This document shows positions 1-52,112 of a DNA stretch of 52,112 nt, piece by piece. Position 1 is the stretch's first letter, and the number at the start of each line of letters is the position of its first letter. A model generated the notes under the pieces. It was not told the origin of the DNA and searched no databases. It saw only the letters and a program-made list of their open reading frames with translations. The translations under genes were made by a program, and so were the position numbers. Location of the stretch: contig DATDYA010000012.1 of assembly GCA_035289165.1 (NCBI GenBank), positions 1-52,112 on the forward strand. The letters are read 5' to 3'. The DNA comes from Patescibacteria group bacterium. Its GTDB lineage: Bacteria; Patescibacteriota; Patescibacteriia; Magasanikbacterales; GWA2-37-8.

Positions 1-1
1 T

Positions 2-124
2 TCTTTAGATGGCTACTTTAACCGGCTGAAAGGTTTACTGAATGTCCACCGGGGATTAAGTCCTAAAAGACGGTACCGAATGATTGTGGAAATATTTAAG
101 GGGAAGGGTGATTCTAGGTCCTAA
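2..124 (+). CDS. 3' end of an ORF truncated by the window edge, possibly the C-terminus of an IS1595/ISXO2-like transposase
   Basis: Frame 2 is open from the window edge to TAA at 122-124 (SLDGYFNRLKGLLNVHRGLSPKRRYRMIVEIFKGKGDSRS*). The pattern recalls the C-terminal tail of ISXO2-like transposases, from memory only. A hairpin terminator follows. Confidence 0.3.
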   Translation, partial: SLDGYFNRLKGLLNVHRGLSPKRRYRMIVEIFKGKGDSRS

Positions 125-175
125 TATTTTCTATTTAACCACAAAAAAAGAAACATTAGATTAAATAAGAAAAAC

Positions 176-207
176 AAAAACAGCCCGACAATTTGTCGGG
201 CTGTTTT
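176..207. terminator. bidirectional intrinsic terminator hairpin
   Basis: cagcccgaca-att-tgtcgggctg forms a perfect 10-bp stem (181-203), flanked by an A-run on the left and a T-run on the right. It lies between convergent ORF ends at 124 and 221. Confidence 0.7.
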
Positions 208-220
208 AAAAATAAAATTT

Positions 221-1060
221 TTACTTTTCTATTACCATTCCATCTATCTTAATCTTTCCTGCTTTGTAATTATCGTTTACTGCTAAAACTTTACCAACTT
301 CTTCTTTAAGACTTTGTAGCTCTTCCGGTGTAGAAGCAAATATAATAATAATAAAAGGGTGGTTTGGTGAATCAAATTTCTCACCTAGTCCGTGATGACC
401 TAAGGCAATATTAGCTGCCACTCTTACTTCTTCATTAGTGTATTCAACTGGTAAATATTTTCTTTCTACCACAAAACCCATTGGCAGCCCGACCTCAATA
501 TCTGGGTTAAAACCACCAACAGCATCAAAGTACACCACTCGTGCTGTATGAAAGTCTTTTGGTCGTTCCATCTCTTTAACGTCAATATGACTAGTTTCTA
601 CCTCATGCCCCATTCGACCCATTTCATCGGCAACTTTTATAACCCAGTCTTTGGCACAGGCTTCAATGTCTTCAGCCTTAACGTCTTCTGGCTTCATGCC
701 AGGGTTATCCCGACGATAAGCCAGACCGGCCGCTCCACAACCACCATGGCTGGTTAAATGAGTTATGCCTCGCTCGATGAATAACTCAGCCACTTTTCTA
801 ACTCTTTCTCCTTCGTTGGCCGCCGGATACAAAATACCTGACCCAGCCATACAAAATTTTCCTTCTCCATTGACATCTTTATGAGCCGTGCCCTCATCCA
901 TACACACTACACATTTTAGTTCGGGTAAAAAAGCTCTTTTTAAATCTGGAAACTCGCGCTTAAAATATACACCAGCACCTTCAGAATTTAACATTTCTAT
1001 TTCATCGTCTCCCTCCAACCACGCCGTATCTCTAGACTTTGCTTCGTTTTCATCGTACAT
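221..1060 (-). CDS. hypothetical protein (279 aa)
   Basis: Long ORF with ATG start, followed by the terminator at 181-203. Contains motifs CMDEG and SHGGCGAAG, but I recognise no family. Confidence 0.55.
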   Translation of the reverse strand: MYDENEAKSRDTAWLEGDDEIEMLNSEGAGVYFKREFPDLKRAFLPELKCVVCMDEGTAHKDVNGEGKFCMAGSGILYPAANEGERVRKVAELFIERGITHLTSHGGCGAAGLAYRRDNPGMKPEDVKAEDIEACAKDWVIKVADEMGRMGHEVETSHIDVKEMERPKDFHTARVVYFDAVGGFNPDIEVGLPMGFVVERKYLPVEYTNEEVRVAANIALGHHGLGEKFDSPNHPFIIIIFASTPEELQSLKEEVGKVLAVNDNYKAGKIKIDGMVIEK

Positions 1061-1290
1061 AAATTTTAAATTTAAAAATAAATTAGACCTAAATATTTAA
1101 ACAAATTTTCGAATATTTGTCAATGTTCGACATAACAAAAAATATTTTATAAATTTTATTTACCTGTGCATAACTTTACTTGACGCTATTCCCTTTTTCT
1201 ACAGATGTATTATAATATCTATAGGTCGATAGAAATTTTTTTACATCAATGCTTGTGTGTAAAAAAAATATTCTTCATAAAAATTTTATT

Positions 1291-1304
1291 CTCGCGATCG
1301 CGAG
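1291..1304. promoter_or_regulatory. perfect 14-bp palindrome CTCGCGATCGCGAG, a candidate operator upstream of the small basic ORF
   Basis: Read directly. A GC-rich palindrome inside an otherwise very AT-rich intergenic region, 60 nt upstream of the ATG at 1364. Confidence 0.3.
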
Positions 1305-1363
1305 TAGAAAATATTTCTCATTCATTGCTCACTCGAGAATGAATTTGAAAGGGGGTGACACTT

Positions 1364-1477
1364 ATGCCAGCTAAAAAACGCAAAGTGGCCAAGAAGAGAG
1401 CTGCTCCTAAGAAAAGAAAAGTAGCCAAGAGAAAAGCCGCTCCAAAGAAACGCAAGGCCGCTAAGAAGAGAAAATAA
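1364..1477 (+). CDS. 37-aa poly-basic (K/R/A/P) peptide, histone-H1-tail-like; below the ORF-track length cut-off
   Basis: ATG 1364 to TAA 1475-1477 gives MPAKKRKVAKKRAAPKKRKVAKRKAAPKKRKAAKKRK. The SD GGGGGTGA ends 5 nt before the ATG. An intrinsic terminator lies immediately downstream. Confidence 0.6.
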   Translation: MPAKKRKVAKKRAAPKKRKVAKRKAAPKKRKAAKKRK

Positions 1478-1493
1478 TACTTCTCTAAATTAA

Positions 1494-1521
1494 AAGTCCT
1501 CCGTCTAGGAGGGCTTTTTTT
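1494..1521 (+). terminator. intrinsic terminator after the small basic ORF
   Basis: 9-bp stem (aagtcctcc / ggagggctt) with loop gtcta, followed by a run of T. It can also serve the convergent minus-strand gene ending at 1541. Confidence 0.7.
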
Positions 1522-1540
1522 GTTTTCATTAAGCCAAAAA

Positions 1541-2803
1541 CTAAAGTAAGGATTTTTGTTTCCCCCGCTCTTTTTCTATTTCAACTTCTATCTGCCCAAA
1601 TTCTCCATCATAGCCAGGGATAATTTTTGTTTTCCCTTCCCGCATGTTTTTAATTGCTTCACCAATTTCTAAATAATTACTAACTTTTTCTATTTCTTCT
1701 GTTTCAACATGTAACAAAATATTAAATTCGCTACCAAAATGTTTAATCAGATGATTATATTCACTCACAACTTTCTTACTTTTTGTTCCCACACCTAATA
1801 CTGAAGACAATATTTCACTTAAAGGAATAATATACCGATGAGGAATAAATTTATTTGAATCAATATCTTTTTCTTCTCGATCCGCTAAATCATCCACGCG
1901 ATGTAAAACACCAATGGTTAACTCTTTATGACAAACGGGACAAATATTTTTCAATTTCTTGGTTTCTTTCGGGTTTAAGCTTATTTTACAATCCCGATGA
2001 CCGTCGTAATGGTACTTACCTTCTTCCGGATAAAATTCTATTGTATACAAAAAACTCTTTTTGTCTCCACTTTTTATTATCTCCGTAATCTTTGTATAAT
2101 TTACCTCCTTTTCATCTTTAAAACCAAAAACATTAGCTTCCCGGCCTAGTTTATCTAGGCTGTGGGCATCGGAATTAGAGACTAAAACTATATTATCTAG
2201 TGCACTTAAACGCCGATTCATAACCGGATCACTAGATAGTCCGGTTTCTATGGCTCTAATGTGAGGCGTTAACTCCTCAAAACAATCTTCAAGGCGGTCA
2301 TAGCCGCTTTTCGACCCGAAAACCGCAAACCAGGGTGTCCAGGCGTGCGCTGGGATCATCATAAACCTGGGGTCTATCTCTAACATTATTTTTAACAGCT
2401 CTTTAGCCGGCAACCCCATAATCGGCCGACCATCCGAACGGATATTTACCCCACGGTCTTCTAATGCCTGGTTTAGTTTAGCGACCGCCTTTAGATTGGG
2501 GGCAAGCAAAACCAAATGTAAGCGCCTGGTCGCCTCTTTATGTTTATATATACAAGACACTTCCGTGCCTAAGATAAACCTCGTTGGTGAGTCTAAATCT
2601 TTCAATTTATACAATCCTTCCGCAACTTCTACCAGACTCTCCTCAATATGTCGAAACCAGGCCGGGTGAGTAAAGTCCCCGGTCGCCACAATGTCTATCC
2701 CTTTGGTCTCACAGGCTTTCGCAATTTTTGGCAACTCTAAATCCTTCGAACAAGCGCGCGAATAACGAGAATGGATATGGAGATCGAGGATTTTTTCTAA
2801 CAT
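1541..2803 (-). CDS. PHP-domain endonuclease Q (EndoQ) family protein
   Basis: N-terminal PHP motif LDLHIHSRYS, later SNSDAHS, and a C-terminal zinc-finger-like CPVCHKELTIGVLHRVDDLA. Length of 420 aa fits EndoQ. Confidence 0.65.
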   Translation of the reverse strand: MLEKILDLHIHSRYSRACSKDLELPKIAKACETKGIDIVATGDFTHPAWFRHIEESLVEVAEGLYKLKDLDSPTRFILGTEVSCIYKHKEATRRLHLVLLAPNLKAVAKLNQALEDRGVNIRSDGRPIMGLPAKELLKIMLEIDPRFMMIPAHAWTPWFAVFGSKSGYDRLEDCFEELTPHIRAIETGLSSDPVMNRRLSALDNIVLVSNSDAHSLDKLGREANVFGFKDEKEVNYTKITEIIKSGDKKSFLYTIEFYPEEGKYHYDGHRDCKISLNPKETKKLKNICPVCHKELTIGVLHRVDDLADREEKDIDSNKFIPHRYIIPLSEILSSVLGVGTKSKKVVSEYNHLIKHFGSEFNILLHVETEEIEKVSNYLEIGEAIKNMREGKTKIIPGYDGEFGQIEVEIEKERGKQKSLL

Positions 2804-2805
2804 AA

Positions 2806-3219
2806 CTAATTTTTTTCAAAAAATACCTCCAGCCTTAAACCGTCTGGGTCAGTAAAAAATACCGCATAATAAATTTCGTCGCCATAATCCGGATAATTCT
2901 GCGGCGGCTCAGTAACTATAACTTTATTTTCCAGCAGATGTTTATAAAAACGATCGACTTTCTCTTTACTGTCCGTAGAAATAGCCAGGTGGTGCAAACC
3001 AATACGATAACGATTAAATGTATCATTGGAAAATTCTTTGTGTCCCTGAAAAATAGCTAGATACAAAGGAAAACTGTCAATGCCAAAATACATTTTTTCT
3101 TCATCTTCAAAAGCTAGTTCAAAATTAAAAAAACTAAATACCTTCTTATACCACGTCTTTGACTTTACTAAATCTTTAACTGTCAGAACAATGTGGCCTT
3201 TTGGGTTATGCTCGTTCAT
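2806..3219 (-). CDS. VOC (glyoxalase/bleomycin-resistance/dioxygenase) family protein
   Basis: 137 aa. Beta-alpha-beta-beta-beta style motifs (GLHHLAI, DPDGLRLEVF) typical of VOC proteins. Confidence 0.6.
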   Translation of the reverse strand: MNEHNPKGHIVLTVKDLVKSKTWYKKVFSFFNFELAFEDEEKMYFGIDSFPLYLAIFQGHKEFSNDTFNRYRIGLHHLAISTDSKEKVDRFYKHLLENKVIVTEPPQNYPDYGDEIYYAVFFTDPDGLRLEVFFEKN

Positions 3220-3224
3220 ATATA

Positions 3225-3875
3225 TTAATGCCAGGCAGGATTAAACGACAGATTTTTTCTTTCTTTAGTGGTAGCTGTCTCAAACTCTAGATTGACTGCC
3301 GCTAGGGCAATTACCCCCGTTCTCCAAGTTTCTTTCGCCCCATATTTCTTATCCCCCACGATTGGGTGCCCAATATGGGATAACTGGGAACGAATCTGGT
3401 GTGGCCGGCCAGTTTTTAGGTTTATTTTTAAAAGCGTATTACCTTCTACTTCTTTAATCTTCTCATAATCTAACTCCGCTCGCAAACTATCCGGAACATC
3501 CTGATCAAATACCTGAACAACATTTTTTTGCTCGTCTTTTATCAAAAAGTTAACTAGGGTATCTCGTGTTTTTTTTACCTTCCCCTCGACTAAAGCCTCA
3601 TAGGTCTTTTTCACTTCATGGTTTCTAAACTGCTCACTCAATCGCGAGGCTCCTTTACTGGTTTTAGCAAATAAAACTATACCTTCTACTCCCCGATCTA
3701 AACGATGAAGTAATCCAAGAAAAACATTCCCCTTTTTGGCATATTTTTCCTTTAAATAACCCCTTACCACATCCATTAGACTTTGATCTCCCGTTGCATC
3801 CCCTTGTACTAAAACACCAGCTGGTTTGTAGACCGCGATTAAATGGTTGTCTTCATATAAAACTTTTAACGTCAT
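3225..3875 (-). CDS. RluA-family pseudouridine synthase
   Basis: Motifs KPAGVLV, HRLDRGVEGIVLFAKT and GRPHQIRSQLSHIGHPIVGDKKYG. I place the start at MTLKVLYEDNH (3875), which forms an ATGA overlap with the upstream stop at 3872-3874. Confidence 0.8.
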   Translation of the reverse strand: MTLKVLYEDNHLIAVYKPAGVLVQGDATGDQSLMDVVRGYLKEKYAKKGNVFLGLLHRLDRGVEGIVLFAKTSKGASRLSEQFRNHEVKKTYEALVEGKVKKTRDTLVNFLIKDEQKNVVQVFDQDVPDSLRAELDYEKIKEVEGNTLLKINLKTGRPHQIRSQLSHIGHPIVGDKKYGAKETWRTGVIALAAVNLEFETATTKERKNLSFNPAWH

Positions 3876-4750
3876 ACCTTGGCGCCCCAGCGGGCAAAAA
3901 TACCACATGGCAAAAGACGTTTTCCTTTACTTTCTTCGATCGTCAATTCCCCTATTTCTATTTGCCCTCCGCGATTTTTAAAATAACTTTCAAGATTGTT
4001 GGCGTAAGCAATCGCCGAATATCCCGAGGCATATCCATTCAGCAAGAAAAACAACGGTTCGGGAGACAATACTTCTTGGCACAAATCCATCAGTTCCAAA
4101 AAGTGATCCTCAATCTTCCAGAGTTCCTTATTCGGCCCATGTCCAAAAGCTGGCGGATCTAAAATTACCCCATCATAACGACGCCCACGTTTAATTTCAC
4201 GTTTTACATAGACGCGCGCATCATCCAAAATCCACCGTATTGGCTTGCCTTCGAGCCCAGACAAAGCGGCGTTGTCTCTTGCCCAGCCAATCGCCACTTT
4301 TGAGCCATCCACATGACAAACCTCGGCTCCAGCCTTAGCGGCGGCTAGCGTCGCGCCACCAGTATAGCCAAAAAGGTTTAAAACCGAAACTTTTCTTTTG
4401 GCTCCAATAATTTTCTTCAGCACCCACTCCCAATTTCCTACTTGTTCCGGGAATACTCCAGTGTGTTTAAAGGCTGAAGGTCTAATCCAAAATTTAAGGC
4501 CAGCTAACTCAATTGGCCAACGCTCTGGTACCTCCTTTTTTACCTGCCAACCAGATTTTTCTGCTTCCCGACGAAAAAAGGCGTCAACATTATTCCAATC
4601 TTTGTCTCCTAAACTTTTTTTCCAAAGCGCTTGAGGATCGGGACGAGATAAAACCACGTTTCCGTAACGCTCCATTTTCTCACCCAAACCGCTGTCTATT
4701 AATTCAAAGTCTTGGCTCGGTTTAGTTGTTAAAACCGTTAATTCGTTCAT
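3872..4750 (-). CDS. class I SAM-dependent methyltransferase (RlmI-like catalytic domain, probably rRNA)
   Basis: SAM-binding LNLFGYTGGATLAAAKAGAEVCHVDGS and the catalytic-type ILDPPAFG motif. Confidence 0.7.
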   Translation of the reverse strand: MNELTVLTTKPSQDFELIDSGLGEKMERYGNVVLSRPDPQALWKKSLGDKDWNNVDAFFRREAEKSGWQVKKEVPERWPIELAGLKFWIRPSAFKHTGVFPEQVGNWEWVLKKIIGAKRKVSVLNLFGYTGGATLAAAKAGAEVCHVDGSKVAIGWARDNAALSGLEGKPIRWILDDARVYVKREIKRGRRYDGVILDPPAFGHGPNKELWKIEDHFLELMDLCQEVLSPEPLFFLLNGYASGYSAIAYANNLESYFKNRGGQIEIGELTIEESKGKRLLPCGIFARWGAKV

Positions 4751-5877
4751 ATATTTTGGATTGCTTTAGAGATTACTTTACTCACCTCTTTGTCTAAAGG
4801 ATTAGGCAAAATTTTGTCCCGACTTAAATCTGTTACATATTCCGCCAAAGCTCGAGCGGCTCTAAGTTTCATTTCCACGGTTAAAGACTTAATCTTTCCA
4901 TCCAAAAGACCGCGAAAAATACCAGGAAACGAAAGTACGTTATTCACCTGATTAGGAAAATCACTGCGGCCGCTAGCGACAATGTAAGCACCGGAATCTC
5001 GGGCTAAATCCGGCATAATTTCTGGTGTCGGATTAGCGAGTGCCATAACAATCGACTTCTCACCCATGCTTTTAACCATCTCGCCTGAGACGACGTTTCC
5101 CTTACTAACTCCAATAAACACATCTGCCCCGATCATCGCTACAATCAAGCCTCCGGTACGTTTATCTGGATTAGTTATTTTAGCTAAATCTTTTTTTACA
5201 TCATTTAGATCACCCCGACCATCATAAACAATACCTTTTGAATCTACTAGATAAAGATTTTTTACACCACCAGCCATCAAAAGTTTGGTTATAGCCACCC
5301 CGGCCGCTCCCACCCCGTTTACTACTACGCGTATTTCTTCGATTTTCTTGTCGACTAACTCCAAAGCGTTTAAAATCGCCGCCAAAACCACCACTGCCGT
5401 CCCGTGTTGATCATCATGAAAAACTGGAATATCTAACATCTTATCTAGCCTTTCTTCAATTTCAAAACATCTGGGCGCCGAAATATCTTCCAAGTGTATT
5501 CCACCAAACATTGGTGAAATAAGTTCGACTGTTCGAATGATCTCCTCTGTGTCTTGAGTTTTTAAAGCGATTGGCACAGCGTCGACATCGGAAAATTCTT
5601 TATATAAAATACATTTACCTTCCATAACCGGCAGACTCGCTTCTGGGCCGATATTACCCAAGCCCAAAACCGCACTACCATCAGTTACGACCGCCACCAA
5701 ATTATTTTTACGAGTTAAATCATAGACCCGAGCGGGATTTTCGACAATGGCCTCGCAAACCTTGGCCACTCCCGGGGTGTACGCCAAACTTAAATCCTCG
5801 CGTGTTGCGAGTTTGGCGCGAGATTTTATCTCAAACTTTCCTCTTAATTCTTCGTGATAAATAATTGGATCCATCAT
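4747..5877 (-). CDS. NAD(P)-dependent malic enzyme (short form)
   Basis: Motifs LAYTPGVA, FHDDQHGTAVVVLAA and NGVGAAGVA. Length of 376 aa. Confidence 0.85.
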   Translation of the reverse strand: MMDPIIYHEELRGKFEIKSRAKLATREDLSLAYTPGVAKVCEAIVENPARVYDLTRKNNLVAVVTDGSAVLGLGNIGPEASLPVMEGKCILYKEFSDVDAVPIALKTQDTEEIIRTVELISPMFGGIHLEDISAPRCFEIEERLDKMLDIPVFHDDQHGTAVVVLAAILNALELVDKKIEEIRVVVNGVGAAGVAITKLLMAGGVKNLYLVDSKGIVYDGRGDLNDVKKDLAKITNPDKRTGGLIVAMIGADVFIGVSKGNVVSGEMVKSMGEKSIVMALANPTPEIMPDLARDSGAYIVASGRSDFPNQVNNVLSFPGIFRGLLDGKIKSLTVEMKLRAARALAEYVTDLSRDKILPNPLDKEVSKVISKAIQNI

Positions 5878-6209
5878 AATAAATTAATTCTAAATTCTAA
5901 ACCGTAATTTTTAAATCCTAATTCTTCATACCATTTGTGTAGTTTGTCTCGGCCATGACGACTAGTTCCAACCAACTTATAACAACCTTGTTTTTTAGCT
6001 TCCTCAATCATCTCTTTTATAATCTCTCCTCCCAACCCCTGCCCCCGATAGGCCTCGTCCACAACTAAATACTCCAAGAAACCAAACGGTTCTTCGTGAT
6101 AATCATTTTTTAAGATATATAAATAAGCGCTACCGATTTCTTTATCATTGTCTCGAAGTACAAAGCGTATTGCTTTTCCAAAATCTTTTTCTTCCTTTAC
6201 TACGTGCAT
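5874..6209 (-). CDS. GNAT family N-acetyltransferase
   Basis: Acetyl-CoA motif VVDEAYRGQGLGGEIIKEMIEEAKKQG. Confidence 0.75.
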   Translation of the reverse strand: MHVVKEEKDFGKAIRFVLRDNDKEIGSAYLYILKNDYHEEPFGFLEYLVVDEAYRGQGLGGEIIKEMIEEAKKQGCYKLVGTSRHGRDKLHKWYEELGFKNYGLEFRINLL

Positions 6210-6210
6210 A

Positions 6211-7209
6211 TTATTTTAAAGACTTTTTAAAATATTCACCTAATCTATCACTACAAAGTCCTCCACCAGTTCTTTCATAATCGACACCGACCACTTTCCG
6301 ATCTTTCAAATTATCTAAATCAATTTTAAACACCCCCCATCCTTTGCGGCGATACATTGCTTTTTCTCCTCTTGTTAGTTCGTGACTATTATAAACTACT
6401 AGATCTACCGACCGCGGCAAATACTCTTCTAAAACTTTGACCATTTCACTTAAATTATCTGGCCCATGCTCACCATCTACCGGGTGGGCATTGCCCGCAT
6501 TAAAGATAATTTTGGCTTTAGACCTTTTGATCGCCTCTTTTACACCCTTCGGCAACAAGGAAGCTATTAAACTTGTAAACAGCTCTCCCGGGCCAATAAC
6601 TATATATTCAGCCTCTAAAATTGCCTGGCGCGCTCCGGGATAAATCTGTCCATCCGGCTCAAGCCAAACCTTTTTTATCTTTAATTCTTTTGGATAAGTC
6701 GGGTCACTTAAATTTATTTCACCTTTGACTATTTTACCACTGCTCAACATGCCAACCAAATATGTCTGTTCGAGCGTGGCGGGATAAGCGTGACCAACTG
6801 ATTCTAAAACCTCTTCTAGGGCTCGGAGGGACCTAACGAAGTCGCCTTCCTCTAAAGCGACGAGGGTGATAAACAAATTACCGATGTTCGGTCCGCGCTT
6901 CGCTTTTAATTTTTTATTGATGTTAGTTAAACCACTTATTCTATTTTTGTAGAATATCCGCTTTAAAAGCGGATAAGAATATTTTGACATCGCCAAGACT
7001 GCTCGCATTATATCTCCTGGTGGTAGCACTTTGAAATATTTTCTTAAGGCCCCGGTTGATCCGCCGTCATCGCTCATTGTAGTAACCGAAGAAATATCAA
7101 AACTTACTGAATGGTTTTTCAGAGCGACCAAGGAAACCGCCGCACCATTCCCTCCACCCATGACAACAACTTTCTTTTTCATATTTTTAATTTTATTCGA
7201 CAGTAACAC
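6211..7209 (-). CDS. YvcK/CofD-family (gluconeogenesis-factor-like) protein
   Basis: Motifs VVVMGGGNGAAV and TTMSDDGGSTGALR. The track start at 7209 is a GTG that overlaps glmS. The ATG at 7182 (MKKKVVVMGGG) is an equally plausible start. Confidence 0.8.
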   Translation of the reverse strand: MLLSNKIKNMKKKVVVMGGGNGAAVSLVALKNHSVSFDISSVTTMSDDGGSTGALRKYFKVLPPGDIMRAVLAMSKYSYPLLKRIFYKNRISGLTNINKKLKAKRGPNIGNLFITLVALEEGDFVRSLRALEEVLESVGHAYPATLEQTYLVGMLSSGKIVKGEINLSDPTYPKELKIKKVWLEPDGQIYPGARQAILEAEYIVIGPGELFTSLIASLLPKGVKEAIKRSKAKIIFNAGNAHPVDGEHGPDNLSEMVKVLEEYLPRSVDLVVYNSHELTRGEKAMYRRKGWGVFKIDLDNLKDRKVVGVDYERTGGGLCSDRLGEYFKKSLK

Positions 7210-9019
7210 TTTTAGCTAAATTCCTAGGCCGATCAACATCCCGGCCCAAATCGAGAGCGACATGGTAGGCTAATAATTGAAGCGGTAAAGTGTTCAGAAG
7301 CGGTTCTAAAATTTCCATGGTTGGTGGAACATATATAACTTGATCCGCCAACTTAACTGCTTCTTGGTCGCCTTCGGTTACAATCAAAATAATCTTTGCC
7401 CCCCGTGCTTTGACTTCCTCGACATTGCTTCGCATTTTATCATAAAGCTGGTTCTTAGTCATAATTGCTATCACCGGAAAATCCTTTGATAAAAGTGCAA
7501 TCGGACCATGCTTCATTTCTCCACCCGGGTAGGCCTCACTATGAATGTAAGAAATCTCTTTTAATTTCAATGAACCTTCCAGAGCAACCGGGTAGTTTAT
7601 CCCCCGACCAAGATAATAACAATTATGGTATTCTTTTAATTCTAGCGCAATATTTTTTATGGCCTCTTTGTTATCTTGCAAAACCTGCCTCATTTTACCG
7701 GGTATCTCTAGCAGAGCTTTTAAAACTCTTTCTCCGGTAGCTAAAGAAATCTTGTTTAAACGTCCAAACTGCAGGGCATACAAAACAAGAATAGCCACCA
7801 TATTAGTATAAGCCTTGGTTGAAGCCACCGCTAGTTCCGGCCCCGCATGAATATATGTTCCCCCATCGGTTTCTCGAGCGATCGTCGAGCCCACGACATT
7901 CACAATACCTCGCACAAACGCCCCGCGGCGCTTGGCTTCTCGGAGGGCGGCGAGAGTATCCGCCGTTTCACCAGATTGAGAAATACCAAATACCAATGTC
8001 TCACGATCGATAATCGGATCGCGATAACGAAATTCGCTGGCGACTTCCACCTCAACTGGTATTCCGGCCAATCTTTCAAAAGCATACTTACCAACCATGG
8101 CCGCATAGCTCGCCGTACCACAGGCGATTAAATATATTTTTTTAATCTGCCGCATCTCTGCTTCAGTCATATTTAAACCACCTAGATGCGCCGTTCCTTC
8201 TGCTAAGTTGTACCGACCACGGATAGCATCTTCCAGTACTGCTGGCTGGTCATATATTTCTTTTAGCATAAAATTCTCGTAACCTTGTTTTTCTGCTTCC
8301 TTTTCATCCCAATCAATTGACTCAACACTTTTATCTATGACTTTAAAATCTAGATTATAAATATTGTGTCCAGCGCCGGTTATTTCGGCTACCTCTCCAT
8401 CATCTAAAAAGATAACCTGGTTGGTATAAGCTAACATCGCCGCTGGGTCGGAAGCAATGTAATACTCACCATGATCTAAGCCAATAGCTAGTGGACTGCC
8501 CAGACGCGCGGCGATTAAACGATTTGGTTCTTTGGCATGAATCGCTACCAACCCATAGGTCCCTCTTACCTCTTTCAAAGCCTCTTTAACTGCAGTCAAA
8601 AGATTACCTTTATAGAACACTTCAATTAAATGCGCCAGGACTTCCGTATCGGTTTCCGAAGTTATATTATGCCCCCGTAAAAACTTCTCCTTAATCTCCC
8701 GATAATTTTCAACGATCCCATTGTGCACAATTGTTAAATCTCCGGTACAATCGCTATGCGGATGGGCGTTATTTTCCGTCACTCCCCCATGTGTCGCCCA
8801 ACGAGTATGGGCGATGCCGACACTACCAACCAGATTATAATTTTTTAATTTTTCTTCTAGATTAATAATTTTACCAACTGAACGAACCCGGGTTATTTTT
8901 CCGGCGTCTAACAAAGCCACACCCGCCGAATCATAACCACGGTATTCTAGACGCTTCAAACCGCGAAGTAATATTGGCAAAGCTGGTTGTCCTCCAAGGT
9001 AGGCAACTATTCCACACAT
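7193..9019 (-). CDS. glmS: glutamine--fructose-6-phosphate aminotransferase
   Basis: N-terminal MCGIVAY nucleophile, two SIS domains and a C-terminal KSVTVE. 608 aa. Confidence 0.95.
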   Translation of the reverse strand: MCGIVAYLGGQPALPILLRGLKRLEYRGYDSAGVALLDAGKITRVRSVGKIINLEEKLKNYNLVGSVGIAHTRWATHGGVTENNAHPHSDCTGDLTIVHNGIVENYREIKEKFLRGHNITSETDTEVLAHLIEVFYKGNLLTAVKEALKEVRGTYGLVAIHAKEPNRLIAARLGSPLAIGLDHGEYYIASDPAAMLAYTNQVIFLDDGEVAEITGAGHNIYNLDFKVIDKSVESIDWDEKEAEKQGYENFMLKEIYDQPAVLEDAIRGRYNLAEGTAHLGGLNMTEAEMRQIKKIYLIACGTASYAAMVGKYAFERLAGIPVEVEVASEFRYRDPIIDRETLVFGISQSGETADTLAALREAKRRGAFVRGIVNVVGSTIARETDGGTYIHAGPELAVASTKAYTNMVAILVLYALQFGRLNKISLATGERVLKALLEIPGKMRQVLQDNKEAIKNIALELKEYHNCYYLGRGINYPVALEGSLKLKEISYIHSEAYPGGEMKHGPIALLSKDFPVIAIMTKNQLYDKMRSNVEEVKARGAKIILIVTEGDQEAVKLADQVIYVPPTMEILEPLLNTLPLQLLAYHVALDLGRDVDRPRNLAKSVTVE

Positions 9020-9025
9020 ATTAGT

Positions 9026-9511
9026 CTATTTTACCTTTAATCCAATTTTAAAAGCCTTTAAATTTTGTGGCCAGTTTGGTTTTGAAGAAAATTTGGCCAA
9101 AAGTAATTTTTCTATATCCTTAACCTTAACTACTCTTTCGCCTAGAATCTCGACCAAAACACCTAGCATAAATAAATTTAAACTAGTGGCCAACACCCCT
9201 TCTTTAGATAACAATTCTTGGTAGTCCTTAAATCTTAATATCTTAACACCTTTTTTCTGGTAATCTTTGGTCCGGGCATCAGCTTGTTCAGACATTATGA
9301 CCAGTAAATCCGGAGTTTGAAACTTGGGATAAACGATCATTTCGGAAGATATTTTCAGGTAAGACAACGACACCCCGCCACGCTGTTCTAAGCCGTAGTT
9401 AGGGATAACCGAAACAAATTTTTCATTGCCAAAAGCCGCTTGGCCAATAATGTCAGCGATGGTTTGCACTCCTTGCCCCCCGTCTCCGGCGATAAGAATT
9501 TTTGTAGTCAT
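9026..9511 (-). CDS. 2-oxoacid:ferredoxin oxidoreductase, gamma subunit
   Basis: ILIAGDGGQGVQTIADIIGQAA motif. Lies in an operon with the alpha and beta subunits. Confidence 0.75.
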   Translation of the reverse strand: MTTKILIAGDGGQGVQTIADIIGQAAFGNEKFVSVIPNYGLEQRGGVSLSYLKISSEMIVYPKFQTPDLLVIMSEQADARTKDYQKKGVKILRFKDYQELLSKEGVLATSLNLFMLGVLVEILGERVVKVKDIEKLLLAKFSSKPNWPQNLKAFKIGLKVK

Positions 9512-9514
9512 AAT

Positions 9515-9902
9515 TTATATAGTCATTGCCTCAACAATTGATTTATACCACTCTGGTTTCAACACCTTAATTTCGCTCACTGTTTTAATTCCCTTCCTAC
9601 TACAATGTTTACATACAGAAATAGCACCATAAAGTATCGACTTTATATTATGATAGGATAACGCCGGAGCTCCTATTAACTTTGTTTCAACTTTTAAACA
9701 ATGCTCCTTAATAATCTTTGACATTTCATCCACAGTCTTATCTCCATAAAGAGCCTCAAACTCTCTCTCTTTCTACCGACATTTCACTTCTTCTTATCTT
9801 CCATTGTTTTCTTGGCCTACCTCGTTCAACTTCTGGTAAATAATAATCGTCATGATCAATATAACTTTTCGGATCCAAATTTGGTTTAATTTCTGGAGGC
9901 AT
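9515..9902 (-). pseudogene. small ORF split by a frameshift inside an (AG)5 run; unknown function
   Basis: ATG 9902 opens MPPEIKPNLDPKSYIDHDDYYLPEVERGRPRKQWKIRRSEMSVERERV*, with TGA at 9756-9758. The track ORF 9515-9733 continues in the next frame (..EREFEALYGDKTVDEMSKIIKEH..). The two frames meet in ctctctctct at 9761-9770. Confidence 0.45.
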
Positions 9903-9911
9903 AAAAAATGT

Positions 9912-10559
9912 TTAAATCTCGCCTACTTTAAAAACTGTTTTCAATTTTTCGTCCAAATACTTTGTTGTCTCTATTCCTTTTGTCTTCCAATTTGTCGGAC
10001 AAAAAGACAGGAACTCTATTAACGAAAAATGTCCGTTTAATTGCGCGTCAATCGCCTTACTTAAATATTCTTGCATCTGCTTTGGATCATTCACCGCCGT
10101 ACGCGCCAAGTAAGCTTCGTTACTCGCCACGTTACGCAGTAACTCAGGACCATAAACCGGCTTTACACTTGGGTCGTTAATTCCAGTCGGTCCGATCTGT
10201 CCACCGGTCATCCCATAGACAGTATTATTAACCACTATGACTGTAACTGGCTCGTCGCGCCTCGCGGCATGGAACAAGCTCTGCCAACCAATGGCATAAG
10301 CTCCACCGTCACCGGACACGCCAAAACAAATCATGTCTTTTTTAGCTCTTTTAAAACCAAGCATGGTCGGCGTTACCCGACCATGGTGAGTCTGAAAGGT
10401 GTGAATCGGTAAATAATCCCAACCTAAAAGCGAACAACCAATGTCGAGCCCCATGACTGCTTTTTTTAAAAGACCCCTCTCTTCCAAAACTTTTCTAAGC
10501 ATCATTAAAACAATTGGGTGACCACAGCCAGGACAAAATTTTGCAGATTGTATCGGCAT
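9912..10559 (-). CDS. 2-oxoacid:ferredoxin oxidoreductase, beta (TPP-binding) subunit
   Basis: Motifs FCPGCGH, GVSGDGGAYAIG and VNNTVYGMTGGQ. Confidence 0.85.
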   Translation of the reverse strand: MPIQSAKFCPGCGHPIVLMMLRKVLEERGLLKKAVMGLDIGCSLLGWDYLPIHTFQTHHGRVTPTMLGFKRAKKDMICFGVSGDGGAYAIGWQSLFHAARRDEPVTVIVVNNTVYGMTGGQIGPTGINDPSVKPVYGPELLRNVASNEAYLARTAVNDPKQMQEYLSKAIDAQLNGHFSLIEFLSFCPTNWKTKGIETTKYLDEKLKTVFKVGEI

Positions 10560-10560
10560 A

Positions 10561-11598
10561 CTATTTAATCTTTTTAATATATTCTTCGATCTCTTCCGGT
10601 TCTATCCCTAGACCTGGTTTTTGTAAATACAAAATATCTGGTAAATTTTTGACCTTTATTTCATCGTGCACAAGGCGCGCCAACTGGCCATAACTAGATT
10701 CTATAATAATTACCTTTTTCCACTTCTTCGTTGCAAGCAATTTGTTTAAATTTTTAGCCGGAAACGGTCTCAGGGTCACCGGTCGGAATAGCCCAACTTT
10801 TTTCTTTTCTTTCCGTAGATTTAAAACTGCTGCTTCCGCACTAGCGCCAACCGTACCATGCGCGATAACCAAAATGTCTGCTTCTTTGGTACCAAGTTCA
10901 TAAGACGTTTCTACTTTGGTCTTTATCTTCGCATAATCTGTTTGGATCATTTCAAGCTTAGCATATAACTCTTCTTCGGTAGCAAAAATATTTGGCAAGT
11001 GAACCGCCCCATCTCTTCCGAATAAAGTCTTGGCCGGAATATTCTTCCTTAAAAGTTTGGGTTTTGTAAAAATACCTTGAGCCTTCAAAGCGTAACCATC
11101 GGTCAAAACAATGGTTGGGAATCCATACTGCCAAGCTTCATTAAAGGCTCGTCGCGTTAAGGTATATAATTCGTCTAGGCTAGCCGGTGAATATACCAAG
11201 CGAAATCCTTCTCCATTGCCACCATAACAGGCGAGGGTTACTTCTTGTTGAGAATATATGACCGTTCCCGACGATGGACCGCCGCGTTGGGCTGCGATTG
11301 TAACCATGGGAATGCGCATGGCTTCAGCCATGACTAGAGCATCTTGCATTAAAATATGACCCGGGCCAGATGTGGCTGTAAATACTTTTTCCCCTGCTAA
11401 GGCTCCACCCGCGACCGCAAAACCAGCGGCTATTTCGTCCTCAGTTTGTAAACACTTGCCCCCGGTCTTTTGCCAATTTTCTAAAATTTCGCTCGAAGGG
11501 GTAATCGGGTATCCATACATCATGGTCGCTCCCGCGTCTCGACAGGCCTGCACCACCACTTCGGCGCCGGTAATAAATTGTTTGTTGCTTTTTATCAT
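10561..11598 (-). CDS. 2-oxoacid:ferredoxin oxidoreductase, alpha subunit
   Basis: Motifs GYPITPSSEI, TEDEIAAG and AQRGGPSSG. Confidence 0.85.
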   Translation of the reverse strand: MIKSNKQFITGAEVVVQACRDAGATMMYGYPITPSSEILENWQKTGGKCLQTEDEIAAGFAVAGGALAGEKVFTATSGPGHILMQDALVMAEAMRIPMVTIAAQRGGPSSGTVIYSQQEVTLACYGGNGEGFRLVYSPASLDELYTLTRRAFNEAWQYGFPTIVLTDGYALKAQGIFTKPKLLRKNIPAKTLFGRDGAVHLPNIFATEEELYAKLEMIQTDYAKIKTKVETSYELGTKEADILVIAHGTVGASAEAAVLNLRKEKKKVGLFRPVTLRPFPAKNLNKLLATKKWKKVIIIESSYGQLARLVHDEIKVKNLPDILYLQKPGLGIEPEEIEEYIKKIK

Positions 11599-12368
11599 AT
11601 TGAATTAGCGACTCGTAAGGTTTCCGCTATATCTAAATGTTCTTTAGTATTAATCCCCAAAGCTTCGTGCGCGTCGACCACCACTGAAGAAATTTTATCT
11701 CCACGGGTAAAGGCCGCTTTCACTAAATCAGTTAAATAATATTCCTTTTGGGCATTCTCGTTTTTTAAATCCTTTAAATTTTTCCACAGCCAGTTGGCAT
11801 TAAAACAAAAAAATGACGTATTTACTTCTTTGATTTCTAACTCTTCTGGCGAAGCATCTTTCTTTTCTACGATTCCTATAACATGCCCCGTCACCGGATC
11901 TCGCTTGATGCGACCAAAATCATAAAACTGGGCTCGCCAATCTAAAAAGTCCGGCACCGTTACCGTCATAAGCGTCAAGACATTATGTTTTTCTCGATGT
12001 TTTTCCAGTAATTTTTTAATTGATTCCGGTGTAATAAAAGGCATGTCGCCATATAATACCACCACATCGTTGGCAAAACCATTTATCTTAGCTTCAGCCG
12101 CCAAAACTGCGTGCCCAGTTCCTAATTGTTCTTTTTGCACCACATATTCTGCTCGATCAACCAAGTATTCTTCTACAGCATGGTTGTCGGCGCAAACTAC
12201 GACCACCGGCTTTTGATCTAACTTAAGTGCTTCGGCGCACTTAACAACATGCTCAATGAGCGGAGAACCTTTGAGATCGTGCATTACTTTTAATTTATCA
12301 CTCTTCATTCTTGTCCCCTTTCCCGCCGCAAGAATTACTATTCCCACCTTAGTCAATTTTTCTGACAT
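11595..12368 (-). CDS. sugar-1-phosphate nucleotidyltransferase, GlmU N-terminal-domain-like (no acetyltransferase domain)
   Basis: Motifs ILAAGKGTRMKS, EQLGTGHAV and YGDMPFI. At 257 aa it is only long enough for the uridylyltransferase domain. Confidence 0.8.
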   Translation of the reverse strand: MSEKLTKVGIVILAAGKGTRMKSDKLKVMHDLKGSPLIEHVVKCAEALKLDQKPVVVVCADNHAVEEYLVDRAEYVVQKEQLGTGHAVLAAEAKINGFANDVVVLYGDMPFITPESIKKLLEKHREKHNVLTLMTVTVPDFLDWRAQFYDFGRIKRDPVTGHVIGIVEKKDASPEELEIKEVNTSFFCFNANWLWKNLKDLKNENAQKEYYLTDLVKAAFTRGDKISSVVVDAHEALGINTKEHLDIAETLRVANSI

Positions 12369-12993
12369 ATTGGCTAATTTCAGTTAATGTTTTAAAGAAT
12401 GGCATGCCACTTTCTTTATACTCCTCAATTTTTGTTCGGGGATTAACTTTGGCAATCACTTTCAGCCAAGGCAGAGTTTCTTTAATAAGCTTGTTTTCTC
12501 TTAAACTATCGTTTATAAACAACGCGTTGGTTTTTCTTGGTAAAATTTTAATAATTGCCTTCTGCTTTTCATAATGCGGGATCATTATTACATCAAAAAA
12601 ATTTTGCAGGCCGACTGATCGTAACTTCTTCATCTGAAAAACTTTATTACCGGCTGTCACGAGTATTATTTTTTTCCCAACCTCGCGCATTTTGTCAAGA
12701 AACTTTAAAGAATCAGGAAAAAGATAATCATTTCTAAACAATTGATCTAGTTCTTCTTCGGTCTCTTTTTTAAATTTATAACCAAGGTCTTGCAAGGCTG
12801 TCAGGTGATTCTTAAACGTATAGTCATAATAACCAACTGGGCCAGTCTTATTACCATGAATGGCGAATAGATAAGAATGAACAAAATCGTCTTCTTTTAC
12901 GCCTATGGCGTAAAAAATCTTTTTCGTGTCAGCAACAAATCTTCTTGTGTCAAAAATTGTGTGGTCAAGATCAATAAAAACAATCTTAAACAT
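12349..12993 (-). CDS. HAD-superfamily hydrolase
   Basis: Motif I FIDLDHTIFDT. I place the start at MFKIVF (12993), just after the upstream stop at 12996. Confidence 0.7.
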   Translation of the reverse strand: MFKIVFIDLDHTIFDTRRFVADTKKIFYAIGVKEDDFVHSYLFAIHGNKTGPVGYYDYTFKNHLTALQDLGYKFKKETEEELDQLFRNDYLFPDSLKFLDKMREVGKKIILVTAGNKVFQMKKLRSVGLQNFFDVIMIPHYEKQKAIIKILPRKTNALFINDSLRENKLIKETLPWLKVIAKVNPRTKIEEYKESGMPFFKTLTEISQYVRKID

Positions 12994-12995
12994 AT

Positions 12996-13814
12996 CTACT
13001 TCCCTAAAGTAATGTTGCAAATTTCAGCAAATCTGTTCCGGGCAATAGTTTGCAAAAAATCTTTCCGCGCCTCCCCTGTGTAATTGGCCATTTCTTGCCA
13101 TATCGCTCGACCCGCTAAAAACCCTTGCGCTCCAGCGTCAATGGCTGTTTTTAGCTGTTCCTTGAACACATCATATGGCTCACCGCGTGTTAATAAAATC
13201 CAGGGCACCGCACCGACCTTGGCGGTTATCTCGCGACAAGATTCTGCCCCCCCAGGATATTCTAATTTCCAAACGTCCGGGATAACGCTGTTATCTAAAA
13301 ATAAATCCAATGACCGACTAATCCATACAGCTCGGCTCCCTCCTTTTTCTTCGTTCCCATAAGTTACAATTTCTAAAAACAATGGCAGACCATTTTTATG
13401 CGAATCTTCGAGCGCCTCTTTCGCGATTTCTAATTGCTTATCGGTATTACTCGCTTCCGGGTTAAGATAGACAAGTAATTTAGTTCCCGCCGCCCCCAGC
13501 TTTTTTAAATCTTCCACTTTATAACCTAAAACTGTTTCCCGCTCTCCCTTTACCTCTTCATACCCACTCTTTTCAAGACAGAGTAAATACGGCTTAACTT
13601 TTTTAGTGTAAGCTGGGAGACCCCAATCTGGGTCAACCAAGACGCCACTAAACAAATCTTCGACCGAGTCTATTATCTCTTTCTTCGCTCCGATAACCTC
13701 AGCATCAGTTAAATTTTCTGGCGCTTCTTTATCTATGAATTTTTTAAAACTGCCCCGATGGTCAAGGGCAAGCATTAAATACTTTCCATCTTTCGTAAAT
13801 AATTTGGTATCCAT
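12996..13814 (-). CDS. class I aldolase, LacD/tagatose-bisphosphate aldolase family
   Basis: LALDHRGSFKKF and VLVDPDWGLPAY parallel the LacD motifs AFDQRGALK and LLDPEYGLPA, recalled from memory. Confidence 0.6.
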   Translation of the reverse strand: MDTKLFTKDGKYLMLALDHRGSFKKFIDKEAPENLTDAEVIGAKKEIIDSVEDLFSGVLVDPDWGLPAYTKKVKPYLLCLEKSGYEEVKGERETVLGYKVEDLKKLGAAGTKLLVYLNPEASNTDKQLEIAKEALEDSHKNGLPLFLEIVTYGNEEKGGSRAVWISRSLDLFLDNSVIPDVWKLEYPGGAESCREITAKVGAVPWILLTRGEPYDVFKEQLKTAIDAGAQGFLAGRAIWQEMANYTGEARKDFLQTIARNRFAEICNITLGK

Positions 13815-13831
13815 AACTTTAAAATTAGTTA

Positions 13832-14488
13832 TTACTTCTCGCCAGCGCTTTCCTTTAAAAATTCTTCCATATACATCTTTAAAAACCCCAAACGACGTAC
13901 AGCAAATTTCTTGGCTGTTTCCGTATTCATCATGCCAGGCAACTTAAGCACCTTCTCATAAAAATAATTGAAGCTGGTCCCTTCCCGTTTCTTGTGCTGA
14001 TAATCGTCTTTGGTGAGTTTATGCCGAGGTTTCCTCTTTGGATCATAGATTATTCTTTTAATCCTACCTCCTGTAGCAAAAGTTCGTGCTATCCCCACTG
14101 CTCCCAAAGCTTCTAACCAATCGGCATCTTGTAATATTTTTCCTTCCAAAGTTTTGGGCACAATAGTTTCATCCGCGTTATACTGTGCTTCGGACACAAT
14201 ATCTATTATCTTGTCCTGTAAATCACTTTCTAAACCTAAGACGTCCATCATGCCGTGTAAAACCAACGACCCTTTAATTTCATTAAACTCGTGCTGTTTA
14301 TAGTCTCCCAAATCATGCAGGAGGGCGGCTAGTTCTATCAAAAATAAATCCCCACCTTCCTTGGCTTGAATTATCTTGGCCATTTTCCAAACTCTCTCTA
14401 CATGCCACCAGTCGTGTCCAGTCGGCTCGTTTTCCAGTTTCAGCCTCACATAGTCCGCTGTTTTTCTTATCAAAGGCTGGTGATTCAT
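13832..14488 (-). CDS. HD-domain phosphohydrolase
   Basis: GHDWWHVERV and LLHDLGDYK (HD motif). Confidence 0.75.
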   Translation of the reverse strand: MNHQPLIRKTADYVRLKLENEPTGHDWWHVERVWKMAKIIQAKEGGDLFLIELAALLHDLGDYKQHEFNEIKGSLVLHGMMDVLGLESDLQDKIIDIVSEAQYNADETIVPKTLEGKILQDADWLEALGAVGIARTFATGGRIKRIIYDPKRKPRHKLTKDDYQHKKREGTSFNYFYEKVLKLPGMMNTETAKKFAVRRLGFLKMYMEEFLKESAGEK

Positions 14489-14498
14489 AAGATTTTTT

Positions 14499-14550
14499 TA
14501 ATGGTAAACTGTCTCTAGTTTACCATTAAAAAGAACCTTTGAAAAGGTTC
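14499..14550 (-). terminator. two tandem hairpins downstream of the 5S rRNA
   Basis: gaacctt-tgaa-aaggttc, followed on the minus strand by TTTTT. Then a 12-bp stem ttaatggtaaac / gtttaccattaa. Confidence 0.6.
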
Positions 14551-14579
14551 CTTCGCCCTTGATTTTAGCAACAAAAAAA

Positions 14580-14703
14580 GGCCATTGTCCTGGCGACGGC
14601 CTACTTTTGCCTTACGGCTATCATCGGCGCTGATAGGCTTAACTTCTGTGTTCGGGATGGGAACAGGTGTGACCCTATCGCTTGTGTCACCAAGACAATG
14701 ACC
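14580..14703 (-). rRNA. rrf: 5S rRNA
   Basis: The reverse complement contains the 5S signature CCCATCCCGAACACAGAAGTTAAGC. The ends pair (ggtcattgtcttggtgac / gtcgccaggacaatggcc). Confidence 0.9.
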
Positions 14704-15030
14704 TTTTTTGTATAACAATTAACTAGAGAGAAAGCACTTCTTAATGCTTTCGTTGTACGCTCGACCGATTAGTACGCCTCGGCTCAACATATTACTATGC
14801 TTATACCTAGCGCCTATCAACCTCGTAGTCTACAAGGAGTCTATAACGAATGTTAATCTTGAAGACGGCTTCACGCTTAGATGCTTTCAGCGTTTATCCG
14901 TGCCGAACATAGCTACCCAGCAATGCCCCTGATGGAACAACTGGTACACTAGAGGTTCGTCCATTCCGGTCCTCTCGTACTAGGAATGAGCCTTCTCAAC
15001 ATTCTACGCCCGCAACAGATAGGAGACCGA

Positions 15031-15347
15031 CAATTATGTTACATTCTCTTTCGAGACGGCATGTCATTTCTGACATACTCTGCATGTCGCCATGCAGTTC
15101 GGACTATATCTTATCCCAACTCGGGATTCTAGCGTATAGTCTCTGAGGATTCTAGCTATTTTATAAAAATAGCTAGTCTTTCCTGCTGATTGTCTGCACT
15201 CAACACATTTTCACTAGTGGAACTTACCACTTAGTAGTGTGAGATTCACAAGCCTCACTCCTAAATGAGACTTCCAGAGTTTCCAGCATTTGGCTAGATT
15301 TAAGGACAGCATGGTCTCTTTTTTGGCTAATATTAGCCAAACTACCT
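15031..15347 (-). mobile_element. group I intron (ORF-less) in 23S domain V, after the residue I align to E. coli U2604
   Basis: The exon sequence GTCGTGAGACAGT|TCGGTCTCCTATC is split. The upstream exon ends in U and the intron ends in G (complement of c15031). The core motif AAGATATAGTCC is present (RC of ggactatatctt at about 15100). Confidence 0.75.
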
Positions 15348-15391
<44 letters not shown>

Positions 15392-15440
15392 TGGCGAACA
15401 GCCAAACCCTTGGGAGCTTCTCCACCCCCAGGATGCGATG

Positions 15441-15715
15441 CACATTATTCCATTATTACTAATGGTGCAGACTATATCTTCATCCTTCAAAAAACGAAGG
15501 AGTCCGGCGTATTATAGTGGGCATAAATTTCTTTTTGCAAAGAGTGCCCGACTATCTAGGTCAAATGACCTCAGTCGTTACGGGGTCAATCTCAATAAAA
15601 TTGAGACGACTTCCCACGGTATTGTCCTACCCAAAATGGGTTACATTGAAATAGGAGTTCACCGTTATTAGCCAGATTATTCGTTCCAGATTACTCTGGA
15701 AGCGACCCTAATTTG
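15441..15715 (-). mobile_element. group I intron (ORF-less) in the 23S peptidyl-transferase centre, after about U2511
   Basis: Splits GTCGGCT|CATCGCATCC. The upstream exon ends in U and the terminal intron G is the complement of c15441. Core AAGATATAGTCTGC is present (RC at about 15467). Confidence 0.75.
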
Positions 15716-15726
15716 AGCCGACATCG

Positions 15727-16611
15727 CTGTCGGAACTATTCCACGATTTCTCATGGCGCAGACTATATCTTCATCTTGCTCTGGATCGTAGCTGTTTACT
15801 TTTTTAACAGCATAATCTCAGTTTTATTTGCAAGCGTCGGCGTATTGCGGTTTGTGTTAAAAACCGCCTCCCCTTTCGGGTCAGTCGTTACGGGGTCAAG
15901 CAATCTTATATTTCATGGATGGAATTATGTATTGTTCGAGATTAAATTTTAATCTACTATAACTTTTCGATGGGATATAAATACAATAGGAATCTTGGTG
16001 CTTTTGAATATTAGAGTCTATCCCTAGCTTCAAAAGGCTTTTCCTAATTGTGCTCTGTTCGTATTTATCGTACCCTTGAGTATTTAATCTCAAAGCTCGA
16101 CAATCGTTCCTTTTATATCCGTCATCCATAATCCAAACTGCTAATATCATCCAATTAATTATCCTTGGAAGTTTTTTTGGAATTACTTTCTTACCTTTAT
16201 TGTAGAATAACTTGTAATAATTCTTCAGAACGGAGGAAGCTCTAGTCCTCACTATTACATGAGAATAAATTTTTCCGGTCCTTCTGTCTAAACGATCCTT
16301 TTCTACAACACTTGGAAAAAACTCTTTCAAATAACTTGCCTTCCATTCTACATATTCTTTTTGTTTAGAAGAATGATCGGCTATTAATCGATAATTTTTT
16401 CCATTAAGCTCCAAAAAACCATCACCCAGCAAAGTGCCGAGTATGATATTTCGCTGAAATACATCTTGCCGACTTCCCACGGTATTGCCGTGCAAATTCG
16501 CTTCCATAAATTAAATTTATGTAAGAATTATACCATGAATTTGCTTACGGTTCCACCGTTATAAGCCGAATTTTTGGTACAGTGTTTCTACTGTAGCACC
16601 CCGATGTGTTA
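15727..16611 (-). mobile_element. group I intron with a LAGLIDADG homing-endonuclease ORF, after about U2500
   Basis: Splits GGCACCT|CGATGTCGGCT. The terminal G is the complement of c15727. Core AAGATATAGTCTGC is present (RC at about 15757). The ORF sits in a peripheral loop between the conserved elements cagtcgttacggggtc and ttcccacggtatt. Confidence 0.85.
15896..16507 (-). CDS. double-motif LAGLIDADG homing endonuclease (intron-encoded)
   Basis: LGTLLGDGFLE and AVWIMDDGYK motifs. 203 aa, located inside the group I intron. Confidence 0.85.
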   Translation of the reverse strand: MEANLHGNTVGSRQDVFQRNIILGTLLGDGFLELNGKNYRLIADHSSKQKEYVEWKASYLKEFFPSVVEKDRLDRRTGKIYSHVIVRTRASSVLKNYYKLFYNKGKKVIPKKLPRIINWMILAVWIMDDGYKRNDCRALRLNTQGYDKYEQSTIRKSLLKLGIDSNIQKHQDSYCIYIPSKSYSRLKFNLEQYIIPSMKYKIA

Positions 16612-17137
16612 AGGTGCCAAACCTGGCCGTCTATATGGACTATCGGGCCAGATCAGCCTGTTATCCCCGGAGTAGCTTTTATCCGTTGATCTTCCACCTT
16701 CCTATGAAGAGTGGTCGGTTCACTTACTTCTGCTTTCGCAACTGCTCGGGTTGTAGCCCTTGCAGTAAAGCCAGCTTTTGCGTATGCACGTCCAGCTCGA
16801 TTTCCATCCGAGCTAAGCTGACCTTTGTAAACGCCTCCGTTACATTTTGGGAGGCAACCGCCCCAGTTAAACTACCCATCAGCCACTGTCTTCTCTTCCG
16901 GATAACGGAAGAAAATTAGGAATAAAATTAGGTAAGGGTGGTGTCTCATTGGCGCCTTGCGGCTCCCACCTACGCTGAACATACCTAACCTTATCCCAAT
17001 AGCAAATTGTAGTAAAGCTTCACGGGGTCTTTTCGTCTAGTTGCGGGTAAGAGGCATCTTCACCTCTCTTGCAATTTCACCGAGTCCTTCGTTGAGACAG
17101 TCCTCATATCGTTATGCCATTCGTGCAGGTCGGAACT

Positions 17138-17397
17138 CCATTTGTTATCATCTTGTTACCAAGATGTTCAGACTATACCTTCATCTTATTAATCTTTAAT
17201 TAATAAGAGCTGACGTGTTAGCCAATTTTATTGGCTCTCGCCTTTCGGCTCAGTCGTTACGGGTCTCTCAAAAAGTGAGAGTTCCCACGGTATTACCCGT
17301 TGTTGCCAACGGCGCTCCACCGTTATGAGTCAGTGTGCTTGTGTCATGTCACCACGACACTCGGGCAAGTTATCATCCGACCAGAATGATTTAGTTC
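17138..17397 (-). mobile_element. group I intron (ORF-less), after about U1951; the boundary at 17138 is uncertain by 1 nt
   Basis: Splits CTTGTCGGGT|(G)AGTTCCGACCTGCACGAATGG. Core AAGGTATAGTCTGAAC is present (RC at about 17168). Shares the cagtcgttacggg...ttcccacggtatt elements with the introns at 15441 and 15727. Confidence 0.7.
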
Positions 17398-17417
17398 ACC
17401 CGACAAGGAATTTCGCT

Positions 17418-17682
17418 CAGCGCTTCCTTTTAATGGCGTTGGACTATATCTTCACCCTATTCTTAAGGGGCATAGCGTTTAGTCTCTGAGGGGATCGACT
17501 TTCAATCGATCTTCCCTGCTGATTGCCTTCTTCAGGTTCCCAGCATATAGCTATGATTGGATTATTCTTCACATTACTGTGAAGTAAGGCAGCTTTTAAA
17601 TGGCTATTTTTTTACTCTGCATATTCATGACTGTGTTCTATATCCGTCCCAATCCTAGTGAATTCAATTTCTTGGATCCACT
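17418..17682 (-). mobile_element. group I intron (ORF-less), after about U1931
   Basis: Splits CCGTCCTAAGGT|AGCGAAATTCC. The terminal G is the complement of c17418. Core AAGATATAGTCC is present (RC at about 17441). Shares tagtctctgagg and cttccctgctgattg blocks with the intron at 15031. Confidence 0.75.
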
Positions 17683-18467
17683 ACCTTAGGACGGTTATAG
17701 TTACCGCCGGCGTTCATCAGCGCTTCGGTTCAGAGCTTGCACTCCTCCCCTTAACGTTCTGACACTGGCCAGGCATCACCCCCTATACTTCAGCTTACGC
17801 TTTTGCAGGGAGCTGTGTTTTTGGTAAACAGTCGCATGAGGTCTTTTGTTGTAACCCTGATAAATCAGGGTGGGCCTTATCCCGAAGTTACGGCCGCTGT
17901 ATTGCAGAGTTCCTTAACGAAGGTTCTCTCGTACGCCTTGGTCTACTCGACCTATCCACCTGTGTCGGTTTAAGTACGGTTATTTGCCGCTTAACGGTTC
18001 CAACCTTTTCTAGGCACCTCATCCCTTTAAGTTGACTCTACCCGGAGGCTTTGTCTTCATCTTGCGAAACGTGCATATTCGAAACACGCTTAAAGTTTAA
18101 AGATGCGCAGTTGAAACCAAACGGCAAACAGTGCAGGAATATTAACCTGCTCGTCCATCGACTACCCCGCCTGACGGCGGACTCACCTTAGGACCGACTA
18201 ACCCTGGGTCGATTCTCGTTGCCCAGGAAACCTTAGATTTTCGGCGCCAGGGATTCTCACCCTGGTTTTTGCTACTTATGCCTGCATTCTCACTTCCTAA
18301 CACTCCACCATGACTCACGTCTATGGCTTCAGTGCGTTAGGAACGTTCCTCTACCACCCAGCGTGGGGCGAACCCCACTCTGAATTCGCAGCTTCGGTAC
18401 CATATTTTAGCCCCGGTACATTTTCGGCGCGAAAACTCTTGACCAGTGAGCTGTTACGCTTTCTTTA

Positions 18468-18504
<37 letters not shown>

Positions 18505-19825
18505 GAGAATTAACACCACCTTTTACACTTAATATGGATTTAGGGACCTTAGCTAGCGATCTGGGCTGTTTCCCTTTTGAAAACGGCGCTTAGCCGTCGC
18601 TTTCTGACTCCTGTGTTTTGATCTCCGGCATTCGGAGTTTGATTGAAAACGGTATCCCGAAGGACCCAGTTCTCATCCAGTGCTCTACCACCGGAGGGAT
18701 CACACAAGGCTAGCCCTAGAGCTATTTCGAGGAAAACCAGCTATTACCGAGTTCGATTAGAATTTCTCTCCTATCCACAACTCATCCCCGCATGTTGCAC
18801 GGTGCGTGGGTTCGGACCTCCTCTCAACTTTCGTTGAGATTCATCCTGGTCATGGATTGCTCACCCGGTTTCGGGTTATGTGCATGCCACCTAGTCGCCC
18901 GTTAAGACTCGCTTTCGCTCTGCCTTCGGACCAGAGGCCCTTAAGCAAGCGACATACACATACTCGCAGGCTCATTCTTCAATAGGAATACAGTCACCCT
19001 TACGGGCTCCTGCTCTTTGTAGGCACACGGTTTCAGATACTATTTCATCGCCCTCTCCGGGCTGCTTTTCACCTTTCCCTCGTGGTACTTGTCCACTATC
19101 GATCACCAAATGTATTTAGCCTTAGACCATAGTCGGCCCAGGTTCAGACGGAATTTCACGAGTTCCGCCCTACTCAAGAGCATAAGCCATGATAAATTAA
19201 CTCCTTTCACATACGGGACTATTACCCTCTGTGGTTGTTCTTTCCAGAACATTCTACTAGGAAAGCTAATTGGTCACCTGACTGCACAGAAAGTCAGCGC
19301 TTATGTCTTACAACACCTTATAAGCAACGGTCTGCACCTTTAATTTGCAAATCATAAATTAATCCGAAGACTAACCACTTTTTGCAAAAACACTGTATAA
19401 GGTTTGGGCTTTTCCCTGTTCGCTCGCCACTACTGAGGGAATCTCTGCGATTTCTTCTCCTCTGGCTACTGAGATGTTTCACTTCGCCAGGTCTTCTCCA
19501 TACACCTATGTATTCAGTGTACAGTACTGCCTCGCGGCAGTGGGTTACCCCATTAGGACATTCCCGGATCAAAGGTTGCTTGGGACCTCCCCGAGACTTT
19601 TCGCACCCTGCGACGTCCTTCTTCGTCATTTGGTGTCTAGGCATCCACCGTGCGCCCTTGTTGAAATTGCGCACAACGAAAACACTAAATTGTGCTTTCG
19701 TTTTGTATATATTATATACCTACATTACCCTAGTTAATTGTCAAAGTACTTTCCGTTACTTCCAACACTCTCATTCGATCTCAAGCGAACTCTTTTTAAA
19801 GCCCTCGCTTCAGACCGAATTAATT

Positions 19826-19857
19826 TTGAAAAGAAAAGAACCGCACGAGCGGTTCTT
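19826..19857 (-). terminator. intrinsic terminator-like hairpin upstream of the 23S
   Basis: Minus-strand sense reads aagaaccgc-tcgt-gcggttctt followed by ttcttttc. Confidence 0.5.
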
Positions 19858-20052
19858 AAAAGAGACAAGGTTCTCTGTTTAACCGCTTGGATTATCTGAG
19901 TAATAATTTAATATCCATTTAAACATTGTTTGTTTGTAGAGATTGATATTAAATTGTTTCCCGACTGATCGGGAAAAACCCAGAGGTCCAAGCGATACGT
20001 TTCAGTATCCAGTTTATTGGACGTGGTCCCATTTCTGGGAATCTTTAACGCA
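19858..20052 (-). ncRNA. candidate structured RNA or rRNA leader between a strong promoter and a terminator
   Basis: Nested hairpin cccaga..gtcca..gatac-tgaaac-gtatc..tggac..tctggg followed by TTTTT, then the hairpin cccgatcagtcggg. No convincing ORF and no family recognised. Confidence 0.3.
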
Positions 20053-20058
20053 AGCGAA

Positions 20059-20087
20059 ATTTTAATCTATTTTGGAACTTATGTCAA
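20059..20087 (-). promoter_or_regulatory. sigma70-type promoter TTGACA-17 nt-TAAAAT
   Basis: Minus-strand sense reads cccTTGACAtaagttccaaaatagatTAAAATttcgc. It lies downstream of the Smr gene and about 370 nt upstream of the 23S 5' end. Confidence 0.6.
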
Positions 20088-20175
20088 GGGGTTAAAATGT
20101 GGATAACTTAGGGCCAAACAGACCGCCCACTAACTATGCCCCAACCATACTATTTTATACCCTGTATTTGAGGTC

Positions 20176-20451
20176 TTAGTTACCGAACAATATTAATATA
20201 CAACTGCCCCCTTCGTCCACAACTTCTTCTACTAAATTATGTTTACTAGCGTATTCAAGTACGGCATCCTTTAGTCTCCCTGTGCCCCCACCATACACCA
20301 CTCTTAGTTCAAGCTCCCCCACCGAACGAGAGTGGAAAATAAAAAGCTCTAATTTATCTAATGCTTCACTTGGATAATGGCCGTGCAAATCCAATATTTT
20401 TAAATTTGGATTAATGCTGGCCGCAAATTTTCTGGCTTCAAGGTTATTCAT
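20176..20451 (-). CDS. Smr-domain protein (stand-alone)
   Basis: LDLHGHYPSEALDKL and VVYGGGTGRLKDAV, typical of the Smr/MutS2 C-terminal domain. 91 aa. Confidence 0.7.
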   Translation of the reverse strand: MNNLEARKFAASINPNLKILDLHGHYPSEALDKLELFIFHSRSVGELELRVVYGGGTGRLKDAVLEYASKHNLVEEVVDEGGSCILILFGN

Positions 20452-20525
20452 TACACACTTAAAAAAATACTAAAATAACCAGTCGTACTTCCAAAAACAT
20501 TTCTTAATAACAAACCTGGTTCTCT

Positions 20526-21329
20526 TTAAGAGGACGGAGGAAAATATACTACCGCCTGGGCGTGGATCTTACAGCCGCCATCTTTATCTAAAATACCTAC
20601 TCTACGAATATCACTTATCAATGGATGTGCGTCTTTCTTTTTATTATGGCGCTCGCGTATAATTCTCATTACTTTCGGATCCTTATACAATTCTTCTTCG
20701 AATGTATAAATATTTTGAATATTTTTTTGAGTTTTTTCTGAAACAAGTGCAACCGGCTCCTCATTTTCTCCAACAAAATCTAATGCAACATCTTGTCTTA
20801 TTTTAAGTAAGTATCCATCGGTCAATACAACTGCAGGAAAACGATAATGCCATGCTGTATTGAATGCACGACGAGTAAGACGATACAACTATTCCACTGT
20901 GGACGGAAAAAATACGATACGTAGTCCTTCACCATTTCCCCCATGAATTGCAAAATTCACTTCTTGCTGTGTATAAATCACCGTGCCTGAACTCGGACCG
21001 CCACGTTGAGCAATAATTGCGACAAATGGCAGTCGCATACCGTCTGCCATGCTCATCGCATCTTGCATAAGCACAGTCACTGGTCCCGCGGTGGCAGTAA
21101 ATGCTTTTGTCCCTGCCATGACCGCACCGGCGACCATAAAACCTGCCGCAATTTCGTCTTCAGTTTGTAAATAATGTAGACTCTCATTTTCTTGTGAATG
21201 CCTGATCCAATCAGTTAAAATTTCAGTCCCGGGAGTAATCGGGTATCCAAACATATGTGTAGCTCCTGCGTCTTTACATGCTTGTACAACGACTTCATGG
21301 CCTGTGAGAAATTATTTATTGTGTTTCAT
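20526..21329 (-). pseudogene. decayed paralog of the OFOR alpha subunit (two in-frame stops, C-terminal domain lost)
   Basis: MKHNK*FLTGHEVVVQACKDAGATHMFGYPITPGTEI...AQRGGPSSGTVIYTQQE...STVE*LYRLTRRAFNTAW parallels the intact gene at 10561-11598. There is a TAA at codon 6 and a TAG between track ORFs 20889-21254 and 20526-20888. Similarity fades after about residue 225. Confidence 0.8.
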
Positions 21330-21346
21330 ACCGCTAAACTCATTTA

Positions 21347-23149
21347 CTAATCACTTCCCAATGCTTTTGTTGGCGCTTTTTTTAAATGTTCCACAGCCTT
21401 AACCCTTTCCCTGAGACGGCTGACCAAATCTTGGTTGGTGGTCTCTTCTTCTAACATATCTAATAATTCAGTGACACTACCTTTGTTATCTCTCTTCTTA
21501 TCCAAAATACGTTTACCTCTATCTTCTTCAAATTTTAGATTTTCCGGATCTTTATTAAAAAGCATACCATTATTATGTTCCAAATCAATAACATGATCAA
21601 TCAATGCTGTTTTTTGAGCAAAAGATATATCGTCTTGCCACATAGCATACACAGTTTCAGCTATCGCCGCCCATTTTTCTCCTCCATAGGCAGCTGTCCA
21701 CCCATCTTCATGAAATCGAGCAATAGCTTGGTGAATATATAAACGAATTTCTTCAGTTGACGTTTGTTCTAGATTTATATTGCATACAACCTCTCGGTCC
21801 GGGTCCAAGCTACTTCTCACGCTATTATACTGACTACTTAATTCTAAAGTTACTGCGTTAAAAAGATACTGTCGCATCCACTCAAACATCTGACTCACCT
21901 GATCTTCTATGGTCCGCTTAGTATCTAGCACTCTTACTTTGTCTCGAAAACTAAATTCCTGATCTTCTCTTTGTAATACACCTCCAGCACTCGCGATATT
22001 AGTCATGCCCCCCCCCAACATATCCACTTCAGCTAACAGGTAGTTATTCACATAAAATTCTATAATTTCGTCGTTGACATGTATATCTTTATAGAGCGAT
22101 CTATATTCTTGAATCTCTGCGTCGTTTAATATTGGTAGTAACTTACTTTCTAATTCATTATCAATTGACACATGCAATAACTCACAAATATATAGGACTT
22201 GTTGTAATAATACTTTATTATGACTTTTCATTAAATCATCAATAATCTTAGTAAATTCACCATATATATCTTCGCCAAACAGTCGTATAAACTGCTCTTC
22301 CCCGGCAACTTGTATAAAGTTTATAATACTTTGAAATCGCCAACTATCTAATAAGTAAGTAATTTCATCTCGATCTATACTTTTAATTGATATTTTTTTC
22401 ATATCTTCCATATCTACTGAGTCTATAGAGTCAAACCTATCTAAATTTCGAGCAACCGCAAGACCTTGACCACCTTCAATTAATTTATGAGCTATTTCAC
22501 TGTTCAATATTTTAAAATGGCGCAAGTAAATTGCAACAGTAGAACCTTTGTTATTTTCAAGAAGTTTACGGGCTATTTCTAGACCCAAATCTTTAAATTT
22601 ATATAATAACCTAGCAACAATAAAACTTTTTTTTTGGTCAATAAGTCTAAGTGCAAGTTCTGTATGATTGACACCCTTGAATTTCTCTAAGTTATCTACC
22701 ACCTTTATGCTAAGACCATTAAGTATTAAACTATAGACGATTTCGGTATGATTAGATACTTCTAGTTTACCAATATTCTCCACAACAAGATAACCTTTTC
22801 CTTTTTCTATTAACCAACGTGCAAGTTCTGTGTGATTGACACCTTGGAATTTATCCAGATTTTCTAATACAGTTATCCCCTGACCGCTATCCATCAACCT
22901 CTGAACAATAACTTTATGATCGAGCCCTTCAAATTTATCCAGATTTTCTACAAATAAAGAAACTTGACCACTATCAATTAATTTATGAGCAATTGCACTG
23001 TGCAACTCAACAGGAATTTCCTGAATATCACAAACCAGGGTATTGCCATCATCAATATATTTGGATACCATGTCTCCAGATTCCTTATCTCGATCTTCAA
23101 ATTTTTTCATTATACGATACTCTTCAGGAATGTAACCAGATTCAAACAT
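21347..23149 (-). CDS. 600-aa hypothetical protein with an N-terminal array of about 28-aa helical repeats
   Basis: Intact ORF with ATG start. Contains repeats such as IAHKLIDSGQVSLFVENLDKFEGLD, IVQRLMDSGQGITVLENLDKFQGVN and LARWLIEKGKGYLVVENIGKLEVSN. I do not recognise the C-terminal 350 aa or so. Confidence 0.7.
   Translation of the reverse strand: MFESGYIPEEYRIMKKFEDRDKESGDMVSKYIDDGNTLVCDIQEIPVELHSAIAHKLIDSGQVSLFVENLDKFEGLDHKVIVQRLMDSGQGITVLENLDKFQGVNHTELARWLIEKGKGYLVVENIGKLEVSNHTEIVYSLILNGLSIKVVDNLEKFKGVNHTELALRLIDQKKSFIVARLLYKFKDLGLEIARKLLENNKGSTVAIYLRHFKILNSEIAHKLIEGGQGLAVARNLDRFDSIDSVDMEDMKKISIKSIDRDEITYLLDSWRFQSIINFIQVAGEEQFIRLFGEDIYGEFTKIIDDLMKSHNKVLLQQVLYICELLHVSIDNELESKLLPILNDAEIQEYRSLYKDIHVNDEIIEFYVNNYLLAEVDMLGGGMTNIASAGGVLQREDQEFSFRDKVRVLDTKRTIEDQVSQMFEWMRQYLFNAVTLELSSQYNSVRSSLDPDREVVCNINLEQTSTEEIRLYIHQAIARFHEDGWTAAYGGEKWAAIAETVYAMWQDDISFAQKTALIDHVIDLEHNNGMLFNKDPENLKFEEDRGKRILDKKRDNKGSVTELLDMLEEETTNQDLVSRLRERVKAVEHLKKAPTKALGSD
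22420..23008 (-). repeat. seven tandem repeats of about 84 nt (28 aa) inside the 600-aa ORF
   Basis: Periodic consensus (H)xEIAxxLIxxGxGxxVxxNLxKFxGxN, read from the translation. DNA-level echoes include tttatccagattttcta at about 22852 and about 22935. Confidence 0.65.
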
Positions 23150-23781
23150 ACAAAGCTAATTAATAATTTTAAACCAGCGACCCTTAAGGTACTTGTTTTT
23201 GTTTTTTTTCTTACCAAAGATACTTTTTCTCTTTTCTTATCAACAGCTTGCGTAAGTTGTTCTGGAGTATTAATTCCAAACCATTCGTTGTTGTCCTCAA
23301 GTGGTATAAGCTGATATTTTTCTTTCTGATTGCGTGCCATTGCCAGTGCGGTTGGTAATCCGAATTCTCCAAGCTTTCGTAATTGAGGCATACTGGGAAA
23401 CATCTTTTCATACCAATCCCGATTGAAACAAAAAGTACCAGTACTTATTTCATGAATCAACTTTTGTTCATCGGTCAGATATTCTTTTTCAATAATTTCT
23501 ATATCTCCATTTGAATGTCGGACAATACGACCCAATTGTTCAGGATTTTCTACAGTAGCAGTAAGCAATGATAATACTGCATTAGATTGCACATGTCCTT
23601 CAATAAATGACTTGAGCGTATCAGCAGTATAAAATGCGCTATCATCTCCCTGTACCACAAGCACGTGCTTGGCATGTGCCGGTAATTCCTTCATCCCAAC
23701 ATAGGCAGCATGGGCAGTGCCGCGCTGTTCAAGCTGCTCTGCATAGGTACATCGTGTACCAAAATAACTTATAACAGATTC
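23110..23781 (-). pseudogene. N-terminally truncated paralog of the GlmU-like nucleotidyltransferase
   Basis: AEQLEQRGTAHAAYVG...VVQGDDSAFYT...TGTFCFNRDWY...WFGINTPEQL parallels EQLGTGHAV...LYGDMPFIT...TSFFCFNANWL...ALGINTKEHL of 11595-12368. The NTP-binding G-x-G-T-R N-terminus is missing and tRNA-Leu occupies its place. The rest of track ORF 23110-23961 is read-through across the tRNA. Confidence 0.6.
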
Positions 23782-23813
23782 TCTTTGAAACCCCCCTGTT
23801 AGTTTTCTTCTCG

Positions 23814-23895
23814 TGCCGGGGAGAGGACTCGAACCTCCACACCCGAAGGCGTTTGCTCCTAAGGCAAATGCGTCTACCAGTTTCGCCACCCCGGC
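23814..23895 (-). tRNA. tRNA-Leu (anticodon TAG), type II with a long variable arm
   Basis: The RC reads GCCGGGGTGGCGAAACTGGTAGACGCATTTGC-CTTAGGA-GCAAACGCCTTCGGGTGTGGAGGTTCGAGTCCTCTCCCCGGCA. The acceptor stem GCCGGGG/CCCCGGC pairs and a GGTTCGAGTCC T-arm is present. Confidence 0.9.
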
Positions 23896-23940
23896 ATTTT
23901 TTACCCCCATATTTAACCATACTCTGAATAAAAAATCAAT

Positions 23941-23978
23941 ACACAAAAGACCGTCCGCCAAATGGCGGACGGTCTTTT
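23941..23978 (-). terminator. intrinsic terminator of pnp
   Basis: 11-bp stem gaccgtccgcc / ggcggacggtc with a 4-nt loop and a T-run on the minus strand. Confidence 0.8.
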
Positions 23979-23995
23979 CAAATTATGTTTTTATT

Positions 23996-26194
23996 TTATT
24001 TCCCTCGTCCAAAACCAAAGTGTTTCTTTGGTCCACCGGCGTTGTCATCTCTCGGTGGTCGATCTTGGTAACCCTCTGGTTTCTCTGAAAGAGCTTTTAT
24101 GCTCAAGTTGATTCTACCAAGATTATCTATCTCTTTTACCTTTACTTTCACGACATCCCCGATCTTCAAGACATCACTTGGCTTATTGGTTCTTTCCCAG
24201 GCGATTTCACTCACATGGACCAAACCATCCTGACCAGGCAACAGGTTCACAAAGGCACCAAAGTCCTCTAAACGGACCACCTTGCCCTCGTAGGTCTCTC
24301 CGGCGGTTACTTCATGGGTTAATTCCTTAATCCACTTTATAGCCCTTTCCATGCCCGTCATATCTGTTGCGGTAACGAATACACGGCCATCGTCCTCAAT
24401 GTCAATTGAAACACCAGTTTCGGCGATGATCTTGTTGATCATCTTGCCACCTGGACCAATGACATCTCTAATCTTATCTGGATTAATGATGATTGTTGTA
24501 ATTCGTGGAGCATATTGAGAAAGATCAGCGCGTGGAGCAGGCAAAGTTGCCTTCATAGATGCTAAAATTTCTAATCGTGCTTCCCGAGATTGTTTAAAAG
24601 TTTGTTTTATAATGTCCCAGGTTAACCCTTGGGTCTTAGTATCCATTTGTATTGCAGTAATACCCTCAGCCGTACCCGTAATCTTGAAATCCATTCCACC
24701 TGGACCATCTTCAATGTCTTGCAAATCGGTCAGAACTTTCCAATTACCTTTTTCGTCGCTAGCTAAACCCATGGCTACACCAGCGACCATTTTTTTCAAA
24801 GGCACGCCGGCATCCATAAGAGCTAATGTTGAAGCACAGGTTGAAGCCATTGAACTAGAACCGTTAGAACCCAAAACTTCAGATACTACCCGAATGGCAT
24901 ATGGAAAATCTGTTTCTGGCGGAAGGACCGGCTCCAAAGCTCGTTCGGCCAAAGCACCGTGGCCAATCGCTCGATTACCCGGACCACGCAATGGACCCGT
25001 CTCGCCATAAGTAGCAGGGGTATCACTATAATGATGCATGTAACGCTTAGTCCCATCTTCTTCCATGGTATCAACAGTTTGCACATCGCCTGGGGCGCCA
25101 AGAGTAACGACAGATAACACTTGAGTATCGCCACGCATGAACATGGCACTGCCATGTGTCCGTGGTAACAAAGCTACTTCGGAATTTAAATCTCGAATCC
25201 CGGTCAAAGTTCGACCATCAAGGCGTTCATCGTTATCTAATATTCTCTCGGTAATATGTTTTTCAACATATACTTTCACACGACCGAGAATAATTTTTTG
25301 AATAGATTCATCGACTTCTTTGGCCTTTAACATTTCCTCGATCGCTTTGGAAAATTTATCTACCATATTTACCCGTTCCAAGCGGCTTTTCTTTGGAGAT
25401 TCAAAGATCCAATCATTAACATGACTAGCGATAAAATCTATTACCTCCGCCTCAACGGCGCGAACAGTTTGTTCTTTTTCATTCAAGTTCTCTTCCCATT
25501 TTAACTTTTCCGCACCGACTTCTTTTTGGATTTTATTAATAAAATCCAAAACCGGAGCTAATTGTGCGGCACCAAATTGCATCGCGCCAATCACCTCTTC
25601 GTCAACAATCTCCGTACAACCGGCTTCCACCATAATAACCTTTTCTGGTGTGCCGGCTACCACTATATCCACTGTGCCCACCGCTCTTTCAGCAAAAGAG
25701 GGATTAATTTTCCATTTGCCGTCTATTTGACCAACCCGCACGCCGGCAATCGGGCCAGCCCAAGGGATGTTTGAAATGGTTAAAACTGTCGCCGCCGCGA
25801 TCATCGACGGAATTTGTGGATCGTTATCCCCATCATACGACAAGACAGTCAAAATAACCTGGATGTCGTTACGCATTTTCTCGGGGAAAAGCGGGCGAAT
25901 GGCTCGATCTACCAAACGACCAGACAATATCGCCTCATCGCTTGGTCGACCCTCACGTTTAATAAAACGACTACCCTTAATTTTACCAGCGGCATATAAC
26001 TTTTCTTCAAAGTTGACCATGAGCGGAAAAAAATCTATACCGTCGCGGGTATTTTTACTCATGGTGGCAGTCGCCAAAATTACTGTATCGCCATAGCGAA
26101 CAGTACAAGAAGCATTAGCCTGAAGCGCCAGTTTCCCAACTTCCACTTCCAAATTCCTACCCCCCCATTCCATGTTCCATTTTTTAACTTCCAT
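23996..26194 (-). CDS. pnp: polyribonucleotide nucleotidyltransferase (PNPase)
   Basis: Two RNase PH domains, KH (IRDVIGPGGKMI) and S1 (GKVVRLEDFGAFV). 732 aa. Confidence 0.95.
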   Translation of the reverse strand: MEVKKWNMEWGGRNLEVEVGKLALQANASCTVRYGDTVILATATMSKNTRDGIDFFPLMVNFEEKLYAAGKIKGSRFIKREGRPSDEAILSGRLVDRAIRPLFPEKMRNDIQVILTVLSYDGDNDPQIPSMIAAATVLTISNIPWAGPIAGVRVGQIDGKWKINPSFAERAVGTVDIVVAGTPEKVIMVEAGCTEIVDEEVIGAMQFGAAQLAPVLDFINKIQKEVGAEKLKWEENLNEKEQTVRAVEAEVIDFIASHVNDWIFESPKKSRLERVNMVDKFSKAIEEMLKAKEVDESIQKIILGRVKVYVEKHITERILDNDERLDGRTLTGIRDLNSEVALLPRTHGSAMFMRGDTQVLSVVTLGAPGDVQTVDTMEEDGTKRYMHHYSDTPATYGETGPLRGPGNRAIGHGALAERALEPVLPPETDFPYAIRVVSEVLGSNGSSSMASTCASTLALMDAGVPLKKMVAGVAMGLASDEKGNWKVLTDLQDIEDGPGGMDFKITGTAEGITAIQMDTKTQGLTWDIIKQTFKQSREARLEILASMKATLPAPRADLSQYAPRITTIIINPDKIRDVIGPGGKMINKIIAETGVSIDIEDDGRVFVTATDMTGMERAIKWIKELTHEVTAGETYEGKVVRLEDFGAFVNLLPGQDGLVHVSEIAWERTNKPSDVLKIGDVVKVKVKEIDNLGRINLSIKALSEKPEGYQDRPPRDDNAGGPKKHFGFGRGK

Positions 26195-26277
26195 ACTTTT
26201 ACTTTCTTCCGGAGCTGACTTGAAGGCCCAAGACCTGATTCAGGCCTTTCCGTCTTCAAACCAACTTCGTTAATAAA

Positions 26278-26823
26278 TTATTTCCTTGGTTTAAAATTAT
26301 TAAGGATCAAAAACTTCTTTTTATCCTGGGCTAAATCAATAAAGTCATCAGCTGATTCAATCAAACGACTGGAGGTGGTTGGACCAAAGGCCAAGACCTC
26401 CACCTGCTTACCTTGGTTGCGTAAATATTCTACCAGAGGGATATAATCCCCATCACCAGAAACTAATATAATAGTGTCCAAACTTGGTGACAAACGAATA
26501 GCGTCAACGGTAATGCCCACATCCCAGTCGGCCTTTTTTTCTCCGCCGTAAAAAATCTGGAGAGGCCGTTCTTTTGTCTCTATGCCGAGATTGTACAAAG
26601 CATCAAAGAATGGCTGCTCTTCTTTCCCCTCAGTCCGGACAACATAGGCCAAAGCCCGGATAAGTTTACGACCCGCCGTCGCCTCTTTTACTATATTACC
26701 AAAATTTACCTTAGCGCCAAATAGGTTTTTGCCGCTATAGTACATATTCTGTACATCAATAAACACCCCTACTCTTTGATCGGGGTGTTTTAAAGGATGT
26801 GTTTTATTCTTTGTCGGTATCAT
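26278..26823 (-). CDS. NYN-domain (LabA-like) protein
   Basis: VGVFIDVQNMYYS and ILVSGDGDYIPLVEYLRNQGKQVEV. Confidence 0.75.
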   Translation of the reverse strand: MIPTKNKTHPLKHPDQRVGVFIDVQNMYYSGKNLFGAKVNFGNIVKEATAGRKLIRALAYVVRTEGKEEQPFFDALYNLGIETKERPLQIFYGGEKKADWDVGITVDAIRLSPSLDTIILVSGDGDYIPLVEYLRNQGKQVEVLAFGPTTSSRLIESADDFIDLAQDKKKFLILNNFKPRK

Positions 26824-27181
26824 CTCCTACTTTTTCCATTAGCTCTTCCTCAACCTCTTCGTCGTCACTAATCGCTGGGTTGACGCCGGGCTTAACCAAA
26901 ACTTTTGGTTGTTTGATCTTTAATTTCTTTACTAATTCATCGTAACTAGCCCCGTTCTCTTTCTTTAAGAACCTCATCAAACGACGGCGGCTGGAAACCT
27001 TACGAAGCAAACCGCGACGAGATGAATGATCTTTCGGATGATGCTTCAAATGGGCAATCAATTCCTCAATCTCGGCTGTTAAAAGCGCAATTTGTACCTC
27101 ACTTGAACCAGTGTCTCCCTCGTGGGTCTGGTACTTCTTAATAACTTGCTGTTTCTTTTTTGTTGGCAACATAACATGCAT
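26804..27181 (-). CDS. rpsO: ribosomal protein S15 with an acidic C-terminal extension of about 40 aa
   Basis: GSSEVQIALLTAEIEELIAHLKHHPKDHSSRRGLLRKVSSRRRLMRFL is the S15 core. The tail is ...ISDDEEVEEELMEKVGDDTDKE. I place the start at the ATG at 27181, preceded by GGTGA. Confidence 0.85.
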   Translation of the reverse strand: MHVMLPTKKKQQVIKKYQTHEGDTGSSEVQIALLTAEIEELIAHLKHHPKDHSSRRGLLRKVSSRRRLMRFLKKENGASYDELVKKLKIKQPKVLVKPGVNPAISDDEEVEEELMEKVGDDTDKE

Positions 27182-27261
27182 ATTTTTCACCGAGCGCGAC
27201 CCGGAGCATGTTCCGAGGCGTTCGGCCCCGATATTCAGTCGGGGATAATTAAAGCTTCATT

Positions 27262-27290
27262 AATATAGCGGAGAACCGGTATTTTGTCAA
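27262..27290 (-). promoter_or_regulatory. promoter TTGACA-17 nt-TATATT upstream of rpsO, followed by a hairpin-rich leader
   Basis: Minus-strand sense reads ccTTGACAaaataccggttctccgcTATATTaatg. The leader contains ccccgactgaatatcgggg and GC-rich pairings. Confidence 0.55.
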
Positions 27291-27325
27291 GGTACTAGGC
27301 CAATTTTTGCCTTATTATAGAGAAA

Positions 27326-27700
27326 TTAACCAGCGAGACGAGAAAAGGCAAAAGTGGAAATGGCGTAAGCGGCCACGGTTATTACTAAACCAATTATTGC
27401 CCCACGCAAAGTGTCTTTAGCCTTCTCCACATGTTGGTCGTTCCCTTGGGCCGTCATCCAACGTATACCGGCATATAAAGCCAAAGCAAAAAATAGGATG
27501 GCGATCAACCCTAGACCAGCACTAATTATGGTGCCAATCAGAGCATACACGTCCCGACCACCATCATAACCAGCGTTTTGACCAGTGGCCGTTAGGCCGT
27601 GGTCATCGCCTTGCGCCGCAACAACGACCGGAATACTTAAAAAGAAAACTAGGGCTAATGAACCCCATTTCTTAATTTTTTCAGGCGATATTTGAAGCAT
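27326..27700 (-). CDS. VirB2/TrbC-like two-TM 'pilin' family protein (paralog P0, solitary)
   Basis: Signal peptide, then LFFALALYAGIRWMTAQGNDQHVEKAKDTLRGAIIGLVITVAAYAI. This is the same core as the array at 29166-34018. Confidence 0.8.
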   Translation of the reverse strand: MLQISPEKIKKWGSLALVFFLSIPVVVAAQGDDHGLTATGQNAGYDGGRDVYALIGTIISAGLGLIAILFFALALYAGIRWMTAQGNDQHVEKAKDTLRGAIIGLVITVAAYAISTFAFSRLAG

Positions 27701-27720
27701 AATGACTTTAAAGCATCTTT

Positions 27721-27749
27721 ATTATACCACATCTTGATTTATCTGTAAA
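27721..27749 (-). promoter_or_regulatory. promoter TTTACA-17 nt-TATAAT with extended -10 (TGTGGTATAAT) for P0
   Basis: Minus-strand sense reads TTTACAgataaatcaagatgtggTATAAT. Confidence 0.55.
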
Positions 27750-27779
27750 AATGCCGTATACTAGCTTTGCTTTTTGAGC

Positions 27780-27851
27780 GGCCCCATCGTTCAATGGATA
27801 GGACACCTCGCTTCTAACGAGGGAATGTGGGTTCGATCCCTGCTGGGGCCA
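27780..27851 (+). tRNA. tRNA-Arg (anticodon TCT)
   Basis: GGCCCCA...CCTCG-CTTCTAA-CGAGG...GGTTCGATCC...TGGGGCCA. The cloverleaf was read by eye. Confidence 0.85.
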
Positions 27852-27870
27852 CGGGGCTAATCCCAATCAT

Positions 27871-27943
27871 GGTGCCTATGGTATAATGGTTATTACGCGA
27901 GATTGTGGCTCTCGCAATACCGGTTCAATTCCGGTTAGGCACC
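27871..27943 (+). tRNA. tRNA-His (anticodon GTG) with an encoded G-1
   Basis: G-GTGCCTA...CGAGA-TTGTGGC-TCTCG...ACCGGTTCAATTCCGGT-TAGGCAC-C. Confidence 0.85.
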
Positions 27944-27950
27944 CCTAAGA

Positions 27951-27975
27951 AACTCCTCCACCCCGGAGGAGTTTT
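27951..27975 (+). terminator. hairpin after the tRNA pair
   Basis: aactcctcc-acccc-ggaggagtt forms a 9-bp stem. The T-run is weak. Confidence 0.5.
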
Positions 27976-28029
27976 ACTTTACTTAAAACGGAAGATAAAC
28001 TACAATTAACGAGTGAGCTAAACACATCT

Positions 28030-29139
28030 ATGTCAAAGGTACTCATCTTATCTCTTAAAGCCGGTACCGGACATCGCATTGCTGGCGAGGCTCTGGAAGA
28101 ATATGGCCAGGCCCATTTCCCAGATTGGGAAGTTAAACATGTCGATGCCACGCCGTACCTTTCGCCGATTTCTTTTTTTTTCCACATCCGATCATATAAC
28201 TTTTTAAGCGCCAACGGTAAATGGCTCTGGAAACTAGCTTACAATTTTTGGGATCGTAAATTCCCAGCTAAATTTCTCCGACAGCTGGCAAAGATTCAAT
28301 CGAGATTAAACCCCCGACTGGTCAAGCTATTAAAACAAGAAAATCCCGACGCGGTTATTTTTACAATCTTGGGCTGTGCCCAAATACTTCTACCGGTGAT
28401 AGAAAAAGAATTCCCTAACCTAAAAACTTTTGCCCTCATTACTGACTACTCTGTACACAATATTAACATCGTACCAGGTGTAAAGTACTATTTTGTTCCT
28501 ACTCCGGAAGCTAAAGAAAAAATTATAAATAACCCCGTGCCGCATGAAGAAGTAACCATTACCGGCATACCAGTCCGCCAGTTATTTTTAACCCAAACCA
28601 AAACTCCAGGACTATATGAAAGATACCATTTTCTCCCCGCCTGGCCCACCGTTGTCTTCCTAACCGGAGGAAACGGCGTGGTTAAAGCCAAAACCTATTT
28701 AAAAGAACTTTTAGATTATCCACACCCTTTAAATTTATTTGTAAACACTGGTAATAACCCGATACTTTTTAAAAATTTAAGAACCTTAAAATTTCCATCT
28801 TGGATAAACTTCCACTTATCAAAATGGACTGACGACCTCCCTTCTCTCTTTTCCATCGCTAACCTTGTCATTACCAAACCCGGTGGGCTAACCGTGACCG
28901 AGGCCCTACACCAAGGCGCTCCACTTTTACTCATCGACCCTATCCCCGGTCAAGAAACTAACAACTTAGACTATTTAGAAAAAAATCACTACGCAGTAGC
29001 TTTAAAAGACCATAAAAAAATCAAAGAATTAGTGGCCGATATAATAAATAAAAAAATTCAACTAGCCGTATTCCCCCAGATAGACAACCCCGCTGAAAAA
29101 ATCTTTAAAGTAATCGAACAAAAATTGGCTCCTAAATAG
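28030..29139 (+). CDS. glycosyltransferase, MGDG-synthase/UgtP/MurG-like (GT28)
   Basis: N-terminal KVLILSLKAGTGHRIAGEAL and C-terminal ITKPGGLTVTEALHQGAPLLLIDPIPGQE. Confidence 0.75.
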   Translation: MSKVLILSLKAGTGHRIAGEALEEYGQAHFPDWEVKHVDATPYLSPISFFFHIRSYNFLSANGKWLWKLAYNFWDRKFPAKFLRQLAKIQSRLNPRLVKLLKQENPDAVIFTILGCAQILLPVIEKEFPNLKTFALITDYSVHNINIVPGVKYYFVPTPEAKEKIINNPVPHEEVTITGIPVRQLFLTQTKTPGLYERYHFLPAWPTVVFLTGGNGVVKAKTYLKELLDYPHPLNLFVNTGNNPILFKNLRTLKFPSWINFHLSKWTDDLPSLFSIANLVITKPGGLTVTEALHQGAPLLLIDPIPGQETNNLDYLEKNHYAVALKDHKKIKELVADIINKKIQLAVFPQIDNPAEKIFKVIEQKLAPK

Positions 29140-29165
29140 GAGCCAATTTTAATCGCCTATGAATT

Positions 29166-29657
29166 TTAATAACAACCTAAATCCTCACAAAAAGGATCGG
29201 GTTGCGGTTCGTAAAAAATACCACTGCTATAATCTGTGTAATTACCTTGCGCGATTCGAAACGCAAACCAAGTAATCGAATAAGCTGACAAAAGAATTAT
29301 GAGGCCGATGATAGAATTCTTAAGTAAACCTTTAGATTTCTCCACTTGCTGATCATTGCCACCAGCGGTCATCCAAAGGTAACCGGCATAAATAATTAAA
29401 ACTACAAAAATAATACCCAAAAGTTGCAAAGCCGAACGAATTATCATTGCCACAATTATCCGCGGATCTTGTGGGTTACCATAGCCAGCGCCCGTTGCAC
29501 CACCCGCCGCATTCAACTGTTTGCCAATCTCCTGCGAAGCAGAGGTATTTTGTTCATTTTTGGCTGTTGGGTCAACATTTTCTTGAGCCAAAAGCTCAAC
29601 TGCTGGGTAGAGCAAGAAGCTGATAAAAACTGAAAAAATAACAATTTTTTTAAACAT
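29166..29657 (-). CDS. VirB2/TrbC-like 'pilin' family protein, paralog P1
   Basis: Signal peptide, core IIFVVLIIYAGYLWMTAGGNDQQVEKSKGLLKNSIIGLIILLSAYSI, and a C-terminal tail ending CEDLGCY. Confidence 0.8.
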   Translation of the reverse strand: MFKKIVIFSVFISFLLYPAVELLAQENVDPTAKNEQNTSASQEIGKQLNAAGGATGAGYGNPQDPRIIVAMIIRSALQLLGIIFVVLIIYAGYLWMTAGGNDQQVEKSKGLLKNSIIGLIILLSAYSITWFAFRIAQGNYTDYSSGIFYEPQPDPFCEDLGCY

Positions 29658-29666
29658 AGTCTAATT

Positions 29667-30143
29667 TTAAGAACCCCAAAACTCCGACCAACTCGAACCA
29701 AATCCTTCGGAAAAGCCTTGCCAAAAACCGCCATCGGCTTCTGGACCGCCAACCTGGCCAGCGCCAGTTGTCGCTACCCCGCCCACTTGCCAAACGATAA
29801 AAGCGGTAATACTATACGCCGCTAAAACTACAATGAGCCCAATTGTCGCTGTCGTAATAATTCCCTTGGCCTTAGTCACTTGTTCGTCTTTACCTTGGGC
29901 CGTCATCCACAAGAAACCAGCATAAACCATAAGGACAAGAAAAATAGTGCCGGTCAAAGACAATACTACCTTGATGTAACGGCCCACTGTTTCGGATAGT
30001 GTAGTATCGGTAACTCCGGCTGTCTCATAGCCACTTTTGTTAGCTACATCTTCAGTCAGAGAATTAATGTTCGGACCAGCCAGAACTGGCTGACTGAAAA
30101 AAAATGTTAGACCGATAATTAAGGTTATAAATAATTTTTCCAT
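29667..30143 (-). CDS. VirB2/TrbC-like 'pilin' family protein, paralog P2
   Basis: Core IFLVLMVYAGFLWMTAQGKDEQVTKAKGIITTATIGLIVVLAAYSI with a G/W/F-rich C-terminal tail. The track start at 30161 is a TTG, so I prefer the ATG at 30143 (MEKLFITL...). Confidence 0.8.
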   Translation of the reverse strand: MEKLFITLIIGLTFFFSQPVLAGPNINSLTEDVANKSGYETAGVTDTTLSETVGRYIKVVLSLTGTIFLVLMVYAGFLWMTAQGKDEQVTKAKGIITTATIGLIVVLAAYSITAFIVWQVGGVATTGAGQVGGPEADGGFWQGFSEGFGSSWSEFWGS

Positions 30144-30157
30144 AGTACTATTAATTT

Positions 30158-30565
30158 TCAAGTATTATCGGGCGTTGTAGTCACGTTGATCCCGTTGCCT
30201 GGATCGCTTGCACCGCCTAGCTTGTTGGTAACAAAATAAGTAATGGCATAAGCCGCCAGAACCACCGCTAAACCAATAATTGCCGCTCGAATGATATCCT
30301 TGGCCTTAGTCACTTGTTCATCTTTACCTTGGGCAGTCATCCACAGTATGCCAGCGTAAATTGTCAAAATAAAAAATATTGTCCCGACCAGAGATAACAC
30401 CGCCTGGATCACAGTGCCCACGCTTGTCGTTAATTCTTTTTCTAAGCCCGAGCTTCCTAAGGCTTTATCTAAATTCTCTCCTGCCCCCTGTAAACCTTGA
30501 GCCTGAACTGGGGAGCTAAAAATTAAAACGCTGACCGCGACCAATAAAATAATAATTTTAGTCAT
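30158..30565 (-). CDS. VirB2/TrbC-like 'pilin' family protein, paralog P3
   Basis: Core IFFILTIYAGILWMTAQGKDEQVTKAKDIIRAAIIGLAVVLAAYAI. Confidence 0.8.
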   Translation of the reverse strand: MTKIIILLVAVSVLIFSSPVQAQGLQGAGENLDKALGSSGLEKELTTSVGTVIQAVLSLVGTIFFILTIYAGILWMTAQGKDEQVTKAKDIIRAAIIGLAVVLAAYAITYFVTNKLGGASDPGNGINVTTTPDNT

Positions 30566-30568
30566 ATT

Positions 30569-31174
30569 TTAATCTAATAAACTAACGCAACAAATATTTT
30601 CTCCACCACCTGGACATAGTGAAGGTACTTGGCGGCTAACACCGCTACCAACATCACAATCCGCCGGCGCCATACAATCACCCTGTTCCCTCACCTCGCA
30701 TTCTGTAAGACACGTGCCATCATTACAAATTTTGTTATCTCCGCAATCTTTCCCGTCCATATCTGCCACCGAACAATCTACGGCCGGCGTCTCGGTAGAA
30801 CCGGCTTCACCATTCACCAGTTTATCAAAAACAAAAGTCGAAATAGCATAAGCCCCAATCACGATTATTAACCCGATTATAGCCGTTTCAATTAAATTCT
30901 TTGCTTTATCCACTTTCCCGGACTCACCCAAAGCAGTCATCCAAAGAATACCAGCATAAAATATCAACCCAAAAAAGACAATTCCCAAAAACGACAGGGC
31001 GACCGAGATTATATTTCCAATCGCTTCAGGAATACTGCTTGCTCCAGCAAATGATTTTGAAAGTCCTCCTGCGTCCGCCGTTGCGCTCACTCCATATTGA
31101 TCCGCTAAAACTAAAACCGGCACCATTACGACTAATAGCACACCGAGCGTAAACAAAATTTTTGTTAATCGCAT
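30569..31174 (-). CDS. VirB2/TrbC-like 'pilin' family protein, paralog P4, with a cysteine-rich C-terminal domain
   Basis: Core VFFGLIFYAGILWMTALGESGKVDKAKNLIETAIIGLIIVIGAYAI. Followed by a tail of about 70 aa containing 12 Cys (CSVADMDGKDCGDNKICNDGTCLTECEV...ICCVSLLD). Confidence 0.8.
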   Translation of the reverse strand: MRLTKILFTLGVLLVVMVPVLVLADQYGVSATADAGGLSKSFAGASSIPEAIGNIISVALSFLGIVFFGLIFYAGILWMTALGESGKVDKAKNLIETAIIGLIIVIGAYAISTFVFDKLVNGEAGSTETPAVDCSVADMDGKDCGDNKICNDGTCLTECEVREQGDCMAPADCDVGSGVSRQVPSLCPGGGENICCVSLLD

Positions 31175-31231
31175 AATTCTTAAGGGAAGATTGAAAACTC
31201 CTTTACTTTCAACCGTCTCCTAAGAGAGTTG

Positions 31232-31289
31232 GGGCGCGCTTGACGCCATGGCAAATGACCGGCCAAGCGCGCCCTTTCTCAAAGAAAGG
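31232..31289 (-). terminator. GC-rich 11-bp-stem hairpin plus a second small hairpin directly after P5 (terminator, attenuator or mRNA-stabilising element)
   Basis: gggcgcgcttg (31232-31242) pairs with caagcgcgccc (31264-31274). An adjacent ccctttc/gaaaggg hairpin follows. No clear T-run. Confidence 0.4.
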
Positions 31290-31293
31290 TGAC

Positions 31294-31725
31294 CTATATT
31301 CCCGGAGCATTGATCGGACCAGTATCCGTAGTTGTAGCTGTAATAATCTGATTAAAGATAAACTGCGTCAAAGCATAAGCCGCGAATATGATAACCAAAC
31401 CAATAATACCAGAATAAATCCATTTCTTGGCTTTCCCGACTTGTTCGTCATTACCACCGGCAGTCATCCAAAGGAAACCACCGTAAATAATAATCACCAC
31501 TGTTACGATACCAAGCAAACCCAAAGCCGCACGAATAATACGAGCAATGGTTATCCGGACATCTTGTGTACCTAAACCGGTGTAAGCACCATATTGCACG
31601 CCTAACTCTGAGGAACCAACATAATCGGTGCTTGTTGCTAGCGCCTCACCCGGCAAAGCCAAAAGTCCTCCTAAAAGCAATGTCCCCATTGCCACGATAC
31701 CTAACATTTTCTTTAATTTCTGCAT
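31294..31725 (-). CDS. VirB2/TrbC-like 'pilin' family protein, paralog P5 (candidate major subunit)
   Basis: Core VTVVIIIYGGFLWMTAGGNDEQVGKAKKWIYSGIIGLVIIFAAYAL. It has the strongest SD in the array (AAGGGGGTGA) and its own promoter-like element. Confidence 0.8.
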   Translation of the reverse strand: MQKLKKMLGIVAMGTLLLGGLLALPGEALATSTDYVGSSELGVQYGAYTGLGTQDVRITIARIIRAALGLLGIVTVVIIIYGGFLWMTAGGNDEQVGKAKKWIYSGIIGLVIIFAAYALTQFIFNQIITATTTDTGPINAPGI

Positions 31726-31767
31726 ATCTTCACCCCCTTTCTGTTGTTAGTTGAATTCATATTCAAA

Positions 31768-31776
31768 ATTATACCA
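31768..31776 (-). promoter_or_regulatory. extended -10 element TGGTATAAT (within gtgTGGTATAAT) upstream of P5
   Basis: Minus-strand sense reads ccaagtgTGgTATAATtttgaatatg...aaagggggtgaagatATG. The same TGTGGTATAAT 11-mer precedes P0. Confidence 0.5.
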
Positions 31777-31783
31777 CACTTGG

Positions 31784-32317
31784 CTATTTTAGACCAGTCA
31801 AATATCCTATAAATGTGTCTAACAATAGATAACTGGAAAAAACTAGTATCACTCCGATCGCTGCCCATAACATCGTCTGTGTGCCACTCTTTACCTTTTC
31901 AGCATTACCAGCTGAAATTAACCACTGGAAACCACCGTAAACAAACATCAATAAAGCCAAGGATCCAATTATCCCCAGCGCGGCCTGAATAATTTTACCC
32001 AATACTTGAGGAACTTCCGTCGGATTTCCGCTTAACGGATTTGTAAGACAAGTATAACCGGTTGGACAAGATCCTCCACTTTTAGTGGCGGGGGGCGTAG
32101 AAGTGGCTTTTTCAACCACAGACGCGCAATCACCGTCTATTGGACCCGTGCATCCCCCAGGACATTGTACGGGGGCACCACTATCTGGTTTATCAAAAGA
32201 CTCACAACTATAAGCACACTGACAGTGATATTTCTCTGCCCCAAAAGCCGGATCTGCTAAAAATATGAACCAGGATAAGCCTGCGATTAACGTTAAAAAA
32301 ATAATCACTTTTTTCAT
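31784..32317 (-). CDS. VirB2/TrbC-like 'pilin' family protein, paralog P6, with a cysteine-rich N-terminal ectodomain
   Basis: Signal peptide, then YHCQCAYSCESF...CPGGCTGPIDGDC...CPTGYTC. Divergent core LLMFVYGGFQWLISAGNAEKVKSGTQTMLWAAIGVILVFSSYLL. Confidence 0.75.
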   Translation of the reverse strand: MKKVIIFLTLIAGLSWFIFLADPAFGAEKYHCQCAYSCESFDKPDSGAPVQCPGGCTGPIDGDCASVVEKATSTPPATKSGGSCPTGYTCLTNPLSGNPTEVPQVLGKIIQAALGIIGSLALLMFVYGGFQWLISAGNAEKVKSGTQTMLWAAIGVILVFSSYLLLDTFIGYLTGLK

Positions 32318-32320
32318 AGA

Positions 32321-33331
32321 CTATGCCACTGATTTGAAAATAAAATCTACCAACACATAACTCCCGAGCATCACTATTACTCCAAGCGTTGCCCAAATCA
32401 AAATATTTTTAGCTTTGTCTACCTGCCCAGAATTACCGGCCGAGGTCATCCACAATAAGCCAGAATAAATATACAAAGCCAAGGCAATTGAACCTACAAA
32501 ACCAATAAGTAATTTGATAGCACGGCCGATTAGATTTATCACGCCTGATTCATCCGCGCTTAAACTGAGCGGATTTAGACTCTTCGCGCTCGACTTTACG
32601 TTTTCCATGCTTAAACCAATTGCTTTTTCTTCGGTTTTGCCAAGGTCCGCCTCAGTATAACTGGATCCACAGGTAGCATCGGCGCTTTTAAGATCGGCCA
32701 CTGTTTTTAGTTCTTCCCCAGCAGAACAGGTTGCCTCACTTTCTTTGTTCTGTTTTTCCACACCACATTCGTGTACGATCAGGCCTTCGTCATCACCAAC
32801 CTTCTTGCAACAACAATAATTTAATATCTTCTGAGTTTCGCTTTGACAATTACCTTCTTCTACATATGTGACTCCTGCGCCAGCCTCCACAATCTCTTGA
32901 ACCGTCGTTAGACGCATACAATCTTTTGTAACTGTAGAATTTAAGGGGTTCTCCGTAATAACACACAAACAAGGCTCATAAATTTTCATTATGCATTGTC
33001 TTACGTTGGGATAACCGGGGTTGATTCTAATTCTCCCAGATGGTCCAGTACAGCCGGTTCCATCTAGTTCAACCCTTGGGATACTAGACCAACCAACGCC
33101 AGCTTCTCCGCTTTGAATTTGAGTATATTCGTTTCTGTCGCCTACATTAAATTTTCTCCAGCTTGACCCTGAACCCGTACTTAACTCGCACCAACACCCA
33201 GTATTATTTTGATTAGAAAAACTAGCCTGGAGATAATTTTCCAATTCCCCAGCCGAGACAGGGGTAATCTCAAATAAAAACACTAAAACTCCTATTGCTA
33301 AACTACATTTTCCCCACCAGTTTATTTTCAT
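32321..33331 (-). CDS. VirB2/TrbC-like 'pilin' family protein, paralog P7, with a cysteine-rich ectodomain of about 250 aa
   Basis: Signal peptide, CWCELS..., many Cys (CLCVITENP, NYCCCKKVG, HECGVEK, ATCSAGE). C-terminal core LALYIYSGLLWMTSAGNSGQVDKAKNILIWATLGVIVMLGSYVL. Confidence 0.75.
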   Translation of the reverse strand: MKINWWGKCSLAIGVLVFLFEITPVSAGELENYLQASFSNQNNTGCWCELSTGSGSSWRKFNVGDRNEYTQIQSGEAGVGWSSIPRVELDGTGCTGPSGRIRINPGYPNVRQCIMKIYEPCLCVITENPLNSTVTKDCMRLTTVQEIVEAGAGVTYVEEGNCQSETQKILNYCCCKKVGDDEGLIVHECGVEKQNKESEATCSAGEELKTVADLKSADATCGSSYTEADLGKTEEKAIGLSMENVKSSAKSLNPLSLSADESGVINLIGRAIKLLIGFVGSIALALYIYSGLLWMTSAGNSGQVDKAKNILIWATLGVIVMLGSYVLVDFIFKSVA

Positions 33332-33337
33332 AGTAAC

Positions 33338-34018
33338 TTATAATCTAAACCCACTTTGTACCCCAATAGTCTCGGCTAAAAATCCAATTAAAATGTAAGC
33401 ACCAAAGGCAATTACAAGACCTGTTACTGCCGCCACCATGGCTCCTGTCCCTTTTTTAACCTGTTCAGAATTACCACGCGACAAGATCATAACAAATCCG
33501 CCATAGATGAACATAACCAAAGCTATGGCACCAATAATTCCGAACAACCACCGGCCCAGATTAATTAAGGTAATTACAAAAATTGAAATATCCCGACATT
33601 CTGGGGTTAAGGTATCCTCTAACACACAGGGTGGTAGAATCGCCCCTGCATCTTTTGAACTATCAAACTGCTGGTGATATTCAGAAATAGGATTGTATTT
33701 AGTACGAAACTGCTCATCCCACAAATCTTTCTGGGCGTTACAAGTACTCTGATCCATGGTGTAACAAAGATACATGTCTGTAGTCTTATCAAAATTCTCG
33801 GGGGTACACTGGTCTTTGCTATCAACTGGAGTGCAAATCGAAGAACCTTCTGCATCCTTATAATTTTCGAGAGTCAGTTTTTCCATGTTTGCCGAACAAA
33901 AACAATAAGTGGCTTCGGCGAGTATCGGACCACCTTGGGTTTCCACCGACTGGGGTAAGAAAAAAAACAAAACAAACAGAATTCCAGAAAAAATTATTCG
34001 TACCAAATATTTTTTCAT
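33338..34018 (-). CDS. VirB2/TrbC-like 'pilin' family protein, paralog P8, with a cysteine-rich N-terminal ectodomain
   Basis: Signal peptide, YCFCSAN..., 10 Cys. Divergent core LVMFIYGGFVMILSRGNSEQVKKGTGAMVAAVTGLVIAFGAYIL. Confidence 0.7.
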   Translation of the reverse strand: MKKYLVRIIFSGILFVLFFFLPQSVETQGGPILAEATYCFCSANMEKLTLENYKDAEGSSICTPVDSKDQCTPENFDKTTDMYLCYTMDQSTCNAQKDLWDEQFRTKYNPISEYHQQFDSSKDAGAILPPCVLEDTLTPECRDISIFVITLINLGRWLFGIIGAIALVMFIYGGFVMILSRGNSEQVKKGTGAMVAAVTGLVIAFGAYILIGFLAETIGVQSGFRL

Positions 34019-34021
34019 ATC

Positions 34022-35407
34022 TTACAATGTTTGATTAACCTTTGTCGCTCCCCGATTTAAAACATTCTGCTTCAACTGCATAACCTTATCGTTGTCAAAC
34101 GGTACGGCGTTCCATTCATCCACCATATCTTGGATTGCCTTAAGGGCCGCCTCATAATTCCGACCACGATACCAGTTTTCAGCTACCAAAACTTGAGAAA
34201 TAAACGGCGCTAATTCAATTTTATCTTTTTGTTCATTAATTAAAGCCCGTAAAGCCGTTGGCCGCTTACTTAAATCTAAATACTCTTTGACCAATTTAGT
34301 ATAAGTCAAAGAATTAACCAGGTTCCAGGCTTCGTTCTGGTTCTTCGACTTCGCGACTACCGTCTGAATCCAGTAATTGGCGACGTTCACCGGCTGCTCA
34401 TTATTAAGTTGCAACATCGACATTACCTCAAAATTCAACTGCGGCGCTCGAGCTTTTATGAGAGGATAATGGTAACTATAACCAAAGAAAAAACCAGCCT
34501 TGCCTTGCACAAAACTGTCGAAGGCGTTACCCAAATCCTTGTTCCAGGAATAGGTGTCACGAGCTGGGTTAGAAAAATCCGTATAAAAATTCATCACATT
34601 CATCGCCGGACTTATGTCATTGTTACGCGGGGCGTAATTAAACACGGCTTGGCCGCTTCGCGCCACAAAATCCACATTGCTTTGGCGGTAAAGCACATAC
34701 AAAATGTCATCAACACCCGGGACATTTTCACCGCTTCCGATGGCCACACCAGACTGGGTAACTTTTCCGCTCGTCCGGTCATATTTGGTTACCTTTTTAA
34801 CCGCCGCCTGAAATTCTTCCCAGGTCTTGGGCGGCTCGGCCACACCAGCCCGATCAAGAATATCTTTGTTATAATAAATAGCCAGAGCATCCAAAGATAA
34901 TGGCAAGCCGTACACTCTCCCCTCAACGACCACGTCGCTTTTCACCGTTTGTACAAAGTTTCTTTCAATATCCAAAACTGTCGGCAACGCGTAATCACGT
35001 GAATTGATTTTTGTTTCCGTGCTAAACTGATTTTTAATAATCTGCACCGTGGTATCCCGGGCCCCTTCCGGCATGGGTGCTAATTTACTTTGAAAAGTTT
35101 TTACCCAACGATTACGAATCGAAATAATGTCTGGTCCCCGATCTTCGGCTAGAGCCTCAACTAAACGAGGATACAACTCCTCCAACCTTAACTGACGAAC
35201 GTTAACTGTAATATGTGGTCGGTCGATCCGCCATTTAGCAATCGTAGCATTTAGGGCGTCGACGTCATCAAAAACAGTCCAATATTCCAAGGTAACCGGC
35301 TGAATCGCCTGCTGTTCTTTTTTCGACAACCCTTTACAACCAAATCCGGTAAATACCAAAAAACTCATGACGAAAATGAGTGTCAGTATGCTTGCTTTCT
35401 TAAGCAT
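34022..35407 (-). CDS. lipoprotein, ABC-type extracellular solute-binding protein (sugar-type); no permease or ATPase genes nearby
   Basis: Lipobox LVFTGFGC. The size of 461 aa and W/Y-rich periplasmic-binding-protein-like sequence fit this family. Confidence 0.75.
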   Translation of the reverse strand: MLKKASILTLIFVMSFLVFTGFGCKGLSKKEQQAIQPVTLEYWTVFDDVDALNATIAKWRIDRPHITVNVRQLRLEELYPRLVEALAEDRGPDIISIRNRWVKTFQSKLAPMPEGARDTTVQIIKNQFSTETKINSRDYALPTVLDIERNFVQTVKSDVVVEGRVYGLPLSLDALAIYYNKDILDRAGVAEPPKTWEEFQAAVKKVTKYDRTSGKVTQSGVAIGSGENVPGVDDILYVLYRQSNVDFVARSGQAVFNYAPRNNDISPAMNVMNFYTDFSNPARDTYSWNKDLGNAFDSFVQGKAGFFFGYSYHYPLIKARAPQLNFEVMSMLQLNNEQPVNVANYWIQTVVAKSKNQNEAWNLVNSLTYTKLVKEYLDLSKRPTALRALINEQKDKIELAPFISQVLVAENWYRGRNYEAALKAIQDMVDEWNAVPFDNDKVMQLKQNVLNRGATKVNQTL

Positions 35408-35412
35408 AGGGC

Positions 35413-35459
35413 AATAAAAAAAGTGTGATATTTTGATTGGTTACATTATATCACACTTT
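35413..35459 (-). terminator. intrinsic terminator after galU
   Basis: Minus-strand sense reads aaagtgtgatat...atatcacacttt followed by TTTTTT. The stem also contains a TGATATAAT extended -10-like string. Confidence 0.7.
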
Positions 35460-35480
35460 AGTTTGGTTGAGTATAGTAAA

Positions 35481-36344
35481 TTATTTTAACAGACCTTCTT
35501 TCTTCGCAAAATGAATCGCGGTTTCGAGTAGGGCTAATTTATTACCGGTATCAAAGTACTTTCCCTCATAAACATAGGCATAAAATGGCTTTTTTGCCGC
35601 CAAAGCGTTAGCCGCATCAGCCAACCAGATCTCGCCACCCTTCCCGGCACCCTGTTGCTCGAGCGAGGGCCAGATATCTTTGGTTAAAATGTAACGCATG
35701 CCGCCAACGATCAAACCGTGGGGCGAAACTTTATCCAAACTTGGTTTTTCCACAAATCTCTCCACCCGGTAAACCCCTTTTTCTTTTCCTTCTTTACCGT
35801 AGACATTGCCGTATTTCATCATCGCCTCTTTGTCTTCAATTTTTTGTACCCCAATAATTGGTGATTGTTTTTGGTTAAAGACCTTAACTAATTGCCTTAC
35901 GACTGGAATTTTAGAATCAATGATGCTGTCGCCATCGGAAAAAGCAAACGGCTCGTCGCCTAAAAACTCTTTGGCACATAAAAGCGCGTGCCCGTTCCCA
36001 AGCGGCTCGGATTGGCGAGTATAAAAAAATTTAACTTTTTTAGTCAAATCTACCAATGGTTTGATCAAATCGTATTTACCCTTACTTTTTAAATACTCTT
36101 CAAAATCTATATCACGATCAAAATGATCTTCAATCGCCCGCTTTTGTGAACTGGTCACAAAGATAATTTCCTTTATCCCACTTTCTACCATTTCTTCAAC
36201 AATATATTGCACGACTGGTTTGTCTAAAACCGGCAACATCTCCTTTGGCATCGCTCTGGTCGCTGGCAAAAAGCGTGTCCCGAGCCCGGCAACTGTAATA
36301 ACTCCTTTTTTTACTTGTAATTTTGGCATAAATTTATATTTCAT
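35481..36344 (-). CDS. galU: UTP--glucose-1-phosphate uridylyltransferase
   Basis: Motifs VAGLGTRFLPATRAMPKEMLPV and EPLGNGHAL. An alternative ATG lies at 36329. Confidence 0.9.
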   Translation of the reverse strand: MKYKFMPKLQVKKGVITVAGLGTRFLPATRAMPKEMLPVLDKPVVQYIVEEMVESGIKEIIFVTSSQKRAIEDHFDRDIDFEEYLKSKGKYDLIKPLVDLTKKVKFFYTRQSEPLGNGHALLCAKEFLGDEPFAFSDGDSIIDSKIPVVRQLVKVFNQKQSPIIGVQKIEDKEAMMKYGNVYGKEGKEKGVYRVERFVEKPSLDKVSPHGLIVGGMRYILTKDIWPSLEQQGAGKGGEIWLADAANALAAKKPFYAYVYEGKYFDTGNKLALLETAIHFAKKEGLLK

Positions 36345-36392
36345 CGGATTATATTTTTTAGTATAACAAACCTGTGGGCTTAGGCAAGGGTA

Positions 36393-37787
36393 TTAATTTA
36401 CTACTTCCACCTCTTCCCAGCTAATGAGGTTGTATTCTGACCCAACTGGGAAACCGGGTGGTGGGTTATACGTCAAATTAACATCATAATTAGAATTCGT
36501 TATTTCATAGCCCGAGACTACTTGTCCGCCCCCTGATACCCAACTCCAGGTCCAAACACCAAAAGTGATAACCGAACCAAACGTCGTCAAACTTTCTTTA
36601 GTGTCTCCCGAATAAAAATACCGTTTCGTTGCCCCCGACTTGGCCAAAAGAGCTCCGTCTATTTCTAAATAATCTGGCGAGTTGTGTGGAATCAAAACAT
36701 CTTTTTCCCCAATCAAACCCAAAACATGATTACCATCTTTCGCCAAGTAAGTAATATTCCCATTAATTATTATTGATTCACCGGAAGCCGTTCCAATCGT
36801 TGCCCGACCATTAACTACCCCATCCACCCAAACTGTATCTTCAACATAAATATACCCATTAGCCGGTACTGGATAAGTAGTTGGTGAATTAGTCGTACGA
36901 ATGTCTATGCAATAAGTATGAAATTTATTTTCACCAGTATCCTTCCCCGAATAACAATAGGTCCGGGTTACCTTATACACCTTAATTGTCCCATCAGCTT
37001 GAAAACTCAATCGCCAACCCTCGTCACCAGAAGAAGTTAAATAAAGTCCGCCACCTTCATCGGCCCCCTCTTTAATCTCTGCCAATTTAGCCGTAACCGC
37101 CGTAAAATCTTTCGCCGGTACTGGATATCGCCAATATTCTTGCGGCCCACCCACACCCCAAATCCCTTCCTGGGTTTGATTACCACAACCATGGAATTCT
37201 TTACAAGTATAAGTGGCCATGGCGCTCGTTATCGGCGCATCACCTAAACCATCATAGCGAATTCCGCCATTAGCGTGAAATTTACCGTGCGTATATTCAG
37301 TATCGCCAATCCAGACATCGGTATTAGTCAAAAAAGCATAGTCAGTCAGAGCCGGAAAGCCAACCCGCGCTCGGAGTTTTCGTTTACTATCCAGTTGGGC
37401 GTCTAACCAGCCTGTAGATTCAATAGTTACAACCGTTGACCCAGAAAGTGGCGGAGTAATATCTAAAGAATAATGTCCAATAACATTTCCGTCTTTATCT
37501 TCATAAGCATGGACGTAGGGACCGGGGACCCCGGTGCCATCTTGGTAATCCGTTTTATTATGCGCCAAATGCCACCGATAATAATTAATCCCTGCTTCGG
37601 CAATCTGAAAAGCCATCTCTCGATTATGTTTAAAATTCGATGCCCGATTTTCCATAATCGCGTAGCTCACTATACCGGTAACGATGATCGTAAAGGCAAT
37701 CGAACCCAACACCAAAACTGAAATCAAAGCCTGCCCGCGGTGATCGTGGTAAAAATTTTGTAATAACTTTTTCAAATTTATTAACAC
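36393..37787 (-). CDS. pilus-associated protein with a PilX-N-like N-terminus (minor pilin/tip candidate)
   Basis: GQALISVLVLGSIAFTIIVTGIVSYAI...AFQIAEAGINYY resembles the PilX N-terminal domain. GTG start lies 1 nt after the upstream stop. Large beta-rich C-terminus. Confidence 0.5.
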   Translation of the reverse strand: MLINLKKLLQNFYHDHRGQALISVLVLGSIAFTIIVTGIVSYAIMENRASNFKHNREMAFQIAEAGINYYRWHLAHNKTDYQDGTGVPGPYVHAYEDKDGNVIGHYSLDITPPLSGSTVVTIESTGWLDAQLDSKRKLRARVGFPALTDYAFLTNTDVWIGDTEYTHGKFHANGGIRYDGLGDAPITSAMATYTCKEFHGCGNQTQEGIWGVGGPQEYWRYPVPAKDFTAVTAKLAEIKEGADEGGGLYLTSSGDEGWRLSFQADGTIKVYKVTRTYCYSGKDTGENKFHTYCIDIRTTNSPTTYPVPANGYIYVEDTVWVDGVVNGRATIGTASGESIIINGNITYLAKDGNHVLGLIGEKDVLIPHNSPDYLEIDGALLAKSGATKRYFYSGDTKESLTTFGSVITFGVWTWSWVSGGGQVVSGYEITNSNYDVNLTYNPPPGFPVGSEYNLISWEEVEVVN

Positions 37788-37788
37788 A

Positions 37789-38406
37789 TTAATTAGTCTT
37801 TAAATTCCTAATTTCCACTTTGGATTCAATCGAAAATGGCACGGGTGTATTATTTGGATCTTCCTCCAACATTAGATTGATTTTAATCAAACGAATTTGT
37901 GTTGCGTCAATCGGTAGAACCATCGGGGTTCCGGTGGCAAAAGAAAAACCTTCGTTATAATAAGTAAAAACCGGGTTCTCCCCATTGGCGACATCATGAA
38001 CAATGTCTACTACGGTCTCAGTCGCCTGACTATATACCAAAGGATTACCGCTGGGCTTAATAACGCCTTTTTTTAAGGTCGCACCCGCCAAAAAGTAACG
38101 CACCTTTTCACGATAGTTATCGGTATCAAGATTGGTATAAAAAATAATTGAACTGGTCGCGGCCGATTCAATCGGATAGGCCCCTAAACTAGAATAATTC
38201 GTTTTACGAATTTCATTGGTAAAATCATGGACAATTTTTCGACCCTCATTTTGTGTCGACAATTGTTCCCAAATAACATCTCGTGAGTGGTTACTAAATA
38301 AGAACAACGACACGGCGCCTTCTACCAACAAAAGCATACCCGCCATCGCCACTAAAGCTTCGAGTATTGTAAACCCTTGGTAATTGTATTTTAAATTTTT
38401 CATCAT
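37789..38406 (-). CDS. type IV pilin-like protein (prepilin-type N-terminal cleavage/methylation motif)
   Basis: MMKNLKYNYQG|FTILEALVAMAGMLLLV. ATGA overlap with the upstream gene. Confidence 0.7.
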   Translation of the reverse strand: MMKNLKYNYQGFTILEALVAMAGMLLLVEGAVSLFLFSNHSRDVIWEQLSTQNEGRKIVHDFTNEIRKTNYSSLGAYPIESAATSSIIFYTNLDTDNYREKVRYFLAGATLKKGVIKPSGNPLVYSQATETVVDIVHDVANGENPVFTYYNEGFSFATGTPMVLPIDATQIRLIKINLMLEEDPNNTPVPFSIESKVEIRNLKTN

Positions 38407-40220
38407 TCTTCTAGAGACATGTCTATCATGACATCACTCTGGCCACTGACCTCTATGATCCCAGTATATGGAGCATACCCACTCCGGCTAACTTCAATAT
38501 TATAGACTGTGGCCGACAGACTGTTAAAAAAAGCCTGGCCCGGTGGTAGACAGGCATTAGTAAACGTAAAGGCCAATTCAGATAAAATAGAGGTATAATC
38601 TTGGTTAGCAGTAGACAAAAAGACTTTGTAGCGCAAATAACGATTACCGTCGTGAATCGGGTTAATTACTGTGTCGACTAGATTATAATAAGTTCCGGCT
38701 GTACCATCCGGTCCAATATAATCCCAACTCGCAGGGGTACTCGAATTAGTGGTGGCAATCTGAAAACGAATTGAGGAGGCACCTGTTTCTACAGGCTGAC
38801 TCAAAGGCTCAAAAATAATATTGCGAAAATCCACACTACCGCCCAGGTCAAAAGTGGACGATTCTAAAATACCGCTTGGCACATAATCCCCGCCCGTCCG
38901 TTTTAGGGTTAAACTCCCGACCGGTGAATCGTTGTCTACCCCACTATCATCACTAAAGTATTTATCCAGAGTAATATATTCGTCTTGCCCGCTACCACCT
39001 GACCAATCGGTTTGGCGTGTATAACCCAAATCAGTGGTTTCGGTTTGGTCATAAGTACCATCATACAAACGAATCGTGGCCGAAGATAACGGCAGACTCG
39101 TACCAGCATCTTTCACTTTTACTAATAAAGAATTCGTTGTGTGGGGACGCAAGATAACACTCATTTCTTGGTTTTGACCTGGTTCAATATTTACCGGTAA
39201 CATGGGGATCGAACCGGCGACATCATAAGTTGTAAGTAAAGGCGACAAATAATATTTATCCCATTCAATCGTCGGGAAAGAATAATCTCCACCGCCATCA
39301 GTCGTAAAATCTTCATCCAGCTTATAAACATTTGGTTCAATGCCAAGTAACTTTTCCGTACCATGCAGATTCAATCCCACGCCCCCAATCGGGACACAGC
39401 TTGGCCCCATCGTGTGGAGATTCAAACTACCCAGGCGATCAATAGAAAAATAAATTTCTGTCACCATCTGGCTCGCGACGTTAGCTGGTAGCTTTACAGG
39501 GGTGGGTACCTCCGGGCTGGGAGATAATGTGTAATCAGAAGAATAGCCTTCTTTACTAGCTGTAATCTGGTACCCCATCGTGCTTGTTGGAACATCCACT
39601 AACTTTAGCCAACCGTCATTGTCCGTAGTCTCAGTTAAATCAATCACTGGATTAACGCTATTATTTACTACGTGGACATTAGCACCAACAACCGCTAAAC
39701 CGTTTTTATCAAATACTTGAATAAATAACGCACCGTTGTCGCTAGCGCCCTCCAAATTACGAGGGCCAATAATCGTACTTAAAATTACTGGCGTCTGTTG
39801 ACGACAAGAATCACAAATAATAGAAAATTCTACCAACTTGTAATCCGCTGGTGAAAGATCGTTCGGGTTGCCACCGATTGTGCCATCATAATTATCGTCA
39901 AAATTACGGACTGTGGCCGTGATGGTAAACGGCATGTTATTCCGTGTCACATTTTGCGTGCGCGGGATCTCTCCGGGCGGCACGCCGTTCACAATTCCAA
40001 TCTTGTCATAAACCATATTTCTTACTGTTTCAACCTGCTCGGCCAATACCGATGTCTCAACAATCTTCAATCTCGACTGGTAAACAATTTTAAAAACCAT
40101 GTTAATTGCCCCGTAAACCCCAACGACGAATAACAAAAATACCCCGGCGGCAACAATAACCTCCACGAGTGTTATGCCTCGTGAATTAAGTTTAAAAAAA
40201 TATCCCCCTGATTTGTTCAT
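38403..40220 (-). CDS. large (605 aa) type IV pilin-like protein with a prepilin-type N-terminus
   Basis: MNKSGGYFFKLNSRG|ITLVEVIVAAGVFLLFVVG, followed by a long Ig-like/carboxypeptidase-regulatory-like beta-rich region (VHVVNNSV..., IRLYDGTYDQTETTD...). Confidence 0.7.
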   Translation of the reverse strand: MNKSGGYFFKLNSRGITLVEVIVAAGVFLLFVVGVYGAINMVFKIVYQSRLKIVETSVLAEQVETVRNMVYDKIGIVNGVPPGEIPRTQNVTRNNMPFTITATVRNFDDNYDGTIGGNPNDLSPADYKLVEFSIICDSCRQQTPVILSTIIGPRNLEGASDNGALFIQVFDKNGLAVVGANVHVVNNSVNPVIDLTETTDNDGWLKLVDVPTSTMGYQITASKEGYSSDYTLSPSPEVPTPVKLPANVASQMVTEIYFSIDRLGSLNLHTMGPSCVPIGGVGLNLHGTEKLLGIEPNVYKLDEDFTTDGGGDYSFPTIEWDKYYLSPLLTTYDVAGSIPMLPVNIEPGQNQEMSVILRPHTTNSLLVKVKDAGTSLPLSSATIRLYDGTYDQTETTDLGYTRQTDWSGGSGQDEYITLDKYFSDDSGVDNDSPVGSLTLKRTGGDYVPSGILESSTFDLGGSVDFRNIIFEPLSQPVETGASSIRFQIATTNSSTPASWDYIGPDGTAGTYYNLVDTVINPIHDGNRYLRYKVFLSTANQDYTSILSELAFTFTNACLPPGQAFFNSLSATVYNIEVSRSGYAPYTGIIEVSGQSDVMIDMSLEE

Positions 40221-40226
40221 GGGGAT

Positions 40227-40235
40227 ATTATAGCA
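40227..40235 (-). promoter_or_regulatory. extended -10 TGCTATAAT placed 6 nt upstream of the ATG at 40220 (possible leaderless transcript)
   Basis: Minus-strand sense reads tttttcTGcTATAATatccccATGaac. Confidence 0.4.
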
Positions 40236-40308
40236 GAAAAACTAAATTAGTTATAGTCAGGCCACCCTTGCTTTTTCTCTAAACTCATGCTATATTTATC
40301 TGCGTTAA

Positions 40309-40340
40309 ACCCAAGCGGTGGAATTGGTAGACGTGCAAGC
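40309..40340 (+). pseudogene. tRNA-Leu-like 5' fragment (acceptor 5' strand plus D-arm only)
   Basis: acccaagcGGTGGAATTGGTAGACgtgcaagc matches the canonical type II tRNA D-arm and the D-arm of the complete tRNA-Leu at 40858. No matching anticodon stem, T-arm or 3' acceptor strand was found downstream. Confidence 0.4.
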
Positions 40341-40364
40341 ACAGGTTGACCTTAAACTACTGAT

Positions 40365-40853
40365 ATGGTACACTGTGCCCATATGAGACGGAGAACTTGG
40401 TCTAAACAACAACTAATAGAAGCAACCAAAAAATGCACCAGCATAAGACAAGTTCTTAAATTTTTGTCATTAAGAGAGGCGGGTGGAAACTACGCACAAA
40501 TAAAAAAATATATTAAAGAAATCGGCATAGACTCAAGTCATTTCACTGGACCCGCCTGGAGTAAAGGCAAAACGGGCATCGGCAAACCACGAATCCTTTT
40601 AAAAAATATTTTAGTCAAGGACAATGATTTTCAAAGTTACAAACTTAAAAAAAGGTTATTTAAAGAAGGATTAAAACAACCAAAGTGTGAAGAATGTGGC
40701 TGGTGCCAAAAATCAATCGACGGCAGAATCCCCTTAGAACTAGATCATGTAAATGGGGTAAGAAACGACAACCGATTAGAAAATCTACGAATTCTCTGCC
40801 CTAACTGCCACAGCTTAAAAACAACACACCGAGGAAAAAACATTAAAAAATAA
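40365..40853 (+). CDS. HNH homing-type endonuclease
   Basis: CEECGW...ELDHVNGVRNDNRLENLRILCPNCHSLKT. Ends 4 nt before tRNA-Leu(TAA). Confidence 0.8.
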   Translation: MVHCAHMRRRTWSKQQLIEATKKCTSIRQVLKFLSLREAGGNYAQIKKYIKEIGIDSSHFTGPAWSKGKTGIGKPRILLKNILVKDNDFQSYKLKKRLFKEGLKQPKCEECGWCQKSIDGRIPLELDHVNGVRNDNRLENLRILCPNCHSLKTTHRGKNIKK

Positions 40854-40857
40854 AAAT

Positions 40858-40942
40858 GGTCCGATGGTGGAACTGGTATACACGCGACACTTAAAATGTC
40901 GTGCCGCAAGGCATGTGGGTTCGATTCCCACTCGGACCACCA
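40858..40942 (+). tRNA. tRNA-Leu (anticodon TAA), type II, with CCA encoded
   Basis: GGTCCGATGGTGGAACTGGTATACACGCGACA-CTTAAAA-TGTCGTGCCGCAAGGCATGTGGGTTCGATTCCCACTCGGACCACCA. Confidence 0.9.
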
Positions 40943-40975
40943 AAAAATACAGTCTTTAAAGACTGTATTTTATTT
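40943..40975. terminator. bidirectional terminator hairpin
   Basis: aaaaaatacagtctt-taaa-gactgtatttt, between the tRNA and the convergent ORF ending at 40987. Confidence 0.7.
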
Positions 40976-40986
40976 CTTTACTCTCA

Positions 40987-41316
40987 CTATTCGAGGTTGG
41001 CTCGCCTTACCATTTCTTTAAAATCTCTAAACTCTTCCTTGTTAAACCCAACCACTCTAGTACTCAACAAGCTCTTTTCGAACATTTCAAAATCCACTCT
41101 TGCTACCCGGCTAACCTTTTGTTGTCGCGTACTCACCTCATGGACTACTTCTCTTCTTGCGTAACGATTAAACAATACCCGCCATTCCTCAATCGTATGT
41201 TTTCCAACTAGATCTCGGACTTCTATTAAACCAGGTTTTTTGTGTTCAACAATTAAAGACACTGGTTCTTTAGGTGGCTTAACTAACTCTTCTGGGTGAA
41301 ATCGTTCTAAAACCAT
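40987..41316 (-). CDS. hypothetical protein (109 aa)
   Basis: ORF with ATG start. No family recognised. Confidence 0.45.
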   Translation of the reverse strand: MVLERFHPEELVKPPKEPVSLIVEHKKPGLIEVRDLVGKHTIEEWRVLFNRYARREVVHEVSTRQQKVSRVARVDFEMFEKSLLSTRVVGFNKEEFRDFKEMVRRANLE

Positions 41317-41331
41317 ATAAGCAATTTAATT

Positions 41332-41901
41332 TTAAACAATTATTTCCTCTTCGCCTAATTTAAAATTTACCCATCGAGCGGTTGCAAATAAAAAATCGCT
41401 CAAACGATTGAGATATTTATACAATTCTGGCCGTACATCCTTCTCTTTCCCCAAAGCCACCAGCTCTCGTTCCGTCCGACGACAAATAGTTCGTGCTTCG
41501 TGTAAATACGCCCCCAACAAGCTCCCGCCAGGTAGGATAAAATTCTTGAGCGGAGTCATTTCCCCCCACATAGCGTCAATTTTCTTTTCCATTGTCTCGA
41601 CTTGTAAAATTCCGATCACTTTAATATTCCCGGACTTCAAGAGCTCGCTTTGCAAAGAAACCAGTTCTGCTCCGACCTTAAATAGGTCTCTCTGGACGTC
41701 TTGCATATACAAGCGAAGTTCTTTCAAAAATTCATTTTCCGTTTCCAGCTTTTGCATCTGGGCTACTGCCACGCCTAAAACCGCGTTGAGCTCGTCAACA
41801 TCCCCTACAGTTTGGAGGCTAATACAATCTTTGGTGACCCGCTCCCCACTTAAAAGCGAAGTTTTACCTTCGTCGCCGGTTTTGGTATAGATTGGAGACA
41901 T
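41332..41901 (-). CDS. PduO-type ATP:cob(I)alamin adenosyltransferase
   Basis: IYTKTGDEGKTSLLSGERVTKD N-terminus and a four-helix-bundle-type sequence. 189 aa. Confidence 0.85.
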   Translation of the reverse strand: MSPIYTKTGDEGKTSLLSGERVTKDCISLQTVGDVDELNAVLGVAVAQMQKLETENEFLKELRLYMQDVQRDLFKVGAELVSLQSELLKSGNIKVIGILQVETMEKKIDAMWGEMTPLKNFILPGGSLLGAYLHEARTICRRTERELVALGKEKDVRPELYKYLNRLSDFLFATARWVNFKLGEEEIIV

Positions 41902-41931
41902 ATATTTAAAATTTAAAAATAAGTTATATTG

Positions 41932-42954
41932 CTATAATGCTCTTTTAATCATAAACGTAACATTCGGATTGGCATTTTCATAGGTAATTTTCTTATCAGG
42001 GTTATTATTCTGCCAGACACGAAATATCTCATCAGCGAAAGATTGGCCGACTGTTTCAACATTTTGAAAATCTAAGGTAATCTCACTAAACTTTTCTAAT
42101 CCTAATAGAATTCTTCTCGCCTCAGAACGAGACAAAAGATTGCGACTAATTTTATATAATTTAACCTTGACCTTCGTCTTAAAAAATTCATACTCTTCGT
42201 TAGTGTACTCACGAAAAACATCTTCAGCTATTCTATTACTTTCTAACGAAATAGCAAAAATAATCATTGTACCTTTTTGTGTTTTCTTGTCTTCAAGGAA
42301 CAAATCGGGAATCAGGTTGTTAAATAAAACCACCTTACCACTACTTTTAATTGTAAAGGCATCCGCCATTTTAGAAGTAAAGAAAATACCCTGACCAGAA
42401 TGGTGCTCTGGGTCAGTGGTCTGTTTGCCTTTCAAGAGCTGTTGTACAGCTGATAAAATATCTGGTAGACCAAATTTATTTTTTATATGTTCAAAAATCC
42501 CCACACCATCATCGTGGACAGAAAAAATTAAAACATCATTCGATCTGGAAAAGGACACCTTAAAATTACTACCACCAGAATGTTCAATGGCATTATTTAC
42601 CATCTCCAAAAAGGCGTATTCGATAATATTTCGCACGTTATCTTTTAGGCCTAATACTACCCCCGAATTCTGCTTTACTTCTTGTAGCACGTTTTCTTCG
42701 CTCTGATTACCGACTGTAAAAGACCTGTTGAATACGTTTACTTTTTCTTTTTCTTTTCCCCAGCTTTCTTTATTGGCTAAAACATACCGCGCCTGATTAG
42801 TACTACCCAAAAGAGCAATCTTACCCTCAATCCTCAACGCTTGAAAAAAACGATTAACATAACCCCGCGATAAGCCAGTTTGCGAAACAATCTCCTTAGA
42901 CTCTACAGAGCCTTTTTGTTTAATTTTCTCTATAATTAGCTCTTTTATATCCAT
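41932..42954 (-). CDS. regulator-like protein: N-terminal wHTH, GHKL/HATPase-like segment and a C-terminal STAS-like (DUF4325-type) domain
   Basis: SKEIVSQTGLSRGYVNRFFQALRIEGKI (HTH), EMVNNAIEHSGG (ATPase N-box-like) and C-terminal LDFQNVETVGQSFADEIFRV. I prefer the ATG at 42954 (MDIKEL) over the track start at 43014, which lies in the palindrome. Confidence 0.55.
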   Translation of the reverse strand: MDIKELIIEKIKQKGSVESKEIVSQTGLSRGYVNRFFQALRIEGKIALLGSTNQARYVLANKESWGKEKEKVNVFNRSFTVGNQSEENVLQEVKQNSGVVLGLKDNVRNIIEYAFLEMVNNAIEHSGGSNFKVSFSRSNDVLIFSVHDDGVGIFEHIKNKFGLPDILSAVQQLLKGKQTTDPEHHSGQGIFFTSKMADAFTIKSSGKVVLFNNLIPDLFLEDKKTQKGTMIIFAISLESNRIAEDVFREYTNEEYEFFKTKVKVKLYKISRNLLSRSEARRILLGLEKFSEITLDFQNVETVGQSFADEIFRVWQNNNPDKKITYENANPNVTFMIKRAL

Positions 42955-42958
42955 ATAA

Positions 42959-43023
42959 GTAGACAAGTTGTATACAAGTTTAATAATAACACATAATACT
43001 AAACTTGTCAACAACTTGTCTAC
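42959..43023. promoter_or_regulatory. 65-bp imperfect palindrome with four ACAAGTT half-sites enclosing a TTGACA-17-TATTAT promoter
   Basis: Minus-strand sense reads gtagACAAGTTgtTGACAAGTTtagtattatgtgttattattaAACTTGTatacAACTTGTctac, ending 4 nt before the ATG at 42954. Confidence 0.5.
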
Positions 43024-43050
43024 AAAAAACGCCTGGTTTTACCCAGGCGT
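43024..43050 (-). terminator. intrinsic terminator of nrdJ
   Basis: acgcctgg / ccaggcgt 8-bp stem followed by TTTTTT on the minus strand. Confidence 0.75.
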
Positions 43051-43075
43051 CAAGCATCGAATTTATGTCTTCTAC

Positions 43076-46000
43076 TTAGCTACAACCAGTAGTACTACCA
43101 CAGTTAAGACATTTATAACAACTGCCATTGCGAATCGTAATATGCCCGCAAGTTGGACAGGGTGGCGCGTCCCCCATCATTCCAGAGAGTTGTTTATCTA
43201 TAGCCTCGCCATCAATTTTCTCTTCAGTAATACTTGGCAAAACTGGTTGCTCATCGGTCGCCACTTCGGGAAGTTTATCACCTACTGTTTCCACTTTGTC
43301 CCCCAAAGGCATCGCCTTTTGCTCAACATTCGCTAGCGCCGCCATGTGTTCGGCCCGGTTCTTTTGAATACCAGTTGGTTTGACCTGAACGAAATCTGTC
43401 CGGCCAAGATACTCCATACCAAGTACCCGGAAGACGAAATCAACAATCGAAGTGGAAAATTTAATATTCGGATGGTCAGCCATACCGCTTGGTTCAAAAC
43501 GGGTGAAGGTAAATTTTTCAACATATTCTTCCAGGGGAACGCCGTATTGTAAACCCGTAGAAATAGAGATGGCGAATAGATTCAAAAGACTACGGAAAGA
43601 AGCTCCCTCTTTATACATATCAATAAACACCTCACCCAAACGGCCATCCGGATATTCACCAGTACGAAGGAATATTTTTTGTCCGCCCACTTTCGCCTTA
43701 ATCGTTAACCCGCTTCGCTTATATGGCATCTTACGTTGTTCACCATGAATGTAGATCTTTGTTCCTTGGCTTGTGCCATCGTGGGCATACTTCACCTGGG
43801 CATTTTCACTAGATACGGCTTGCTGGATGTCGCCGTTCTCTCCACTAAATAAAACGTAGTTATGTCCAACCGGCGCCTTAACTTCTGGTGTTTTAATTGG
43901 AGTCTTGTCTTCAACAACTTCTTTCTTTTCTTCCTTTGCTTCGGCTTTTTCTTGGCCACTATCTTTACTCTTTGAAGAAAGCGGCTGGGATAATTTACAA
44001 CCATCGCGATAAATAGCAATCGCTTTCAATCCTAATTTCCAGGAAGCAACATAGGCAATTTTTACATCCTCAATCGTCGCCTCGTTCGCCATGTTAATAG
44101 TTTTTGAAATTGCTCCAGATAAGAAAGGTTGAACAGCAGCCATCATGCGGATATGGCCTAGATAATGGATATATCTTTGACCTTTTTTACCATTTTTGTT
44201 AGCGGTATCGAAAACAGCATAATGTTCCTTTCGTAAATGAGGGGCGCCTTCAATTGTCATTGCTCCGCAAACATATTCATTCGCTAGATTTATTTCATCA
44301 TTAGTAAATCCAAGAGCAGTGAGCAAATTAAAGTTAGGATCATTATATTGTTCGCTGGTAAACCCAAGTCGCTTTAGAGTATCTTCTCCAAAAGTCCAGA
44401 CATTAAAGGCAAACTGTAATTCAAATACTGACACTAATCCTTTCTCCAACTTAGTAATATCTTCATGAGTAAATCCCTTGGCCTTCAAAGCCTCGTGGCT
44501 TAAAGCCGGAGAACCTCTTAGGGTACCATGGCCCTTCAAATATTTAACAACGTCTTCTACTTCTTTACTATTGTAACCTAAAGTCTTCAAGGCAGTTGGC
44601 ACCGCTTCGTTTACAATTTTAAAATAACCGCCGCCGGCTAATTTCTTAAATTTAACTAACGCAAAATCTGGTTCCACACCCGTTGTTGCACAATCCATTA
44701 ACAATCCAATGGTGCCAGTCGGCGCCAACAAGGTTGTCTGGGCGTTTCTAAAACCATATTTTTCCCCCATTGCCAAAGCTTCGTTCCAAGCCTCGCGGGC
44801 CGCGGCTAATAAATATGCTGGGGCATATTCTGGACTAATCGGCATTGGTCTAACAGCCAACTCCTCATACTCTTCTTCCGGCGCGCTAAAAGCGGCGCGT
44901 CGATGATTTCTAATAACTCGTAACATTGCCTCGCGGTTCAAATTATACTTGGGGAACGGACTAATGGCACGGGCGATCTCGGCCGAAGTCTCGTATGACT
45001 CGGCCGTCATGAGCGCCGTAACACTACCAGCAAAAGCCAGAGCCTCGGGAGAATCATAAGGAATACCGGCGGTCATGAGAACACTGCCAATATTAGCATA
45101 GCCCAAACCTAAAGTACGGAAGTCATAACTATTTTGAGCAATTTCCGCGCTTGGATATTGCGCCATTAAAACGCTAATTTCTAAAACTAGAGTCCAAATA
45201 CGCGTTGTTTGTTTAAATCCATCAATGTCAAAGGTGGCGGTTTCCGAATCATAATAATGAGCGAGATTAATCGAGGCAAGATTACAAGCAGTGTCGTCTA
45301 GGAACATATACTCTGAACACGGATTCGAACCATTAATCTTCCCCGAATTAGGACAGGTATGCCACTCATTAATAGTGGTATCAAATTGGACGCCTGGGTC
45401 AGCACAAGTCCAAGCTGCACTCGTTATCTTGTCCCATAAATATCTAGCCTTTAATTTTTTCATCTCTTTACCATCAGTCCGAGAAAGTAAAGACCAGCCG
45501 TTATCATTCTCCACTGACTCCAAATACTGTTGGGAAACACGTACAGAATTGTTAGAATTTTGCCCGGAAACTGTTTGGTAGGCCTCACCCTCATAAGCGG
45601 ATTCATAACCGGCTGCTAACAAAGCCGCCACCTTCTTTTCTTCTCCTACTTTCCAGTCAATAAATTCTTCAATATCCGGGTGATCGATGTTTAAAATAAC
45701 CATCTTGGCGGCGCGACGTGTAGTACCGCCAGATTTAATTGCGCCAGCGGCTCGATCGCCAATTTTCAACCAACTCATAAGACCAGATGAACGACCACCG
45801 CCCGAGAGTTTTTCATTTTTCCCCCGTAAACTGGAAAAATTAGTACCTGTCCCGCTACCATATTTAAACAATCGCGCTTCTCGTACCCACAAATCCATAA
45901 TACCACCTTCGTTAACCAAATCATCTTTTACTGACTGAATAAAACAAGCATGCGGTTGCGGATGAGTATAAGAATCTTGAGAGCGCGTCAGTACTCCAGT

Positions 46001-46558
46001 ATCCGGATCAACATAATGGTGACCTTGAGCCGGGCCATTAATTCCATAGGCCCAATACAAACCAGTGTTAAACCATTGTGGAGAATTTGGCGCCACCATT
46101 TGGTTTATAAGCATGTACGCCAATTCTTCATAAAAAATCTGAGCGTCTTTGGCACTAGCAAAATATCCATACTTTTCTCCCCAATAACGCCAAGTACCAG
46201 CCAAACGGTGGGCGACTTGTTTCATGCTTTTTTCTGGACCCAGTTCTGGCGAGCCATCTTCTTTTAATTTAGGTGTCCCGTCTTCCTTATATTGCGGCAC
46301 CCCAGCCTTCCGAAAGTATTTTTGCGCCAAAATATCCGTCGCTACCTGTGACCACTGCTTCGGCACCTCGACATCGTCCATTTGGAATATGACCTTACCA
46401 CTAGTTTCCCGAATAACCGAAGAACGCAGTTCGTATTCGAACATATCAAACGGGCTAACGCCTTCTTTAGTGTATTGTCTTTCAAACTTTAAACCTTCTT
46501 CAGAATAAAGAAAGCTAGAATCAACCTCATAGGTACGAGTAGCCGTTTGTGTTTTCAT
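43076..46558 (-). CDS. nrdJ: adenosylcobalamin-dependent (class II) ribonucleotide reductase
   Basis: Long class II RNR-type sequence ([41 protein letters not shown]) with a C-terminal Cys-rich tail CPTCGH...[14 protein letters not shown]. Confidence 0.9.
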   Translation of the reverse strand: [1160 protein letters not shown]

Positions 46559-46616
46559 AGGTAATTAGTAAATTTCTTATTTATTTTTAAAAAACCAATT
46601 CTCTCTCCTGCCGAGT

Positions 46617-46664
46617 CCACTATAAATAGTGTTTAAAATATATTTCTACCACTAAATATAGTAT
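46617..46664 (-). promoter_or_regulatory. two NrdR-box-like palindromes spaced 32 bp apart in the nrdJ leader
   Basis: ccactataaatagtgt (46617-46632) and ccactaaatatagtat (46649-46664). These compare with the recalled NrdR box acaCwAtATaTwGtgt. They lie between the putative -10 and the start codon. Confidence 0.5.
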
Positions 46665-46683
46665 TTTCTTCCCCAGCCATCTC

Positions 46684-46712
46684 ATTATAGCACAAGGCCA
46701 GGCCCCCTCCAA
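46684..46712 (-). promoter_or_regulatory. putative nrdJ promoter TTGGAG-17-TATAAT with an extended TG
   Basis: Minus-strand sense reads TTGGAGggggcctggccttgTGcTATAATgag. Confidence 0.45.
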
Positions 46713-46815
46713 ATTTTTGTGAATACCCGCTATTTTAAAAGAAAAAGGACAAAAAAATAACCACCTCCCGGTAAGTTATCCACATGGCTTTCCCCCAAAA
46801 ACCATCTACTTTTAA

Positions 46816-47286
46816 TTATCCGTCATTTAAACCTAGGGTCGCGATAATATCTTCGGCCCTTTTTACCGCCTCAACTTCTACTTGCCCATCTGTCCAGTCC
46901 GGAAACTTTTCGCGCAAACTATTTTCCTCCTCAACAATAAGCGCCTGACGTAAACCTGACAGCTGACTCTTCAAATCCATCATCTTATTTTGCAAACTCT
47001 TTAAAACAGTGGCGTCACGATCAACCGAAGGAATGTCGTTGCCAACTAACTTCAGCTGACTACGAATCGCTTGCACAGCCTTAACAACTTGTTGCATGTT
47101 GGCAACTATCTTTTGCATTTGTTGTTTCGCGCTCTTAACCTCACGCAACATCTGCTCGGCTCTTTCCCGAGCCGCCATCTTTTTTTCCGCCTCTTCAACT
47201 GCCTTTTCTTTCGCTTCCTGATTTATCTCCTGCCCTTCGGCATAATTACGTCGCCTTAAACCATTTTCTTGTTCTTTTTCAAACAT
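46816..47286 (-). CDS. coiled-coil hypothetical protein (156 aa)
   Basis: Heptad-like E/K/Q-rich sequence. No family recognised. Confidence 0.5.
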   Translation of the reverse strand: MFEKEQENGLRRRNYAEGQEINQEAKEKAVEEAEKKMAARERAEQMLREVKSAKQQMQKIVANMQQVVKAVQAIRSQLKLVGNDIPSVDRDATVLKSLQNKMMDLKSQLSGLRQALIVEEENSLREKFPDWTDGQVEVEAVKRAEDIIATLGLNDG

Positions 47287-47333
47287 ACTAACCGCTTTAC
47301 TATAAATAGTATTTGTAATACAATGAAGGCATT

Positions 47334-48368
47334 ATGCCAGAAAATAATGAAAATGACAACCGAGTCTTCGATGAAGAGGCTGGGCCAGAAGAAGTCTCTT
47401 TAGAACAAAGTCTTCGACCTTCGAATTTAGGAGATTTTGTCGGTCAAAACCAAATTAAACAAAATTTAAGCATCGCGATTGAAGCCGCCAAAAAACGTAG
47501 TGACGTACTAGAGCATATCATGCTCTATGGCAATCCTGGTCTTGGCAAAACCACTCTCGCTCATATCATCGCCAGGGAAATGGGAAGTAATATTAAAGTC
47601 ACCTCCGGACCGACCTTAGAAAAAGTTGGTGATCTCGCCGCCATACTCTCGAATCTTGAGGAAGGCGACATCCTGTTCATTGATGAAATCCACCGCTTAA
47701 ACAAAACCATTGCCGAAGTTCTTTATCCGGCCCTTGAAGACTACGCCTTAGATATTATTATCGGACAAGGACCGGCGGCCAGAAGCATCCGAATGCCACT
47801 ATCCCGTTTTACTTTAATCGGGGCCACCACTAAATTAAGTTTGTTACCCGGGCCACTTCGTGATCGCTTTGGTCATGTCTATCATTTGAACTTTTACGAA
47901 AACGAAGATATTGAAAAAATTATTCGTCGCAATTCCAGTTTATTATCTACGGAAATCAACCCGGAAGCAACCACCCTCATTTCTACTCGCTCTCGCCGCA
48001 CCCCCCGTATTGCCAACCGTCTTTTAAAACGCGTCCGGGATTATGCCGAAGTAAAAACTGGGGCTCCCATTGATACCAAAACTGCCAATGAAGCACTAGC
48101 GCTCCTTTCGATTGATGAATATGGCCTAGATGATGTTGACCGTCATTTGCTTTCCGCTTTAATTGAAAAATTTGGCGGTGGGCCAGCCGGTTTAAATACC
48201 TTGGCGGCGGCTATTGCTGAAGAAATGGATACGATTGAGACTATTTACGAACCATTCTTGTTGCAGATTGGCTTCTTGGAAAGAACCCCCCGCGGTCGTA
48301 AAGCCACCCCCAAAGCCTATGAACATTTGGGTTTTGAGCTTCCACCACAAAACCAAACTTTAATTTAA
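47334..48368 (+). CDS. ruvB: Holliday junction branch-migration ATPase RuvB
   Basis: Walker A GNPGLGKTTLA, Walker B LFIDEIHRL, and the sensor and winged-helix C-terminus. Confidence 0.95.
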   Translation: MPENNENDNRVFDEEAGPEEVSLEQSLRPSNLGDFVGQNQIKQNLSIAIEAAKKRSDVLEHIMLYGNPGLGKTTLAHIIAREMGSNIKVTSGPTLEKVGDLAAILSNLEEGDILFIDEIHRLNKTIAEVLYPALEDYALDIIIGQGPAARSIRMPLSRFTLIGATTKLSLLPGPLRDRFGHVYHLNFYENEDIEKIIRRNSSLLSTEINPEATTLISTRSRRTPRIANRLLKRVRDYAEVKTGAPIDTKTANEALALLSIDEYGLDDVDRHLLSALIEKFGGGPAGLNTLAAAIAEEMDTIETIYEPFLLQIGFLERTPRGRKATPKAYEHLGFELPPQNQTLI

Positions 48369-48372
48369 AAAT

Positions 48373-48642
48373 ATGATTACCGCCCCACTTTACGTTTTAC
48401 TTCTTCTTTACTTTCTTTTTCTGGCTATTTTTATAATTTTTTCTTGCATCAACCTGTGGCATGTCTATTCGACAGGTAACCTAACATTTACCAGCTTCGC
48501 TGTTACCGTAATTGTTGGCATCGCTACCATTTTGGTACTATATGCTACTTGGACACTACTCCAAGACATTGTCTGGACCGAACGATTCACCCTCTGGAAC
48601 AATGATTGGATTACTGGCTCTTTTAGTCCTTATAGCTATTAA
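48373..48642 (+). CDS. small integral membrane protein (two predicted TM helices)
   Basis: Two hydrophobic stretches, LYVLLLLYFLFLAIFIIFSCI and FAVTVIVGIATILVLYATW. Confidence 0.5.
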   Translation: MITAPLYVLLLLYFLFLAIFIIFSCINLWHVYSTGNLTFTSFAVTVIVGIATILVLYATWTLLQDIVWTERFTLWNNDWITGSFSPYSY

Positions 48643-48646
48643 ACCT

Positions 48647-49189
48647 ATGTCGCTCTCTTCACTAATACACATCAAACCTTACGAAAAAATTATTCACGCT
48701 CTTCGCCGTCATCCCCTCACTTTCCTTCCGACCATCCTCTTGTTTTTAGCCCTCATACTTGTCCCAATAGCTTTGTACATCATGATCAGTAACATGTTTC
48801 CAGACTTATTGGCTGGACCAATTAGCTACCCCCTCTTAGTTCTTTTCGGGAGCATCTACTGCCTATCTCTTTGTCTTTTCTTTTACACCTACTTTGTAGA
48901 TTTTTATCTCGACATGTGGGTTATTACCAATGATCGACTAATCGACATCGAACAAACTGGATTATTCGCCCGCACAATTGCCGAAGTCGACCTTTACCAG
49001 ATTCAAGATGTTACCTCAGATATCCGGGGACTTTTCCCAACCATATTTAACTACGGTACCATTTCGCTTCAAACCGCCGGGACAATACCAAAGTTTATTT
49101 TTTACAACATTCCTCGACCACATAAACTACGTGAAGAAATTCTTGCTCTCGCCTCCGAAGATAAAAAATTCCATACTGGACAAAAATAA
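48647..49189 (+). CDS. membrane-anchored bacterial PH-domain (YdbS/YdbT-like) protein
   Basis: Two TM helices followed by WVITNDRLIDIEQTGLFARTIAEVDLYQIQDV...ISLQTAG. The in-frame ATG at 48647 is preferred over the track start at 48512, which overlaps the previous gene. Confidence 0.55.
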   Translation: MSLSSLIHIKPYEKIIHALRRHPLTFLPTILLFLALILVPIALYIMISNMFPDLLAGPISYPLLVLFGSIYCLSLCLFFYTYFVDFYLDMWVITNDRLIDIEQTGLFARTIAEVDLYQIQDVTSDIRGLFPTIFNYGTISLQTAGTIPKFIFYNIPRPHKLREEILALASEDKKFHTGQK

Positions 49190-49222
49190 ATTTGATAAGT
49201 TTCGTGCCGCCTACTTCCTATA

Positions 49223-49741
49223 TTAGACCCCTTGGTCTTTTAAAGCCTGGCAAGCAGGACAGTTATCAAAAAAATCAACTTCCTCTCTTATTTCTATATC
49301 CAAATTATCCAACCACTCTTTGGCTTGCTCGAATAGCGCATCTCGTTGCCACTCATACCAAACCGACAGCCAGCCCCCATCACTATAATTTCCCAAAACA
49401 TCCTTAAACCTTCTAAAAGAACCTCGACCATTAAGAGCAACCAATAATTTTTCATACAACAGATTGTCTTCGGCCTTAATTATTTCTTCAGAGTAATCAA
49501 CCATCCATTGATACTTTTCATCTGACGATACCCCGTCAATTCTTAAAAATGAGCTGTCAGCGTCTATCTTTTCCATTAGTTTGTCATTTACATCCCCATC
49601 TTCAAATTCTTCCAACACAAACTCCACTTCTCCTGTTTGAGTATTTAAAAAGTAATGGTGCTCCGGATTATTATCATCTAAACCATCTATTAACATATCC
49701 AAATCAATCTTCTTCCCGTCTGGTAAAACAAAATTAATCAT
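49223..49741 (-). CDS. UPF0158-like protein
   Basis: LNGRGSFRRFKDVL motif, recalled from UPF0158 family members. Confidence 0.5.
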   Translation of the reverse strand: MINFVLPDGKKIDLDMLIDGLDDNNPEHHYFLNTQTGEVEFVLEEFEDGDVNDKLMEKIDADSSFLRIDGVSSDEKYQWMVDYSEEIIKAEDNLLYEKLLVALNGRGSFRRFKDVLGNYSDGGWLSVWYEWQRDALFEQAKEWLDNLDIEIREEVDFFDNCPACQALKDQGV

Positions 49742-50001
49742 ACGTTTATTATTAATTCTTGACTAGTTAGAAATATACCATATTAAAAAACAAGATAAAA
49801 ATACTTTAACAGTAAACATCAAGAAAACGAGAAAAGTGTCTTATTTTAACAAAATAAGACAAACTCGGTAGTAAGGGTGAAATCATCCACAAAATATGGC
49901 TTAAACACATTTTTGTGATATTTTTTGCCTTAAAATAGATGCTAATTGGGTTTTCTAGCCCCACCAAAAGTTCTATTAACTATTTATCTGGCGTCTTTTA
50001 T

Positions 50002-50030
50002 TTGACAATTATTTATTCTCATTATATAAT
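50002..50030 (+). promoter_or_regulatory. consensus sigma70 promoter TTGACA-17 nt-TATAAT, overlapped by TCTCATTA/TAATGAGA inverted repeats
   Basis: tTTGACAattatttattctcattaTATAATtcgtaatgagat...aatctcatt, upstream of the ATG at 50088. Confidence 0.65.
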
Positions 50031-50087
50031 TCGTAATGAGATAAAAAGAGTAAATAATCTCATTTAAACTAATTTAGTGGTCAAAAT

Positions 50088-51353
50088 ATGATAAATGACA
50101 TCATTTTAGAACAAAAAACTAGAAAGGATAACCTTCTCAAAGAAACCTACATCCCTCGCTACCAGACGGCAAAACTAGCACAGATGGCAGAAAACAGCCT
50201 AATTAAAGTCATTCTAGGCCCTCGACGTGCCGGAAAATCTTTTTTTGCCACTCACACTTTTAAGCCAAATGAGGTAGCCTATGTTAACTTTGATGACGAA
50301 AAACTGTCCAAAATACAAAACTATGACGAGATAATAAAGAGCGCCTTGGCTATCTACGGACAAACTAAATTTCTGCTTCTGGACGAAATACAAAATTTAC
50401 CCAACTGGGAACTTTTTGTTAATCGCTTACACCGTAATGGCTATAATATTTTAGTGACTGGATCAAACTCAAAATTACTTTCCAAAGAATTAGCCACTCA
50501 CCTTACCGGGCGCCACTTACCTATTGAACTTTTTCCCTTTAGTTTTAACGAATACTTGCAATACAAAAAATTTAATACAAACACCAAGGAACCGATGATT
50601 ACCGAAGTAAAAGCCCAACTGTTGGAGCATGTTAACACTTTCATGCATAATGGTGGTTTCCCAGAATTAGTAATCCATGAATTAACACCGGAAACCTATC
50701 TAACGCCTTTTATAGAGTCGCTGTTGTTTAAAGATGTTATTAAGCGTTATAAACTACGTAAGCCAGACCACGTAGATAATTTGGAAACCTACTTAATAAA
50801 CAACGTGGCAAAAGAATTTACCTATGAACGTTTAGCCAACAATCTTGGCCTACCTAGTTGGGCAACAGTTGTGAAATATATGAATTACTTAGAAGAAGCT
50901 TACTTGTTGGTAGTTCTAAGTCGCTACTCGCACAAGGTATCCCAAAGACTAAAATCACCAAAAAAAGCCTATATGATTGATAATGGCTTAATAACCTCAA
51001 CTGCTGTGCAACTTGCCAGAGACAGTGGCAAACTTATGGAGAATTTAGTATTTACCGAACTACTAAAGAAAGGACTACGGCCTAATTTAGAACTGTTTTA
51101 CTATAAAACTCGCAATGATAAAGAAGTAGATTTTATTATAAAAAAAGGAACTTCAATTGATGAGCTAATACAGGTCTGTTATGATCCCTCCGGTCTCGAA
51201 GTAAGCGAACGTGAAACTAGGGCTTTACTCGAAGCTAAAGAAGAGCTGTGTGCTGAAAAACTAACCGTGCTTACTTGGGATGATAAAAAACAAATAAACA
51301 AAAACGGCACCATCATAGATTTCGTACCGCTTTGGGAGTGGCTGACTGCCTAA
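50088..51353 (+). CDS. AAA+ ATPase with a DUF4143-type C-terminal domain
   Basis: Walker A GPRRAGKS, Walker B LLLDEIQ. The later region is typical of AAA_14/DUF4143 proteins. Confidence 0.7.
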   Translation: MINDIILEQKTRKDNLLKETYIPRYQTAKLAQMAENSLIKVILGPRRAGKSFFATHTFKPNEVAYVNFDDEKLSKIQNYDEIIKSALAIYGQTKFLLLDEIQNLPNWELFVNRLHRNGYNILVTGSNSKLLSKELATHLTGRHLPIELFPFSFNEYLQYKKFNTNTKEPMITEVKAQLLEHVNTFMHNGGFPELVIHELTPETYLTPFIESLLFKDVIKRYKLRKPDHVDNLETYLINNVAKEFTYERLANNLGLPSWATVVKYMNYLEEAYLLVVLSRYSHKVSQRLKSPKKAYMIDNGLITSTAVQLARDSGKLMENLVFTELLKKGLRPNLELFYYKTRNDKEVDFIIKKGTSIDELIQVCYDPSGLEVSERETRALLEAKEELCAEKLTVLTWDDKKQINKNGTIIDFVPLWEWLTA

Positions 51354-51377
51354 TTGGTATTTTTTTAACAAAAAATA

Positions 51378-52112
51378 TCAAAGACACTTCAATAAATACT
51401 CTATCTTCTTATAATCACCCCCCCCCGAAGCGGGCTGAAGTGCACCCAAATAAGAATAGCAAACTGAAAAAAATTCTTCATAATTACAATGCCCCGACCA
51501 ATAATCATTAAGTTTGGTGTTAATTTTATTCCACATCCTTTTTCTAGTTTTAGGACGCATGGCTGTATACCCCGGGTACAGAATATAACCTAACCAATCA
51601 ACTCCCAAGTGGTAAGGACGAAAAAAGATCTTATCTGGATGAACAGTTAGTTTTAAATGTCGGGCTAAAAACTTCTGCGCTTTTTTAAGTGCGCACTCTA
51701 AATCTTCTCGCTGATTAGAAACCATTACAAAATCATCGCAATAGCGAAGATAATTTTTTATCTCCAAATTCTCCTTAACGTAATGATCAAACCGATTGAG
51801 ATAAACATTGGCAAACAGTTGGGATGTTAAATTGCCTAATGGTATACCTGGGTTAAAACTCCGGATAATTTTTTCCAACAAATACATCAATTCCTCATCA
51901 TGCACCTGACGTGCTATAATTTTAAGCAGTACATCGTGATCGACATTTTGAAAATACTTTTTAATATCCGCCTTTAAAATCCACGCTCCTTGCTTTTGTC
52001 TTTCTGATAAGCTAAGTTTTTGGGCGAGCCTTTGTACTGCGGTGTGTGTGCCTTTACCAGTCCGACAAGACCAGCTGTCAAAAATAAACGACCTCTCGAA
52101 TAGTGGCTCGAC
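51378..52112 (-). CDS. reverse transcriptase, DGR-type; N-terminus lies beyond the window edge
   Basis: The frame is open to position 52112 (VEPLFERSFIFDSWSCRTGKGTHTAV...ADIKKYFQNVDH...). Motif 4 is LGNLTSQLFANVYLN (the GxxxSQ signature of DGR RTs) and the catalytic motif is YCDDFVMV. Confidence 0.75.
   Translation of the reverse strand, partial: VEPLFERSFIFDSWSCRTGKGTHTAVQRLAQKLSLSERQKQGAWILKADIKKYFQNVDHDVLLKIIARQVHDEELMYLLEKIIRSFNPGIPLGNLTSQLFANVYLNRFDHYVKENLEIKNYLRYCDDFVMVSNQREDLECALKKAQKFLARHLKLTVHPDKIFFRPYHLGVDWLGYILYPGYTAMRPKTRKRMWNKINTKLNDYWSGHCNYEEFFSVCYSYLGALQPASGGGDYKKIEYLLKCL

Follow-up and report, generated by a model that had tools for sequence, protein, structure and literature searches.

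The 23S rRNA gene and its micro-exon

The window (the whole 52,112-nt stretch of DNA analysed, contig C12 of an assembly of 0.96 Mb in 70 contigs that is 95% complete) carries on its minus strand a bacterial LSU rRNA, a 5S rRNA and several matches to the Rfam Intron_gpI model. The 23S rRNA gene lies at 14760..19671 (minus strand; LSU_rRNA_bacteria, 1924 bits), and a check of the whole assembly found no second copy, so it is a single-copy gene. When the minus strand is compared with E. coli rrlH by blastn, the resulting exon map resolves the gene into six exons and five group I introns, L1931, L1951, L2500, L2511 and L2604. In E. coli numbering (Ec), and all on the minus strand, the exons are Ec20-1931, ending at 17683; Ec1932-1951, of 20 nt, at 17417-17398; Ec1952-2500 at 16612..17138, with the 3′ end ...GGCACCU; a micro-exon of 11 nt, Ec2501-2511, at 15716..15726 (CGAUGUCGGCU), which matches E. 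coli exactly; Ec2512-2604 at 15348..15440, 90% identical to E. coli; and Ec2605 onwards, from 15030. The 23S exons of this genome are well conserved, and the named loci closest to them are from Parcubacteria. Together with the size of the genome and of the genomes in its phylum sample (0.4-2.1 Mb), this makes a bacterium of the Patescibacteria (CPR) probable.

Several features of the gene and genome lie apart from the 11-nt exon. The 20-nt exon Ec1932-1951 is a second micro-exon (17398-17417, minus strand), flanked by the L1931 (17418-17682) and L1951 (17139-17397) introns, and the same layout occurs in loci L008, L011 and L167. The first base 3′ of the L1951 intron, window position 17138 (minus strand), is G, against A1952 in E. 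coli, unless the 3′ boundary of that intron is one base off, in which case the difference would be a 1-nt deletion. The fifth intron, 3′ of U2604 (15031-15347, minus strand; Intron_gpI, 70.6 bits), belongs to a sequence family distinct from the L1951, L2500 and L2511 introns, and its site is occupied in many relatives. Outside the window, seven more Intron_gpI matches are found on contigs C20, C37, C3 and C40 (four of the seven above the gathering score), indicating that other genes of the genome are interrupted too.

Read from 15726 to 15716 on the minus strand, the 11 nt (CGATGTCGGCT) are identical at 11/11 positions to E. coli 23S C2501-U2511 and include A2503, U2504, G2505 and U2506. The blastn blocks on either side, Ec1953-2500 at 17137-16612 and Ec2512-2604 at 15440-15348, agree with this placement. 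Even with up to one mismatch allowed, the 52-kb window contains a single instance of the 11-mer, and the chance of an exact match at one fixed position is about 4^-11. Group I introns follow a U at the end of the 5′ exon and have G as their own last base; both flanking introns obey these rules, their 5′ exons ending in U2500 and U2511 and the introns themselves in G. The initial annotation of this DNA had assigned the 11 nt to C2501-U2511 and had given coordinates for the two neighbouring introns; the assignment holds, and the coordinates agree exactly with the exon map.

On this sequence evidence, the 11-mer is a genuine exon, belonging to the only 23S rRNA gene of the organism. It is very improbable that the match arose by chance and that 15441-16611 is one intervening unit, or the gene a dead one, with the 11-mer being no exon. 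We found no support for this, and the only room left to it comes from the shortness of the match; against it stand the exact match of all 11 nt at the one place required, the presence of two complete ribozyme cores that each have a P1 and a terminal G of their own, the recurrence of the 11-mer between these same introns in 11 further species, and the conservation of the exons in what is the sole 23S copy. A twintron is a different arrangement, in which one intron is inserted into the sequence of another, with no exon between the two. That reading is ruled out here, given that the intervening 11 nt are the exact exon needed in the mature rRNA, and it is also contradicted by the occurrence of each intron alone elsewhere.

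Two group I introns and their guide pairings

The L2511 intron (15441..15715, minus strand, 275 nt) contains no ORF and ends in G. Its match to Rfam RF00028 (Intron_gpI) extends over 15449-15726 with 47.6 bits (E=1e-10; gathering score 50), and the Rfam alignment places the micro-exon as the 5′ strand of its P1. ORF-less L2511 homologues in other genomes score 54.6 and 51.2 bits, above the gathering score. The terminal G is found in ...AAUGUG, followed by CAUCGC of the next exon, and 13/13 tabulated L2511 introns end in G. The L2500 intron (15727..16611, minus strand, 885 nt), which also ends in G and has P7.1/P7.2 (IA-like), is matched by Intron_gpI in its 3′ half, at 15740-15989, with 22 bits (E=0.005; gathering score 50). 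This score is low because an ORF splits the core, and ORF-less L2500 homologues from other genomes that share the ends of this intron reach 51.1 and 52.3 bits, above the gathering score. The ends of the intron resemble those of the L2500 intron of G019, a relative of the same family, being 85% identical over the 5′ 86 nt and 77% over the 3′ 172 nt. The Rfam matches, the U and G splice-site rules and the homologues above the cut-off bear out the earlier call of both neighbours as group I introns.

Twelve ORF-less L2511 introns, from CPR, Actinomycetota, Rickettsiales, Thiomargarita and other MAGs, were aligned and folded with RNAalifold. The consensus contains 76 pairs, with compensatory changes in 47 of them, and comprises P2 with a GUAA loop, P3, P4-P6, P7.1/P7.2, P8 and P9. 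P1 (exon 2508-2511 plus intron C1, paired with the guide GGGYC) was predicted by RNAalifold rather than imposed. The two introns have core blocks in common, and the 5′ ends of both are site-specific. Within the studied genome, the cores of the L2500 and L2511 ribozymes share an identity of 0.56, against a between-genome background of 0.55 ± 0.04, which argues that the pair is not a recent duplication. Judged by their sequences, the two introns are related and come from site-specific lineages of their own.

A terminal omega-G is near-universal in group I introns. By exon-defined boundaries, 11 of the 18 L2500 introns tabulated end in A (...AUGUA/CGAUG or ...AAUAUA/CGAUG; loci L008, L010, L012, L018, L020, L021, L149, L155, L156, L157 and L167); the P7 sequence of these introns looks unchanged, and both introns of the studied genome end in G.

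Guide pairings were tabulated for 18 L2500 introns and 13 L2511 introns. In the L2500 intron, the internal guide sequence at 16594..16607 (minus strand) is modelled as a P10 guide with an abutting P1 guide: ACAUCG (16607-16602) pairs with CGAUGU of the micro-exon (2501-2506), and GGGUGCUA (16601-16594), directly adjoining it, pairs with the 5′ exon through a U2500.G wobble. This P1 uses the last 6-8 nt of exon Ec1952-2500, with GCACCU facing GGGUGC. Introns of the L2500 family begin UAACACAUCG-GGGUGC or with close variants, and their P1 is formed by GGGUGC(UA) and the 5′ exon GCACCU (5-8 bp, including the U2500.G wobble); the six bases 5′ of the P1 guide (ACAUCG, AUAUCG or ACAUUG) form a P10 of 4-6 bp with 2501-2506 in 16 of the 18. 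The guide of the L2511 intron, GGGUCG at 15703..15708 (minus strand), forms P1 with intron C1, U2511 (a wobble), C2510, G2509, G2508 and C2507. Throughout this family (13/13), GG(U/C)CG pairs with CGGCU (2507-2511) over 4-5 exon bp plus 1-3 intron bp, while P10 is essentially absent (0-2 bp across the 13 introns tabulated).

The micro-exon, so modelled, is divided 6 + 5, nucleotides 2501-2506 serving the P10 of the L2500 intron and 2507-2511 the P1 of the L2511 intron. No nucleotide is claimed twice in the studied genome or at nine other double-intron loci at which both introns are readable; the exon sequence being invariant, P1 and P10 represent conserved complementarity, with no true covariation possible. 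The two helices are contiguous, meeting between 2506 and 2507 with no spacer. That both introns draw on the micro-exon for guide pairing, as first proposed, is borne out by the tabulated P1 and P10 models, and 11 nt suffice because one intron needs the first six for P10 and the other the last five for P1.

A further complementarity was seen within the exons themselves. Exon nucleotides 2502-2506 (GAUGU) are complementary to the omega-G plus 2512-2515 (GCAUC), in window positions 15712-15726 and 15436-15441 (minus strand), and RNAalifold pairs the two segments across the L2511 intron, in a helix that invariant exon sequence underlies. Such an exon-exon helix may make up for the absence of P10 in the L2511 intron, bringing its 3′ splice site to P1.

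Distribution, endonuclease gene and mobility

Among 40 close relatives of the same family or order, 25 match the 23S query, and seven of these 25 (~28%) carry the L2500 intron alone, at lengths of 342-851 nt. The L2511 intron was found in none of the 19 relatives whose locus was mapped. One genome of the same genus (G001), whose contig stops near Ec2550, on the downstream side of the site, was left out, and the relative G002 gave no match to the 23S query.

The whole collection, with one genome per species, was scanned for the micro-exon together with the L2511 guide and the P2 loop, a strict pattern that gives lower bounds. A looser first pattern (the 11-mer plus GGYYG) had been unspecific, with one of 120 loci in a true 23S gene (L052) and the other 119 random. 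The L2500 + L2511 double, with the same 11-mer and the same introns, is present in at least 11 other species representatives: four Saccharibacteria, one Berkelbacteria, two Parcubacteria, one unclassified Patescibacteria, one Thiomargarita, one Desulfobacterales and one Dormiibacterota. At least 33 species have the L2511 intron alone (33/33 verified in 23S context), and these come from CPR, Actinomycetota, Thermoflexus, Anaerolineae, Gemmatales, Rickettsiales, a Thermosynechococcaceae cyanobacterium and one MAG labelled as an archaeon. An even sample of 400 genomes of the phylum yielded the L2511 pattern in one genome besides the studied one, and the intron is therefore rare. About a quarter of L2511 carriers also have the L2500 intron, similar to the ~28% among the relatives, and this comparison, a rough one given that the relatives are non-independent, gives no sign that an 11-nt exon is avoided.

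The initial annotation had proposed comparing related genomes for the presence or absence of each intron, and the relatives and the whole-collection scan together turned up both single- and double-intron alleles, with identical boundaries. It had also expected the arrangement to be under strong constraint. This is reasonable for a 23S gene present in a single copy, but the arrangement is evidently tolerated, and with 11 other species sharing it, it is no one-off. Two of the loci outside CPR, L159 (a Thiomargarita MAG) and L162 (Desulfobacterales HSG2), have the same pair with both introns ~80% identical between the loci, a likeness that suggests horizontal transfer of the pair, or else a binning mix-up.

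The ORF in the L2500 intron (15896..16507, minus strand) encodes a 203-aa, I-SceI-like LAGLIDADG_2 homing endonuclease. It covers the whole of the Pfam profile PF03161 with 123.8 bits (cut-off 25) and has two motifs, ILGTLLGDG and LAVWIMDDG; the nearest PDB structures are 6x1j (E=1e-13) and I-SceI (E=3e-9, covering residues 20-202). The ORF is placed between two conserved blocks of the ribozyme core, the same structural position in both intron lineages, and the blocks of 18 and 19 nt that flank the ORF site are identical in both introns of the studied genome. At 16480-16520 (minus strand), as in homologous ORFs, the conserved core block AAUACCGUGGGAAGU also codes for the N-terminal GNTVGS of the endonuclease, so that protein and ribozyme share bases. 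Some 25 nt upstream of the endonuclease ATG there is a TATAAT-like hexamer.

A tree built from 32 intron-encoded enzymes groups the usual L2500 enzymes, that of G019 among them, in a clade of their own (99/95). The studied enzyme and the L2500 enzyme of a Berkelbacteria genome nest instead among seven L2511-resident enzymes (100/99), which suggests that it is an enzyme of the L2511 type. Thus, the ends of the L2500 ribozyme are orthologous to those of G019, but the ORF between them is homologous to L2511-resident ORFs. The simplest reading is that the endonuclease ORF switched introns, by recombination between neighbours. Endonucleases of rDNA introns group by insertion site (Haugen et al., PMC1995217), a pattern to which the studied enzyme is a small exception. 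At the 10 double-intron loci that are readable, there is one ORF in four, two in two and none in four. One endonuclease per pair as a rule was therefore rejected, on account of the two loci with two ORFs and the four with none.

Tentatively, the pair could be a composite mobile unit, in which the enzyme residing in the L2500 intron still cuts the L2511 site and repair copies both introns and the 11-bp exon together. The nesting of the studied and Berkelbacteria enzymes among L2511-resident ones (100/99) is consistent with such a unit, as are an L2500 ribozyme whose ends, unlike its ORF, are orthologous to those of G019, the identical 18- and 19-nt blocks, which could mediate transfer of the ORF, and the single ORF per pair at 4/10 readable double-intron loci. 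On the other hand, two double-intron loci have an ORF in both introns and four in neither, and the similarities of L2500 and L2511 introns across double-intron loci show no overall correlation (Spearman 0.17, p=0.25, with an exon control disturbed by additional introns in the 230-nt stretch used), giving no sign of joint transfer as a general rule. A fuller version we regard as rather doubtful: the ORF would have hopped from the L2511 to the L2500 intron via the shared 18-19-nt blocks, its enzyme would still target the 2511 junction, and the pair with its 11-bp exon would form one composite element, the spacing of which guarantees co-conversion. If this were true, one intron would carry the enzyme that drives the other's insertion.

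Splicing order and comparison with known systems

The explanation that we favour as a whole, with a probability of about 0.8, is that a true exon separates two site-specific introns whose guides are disjoint, that these can be spliced in either order, and that they spread by homing. Two neighbouring sites, L2500 and L2511, would each have been colonised by a site-specific group I lineage of its own. The L2500 intron would hold 2501-2506 for P10, selecting its 3′ splice site, and the L2511 intron would hold 2507-2511 for P1, defining its 5′ splice site. We infer that each ribozyme is able to splice alone and in either order, and that removal of one intron would leave an ordinary single-intron precursor, of a type that is natural in other genomes. 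At the DNA level, the pair would be maintained and spread by homing, with one I-SceI-like LAGLIDADG gene, of the L2511-associated clade, now residing in the L2500 intron.

The initial annotation had reasoned differently, holding that two introns separated by 11 nt must share or compete for the exon, and that this implies an obligatory splicing order or cooperative folding. The modelled pairings are disjoint and do not support sharing or competition. Each guide target is unchanged after removal of the other intron, and base pairing accordingly makes neither sharing nor a set order necessary. A model in which the introns share the 11-nt exon, with an obligatory order or joint folding, is in our estimation unlikely, and the arguments for it come from geometry and from a possible local structure. 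The guide helices are contiguous at 2506 and 2507 with no spacer, and the two ribozyme cores may for that geometric reason be unable to dock simultaneously; a steric or kinetic preference for one order is thus possible. Should both first steps take place before a ligation, only helices of 5-6 bp would keep the 11-mer in place. In addition, the tail of the L2500 intron, CCGACA, could form a hairpin with exon UGUCGG (2504-2509) at 15718..15738 (minus strand). This hairpin would put the 3′ splice site of the L2500 intron in a GCGA loop, would compete with both guide pairings and would hide the P1 target of the L2511 intron until the L2500 intron leaves, and in this way could impose an order. The CCGACA tail is also found in the L2500 introns of G019, L165 and L166, the last two being double-intron loci. 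However, the hairpin is a weak lead, since its predicted energy of -8.5 kcal/mol is barely better than that of shuffled sequence (z=-1.8), the tail is found in G019, a relative lacking the L2511 intron, and it is missing from most double-intron loci. Furthermore, the pairings are disjoint at every double-intron locus examined, and both single-intron states occur in nature with identical boundaries, which likewise argues against obligatory coupling.

[quoted passage not shown] 2024, J Bacteriol, PMC11270868). The group I introns of CPR often contain LAGLIDADG genes and cluster near the peptidyl-transferase centre in domain V (PMC11270868). The studied gene, with five such introns, fits this description. 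The text of that survey names sites 1917, 1931, 1952, 2593, 2604 and 2657, but not 2500 or 2511, and 23IS9-11 appear in its figures only; micro-exons, guide pairings and ORF switching between neighbours are not discussed there. Its enzymes are mostly single-domain LAGLIDADG_1, whereas the studied enzyme is a double-motif LAGLIDADG_2. In the literature searched, we found no mention of an intron at 2511 or of the L2500 + L2511 pair.

Short exons between bacterial 23S introns, as well as mitochondrial micro-exons, are already known. In Coxiella burnetii, the 23S introns L1917 and L1951 reportedly have a 34-bp exon between them. That exon of 34 nt and one of 14 nt (by arithmetic) in Synechococcus sp. 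C9 belong to the region of helices 69-71, in contrast to the studied exon of 11 nt in the central loop of domain V; the Synechococcus introns are at L1917 and L1931 (PMC1995217). Site 2500 itself is known from organelles, with 22 introns catalogued (PMC3873408), and from archaea, where LSU/2500 introns have been classed as IA3 (PMC6125680). These share the 2500/2501 insertion point with the studied intron, but they are single introns. Still shorter exons, of 1 nt between self-splicing introns, have been described in placozoan mitochondrial cox1 (PMC5436844) and in fungal mitochondrial rnl (PMC12308204). There, the exon is bordered by two group I (or group II) introns that are independent of each other, and both splicing intermediates have been seen by RNA-seq (PMC5436844, PMC12308204). 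Such micro-exons are organellar and mostly protein-coding, and they are too short for a canonical P1 plus P10, while the studied 11 nt are just enough for a P10 of 6 bp and a P1 of 5 bp. The double layout is not unique, and a modestly new aspect would be the endonuclease gene that appears to have switched introns.

The arrangement shows how tightly self-splicing introns can crowd into the ribosome's most conserved part without destroying it. Given its recurrence in CPR and in MAGs labelled as giant sulfur bacteria or as other phyla, it offers a natural system in which to ask whether adjacent ribozymes act independently in folding and splicing, how their 3′ splice sites are kept separate, and whether a homing endonuclease may serve the intron next to its own. 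In annotation pipelines and rRNA surveys, a pair of this kind will usually appear as a single large "insertion", with the micro-exon lost.

I-SceI is encoded by the omega intron of the yeast mitochondrial LSU gene, at site L2449, and is a monomeric double-motif LAGLIDADG enzyme. It resembles the studied enzyme in being a double-motif LAGLIDADG protein from a group I intron in domain V of the LSU, but the two are distant and their sites differ. The idea that 11 bp is the minimum spacing set by endonuclease half-sites was dropped in view of candidate micro-exons of 8 nt between sites 1923 and 1931. Another candidate micro-exon of 11 nt, Ec2594-2604, was picked up by the motif test alone at locus L173 (Actinomycetota MAG JAUJNI010000002.1), between L2593 and L2604 introns, and contains A2602.

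Follow-up and report, generated by a model that had tools for sequence, protein, structure and literature searches.

Canonical pilins of the VirB2/TrbC/TraA/TrhA type are approximately 65-75 aa long when mature, are often trimmed or cyclised, carry no passenger domain and are encoded together with VirB3-VirB11. For Patescibacteria, arrays of 2-11 VirB2-like genes were published in a survey of 3,035 genomes (PMC12102498). Such arrays are common in these bacteria and essential in Southlakia (PMC12102498, PMC10633639, PMC12857230). PrgB-type adhesins or homologues of these were undetected in Patescibacteria (PMC12102498).

The array analyzed here lies in a window of 52,112 nt, the whole stretch of DNA under study, and belongs to a Magasanikbacteria-type member of the Patescibacteria (CPR), an ultra-small monoderm bacterium. 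At positions 27326-34018, the minus strand encodes nine paralogous members of PF18895 (T4SS_pilin), a Pfam family of VirB2-like proteins, and the segment 30569-34018, which harbors P4-P8, forms the upstream half of this array. P0, P1, P2, P3, P5, P6 and P8 exceed the PF18895 gathering score of 26.6 bits (29.6-45 bits), and P4 and P7 score slightly less, with 23.7 bits (E 5e-5) and 21.3 bits (E 2.9e-4), respectively. The modules of P4 and P7 are alignable with paralogs of the same array, and precomputed PF18895 matches exist on homologues found with P7 (P0007-P0009) and with P4 (P0048-P0049). Sub-threshold matches to PF04956 (TrbC) were obtained for P5 and P6 (P6 E 1.4e-4).

The plain, Cys-free members of the array are P2 (29667-30161) and P3 (30158-30565), with 29.6 and 37.2 bits for the pair, P5 (31294-31725, 143 aa, 45 bits) and the outlying ninth paralog P0 (27326-27700, 124 aa, 34.7 bits). 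P0 is set apart from the other pilin genes by two tRNA genes and an opposite-strand gene for an MGDG-synthase-like glycosyltransferase, a position maintained in the related loci L001 and L003. The modules of P2 and P3 are 89-100% identical to their counterparts in L001 and L006, and that of P5 95-99%. P1 (29166-29657, 163 aa, 35.4 bits) has a short C-terminal extension with a two-Cys loop, CEDLGCY (nt 29169-29189), exactly as stated in a preliminary description of this DNA; the C-terminus FCEDLGCY recurs unchanged in L001 and L002. The synteny of the nine genes is kept in L001, L006 and L003, and the site of the array in the chromosome is kept across Magasanikbacteria-type Patescibacteria. Related arrays are neighbored by a gene for a solute-binding lipoprotein (SBP) in 75 and by GalU in 62 of 80 loci.

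The remaining four paralogs are uninterrupted minus-strand ORFs in which a lineage-specific domain is appended to a terminus of the pilin module, the N-terminus in P6, P7 and P8 and the C-terminus in P4. P8 (33338-34018, 226 aa, 38.4 bits) consists of a signal peptide, an 8-Cys ectodomain (approximately aa 34-140, nt 33599-33919) with YCFC at its start, and the pilin hairpin (aa 141-219, nt 33362-33598). P7 (32321-33331, 336 aa) harbors an ectodomain (approximately aa 28-261, nt 32549-33250) with the motifs GCWC, CLC and CCC, an LNP-containing linker and the hairpin (aa 262-335, nt 32327-32548); 14 Cys are located in its mature part and one in the signal peptide. In P6 (31784-32317, 177 aa, 44.4 bits) the signal peptide is followed by an 8-Cys ectodomain beginning KYHCQC (approximately aa 27-99, nt 32021-32239) and the hairpin (aa 100-175, nt 31793-32020). 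P4 (30569-31174, 201 aa) has the reverse order, with the hairpin (aa 46-120, nt 30815-31039) behind the signal peptide and a Cys-rich C-terminal tail (nt 30572-30814) that terminates in a six-Cys unit, C-x7-C-x5-C-x13-C-x7-CC. The preliminary description of pilin modules fused to differing Cys-rich ectodomains is borne out by the intact ORFs, the PF18895 modules and the ectodomains themselves, which show no detectable relatedness to each other (hhalign probability <1%). Its Cys-rich N-terminal parts and the starts YHCQC, GCWCE and YCFCS were all found, but the lengths of about 90, 250 and 140 aa were overestimates: counted from the end of the hydrophobic core of the signal peptide to the start of the module, the extensions of P6, P7 and P8 measure 76, 238 and 117 aa. 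Likewise, the tail of P4 is present, with 10 rather than 12 Cys and 81 rather than approximately 70 aa. With extensions of 76-238 aa, P4, P6, P7 and P8 do not have the small single-domain form of canonical pilins.

A Sec signal peptide is present in every product of the array, and in the four extended ones its cleavage site resembles AxA. In signal peptides of class III, the leader ends in Gly and is followed by a hydrophobic alpha-1 helix with Glu5; membership of the four extended proteins in the type 4 filament superfamily was rejected, as their signal peptides are of the Sec type. Class III-type leaders (G|FTILE and G|ITLVE), unlike those of P4, P6, P7 and P8, occur in genes at 37789-40220. 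According to hydropathy, the pilin modules consist of two hydrophobic helices and a short, positively charged loop, which reads xGN(D/S)EQVxKAK in the alignment. The structure predictions called for by the preliminary description yielded these hairpins, but no match for the ectodomains. The AF2 model of P8 (mean pLDDT 71.8) contains a three-stranded sheet and helices, followed by a two-helix hairpin (helices 139-179 and 184-218), and that of P4 has hairpin helices at 47-80 and 85-120 and a beta-rich tail (pLDDT 64-77). The rank-3 Foldseek match of the hairpin was the Aeropyrum conjugation pilus 8dfu, a weak and not significant similarity (TM-score on target 0.68, E 2.3), and a profile search of PDB sequences gave no match. 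The extensions matched nothing in Pfam, PDB sequences or Foldseek, including any known adhesin or lectin fold.

Since these proteins are unusually long for their family and some gene callers place the starts of P7 and P8 16 codons later, they might be artefacts of a missed stop, a frameshift or a misassembly. The chance of this is negligible. Independent assemblies show identical architectures and lengths at corresponding positions of the array, the fused architecture as such is present in dozens of independent assemblies, and the homologue P0002 spans all of P7. Furthermore, a proper signal peptide is given to P7 and P8 only by the longer ATG starts. A profile search with the P8 ectodomain retrieved 65 representatives among 1.84 billion, and in 58 of the 61 new ones a pilin module follows immediately, which amounts to 58 distinct fusions of this type. 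The domain occurs almost exclusively ahead of a pilin module.

The distribution of Cys was assessed in 586 pilins from 81 loci. All extensions were located at the N- or the C-terminus, and none was inserted in the inter-helix loop. At least four Cys were present in 139 of 144 N-terminal extensions of at least 60 aa and in 98 of 101 C-terminal extensions of at least 50 aa, and an even number of Cys was counted for 330 of 341 proteins. The Cys content is 6.8% in the long extensions and 0.11% in the pilin modules, compared to 0.84% in other ORFs with a length of 200 aa or more. In 70 of 149 Cys-rich N-terminal extensions of the related loci the first Cys begins a C-x-C motif, compared to 9.5 +/- 3 in shuffles, and thus this start occurs beyond chance. 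The six-Cys unit of P4 was found in 26 C-terminal tails, in one to three tandem copies, and in none of the N-terminal extensions; approximately one occurrence was expected in shuffles. Among orthologs the Cys pattern is conserved rather than random: 14 of 14 Cys are shared by P7 and P0002 (47% identity end to end), 10 of 10 by P4 and four orthologs (non-Cys identity 21-32%) and 8 of 8 by P6 and its L001 ortholog, and 7 of 8 are invariant in P8 and 10 orthologs (36-49% identity). The Cys frameworks stay conserved where the surrounding identity is 20-30%. The even Cys numbers, the conserved frameworks and the confinement of the extensions to termini that are outside in VirB2 topology strongly imply that the extensions are stabilised by disulfides, as the preliminary description had suggested. 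The thiol-disulfide oxidoreductase gene for which it had recommended a search was not seen in the DNA examined.

The inter-helix loop is lumen-facing in solved conjugative pili (PMC12037004). By analogy with VirB2, the loop would face the cytoplasm and then, once the subunit is in the pilus, the lumen, and both termini would be extracellular and, in the pilus, exposed on its outer surface. Our preferred reading, to which we assign a probability of roughly 0.55, is that disulfide-stabilised surface domains have been grafted on T4SS pilins and serve as binding modules of minor subunits, as a T4SS counterpart of modular type IV pilins. Each appended domain would be held together by intramolecular disulfides and exposed on the surface, probably at the tip of a T4SS-dependent pilus or at scattered sites along it, and this pilus would be made mainly of the plain paralogs P0, P2, P3 and P5. 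Minor subunits are the most that can be expected, since a VirB2-type helical fibre would have difficulty accommodating a domain of 117-238 aa on every subunit. To our knowledge, a T4SS pilus of Patescibacteria has yet to be visualised; we infer the incorporation of the extended pilins into a pilus and their role in adhesion.

The extensions and the modules differ strongly in their rate of change. In blastn comparisons with the closest relative, L006, the window shows a continuous identity of 76-87% flanking the P8 gap, and DNA similarity is lost solely across the extensions of P8 (33605-34000, approximately codons 7-138, the ectodomain) and P7 (32531-33358, approximately codons 1-267, comprising signal peptide, ectodomain and linker). 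The P7 module is 85-90% identical to those of the closest genomes, L001 and L006, whereas the extension retains 3-10% and the ectodomains are unalignable. In P6 the extension is 71% (L006) and 58% (L001) identical, compared to 86% and 79% for the module. Values of dN were 0.5-0.85 in extensions and 0.04-0.11 in modules, 5-15 times higher in the former, and dN/dS in the closest pair of loci was 0.38 and 0.06, respectively. With an average dN/dS below 1, the data fall short of demonstrating diversifying selection. At the level of sequence comparison, these data show strong purifying selection on the pilin scaffold and grafted domains in which the Cys framework alone is kept while the rest changes quickly between species. 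They also show that the domain in the P7 slot, for which at least 10 unrelated head types occur in 80 loci, was either replaced or diverged past recognition.

Such divergence could also be generated on the fly, by a diversity-generating retroelement (DGR) or another mechanism of programmed hypervariation, and a DGR with reverse transcriptase, bAvd and a TR/VR pair is located approximately 17 kb away, at and past the right end of the window. However, its TR (L088 12690-12802) pairs only with the VR at the 3' end of the adjacent 586-aa gene and has nothing beyond chance 12-15-mers in common with the pilin array, so that the array does not belong to the DGR variable proteins. Between assemblies from one population, P7 differs in a single residue and mature P8 in none. 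Hypervariation is therefore a very improbable source of the differences.

A scan that covered window ORFs of 110 aa or more, together with the 10 kb past the right end, revealed no VirB4, VirB6, VirD4, VirB3 or TrsD, and a crude Walker-A screen within 10 kb of related arrays retrieved FtsK-like ATPases alone. In the published survey, pilins were distant from virB4 in approximately 40% of assemblies (PMC12102498). As no T4SS gene is nearby, the link to a T4SS is based on family membership and on the literature on other Patescibacteria. The location among housekeeping genes, the absence of nearby T4SS machinery, the adjoining solute-binding lipoprotein gene and the sterically awkward fit of large domains in a VirB2 fibre would suit non-polymerising surface proteins. 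The hairpin would then have been co-opted, independently of a T4SS, as a signal-peptide-dependent bitopic anchor for disulfide-rich receptors, binding proteins or envelope-structuring proteins, and topology, Cys parity and fast evolution fit this equally well. We nevertheless regard it as rather unlikely. The modules of extended paralogs are as conserved as the plain ones (79-95% identity to close relatives), and the persistent interleaving of both kinds within a single array points to a constraint from shared assembly and not to a mere anchor. Moreover, the pilin array of Southlakia belongs to an essential T4SS cluster (PMC10633639).

It is improbable that the pilin is a carrier from which the Cys-rich part is cleaved, either as a secreted peptide (a toxin, bacteriocin, defensin-like peptide or host-directed signal) or as a discarded pro-domain. 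TrbC/VirB2/TrhA pilins are trimmed at both ends (PMC12037004), and roughly half of the long N-terminal extensions contain a conserved LNP-type junction motif 5-10 residues ahead of the module, but the motif is also present in 16% of short pilins and the array comes without a protease gene. The C-terminal six-Cys unit with its tandem copies has a beta-defensin-like spacing, but no toxin or bacteriocin family was matched, and every full-length match to the P8-type domain also had a pilin module. Isolated tails were rejected as beta-defensins (PF00711; best Defensin_beta E 0.98, 9.9 bits with a gathering score of 21), and no defensin was among the Foldseek matches, in a search dominated by the helical hairpin.

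As binding modules on minor pilins, the grafts would mediate cell contact or adhesion; a separate adhesin with this function has not been found in the T4SS of Patescibacteria. Their fast evolution suggests built-in surface-contact modules on a structure that is essential in a related cultivated host-dependent bacterium. More tentatively, the extensions could be the determinants of host recognition and adhesion of the patescibacterial T4SS pilus, with a plain scaffold and fast-diverging or exchanged disulfide-knotted heads. If so, the heads would decide to which host cell the epibiont attaches, T4SS pilins would be a second, independent pilin superfamily with module grafting, and uncultivated CPR bacteria would have a host-range marker readable from sequence.

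The preliminary description had regarded the architecture as novel. Pilin arrays as such had already been published for Patescibacteria, but no description of the fusions was found in full-text literature searches, and Cys-rich pilin extensions are unmentioned in the papers on Patescibacteria T4SS pilin arrays (PMC12102498, PMC10633639, PMC12857230). The array resembles those of other Patescibacteria, such as Southlakia epibionticum SEML1_0006-0019, in its PF18895 modules, tandem divergent paralogs, chromosomal location and occurrence in an ultra-small monoderm bacterium. In contrast, the published pilins are small and structurally conserved, and those of Southlakia lie inside the T4SS cluster, whereas here no T4SS gene is present within 52 kb and four of nine paralogs carry disulfide-rich extensions. 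With canonical VirB2/TrbC/TraA/TrhA pilins the extended proteins share the signal peptide, the helix-loop-helix, the positively charged loop and the expected outside termini, but their extended termini make head-to-tail cyclisation impossible. VirB5, the tip protein of Gram-negative systems, and the PrgB-type adhesins of Gram-positive ones have a similar proposed role in contact of the T4SS with target cells; these are separate proteins, not pilin fusions, and show no similarity in sequence or fold to the extensions. Among type IV pilins, Streptococcus sanguinis PilB and PilC carry a vWA and a lectin module, respectively (PMC8179133). Likewise thought to be tip-located minor subunits that mediate adhesion, they belong to an unrelated superfamily, characterised by class III signal peptides and an N-terminal alpha-1 helix and assembled by type IV pilus machinery, whereas the proteins described here combine a Sec-type signal peptide and a VirB2-type hairpin with modules that lack a database signature. 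In Bartonella and Anaplasma, amplified, divergent and surface-exposed VirB2 paralogs are thought to diversify host interaction, as far as they are cited in PMC12102498. By that account the variation lies within the small pilin itself, whereas here only the Cys-rich appendages vary and the module stays highly conserved.

Nine paralogs of one small-protein family are encoded on the minus strand of the window: P0 (27326-27700), P1 (29166-29657), P2 (29667-30161), P3 (30158-30565), P4 (30569-31174), P5 (31294-31725), P6 (31784-32317), P7 (32321-33331) and P8 (33338-34018). All nine match the Pfam family PF18895 (T4SS_pilin), seven above the gathering score and P4 (E 5e-5) and P7 (E 2.9e-4) just below it. 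Sub-threshold matches were obtained to TrbC/VirB2 (PF04956) for P5 and P6, and in NCBIfam to the Mycoplasma ICE pilin-like family NF045849. Each paralog has an N-terminal signal peptide followed by two long hydrophobic helices with a conserved loop, xGN(D/S)EQVxKAK, between them, and the helical hairpin is visible in the AlphaFold2 models of P8 and P4. Judged by profile and architecture, P0 to P8 are members of the T4SS_pilin/VirB2 family. Four of these VirB2-family hairpins carry appended domains at their outward-facing termini: P6, P7 and P8 are extended N-terminally by 76, 238 and 117 aa, respectively, and P4 is extended C-terminally by 81 aa. Cysteines number 8 in P6, 14 in mature P7, 8 in P8, 10 in the P4 tail and 2 in P1, all counts being even, and P0, P2, P3 and P5 contain none. 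The coordinates and motifs of the preliminary description are correct, but its 12 cysteines for the P4 tail have to be reduced to 10.

The extended gene models are real, and a fusion artefact caused by a missed stop codon or a frameshift is essentially excluded by the orthologs. Full-length homologues exist, and the array is syntenic gene for gene in the related loci L001 (GCA_964511375.1), L006 and L003 (GCA_023246655.1), where lengths and cysteine counts match position by position. The shared gene order is SBP lipoprotein, P8-, P7-, P6-, P5-, P4-, P3-, P2- and P1-like genes, glycosyltransferase, P0-like gene, S15, NYN and PNPase. The cysteine pattern is also conserved among orthologs, with 14 of 14 residues invariant in P7, 10 of 10 in P4, 8 of 8 in P6 and 7 of 8 in P8. 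A full-length P7 homologue (P0002, 47% identity) keeps all 14 cysteines in a stretch whose other residues are only 30% identical. At least nine full-length P8 homologues (36-49% identity) carry the C-x-C motif directly after the signal peptide. Four P4 orthologs retain every cysteine of the tail at 21-32% surrounding identity, and distant P4 homologues retain a minimal six-Cys unit. The cysteine frameworks kept in syntenic orthologs thus remove both objections that the preliminary description had raised against its own proposal of Cys-rich ectodomains on pilins, namely poor conservation of the cysteines and gene-model fusion.

A hairpin-module HMM built from the nine paralogs was run on all ORFs of 81 non-redundant sources, comprising the window and 80 loci fetched via the P8 family. 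It recovered 586 pilin-module proteins with a signal peptide (median nine per locus); every locus was chosen for its P8-like gene, and the remaining pilins, approximately 500, are unselected. At least four cysteines were present in 139 of 144 N-extensions of at least 60 aa and in 98 of 101 C-extensions of at least 50 aa. The cysteine fraction was 6.8% in long extensions versus 0.11% in hairpin modules and 0.84% in other ORFs of at least 200 aa. Either terminus can bear an extension, and the module including its loop is nearly Cys-free. The number of extension cysteines is even in 330 of the 341 proteins that have any, and over the whole mature protein even counts outnumber odd ones by 320 to 37. 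In VirB2-type pilins both termini are located outside. Their loop is cytoplasmic and becomes lumen-facing once in the pilus (PMC12037004). Even numbers of cysteines confined to the outward-facing ends are the pattern predicted by intramolecular disulfides.

The C-x-C motif proved to be a recurrent feature that opens 70 of 149 Cys-rich N-extensions, compared to 9.5 +/- 3 in shuffles. When the P8-like proteins, on which the locus search was anchored, are left out, it still opens 36 of 115 N-extensions. The C-tails harbor a unit with the pattern C-x5-10-C-x3-9-C-x8-17-C-x5-12-CC, which was found in 26 tails in one to three tandem copies (about one expected in shuffles) and in none of the N-extensions of the census. 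An assignment of this unit to the beta-defensins was rejected, as the likeness is limited to the spacing and has no profile support. P3 of the window is a plain pilin, but its positional counterpart in L003 (7603-8346) is extended at the C-terminus by 124 aa that contain two six-Cys units in tandem. This indicates that grafts are gained and lost at individual array positions.

The appended parts diverge in a manner that is not shared by the hairpins. In comparison to L001 and to L006, the closest relative of the window, the modules of all paralogs are 79-100% identical, versus 58-71% for the P6 extension, 35-42% for the P4 tail, 21-29% for the P8 extension and 3-10% for the P7 extension, which is not alignable. 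The extensions of P2 and P5, which have no cysteine, and of P1, which has two, mostly show 73-97% identity. The DNA of the window and L006 is continuous at 76-87% identity save two gaps, 33605-34000 and 32531-33358, which are exactly the ectodomains of P8 and P7. The dN of the Cys-rich extensions is 0.5-0.85 versus 0.04-0.11 for their modules, with dS saturated against the relatives of the window. In three closer locus pairs the pooled dN/dS is 0.13-0.38 for Cys-rich extensions and 0.06-0.25 for modules, and the pair with the lowest divergence (L039/L037, dS about 0.2-0.3) gives 0.38 and 0.06. These contrasts in dN and dN/dS indicate that the grafts evolve several times faster than the modules, but with extension values below 1 in the closer pairs gene-wide positive selection is not supported.

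At the P7 slot, the gene beside the P8-like gene, extensions from at least 10 BLAST clusters occur across the loci. The head type of the window P7 (GCWC..., CCCK) is unlike that of the closest relatives ([DYN]CC[LIV]Y..., KCCxP). A clean cassette swap was rejected, as the window head resembles distant loci in its proximal half only (composition-corrected BLAST). Since the P7-slot heads of L001 and L006 share one type and are just 26% identical, replacement and extreme divergence are indistinguishable at this position. When independent assemblies of this organism are compared, P7 shows a single residue difference and mature P8 shows none; the variation lies between lineages and not within the population. 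Variation driven by a diversity-generating retroelement (DGR) is essentially excluded, because its template repeat has no match in the array and assemblies from the same population are nearly invariant. The DGR itself is located at the right end of the window (51378-51905 and beyond, minus strand; 11291-14770 in L088). The ORF inside the window corresponds to the C-terminal portion of a reverse transcriptase of 333 aa; a bAvd gene and a template/variable repeat pair (113 nt, 87% identical) come next, and the variable repeat occupies the 3' end of a gene of 586 aa without Pfam hit.

No known fold or family could be assigned to the extensions. None of the four matched Pfam, even when searched alone at E values up to 10, nor NCBIfam or PDB sequences. 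In the AlphaFold2 models (mean pLDDT 70-72) the P8 ectodomain is a three-stranded sheet with helices that has the C-x-C on its first strand, and the P4 tail is a small beta-rich domain. Foldseek searches with both models gave nothing significant in PDB or BFVD, a weak negative for small domains, which are poorly sampled because the hairpin dominates whole-protein queries. A common origin of the P6, P7 and P8 ectodomains was rejected, as profile-profile comparison revealed no mutual relation (hhalign probability <1%). Between P7 and the type-B ectodomain found in L001 and L006, the apparent relationship is limited to about 80 membrane-proximal columns and the LNP linker (hhalign probability 35%).

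An LNP(L/A/M) motif recurs 5-10 residues before the module in proteins with long N-extensions (aa 250-262 in P7 and aa 91-99 in P6 of the window). Within the 32 aa that precede the module, 49% of long N-extensions have an NP dipeptide, versus 16% of short pilins. The LNP motif could be a hinge or a processing site. That the extensions are cleaved pro-domains or secreted peptides appears quite improbable. A search of 1.84 billion representative proteins with the P8 ectodomain profile returned only 65 matches, and in 58 of the 61 new ones the pilin module directly follows the domain. One of these 58, P0119, has a second, partial domain match C-terminal to the module. The other three are two short proteins (111 and 178 aa) that may be fragments and a protein of 1,386 aa in which a short repeated stretch gives a probably spurious match. 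The P8 domain is thus obligately coupled to the pilin hairpin. The grafts combine conserved, even-numbered cysteine frameworks with fast, graft-specific divergence and obligate fusion.

Genes for VirB4, VirB6, VirD4 or a relaxase were absent among the scanned ORFs of at least 110 aa in the window and from the 10 kb past its right end, as were genes for Dsb, VKOR or thioredoxin. Recurrent Walker-A ORFs (750-785 aa) near the arrays, considered as VirB4 candidates, are FtsK. The main competing explanation, that the hairpin is a membrane anchor only, is regarded as rather unlikely; it would still show that the pilin hairpin has been re-used as a general anchor at the cell surface. A promoter and terminator scan found terminator-like sites at chance level. 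An SBP_bac_1 lipoprotein gene (34022-35407, minus strand) with a lipobox-like GFGC lies 3 nt upstream of the P8 start and may be co-transcribed with P8, P7 and P6. In 75 of 80 loci a homologue is found in the vicinity of the pilin array; in the window, no ABC permease gene adjoins the lipoprotein gene. A GalU-like gene is also located immediately upstream of the array. Further upstream (36393-40220, minus strand), three consecutive genes encode products of 605, 205 and 464 aa with type IV prepilin-like N-termini, G|ITLVE and G|FTILE in the first two, and the third looks PilX-like; the 605-aa product contains a CarboxypepD_reg domain. Homologues of these genes accompany the array in 38-41 of the 80 related loci, so that minor pilins of type IV pili and pilins of the T4SS type adjoin one another.

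The window covers part of the chromosome of a member of the Patescibacteria (CPR), with 23S rRNA (including group I introns and a LAGLIDADG ORF), 5S rRNA, tRNA, PNPase, ribosomal protein S15, class II ribonucleotide reductase and RuvB genes, and MAGs holding syntenic loci are named Candidatus Magasanikbacteria or Magasanikiibacteriota. The 23S rRNA region (14588-19671, minus strand) has group I introns at 17424-17609 and 15080-15344, the latter lying beyond the point where the reported 23S match ends, and contains a LAGLIDADG endonuclease ORF at 15896-16507; the 5S rRNA gene follows, with no 16S gene adjacent. Two abutting ORFs (20889-21254 and 20526-20888, minus strand) match consecutive POR_N parts of pyruvate:ferredoxin oxidoreductase and may be a split gene or pseudogene; a second, intact POR gene set is located at 9026-11598. 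The ribonucleotide reductase (43076-46558, minus strand) matches the barrel domain in two stretches and a TSCPD domain, and its length of 1,160 aa suggests an insertion such as an intein.

The appended domains are probably disulfide-stabilised and surface-exposed. The extended paralogs would be minor subunits of a pilus that the plain paralogs would form with a T4SS encoded elsewhere, either placed at its tip or scattered sparsely along its shaft, and might mediate contact with a host cell or substrate. This reading of the grafts as disulfide-stabilised surface domains on minor subunits mediating contact is given a probability of about 55%. It draws on the reports that Patescibacteria commonly carry pilin arrays (441 of them, with 2-11 genes each), that these are essential in Southlakia and that no PrgB-type adhesin was found in the phylum (PMC12102498, PMC10633639, PMC12857230). 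T4SS genes and the pilin array are essential to the epibiotic life of the only genetically tractable Patescibacterium; no adhesin has been identified, and the grafted pilins are concrete candidates for the contact surface.

The array itself was already known; what is undescribed, as far as checked, is the presence of Cys-rich grafts, their restriction to the outward termini and their rapid evolution. The T4SS literature on Patescibacteria does not mention the extensions (PMC12102498, PMC10633639, PMC12857230), and a full-text literature search found no description linking Cys-rich or disulfide features with pilins or VirB2 of Patescibacteria/CPR. Through the grafts, the repertoire of CPR surface proteins gains several lineage-specific Cys-framework domain families without known fold. 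That VirB2-type pilins tolerate large grafts at either terminus is relevant to T4SS structural biology and to pilus display engineering. In contrast to modular type IV pilins, the P-proteins have no class III signal peptide and are therefore not members of the type IV pilin superfamily. From the canonical VirB2 family they differ in having no T4SS nearby and in carrying passenger domains.
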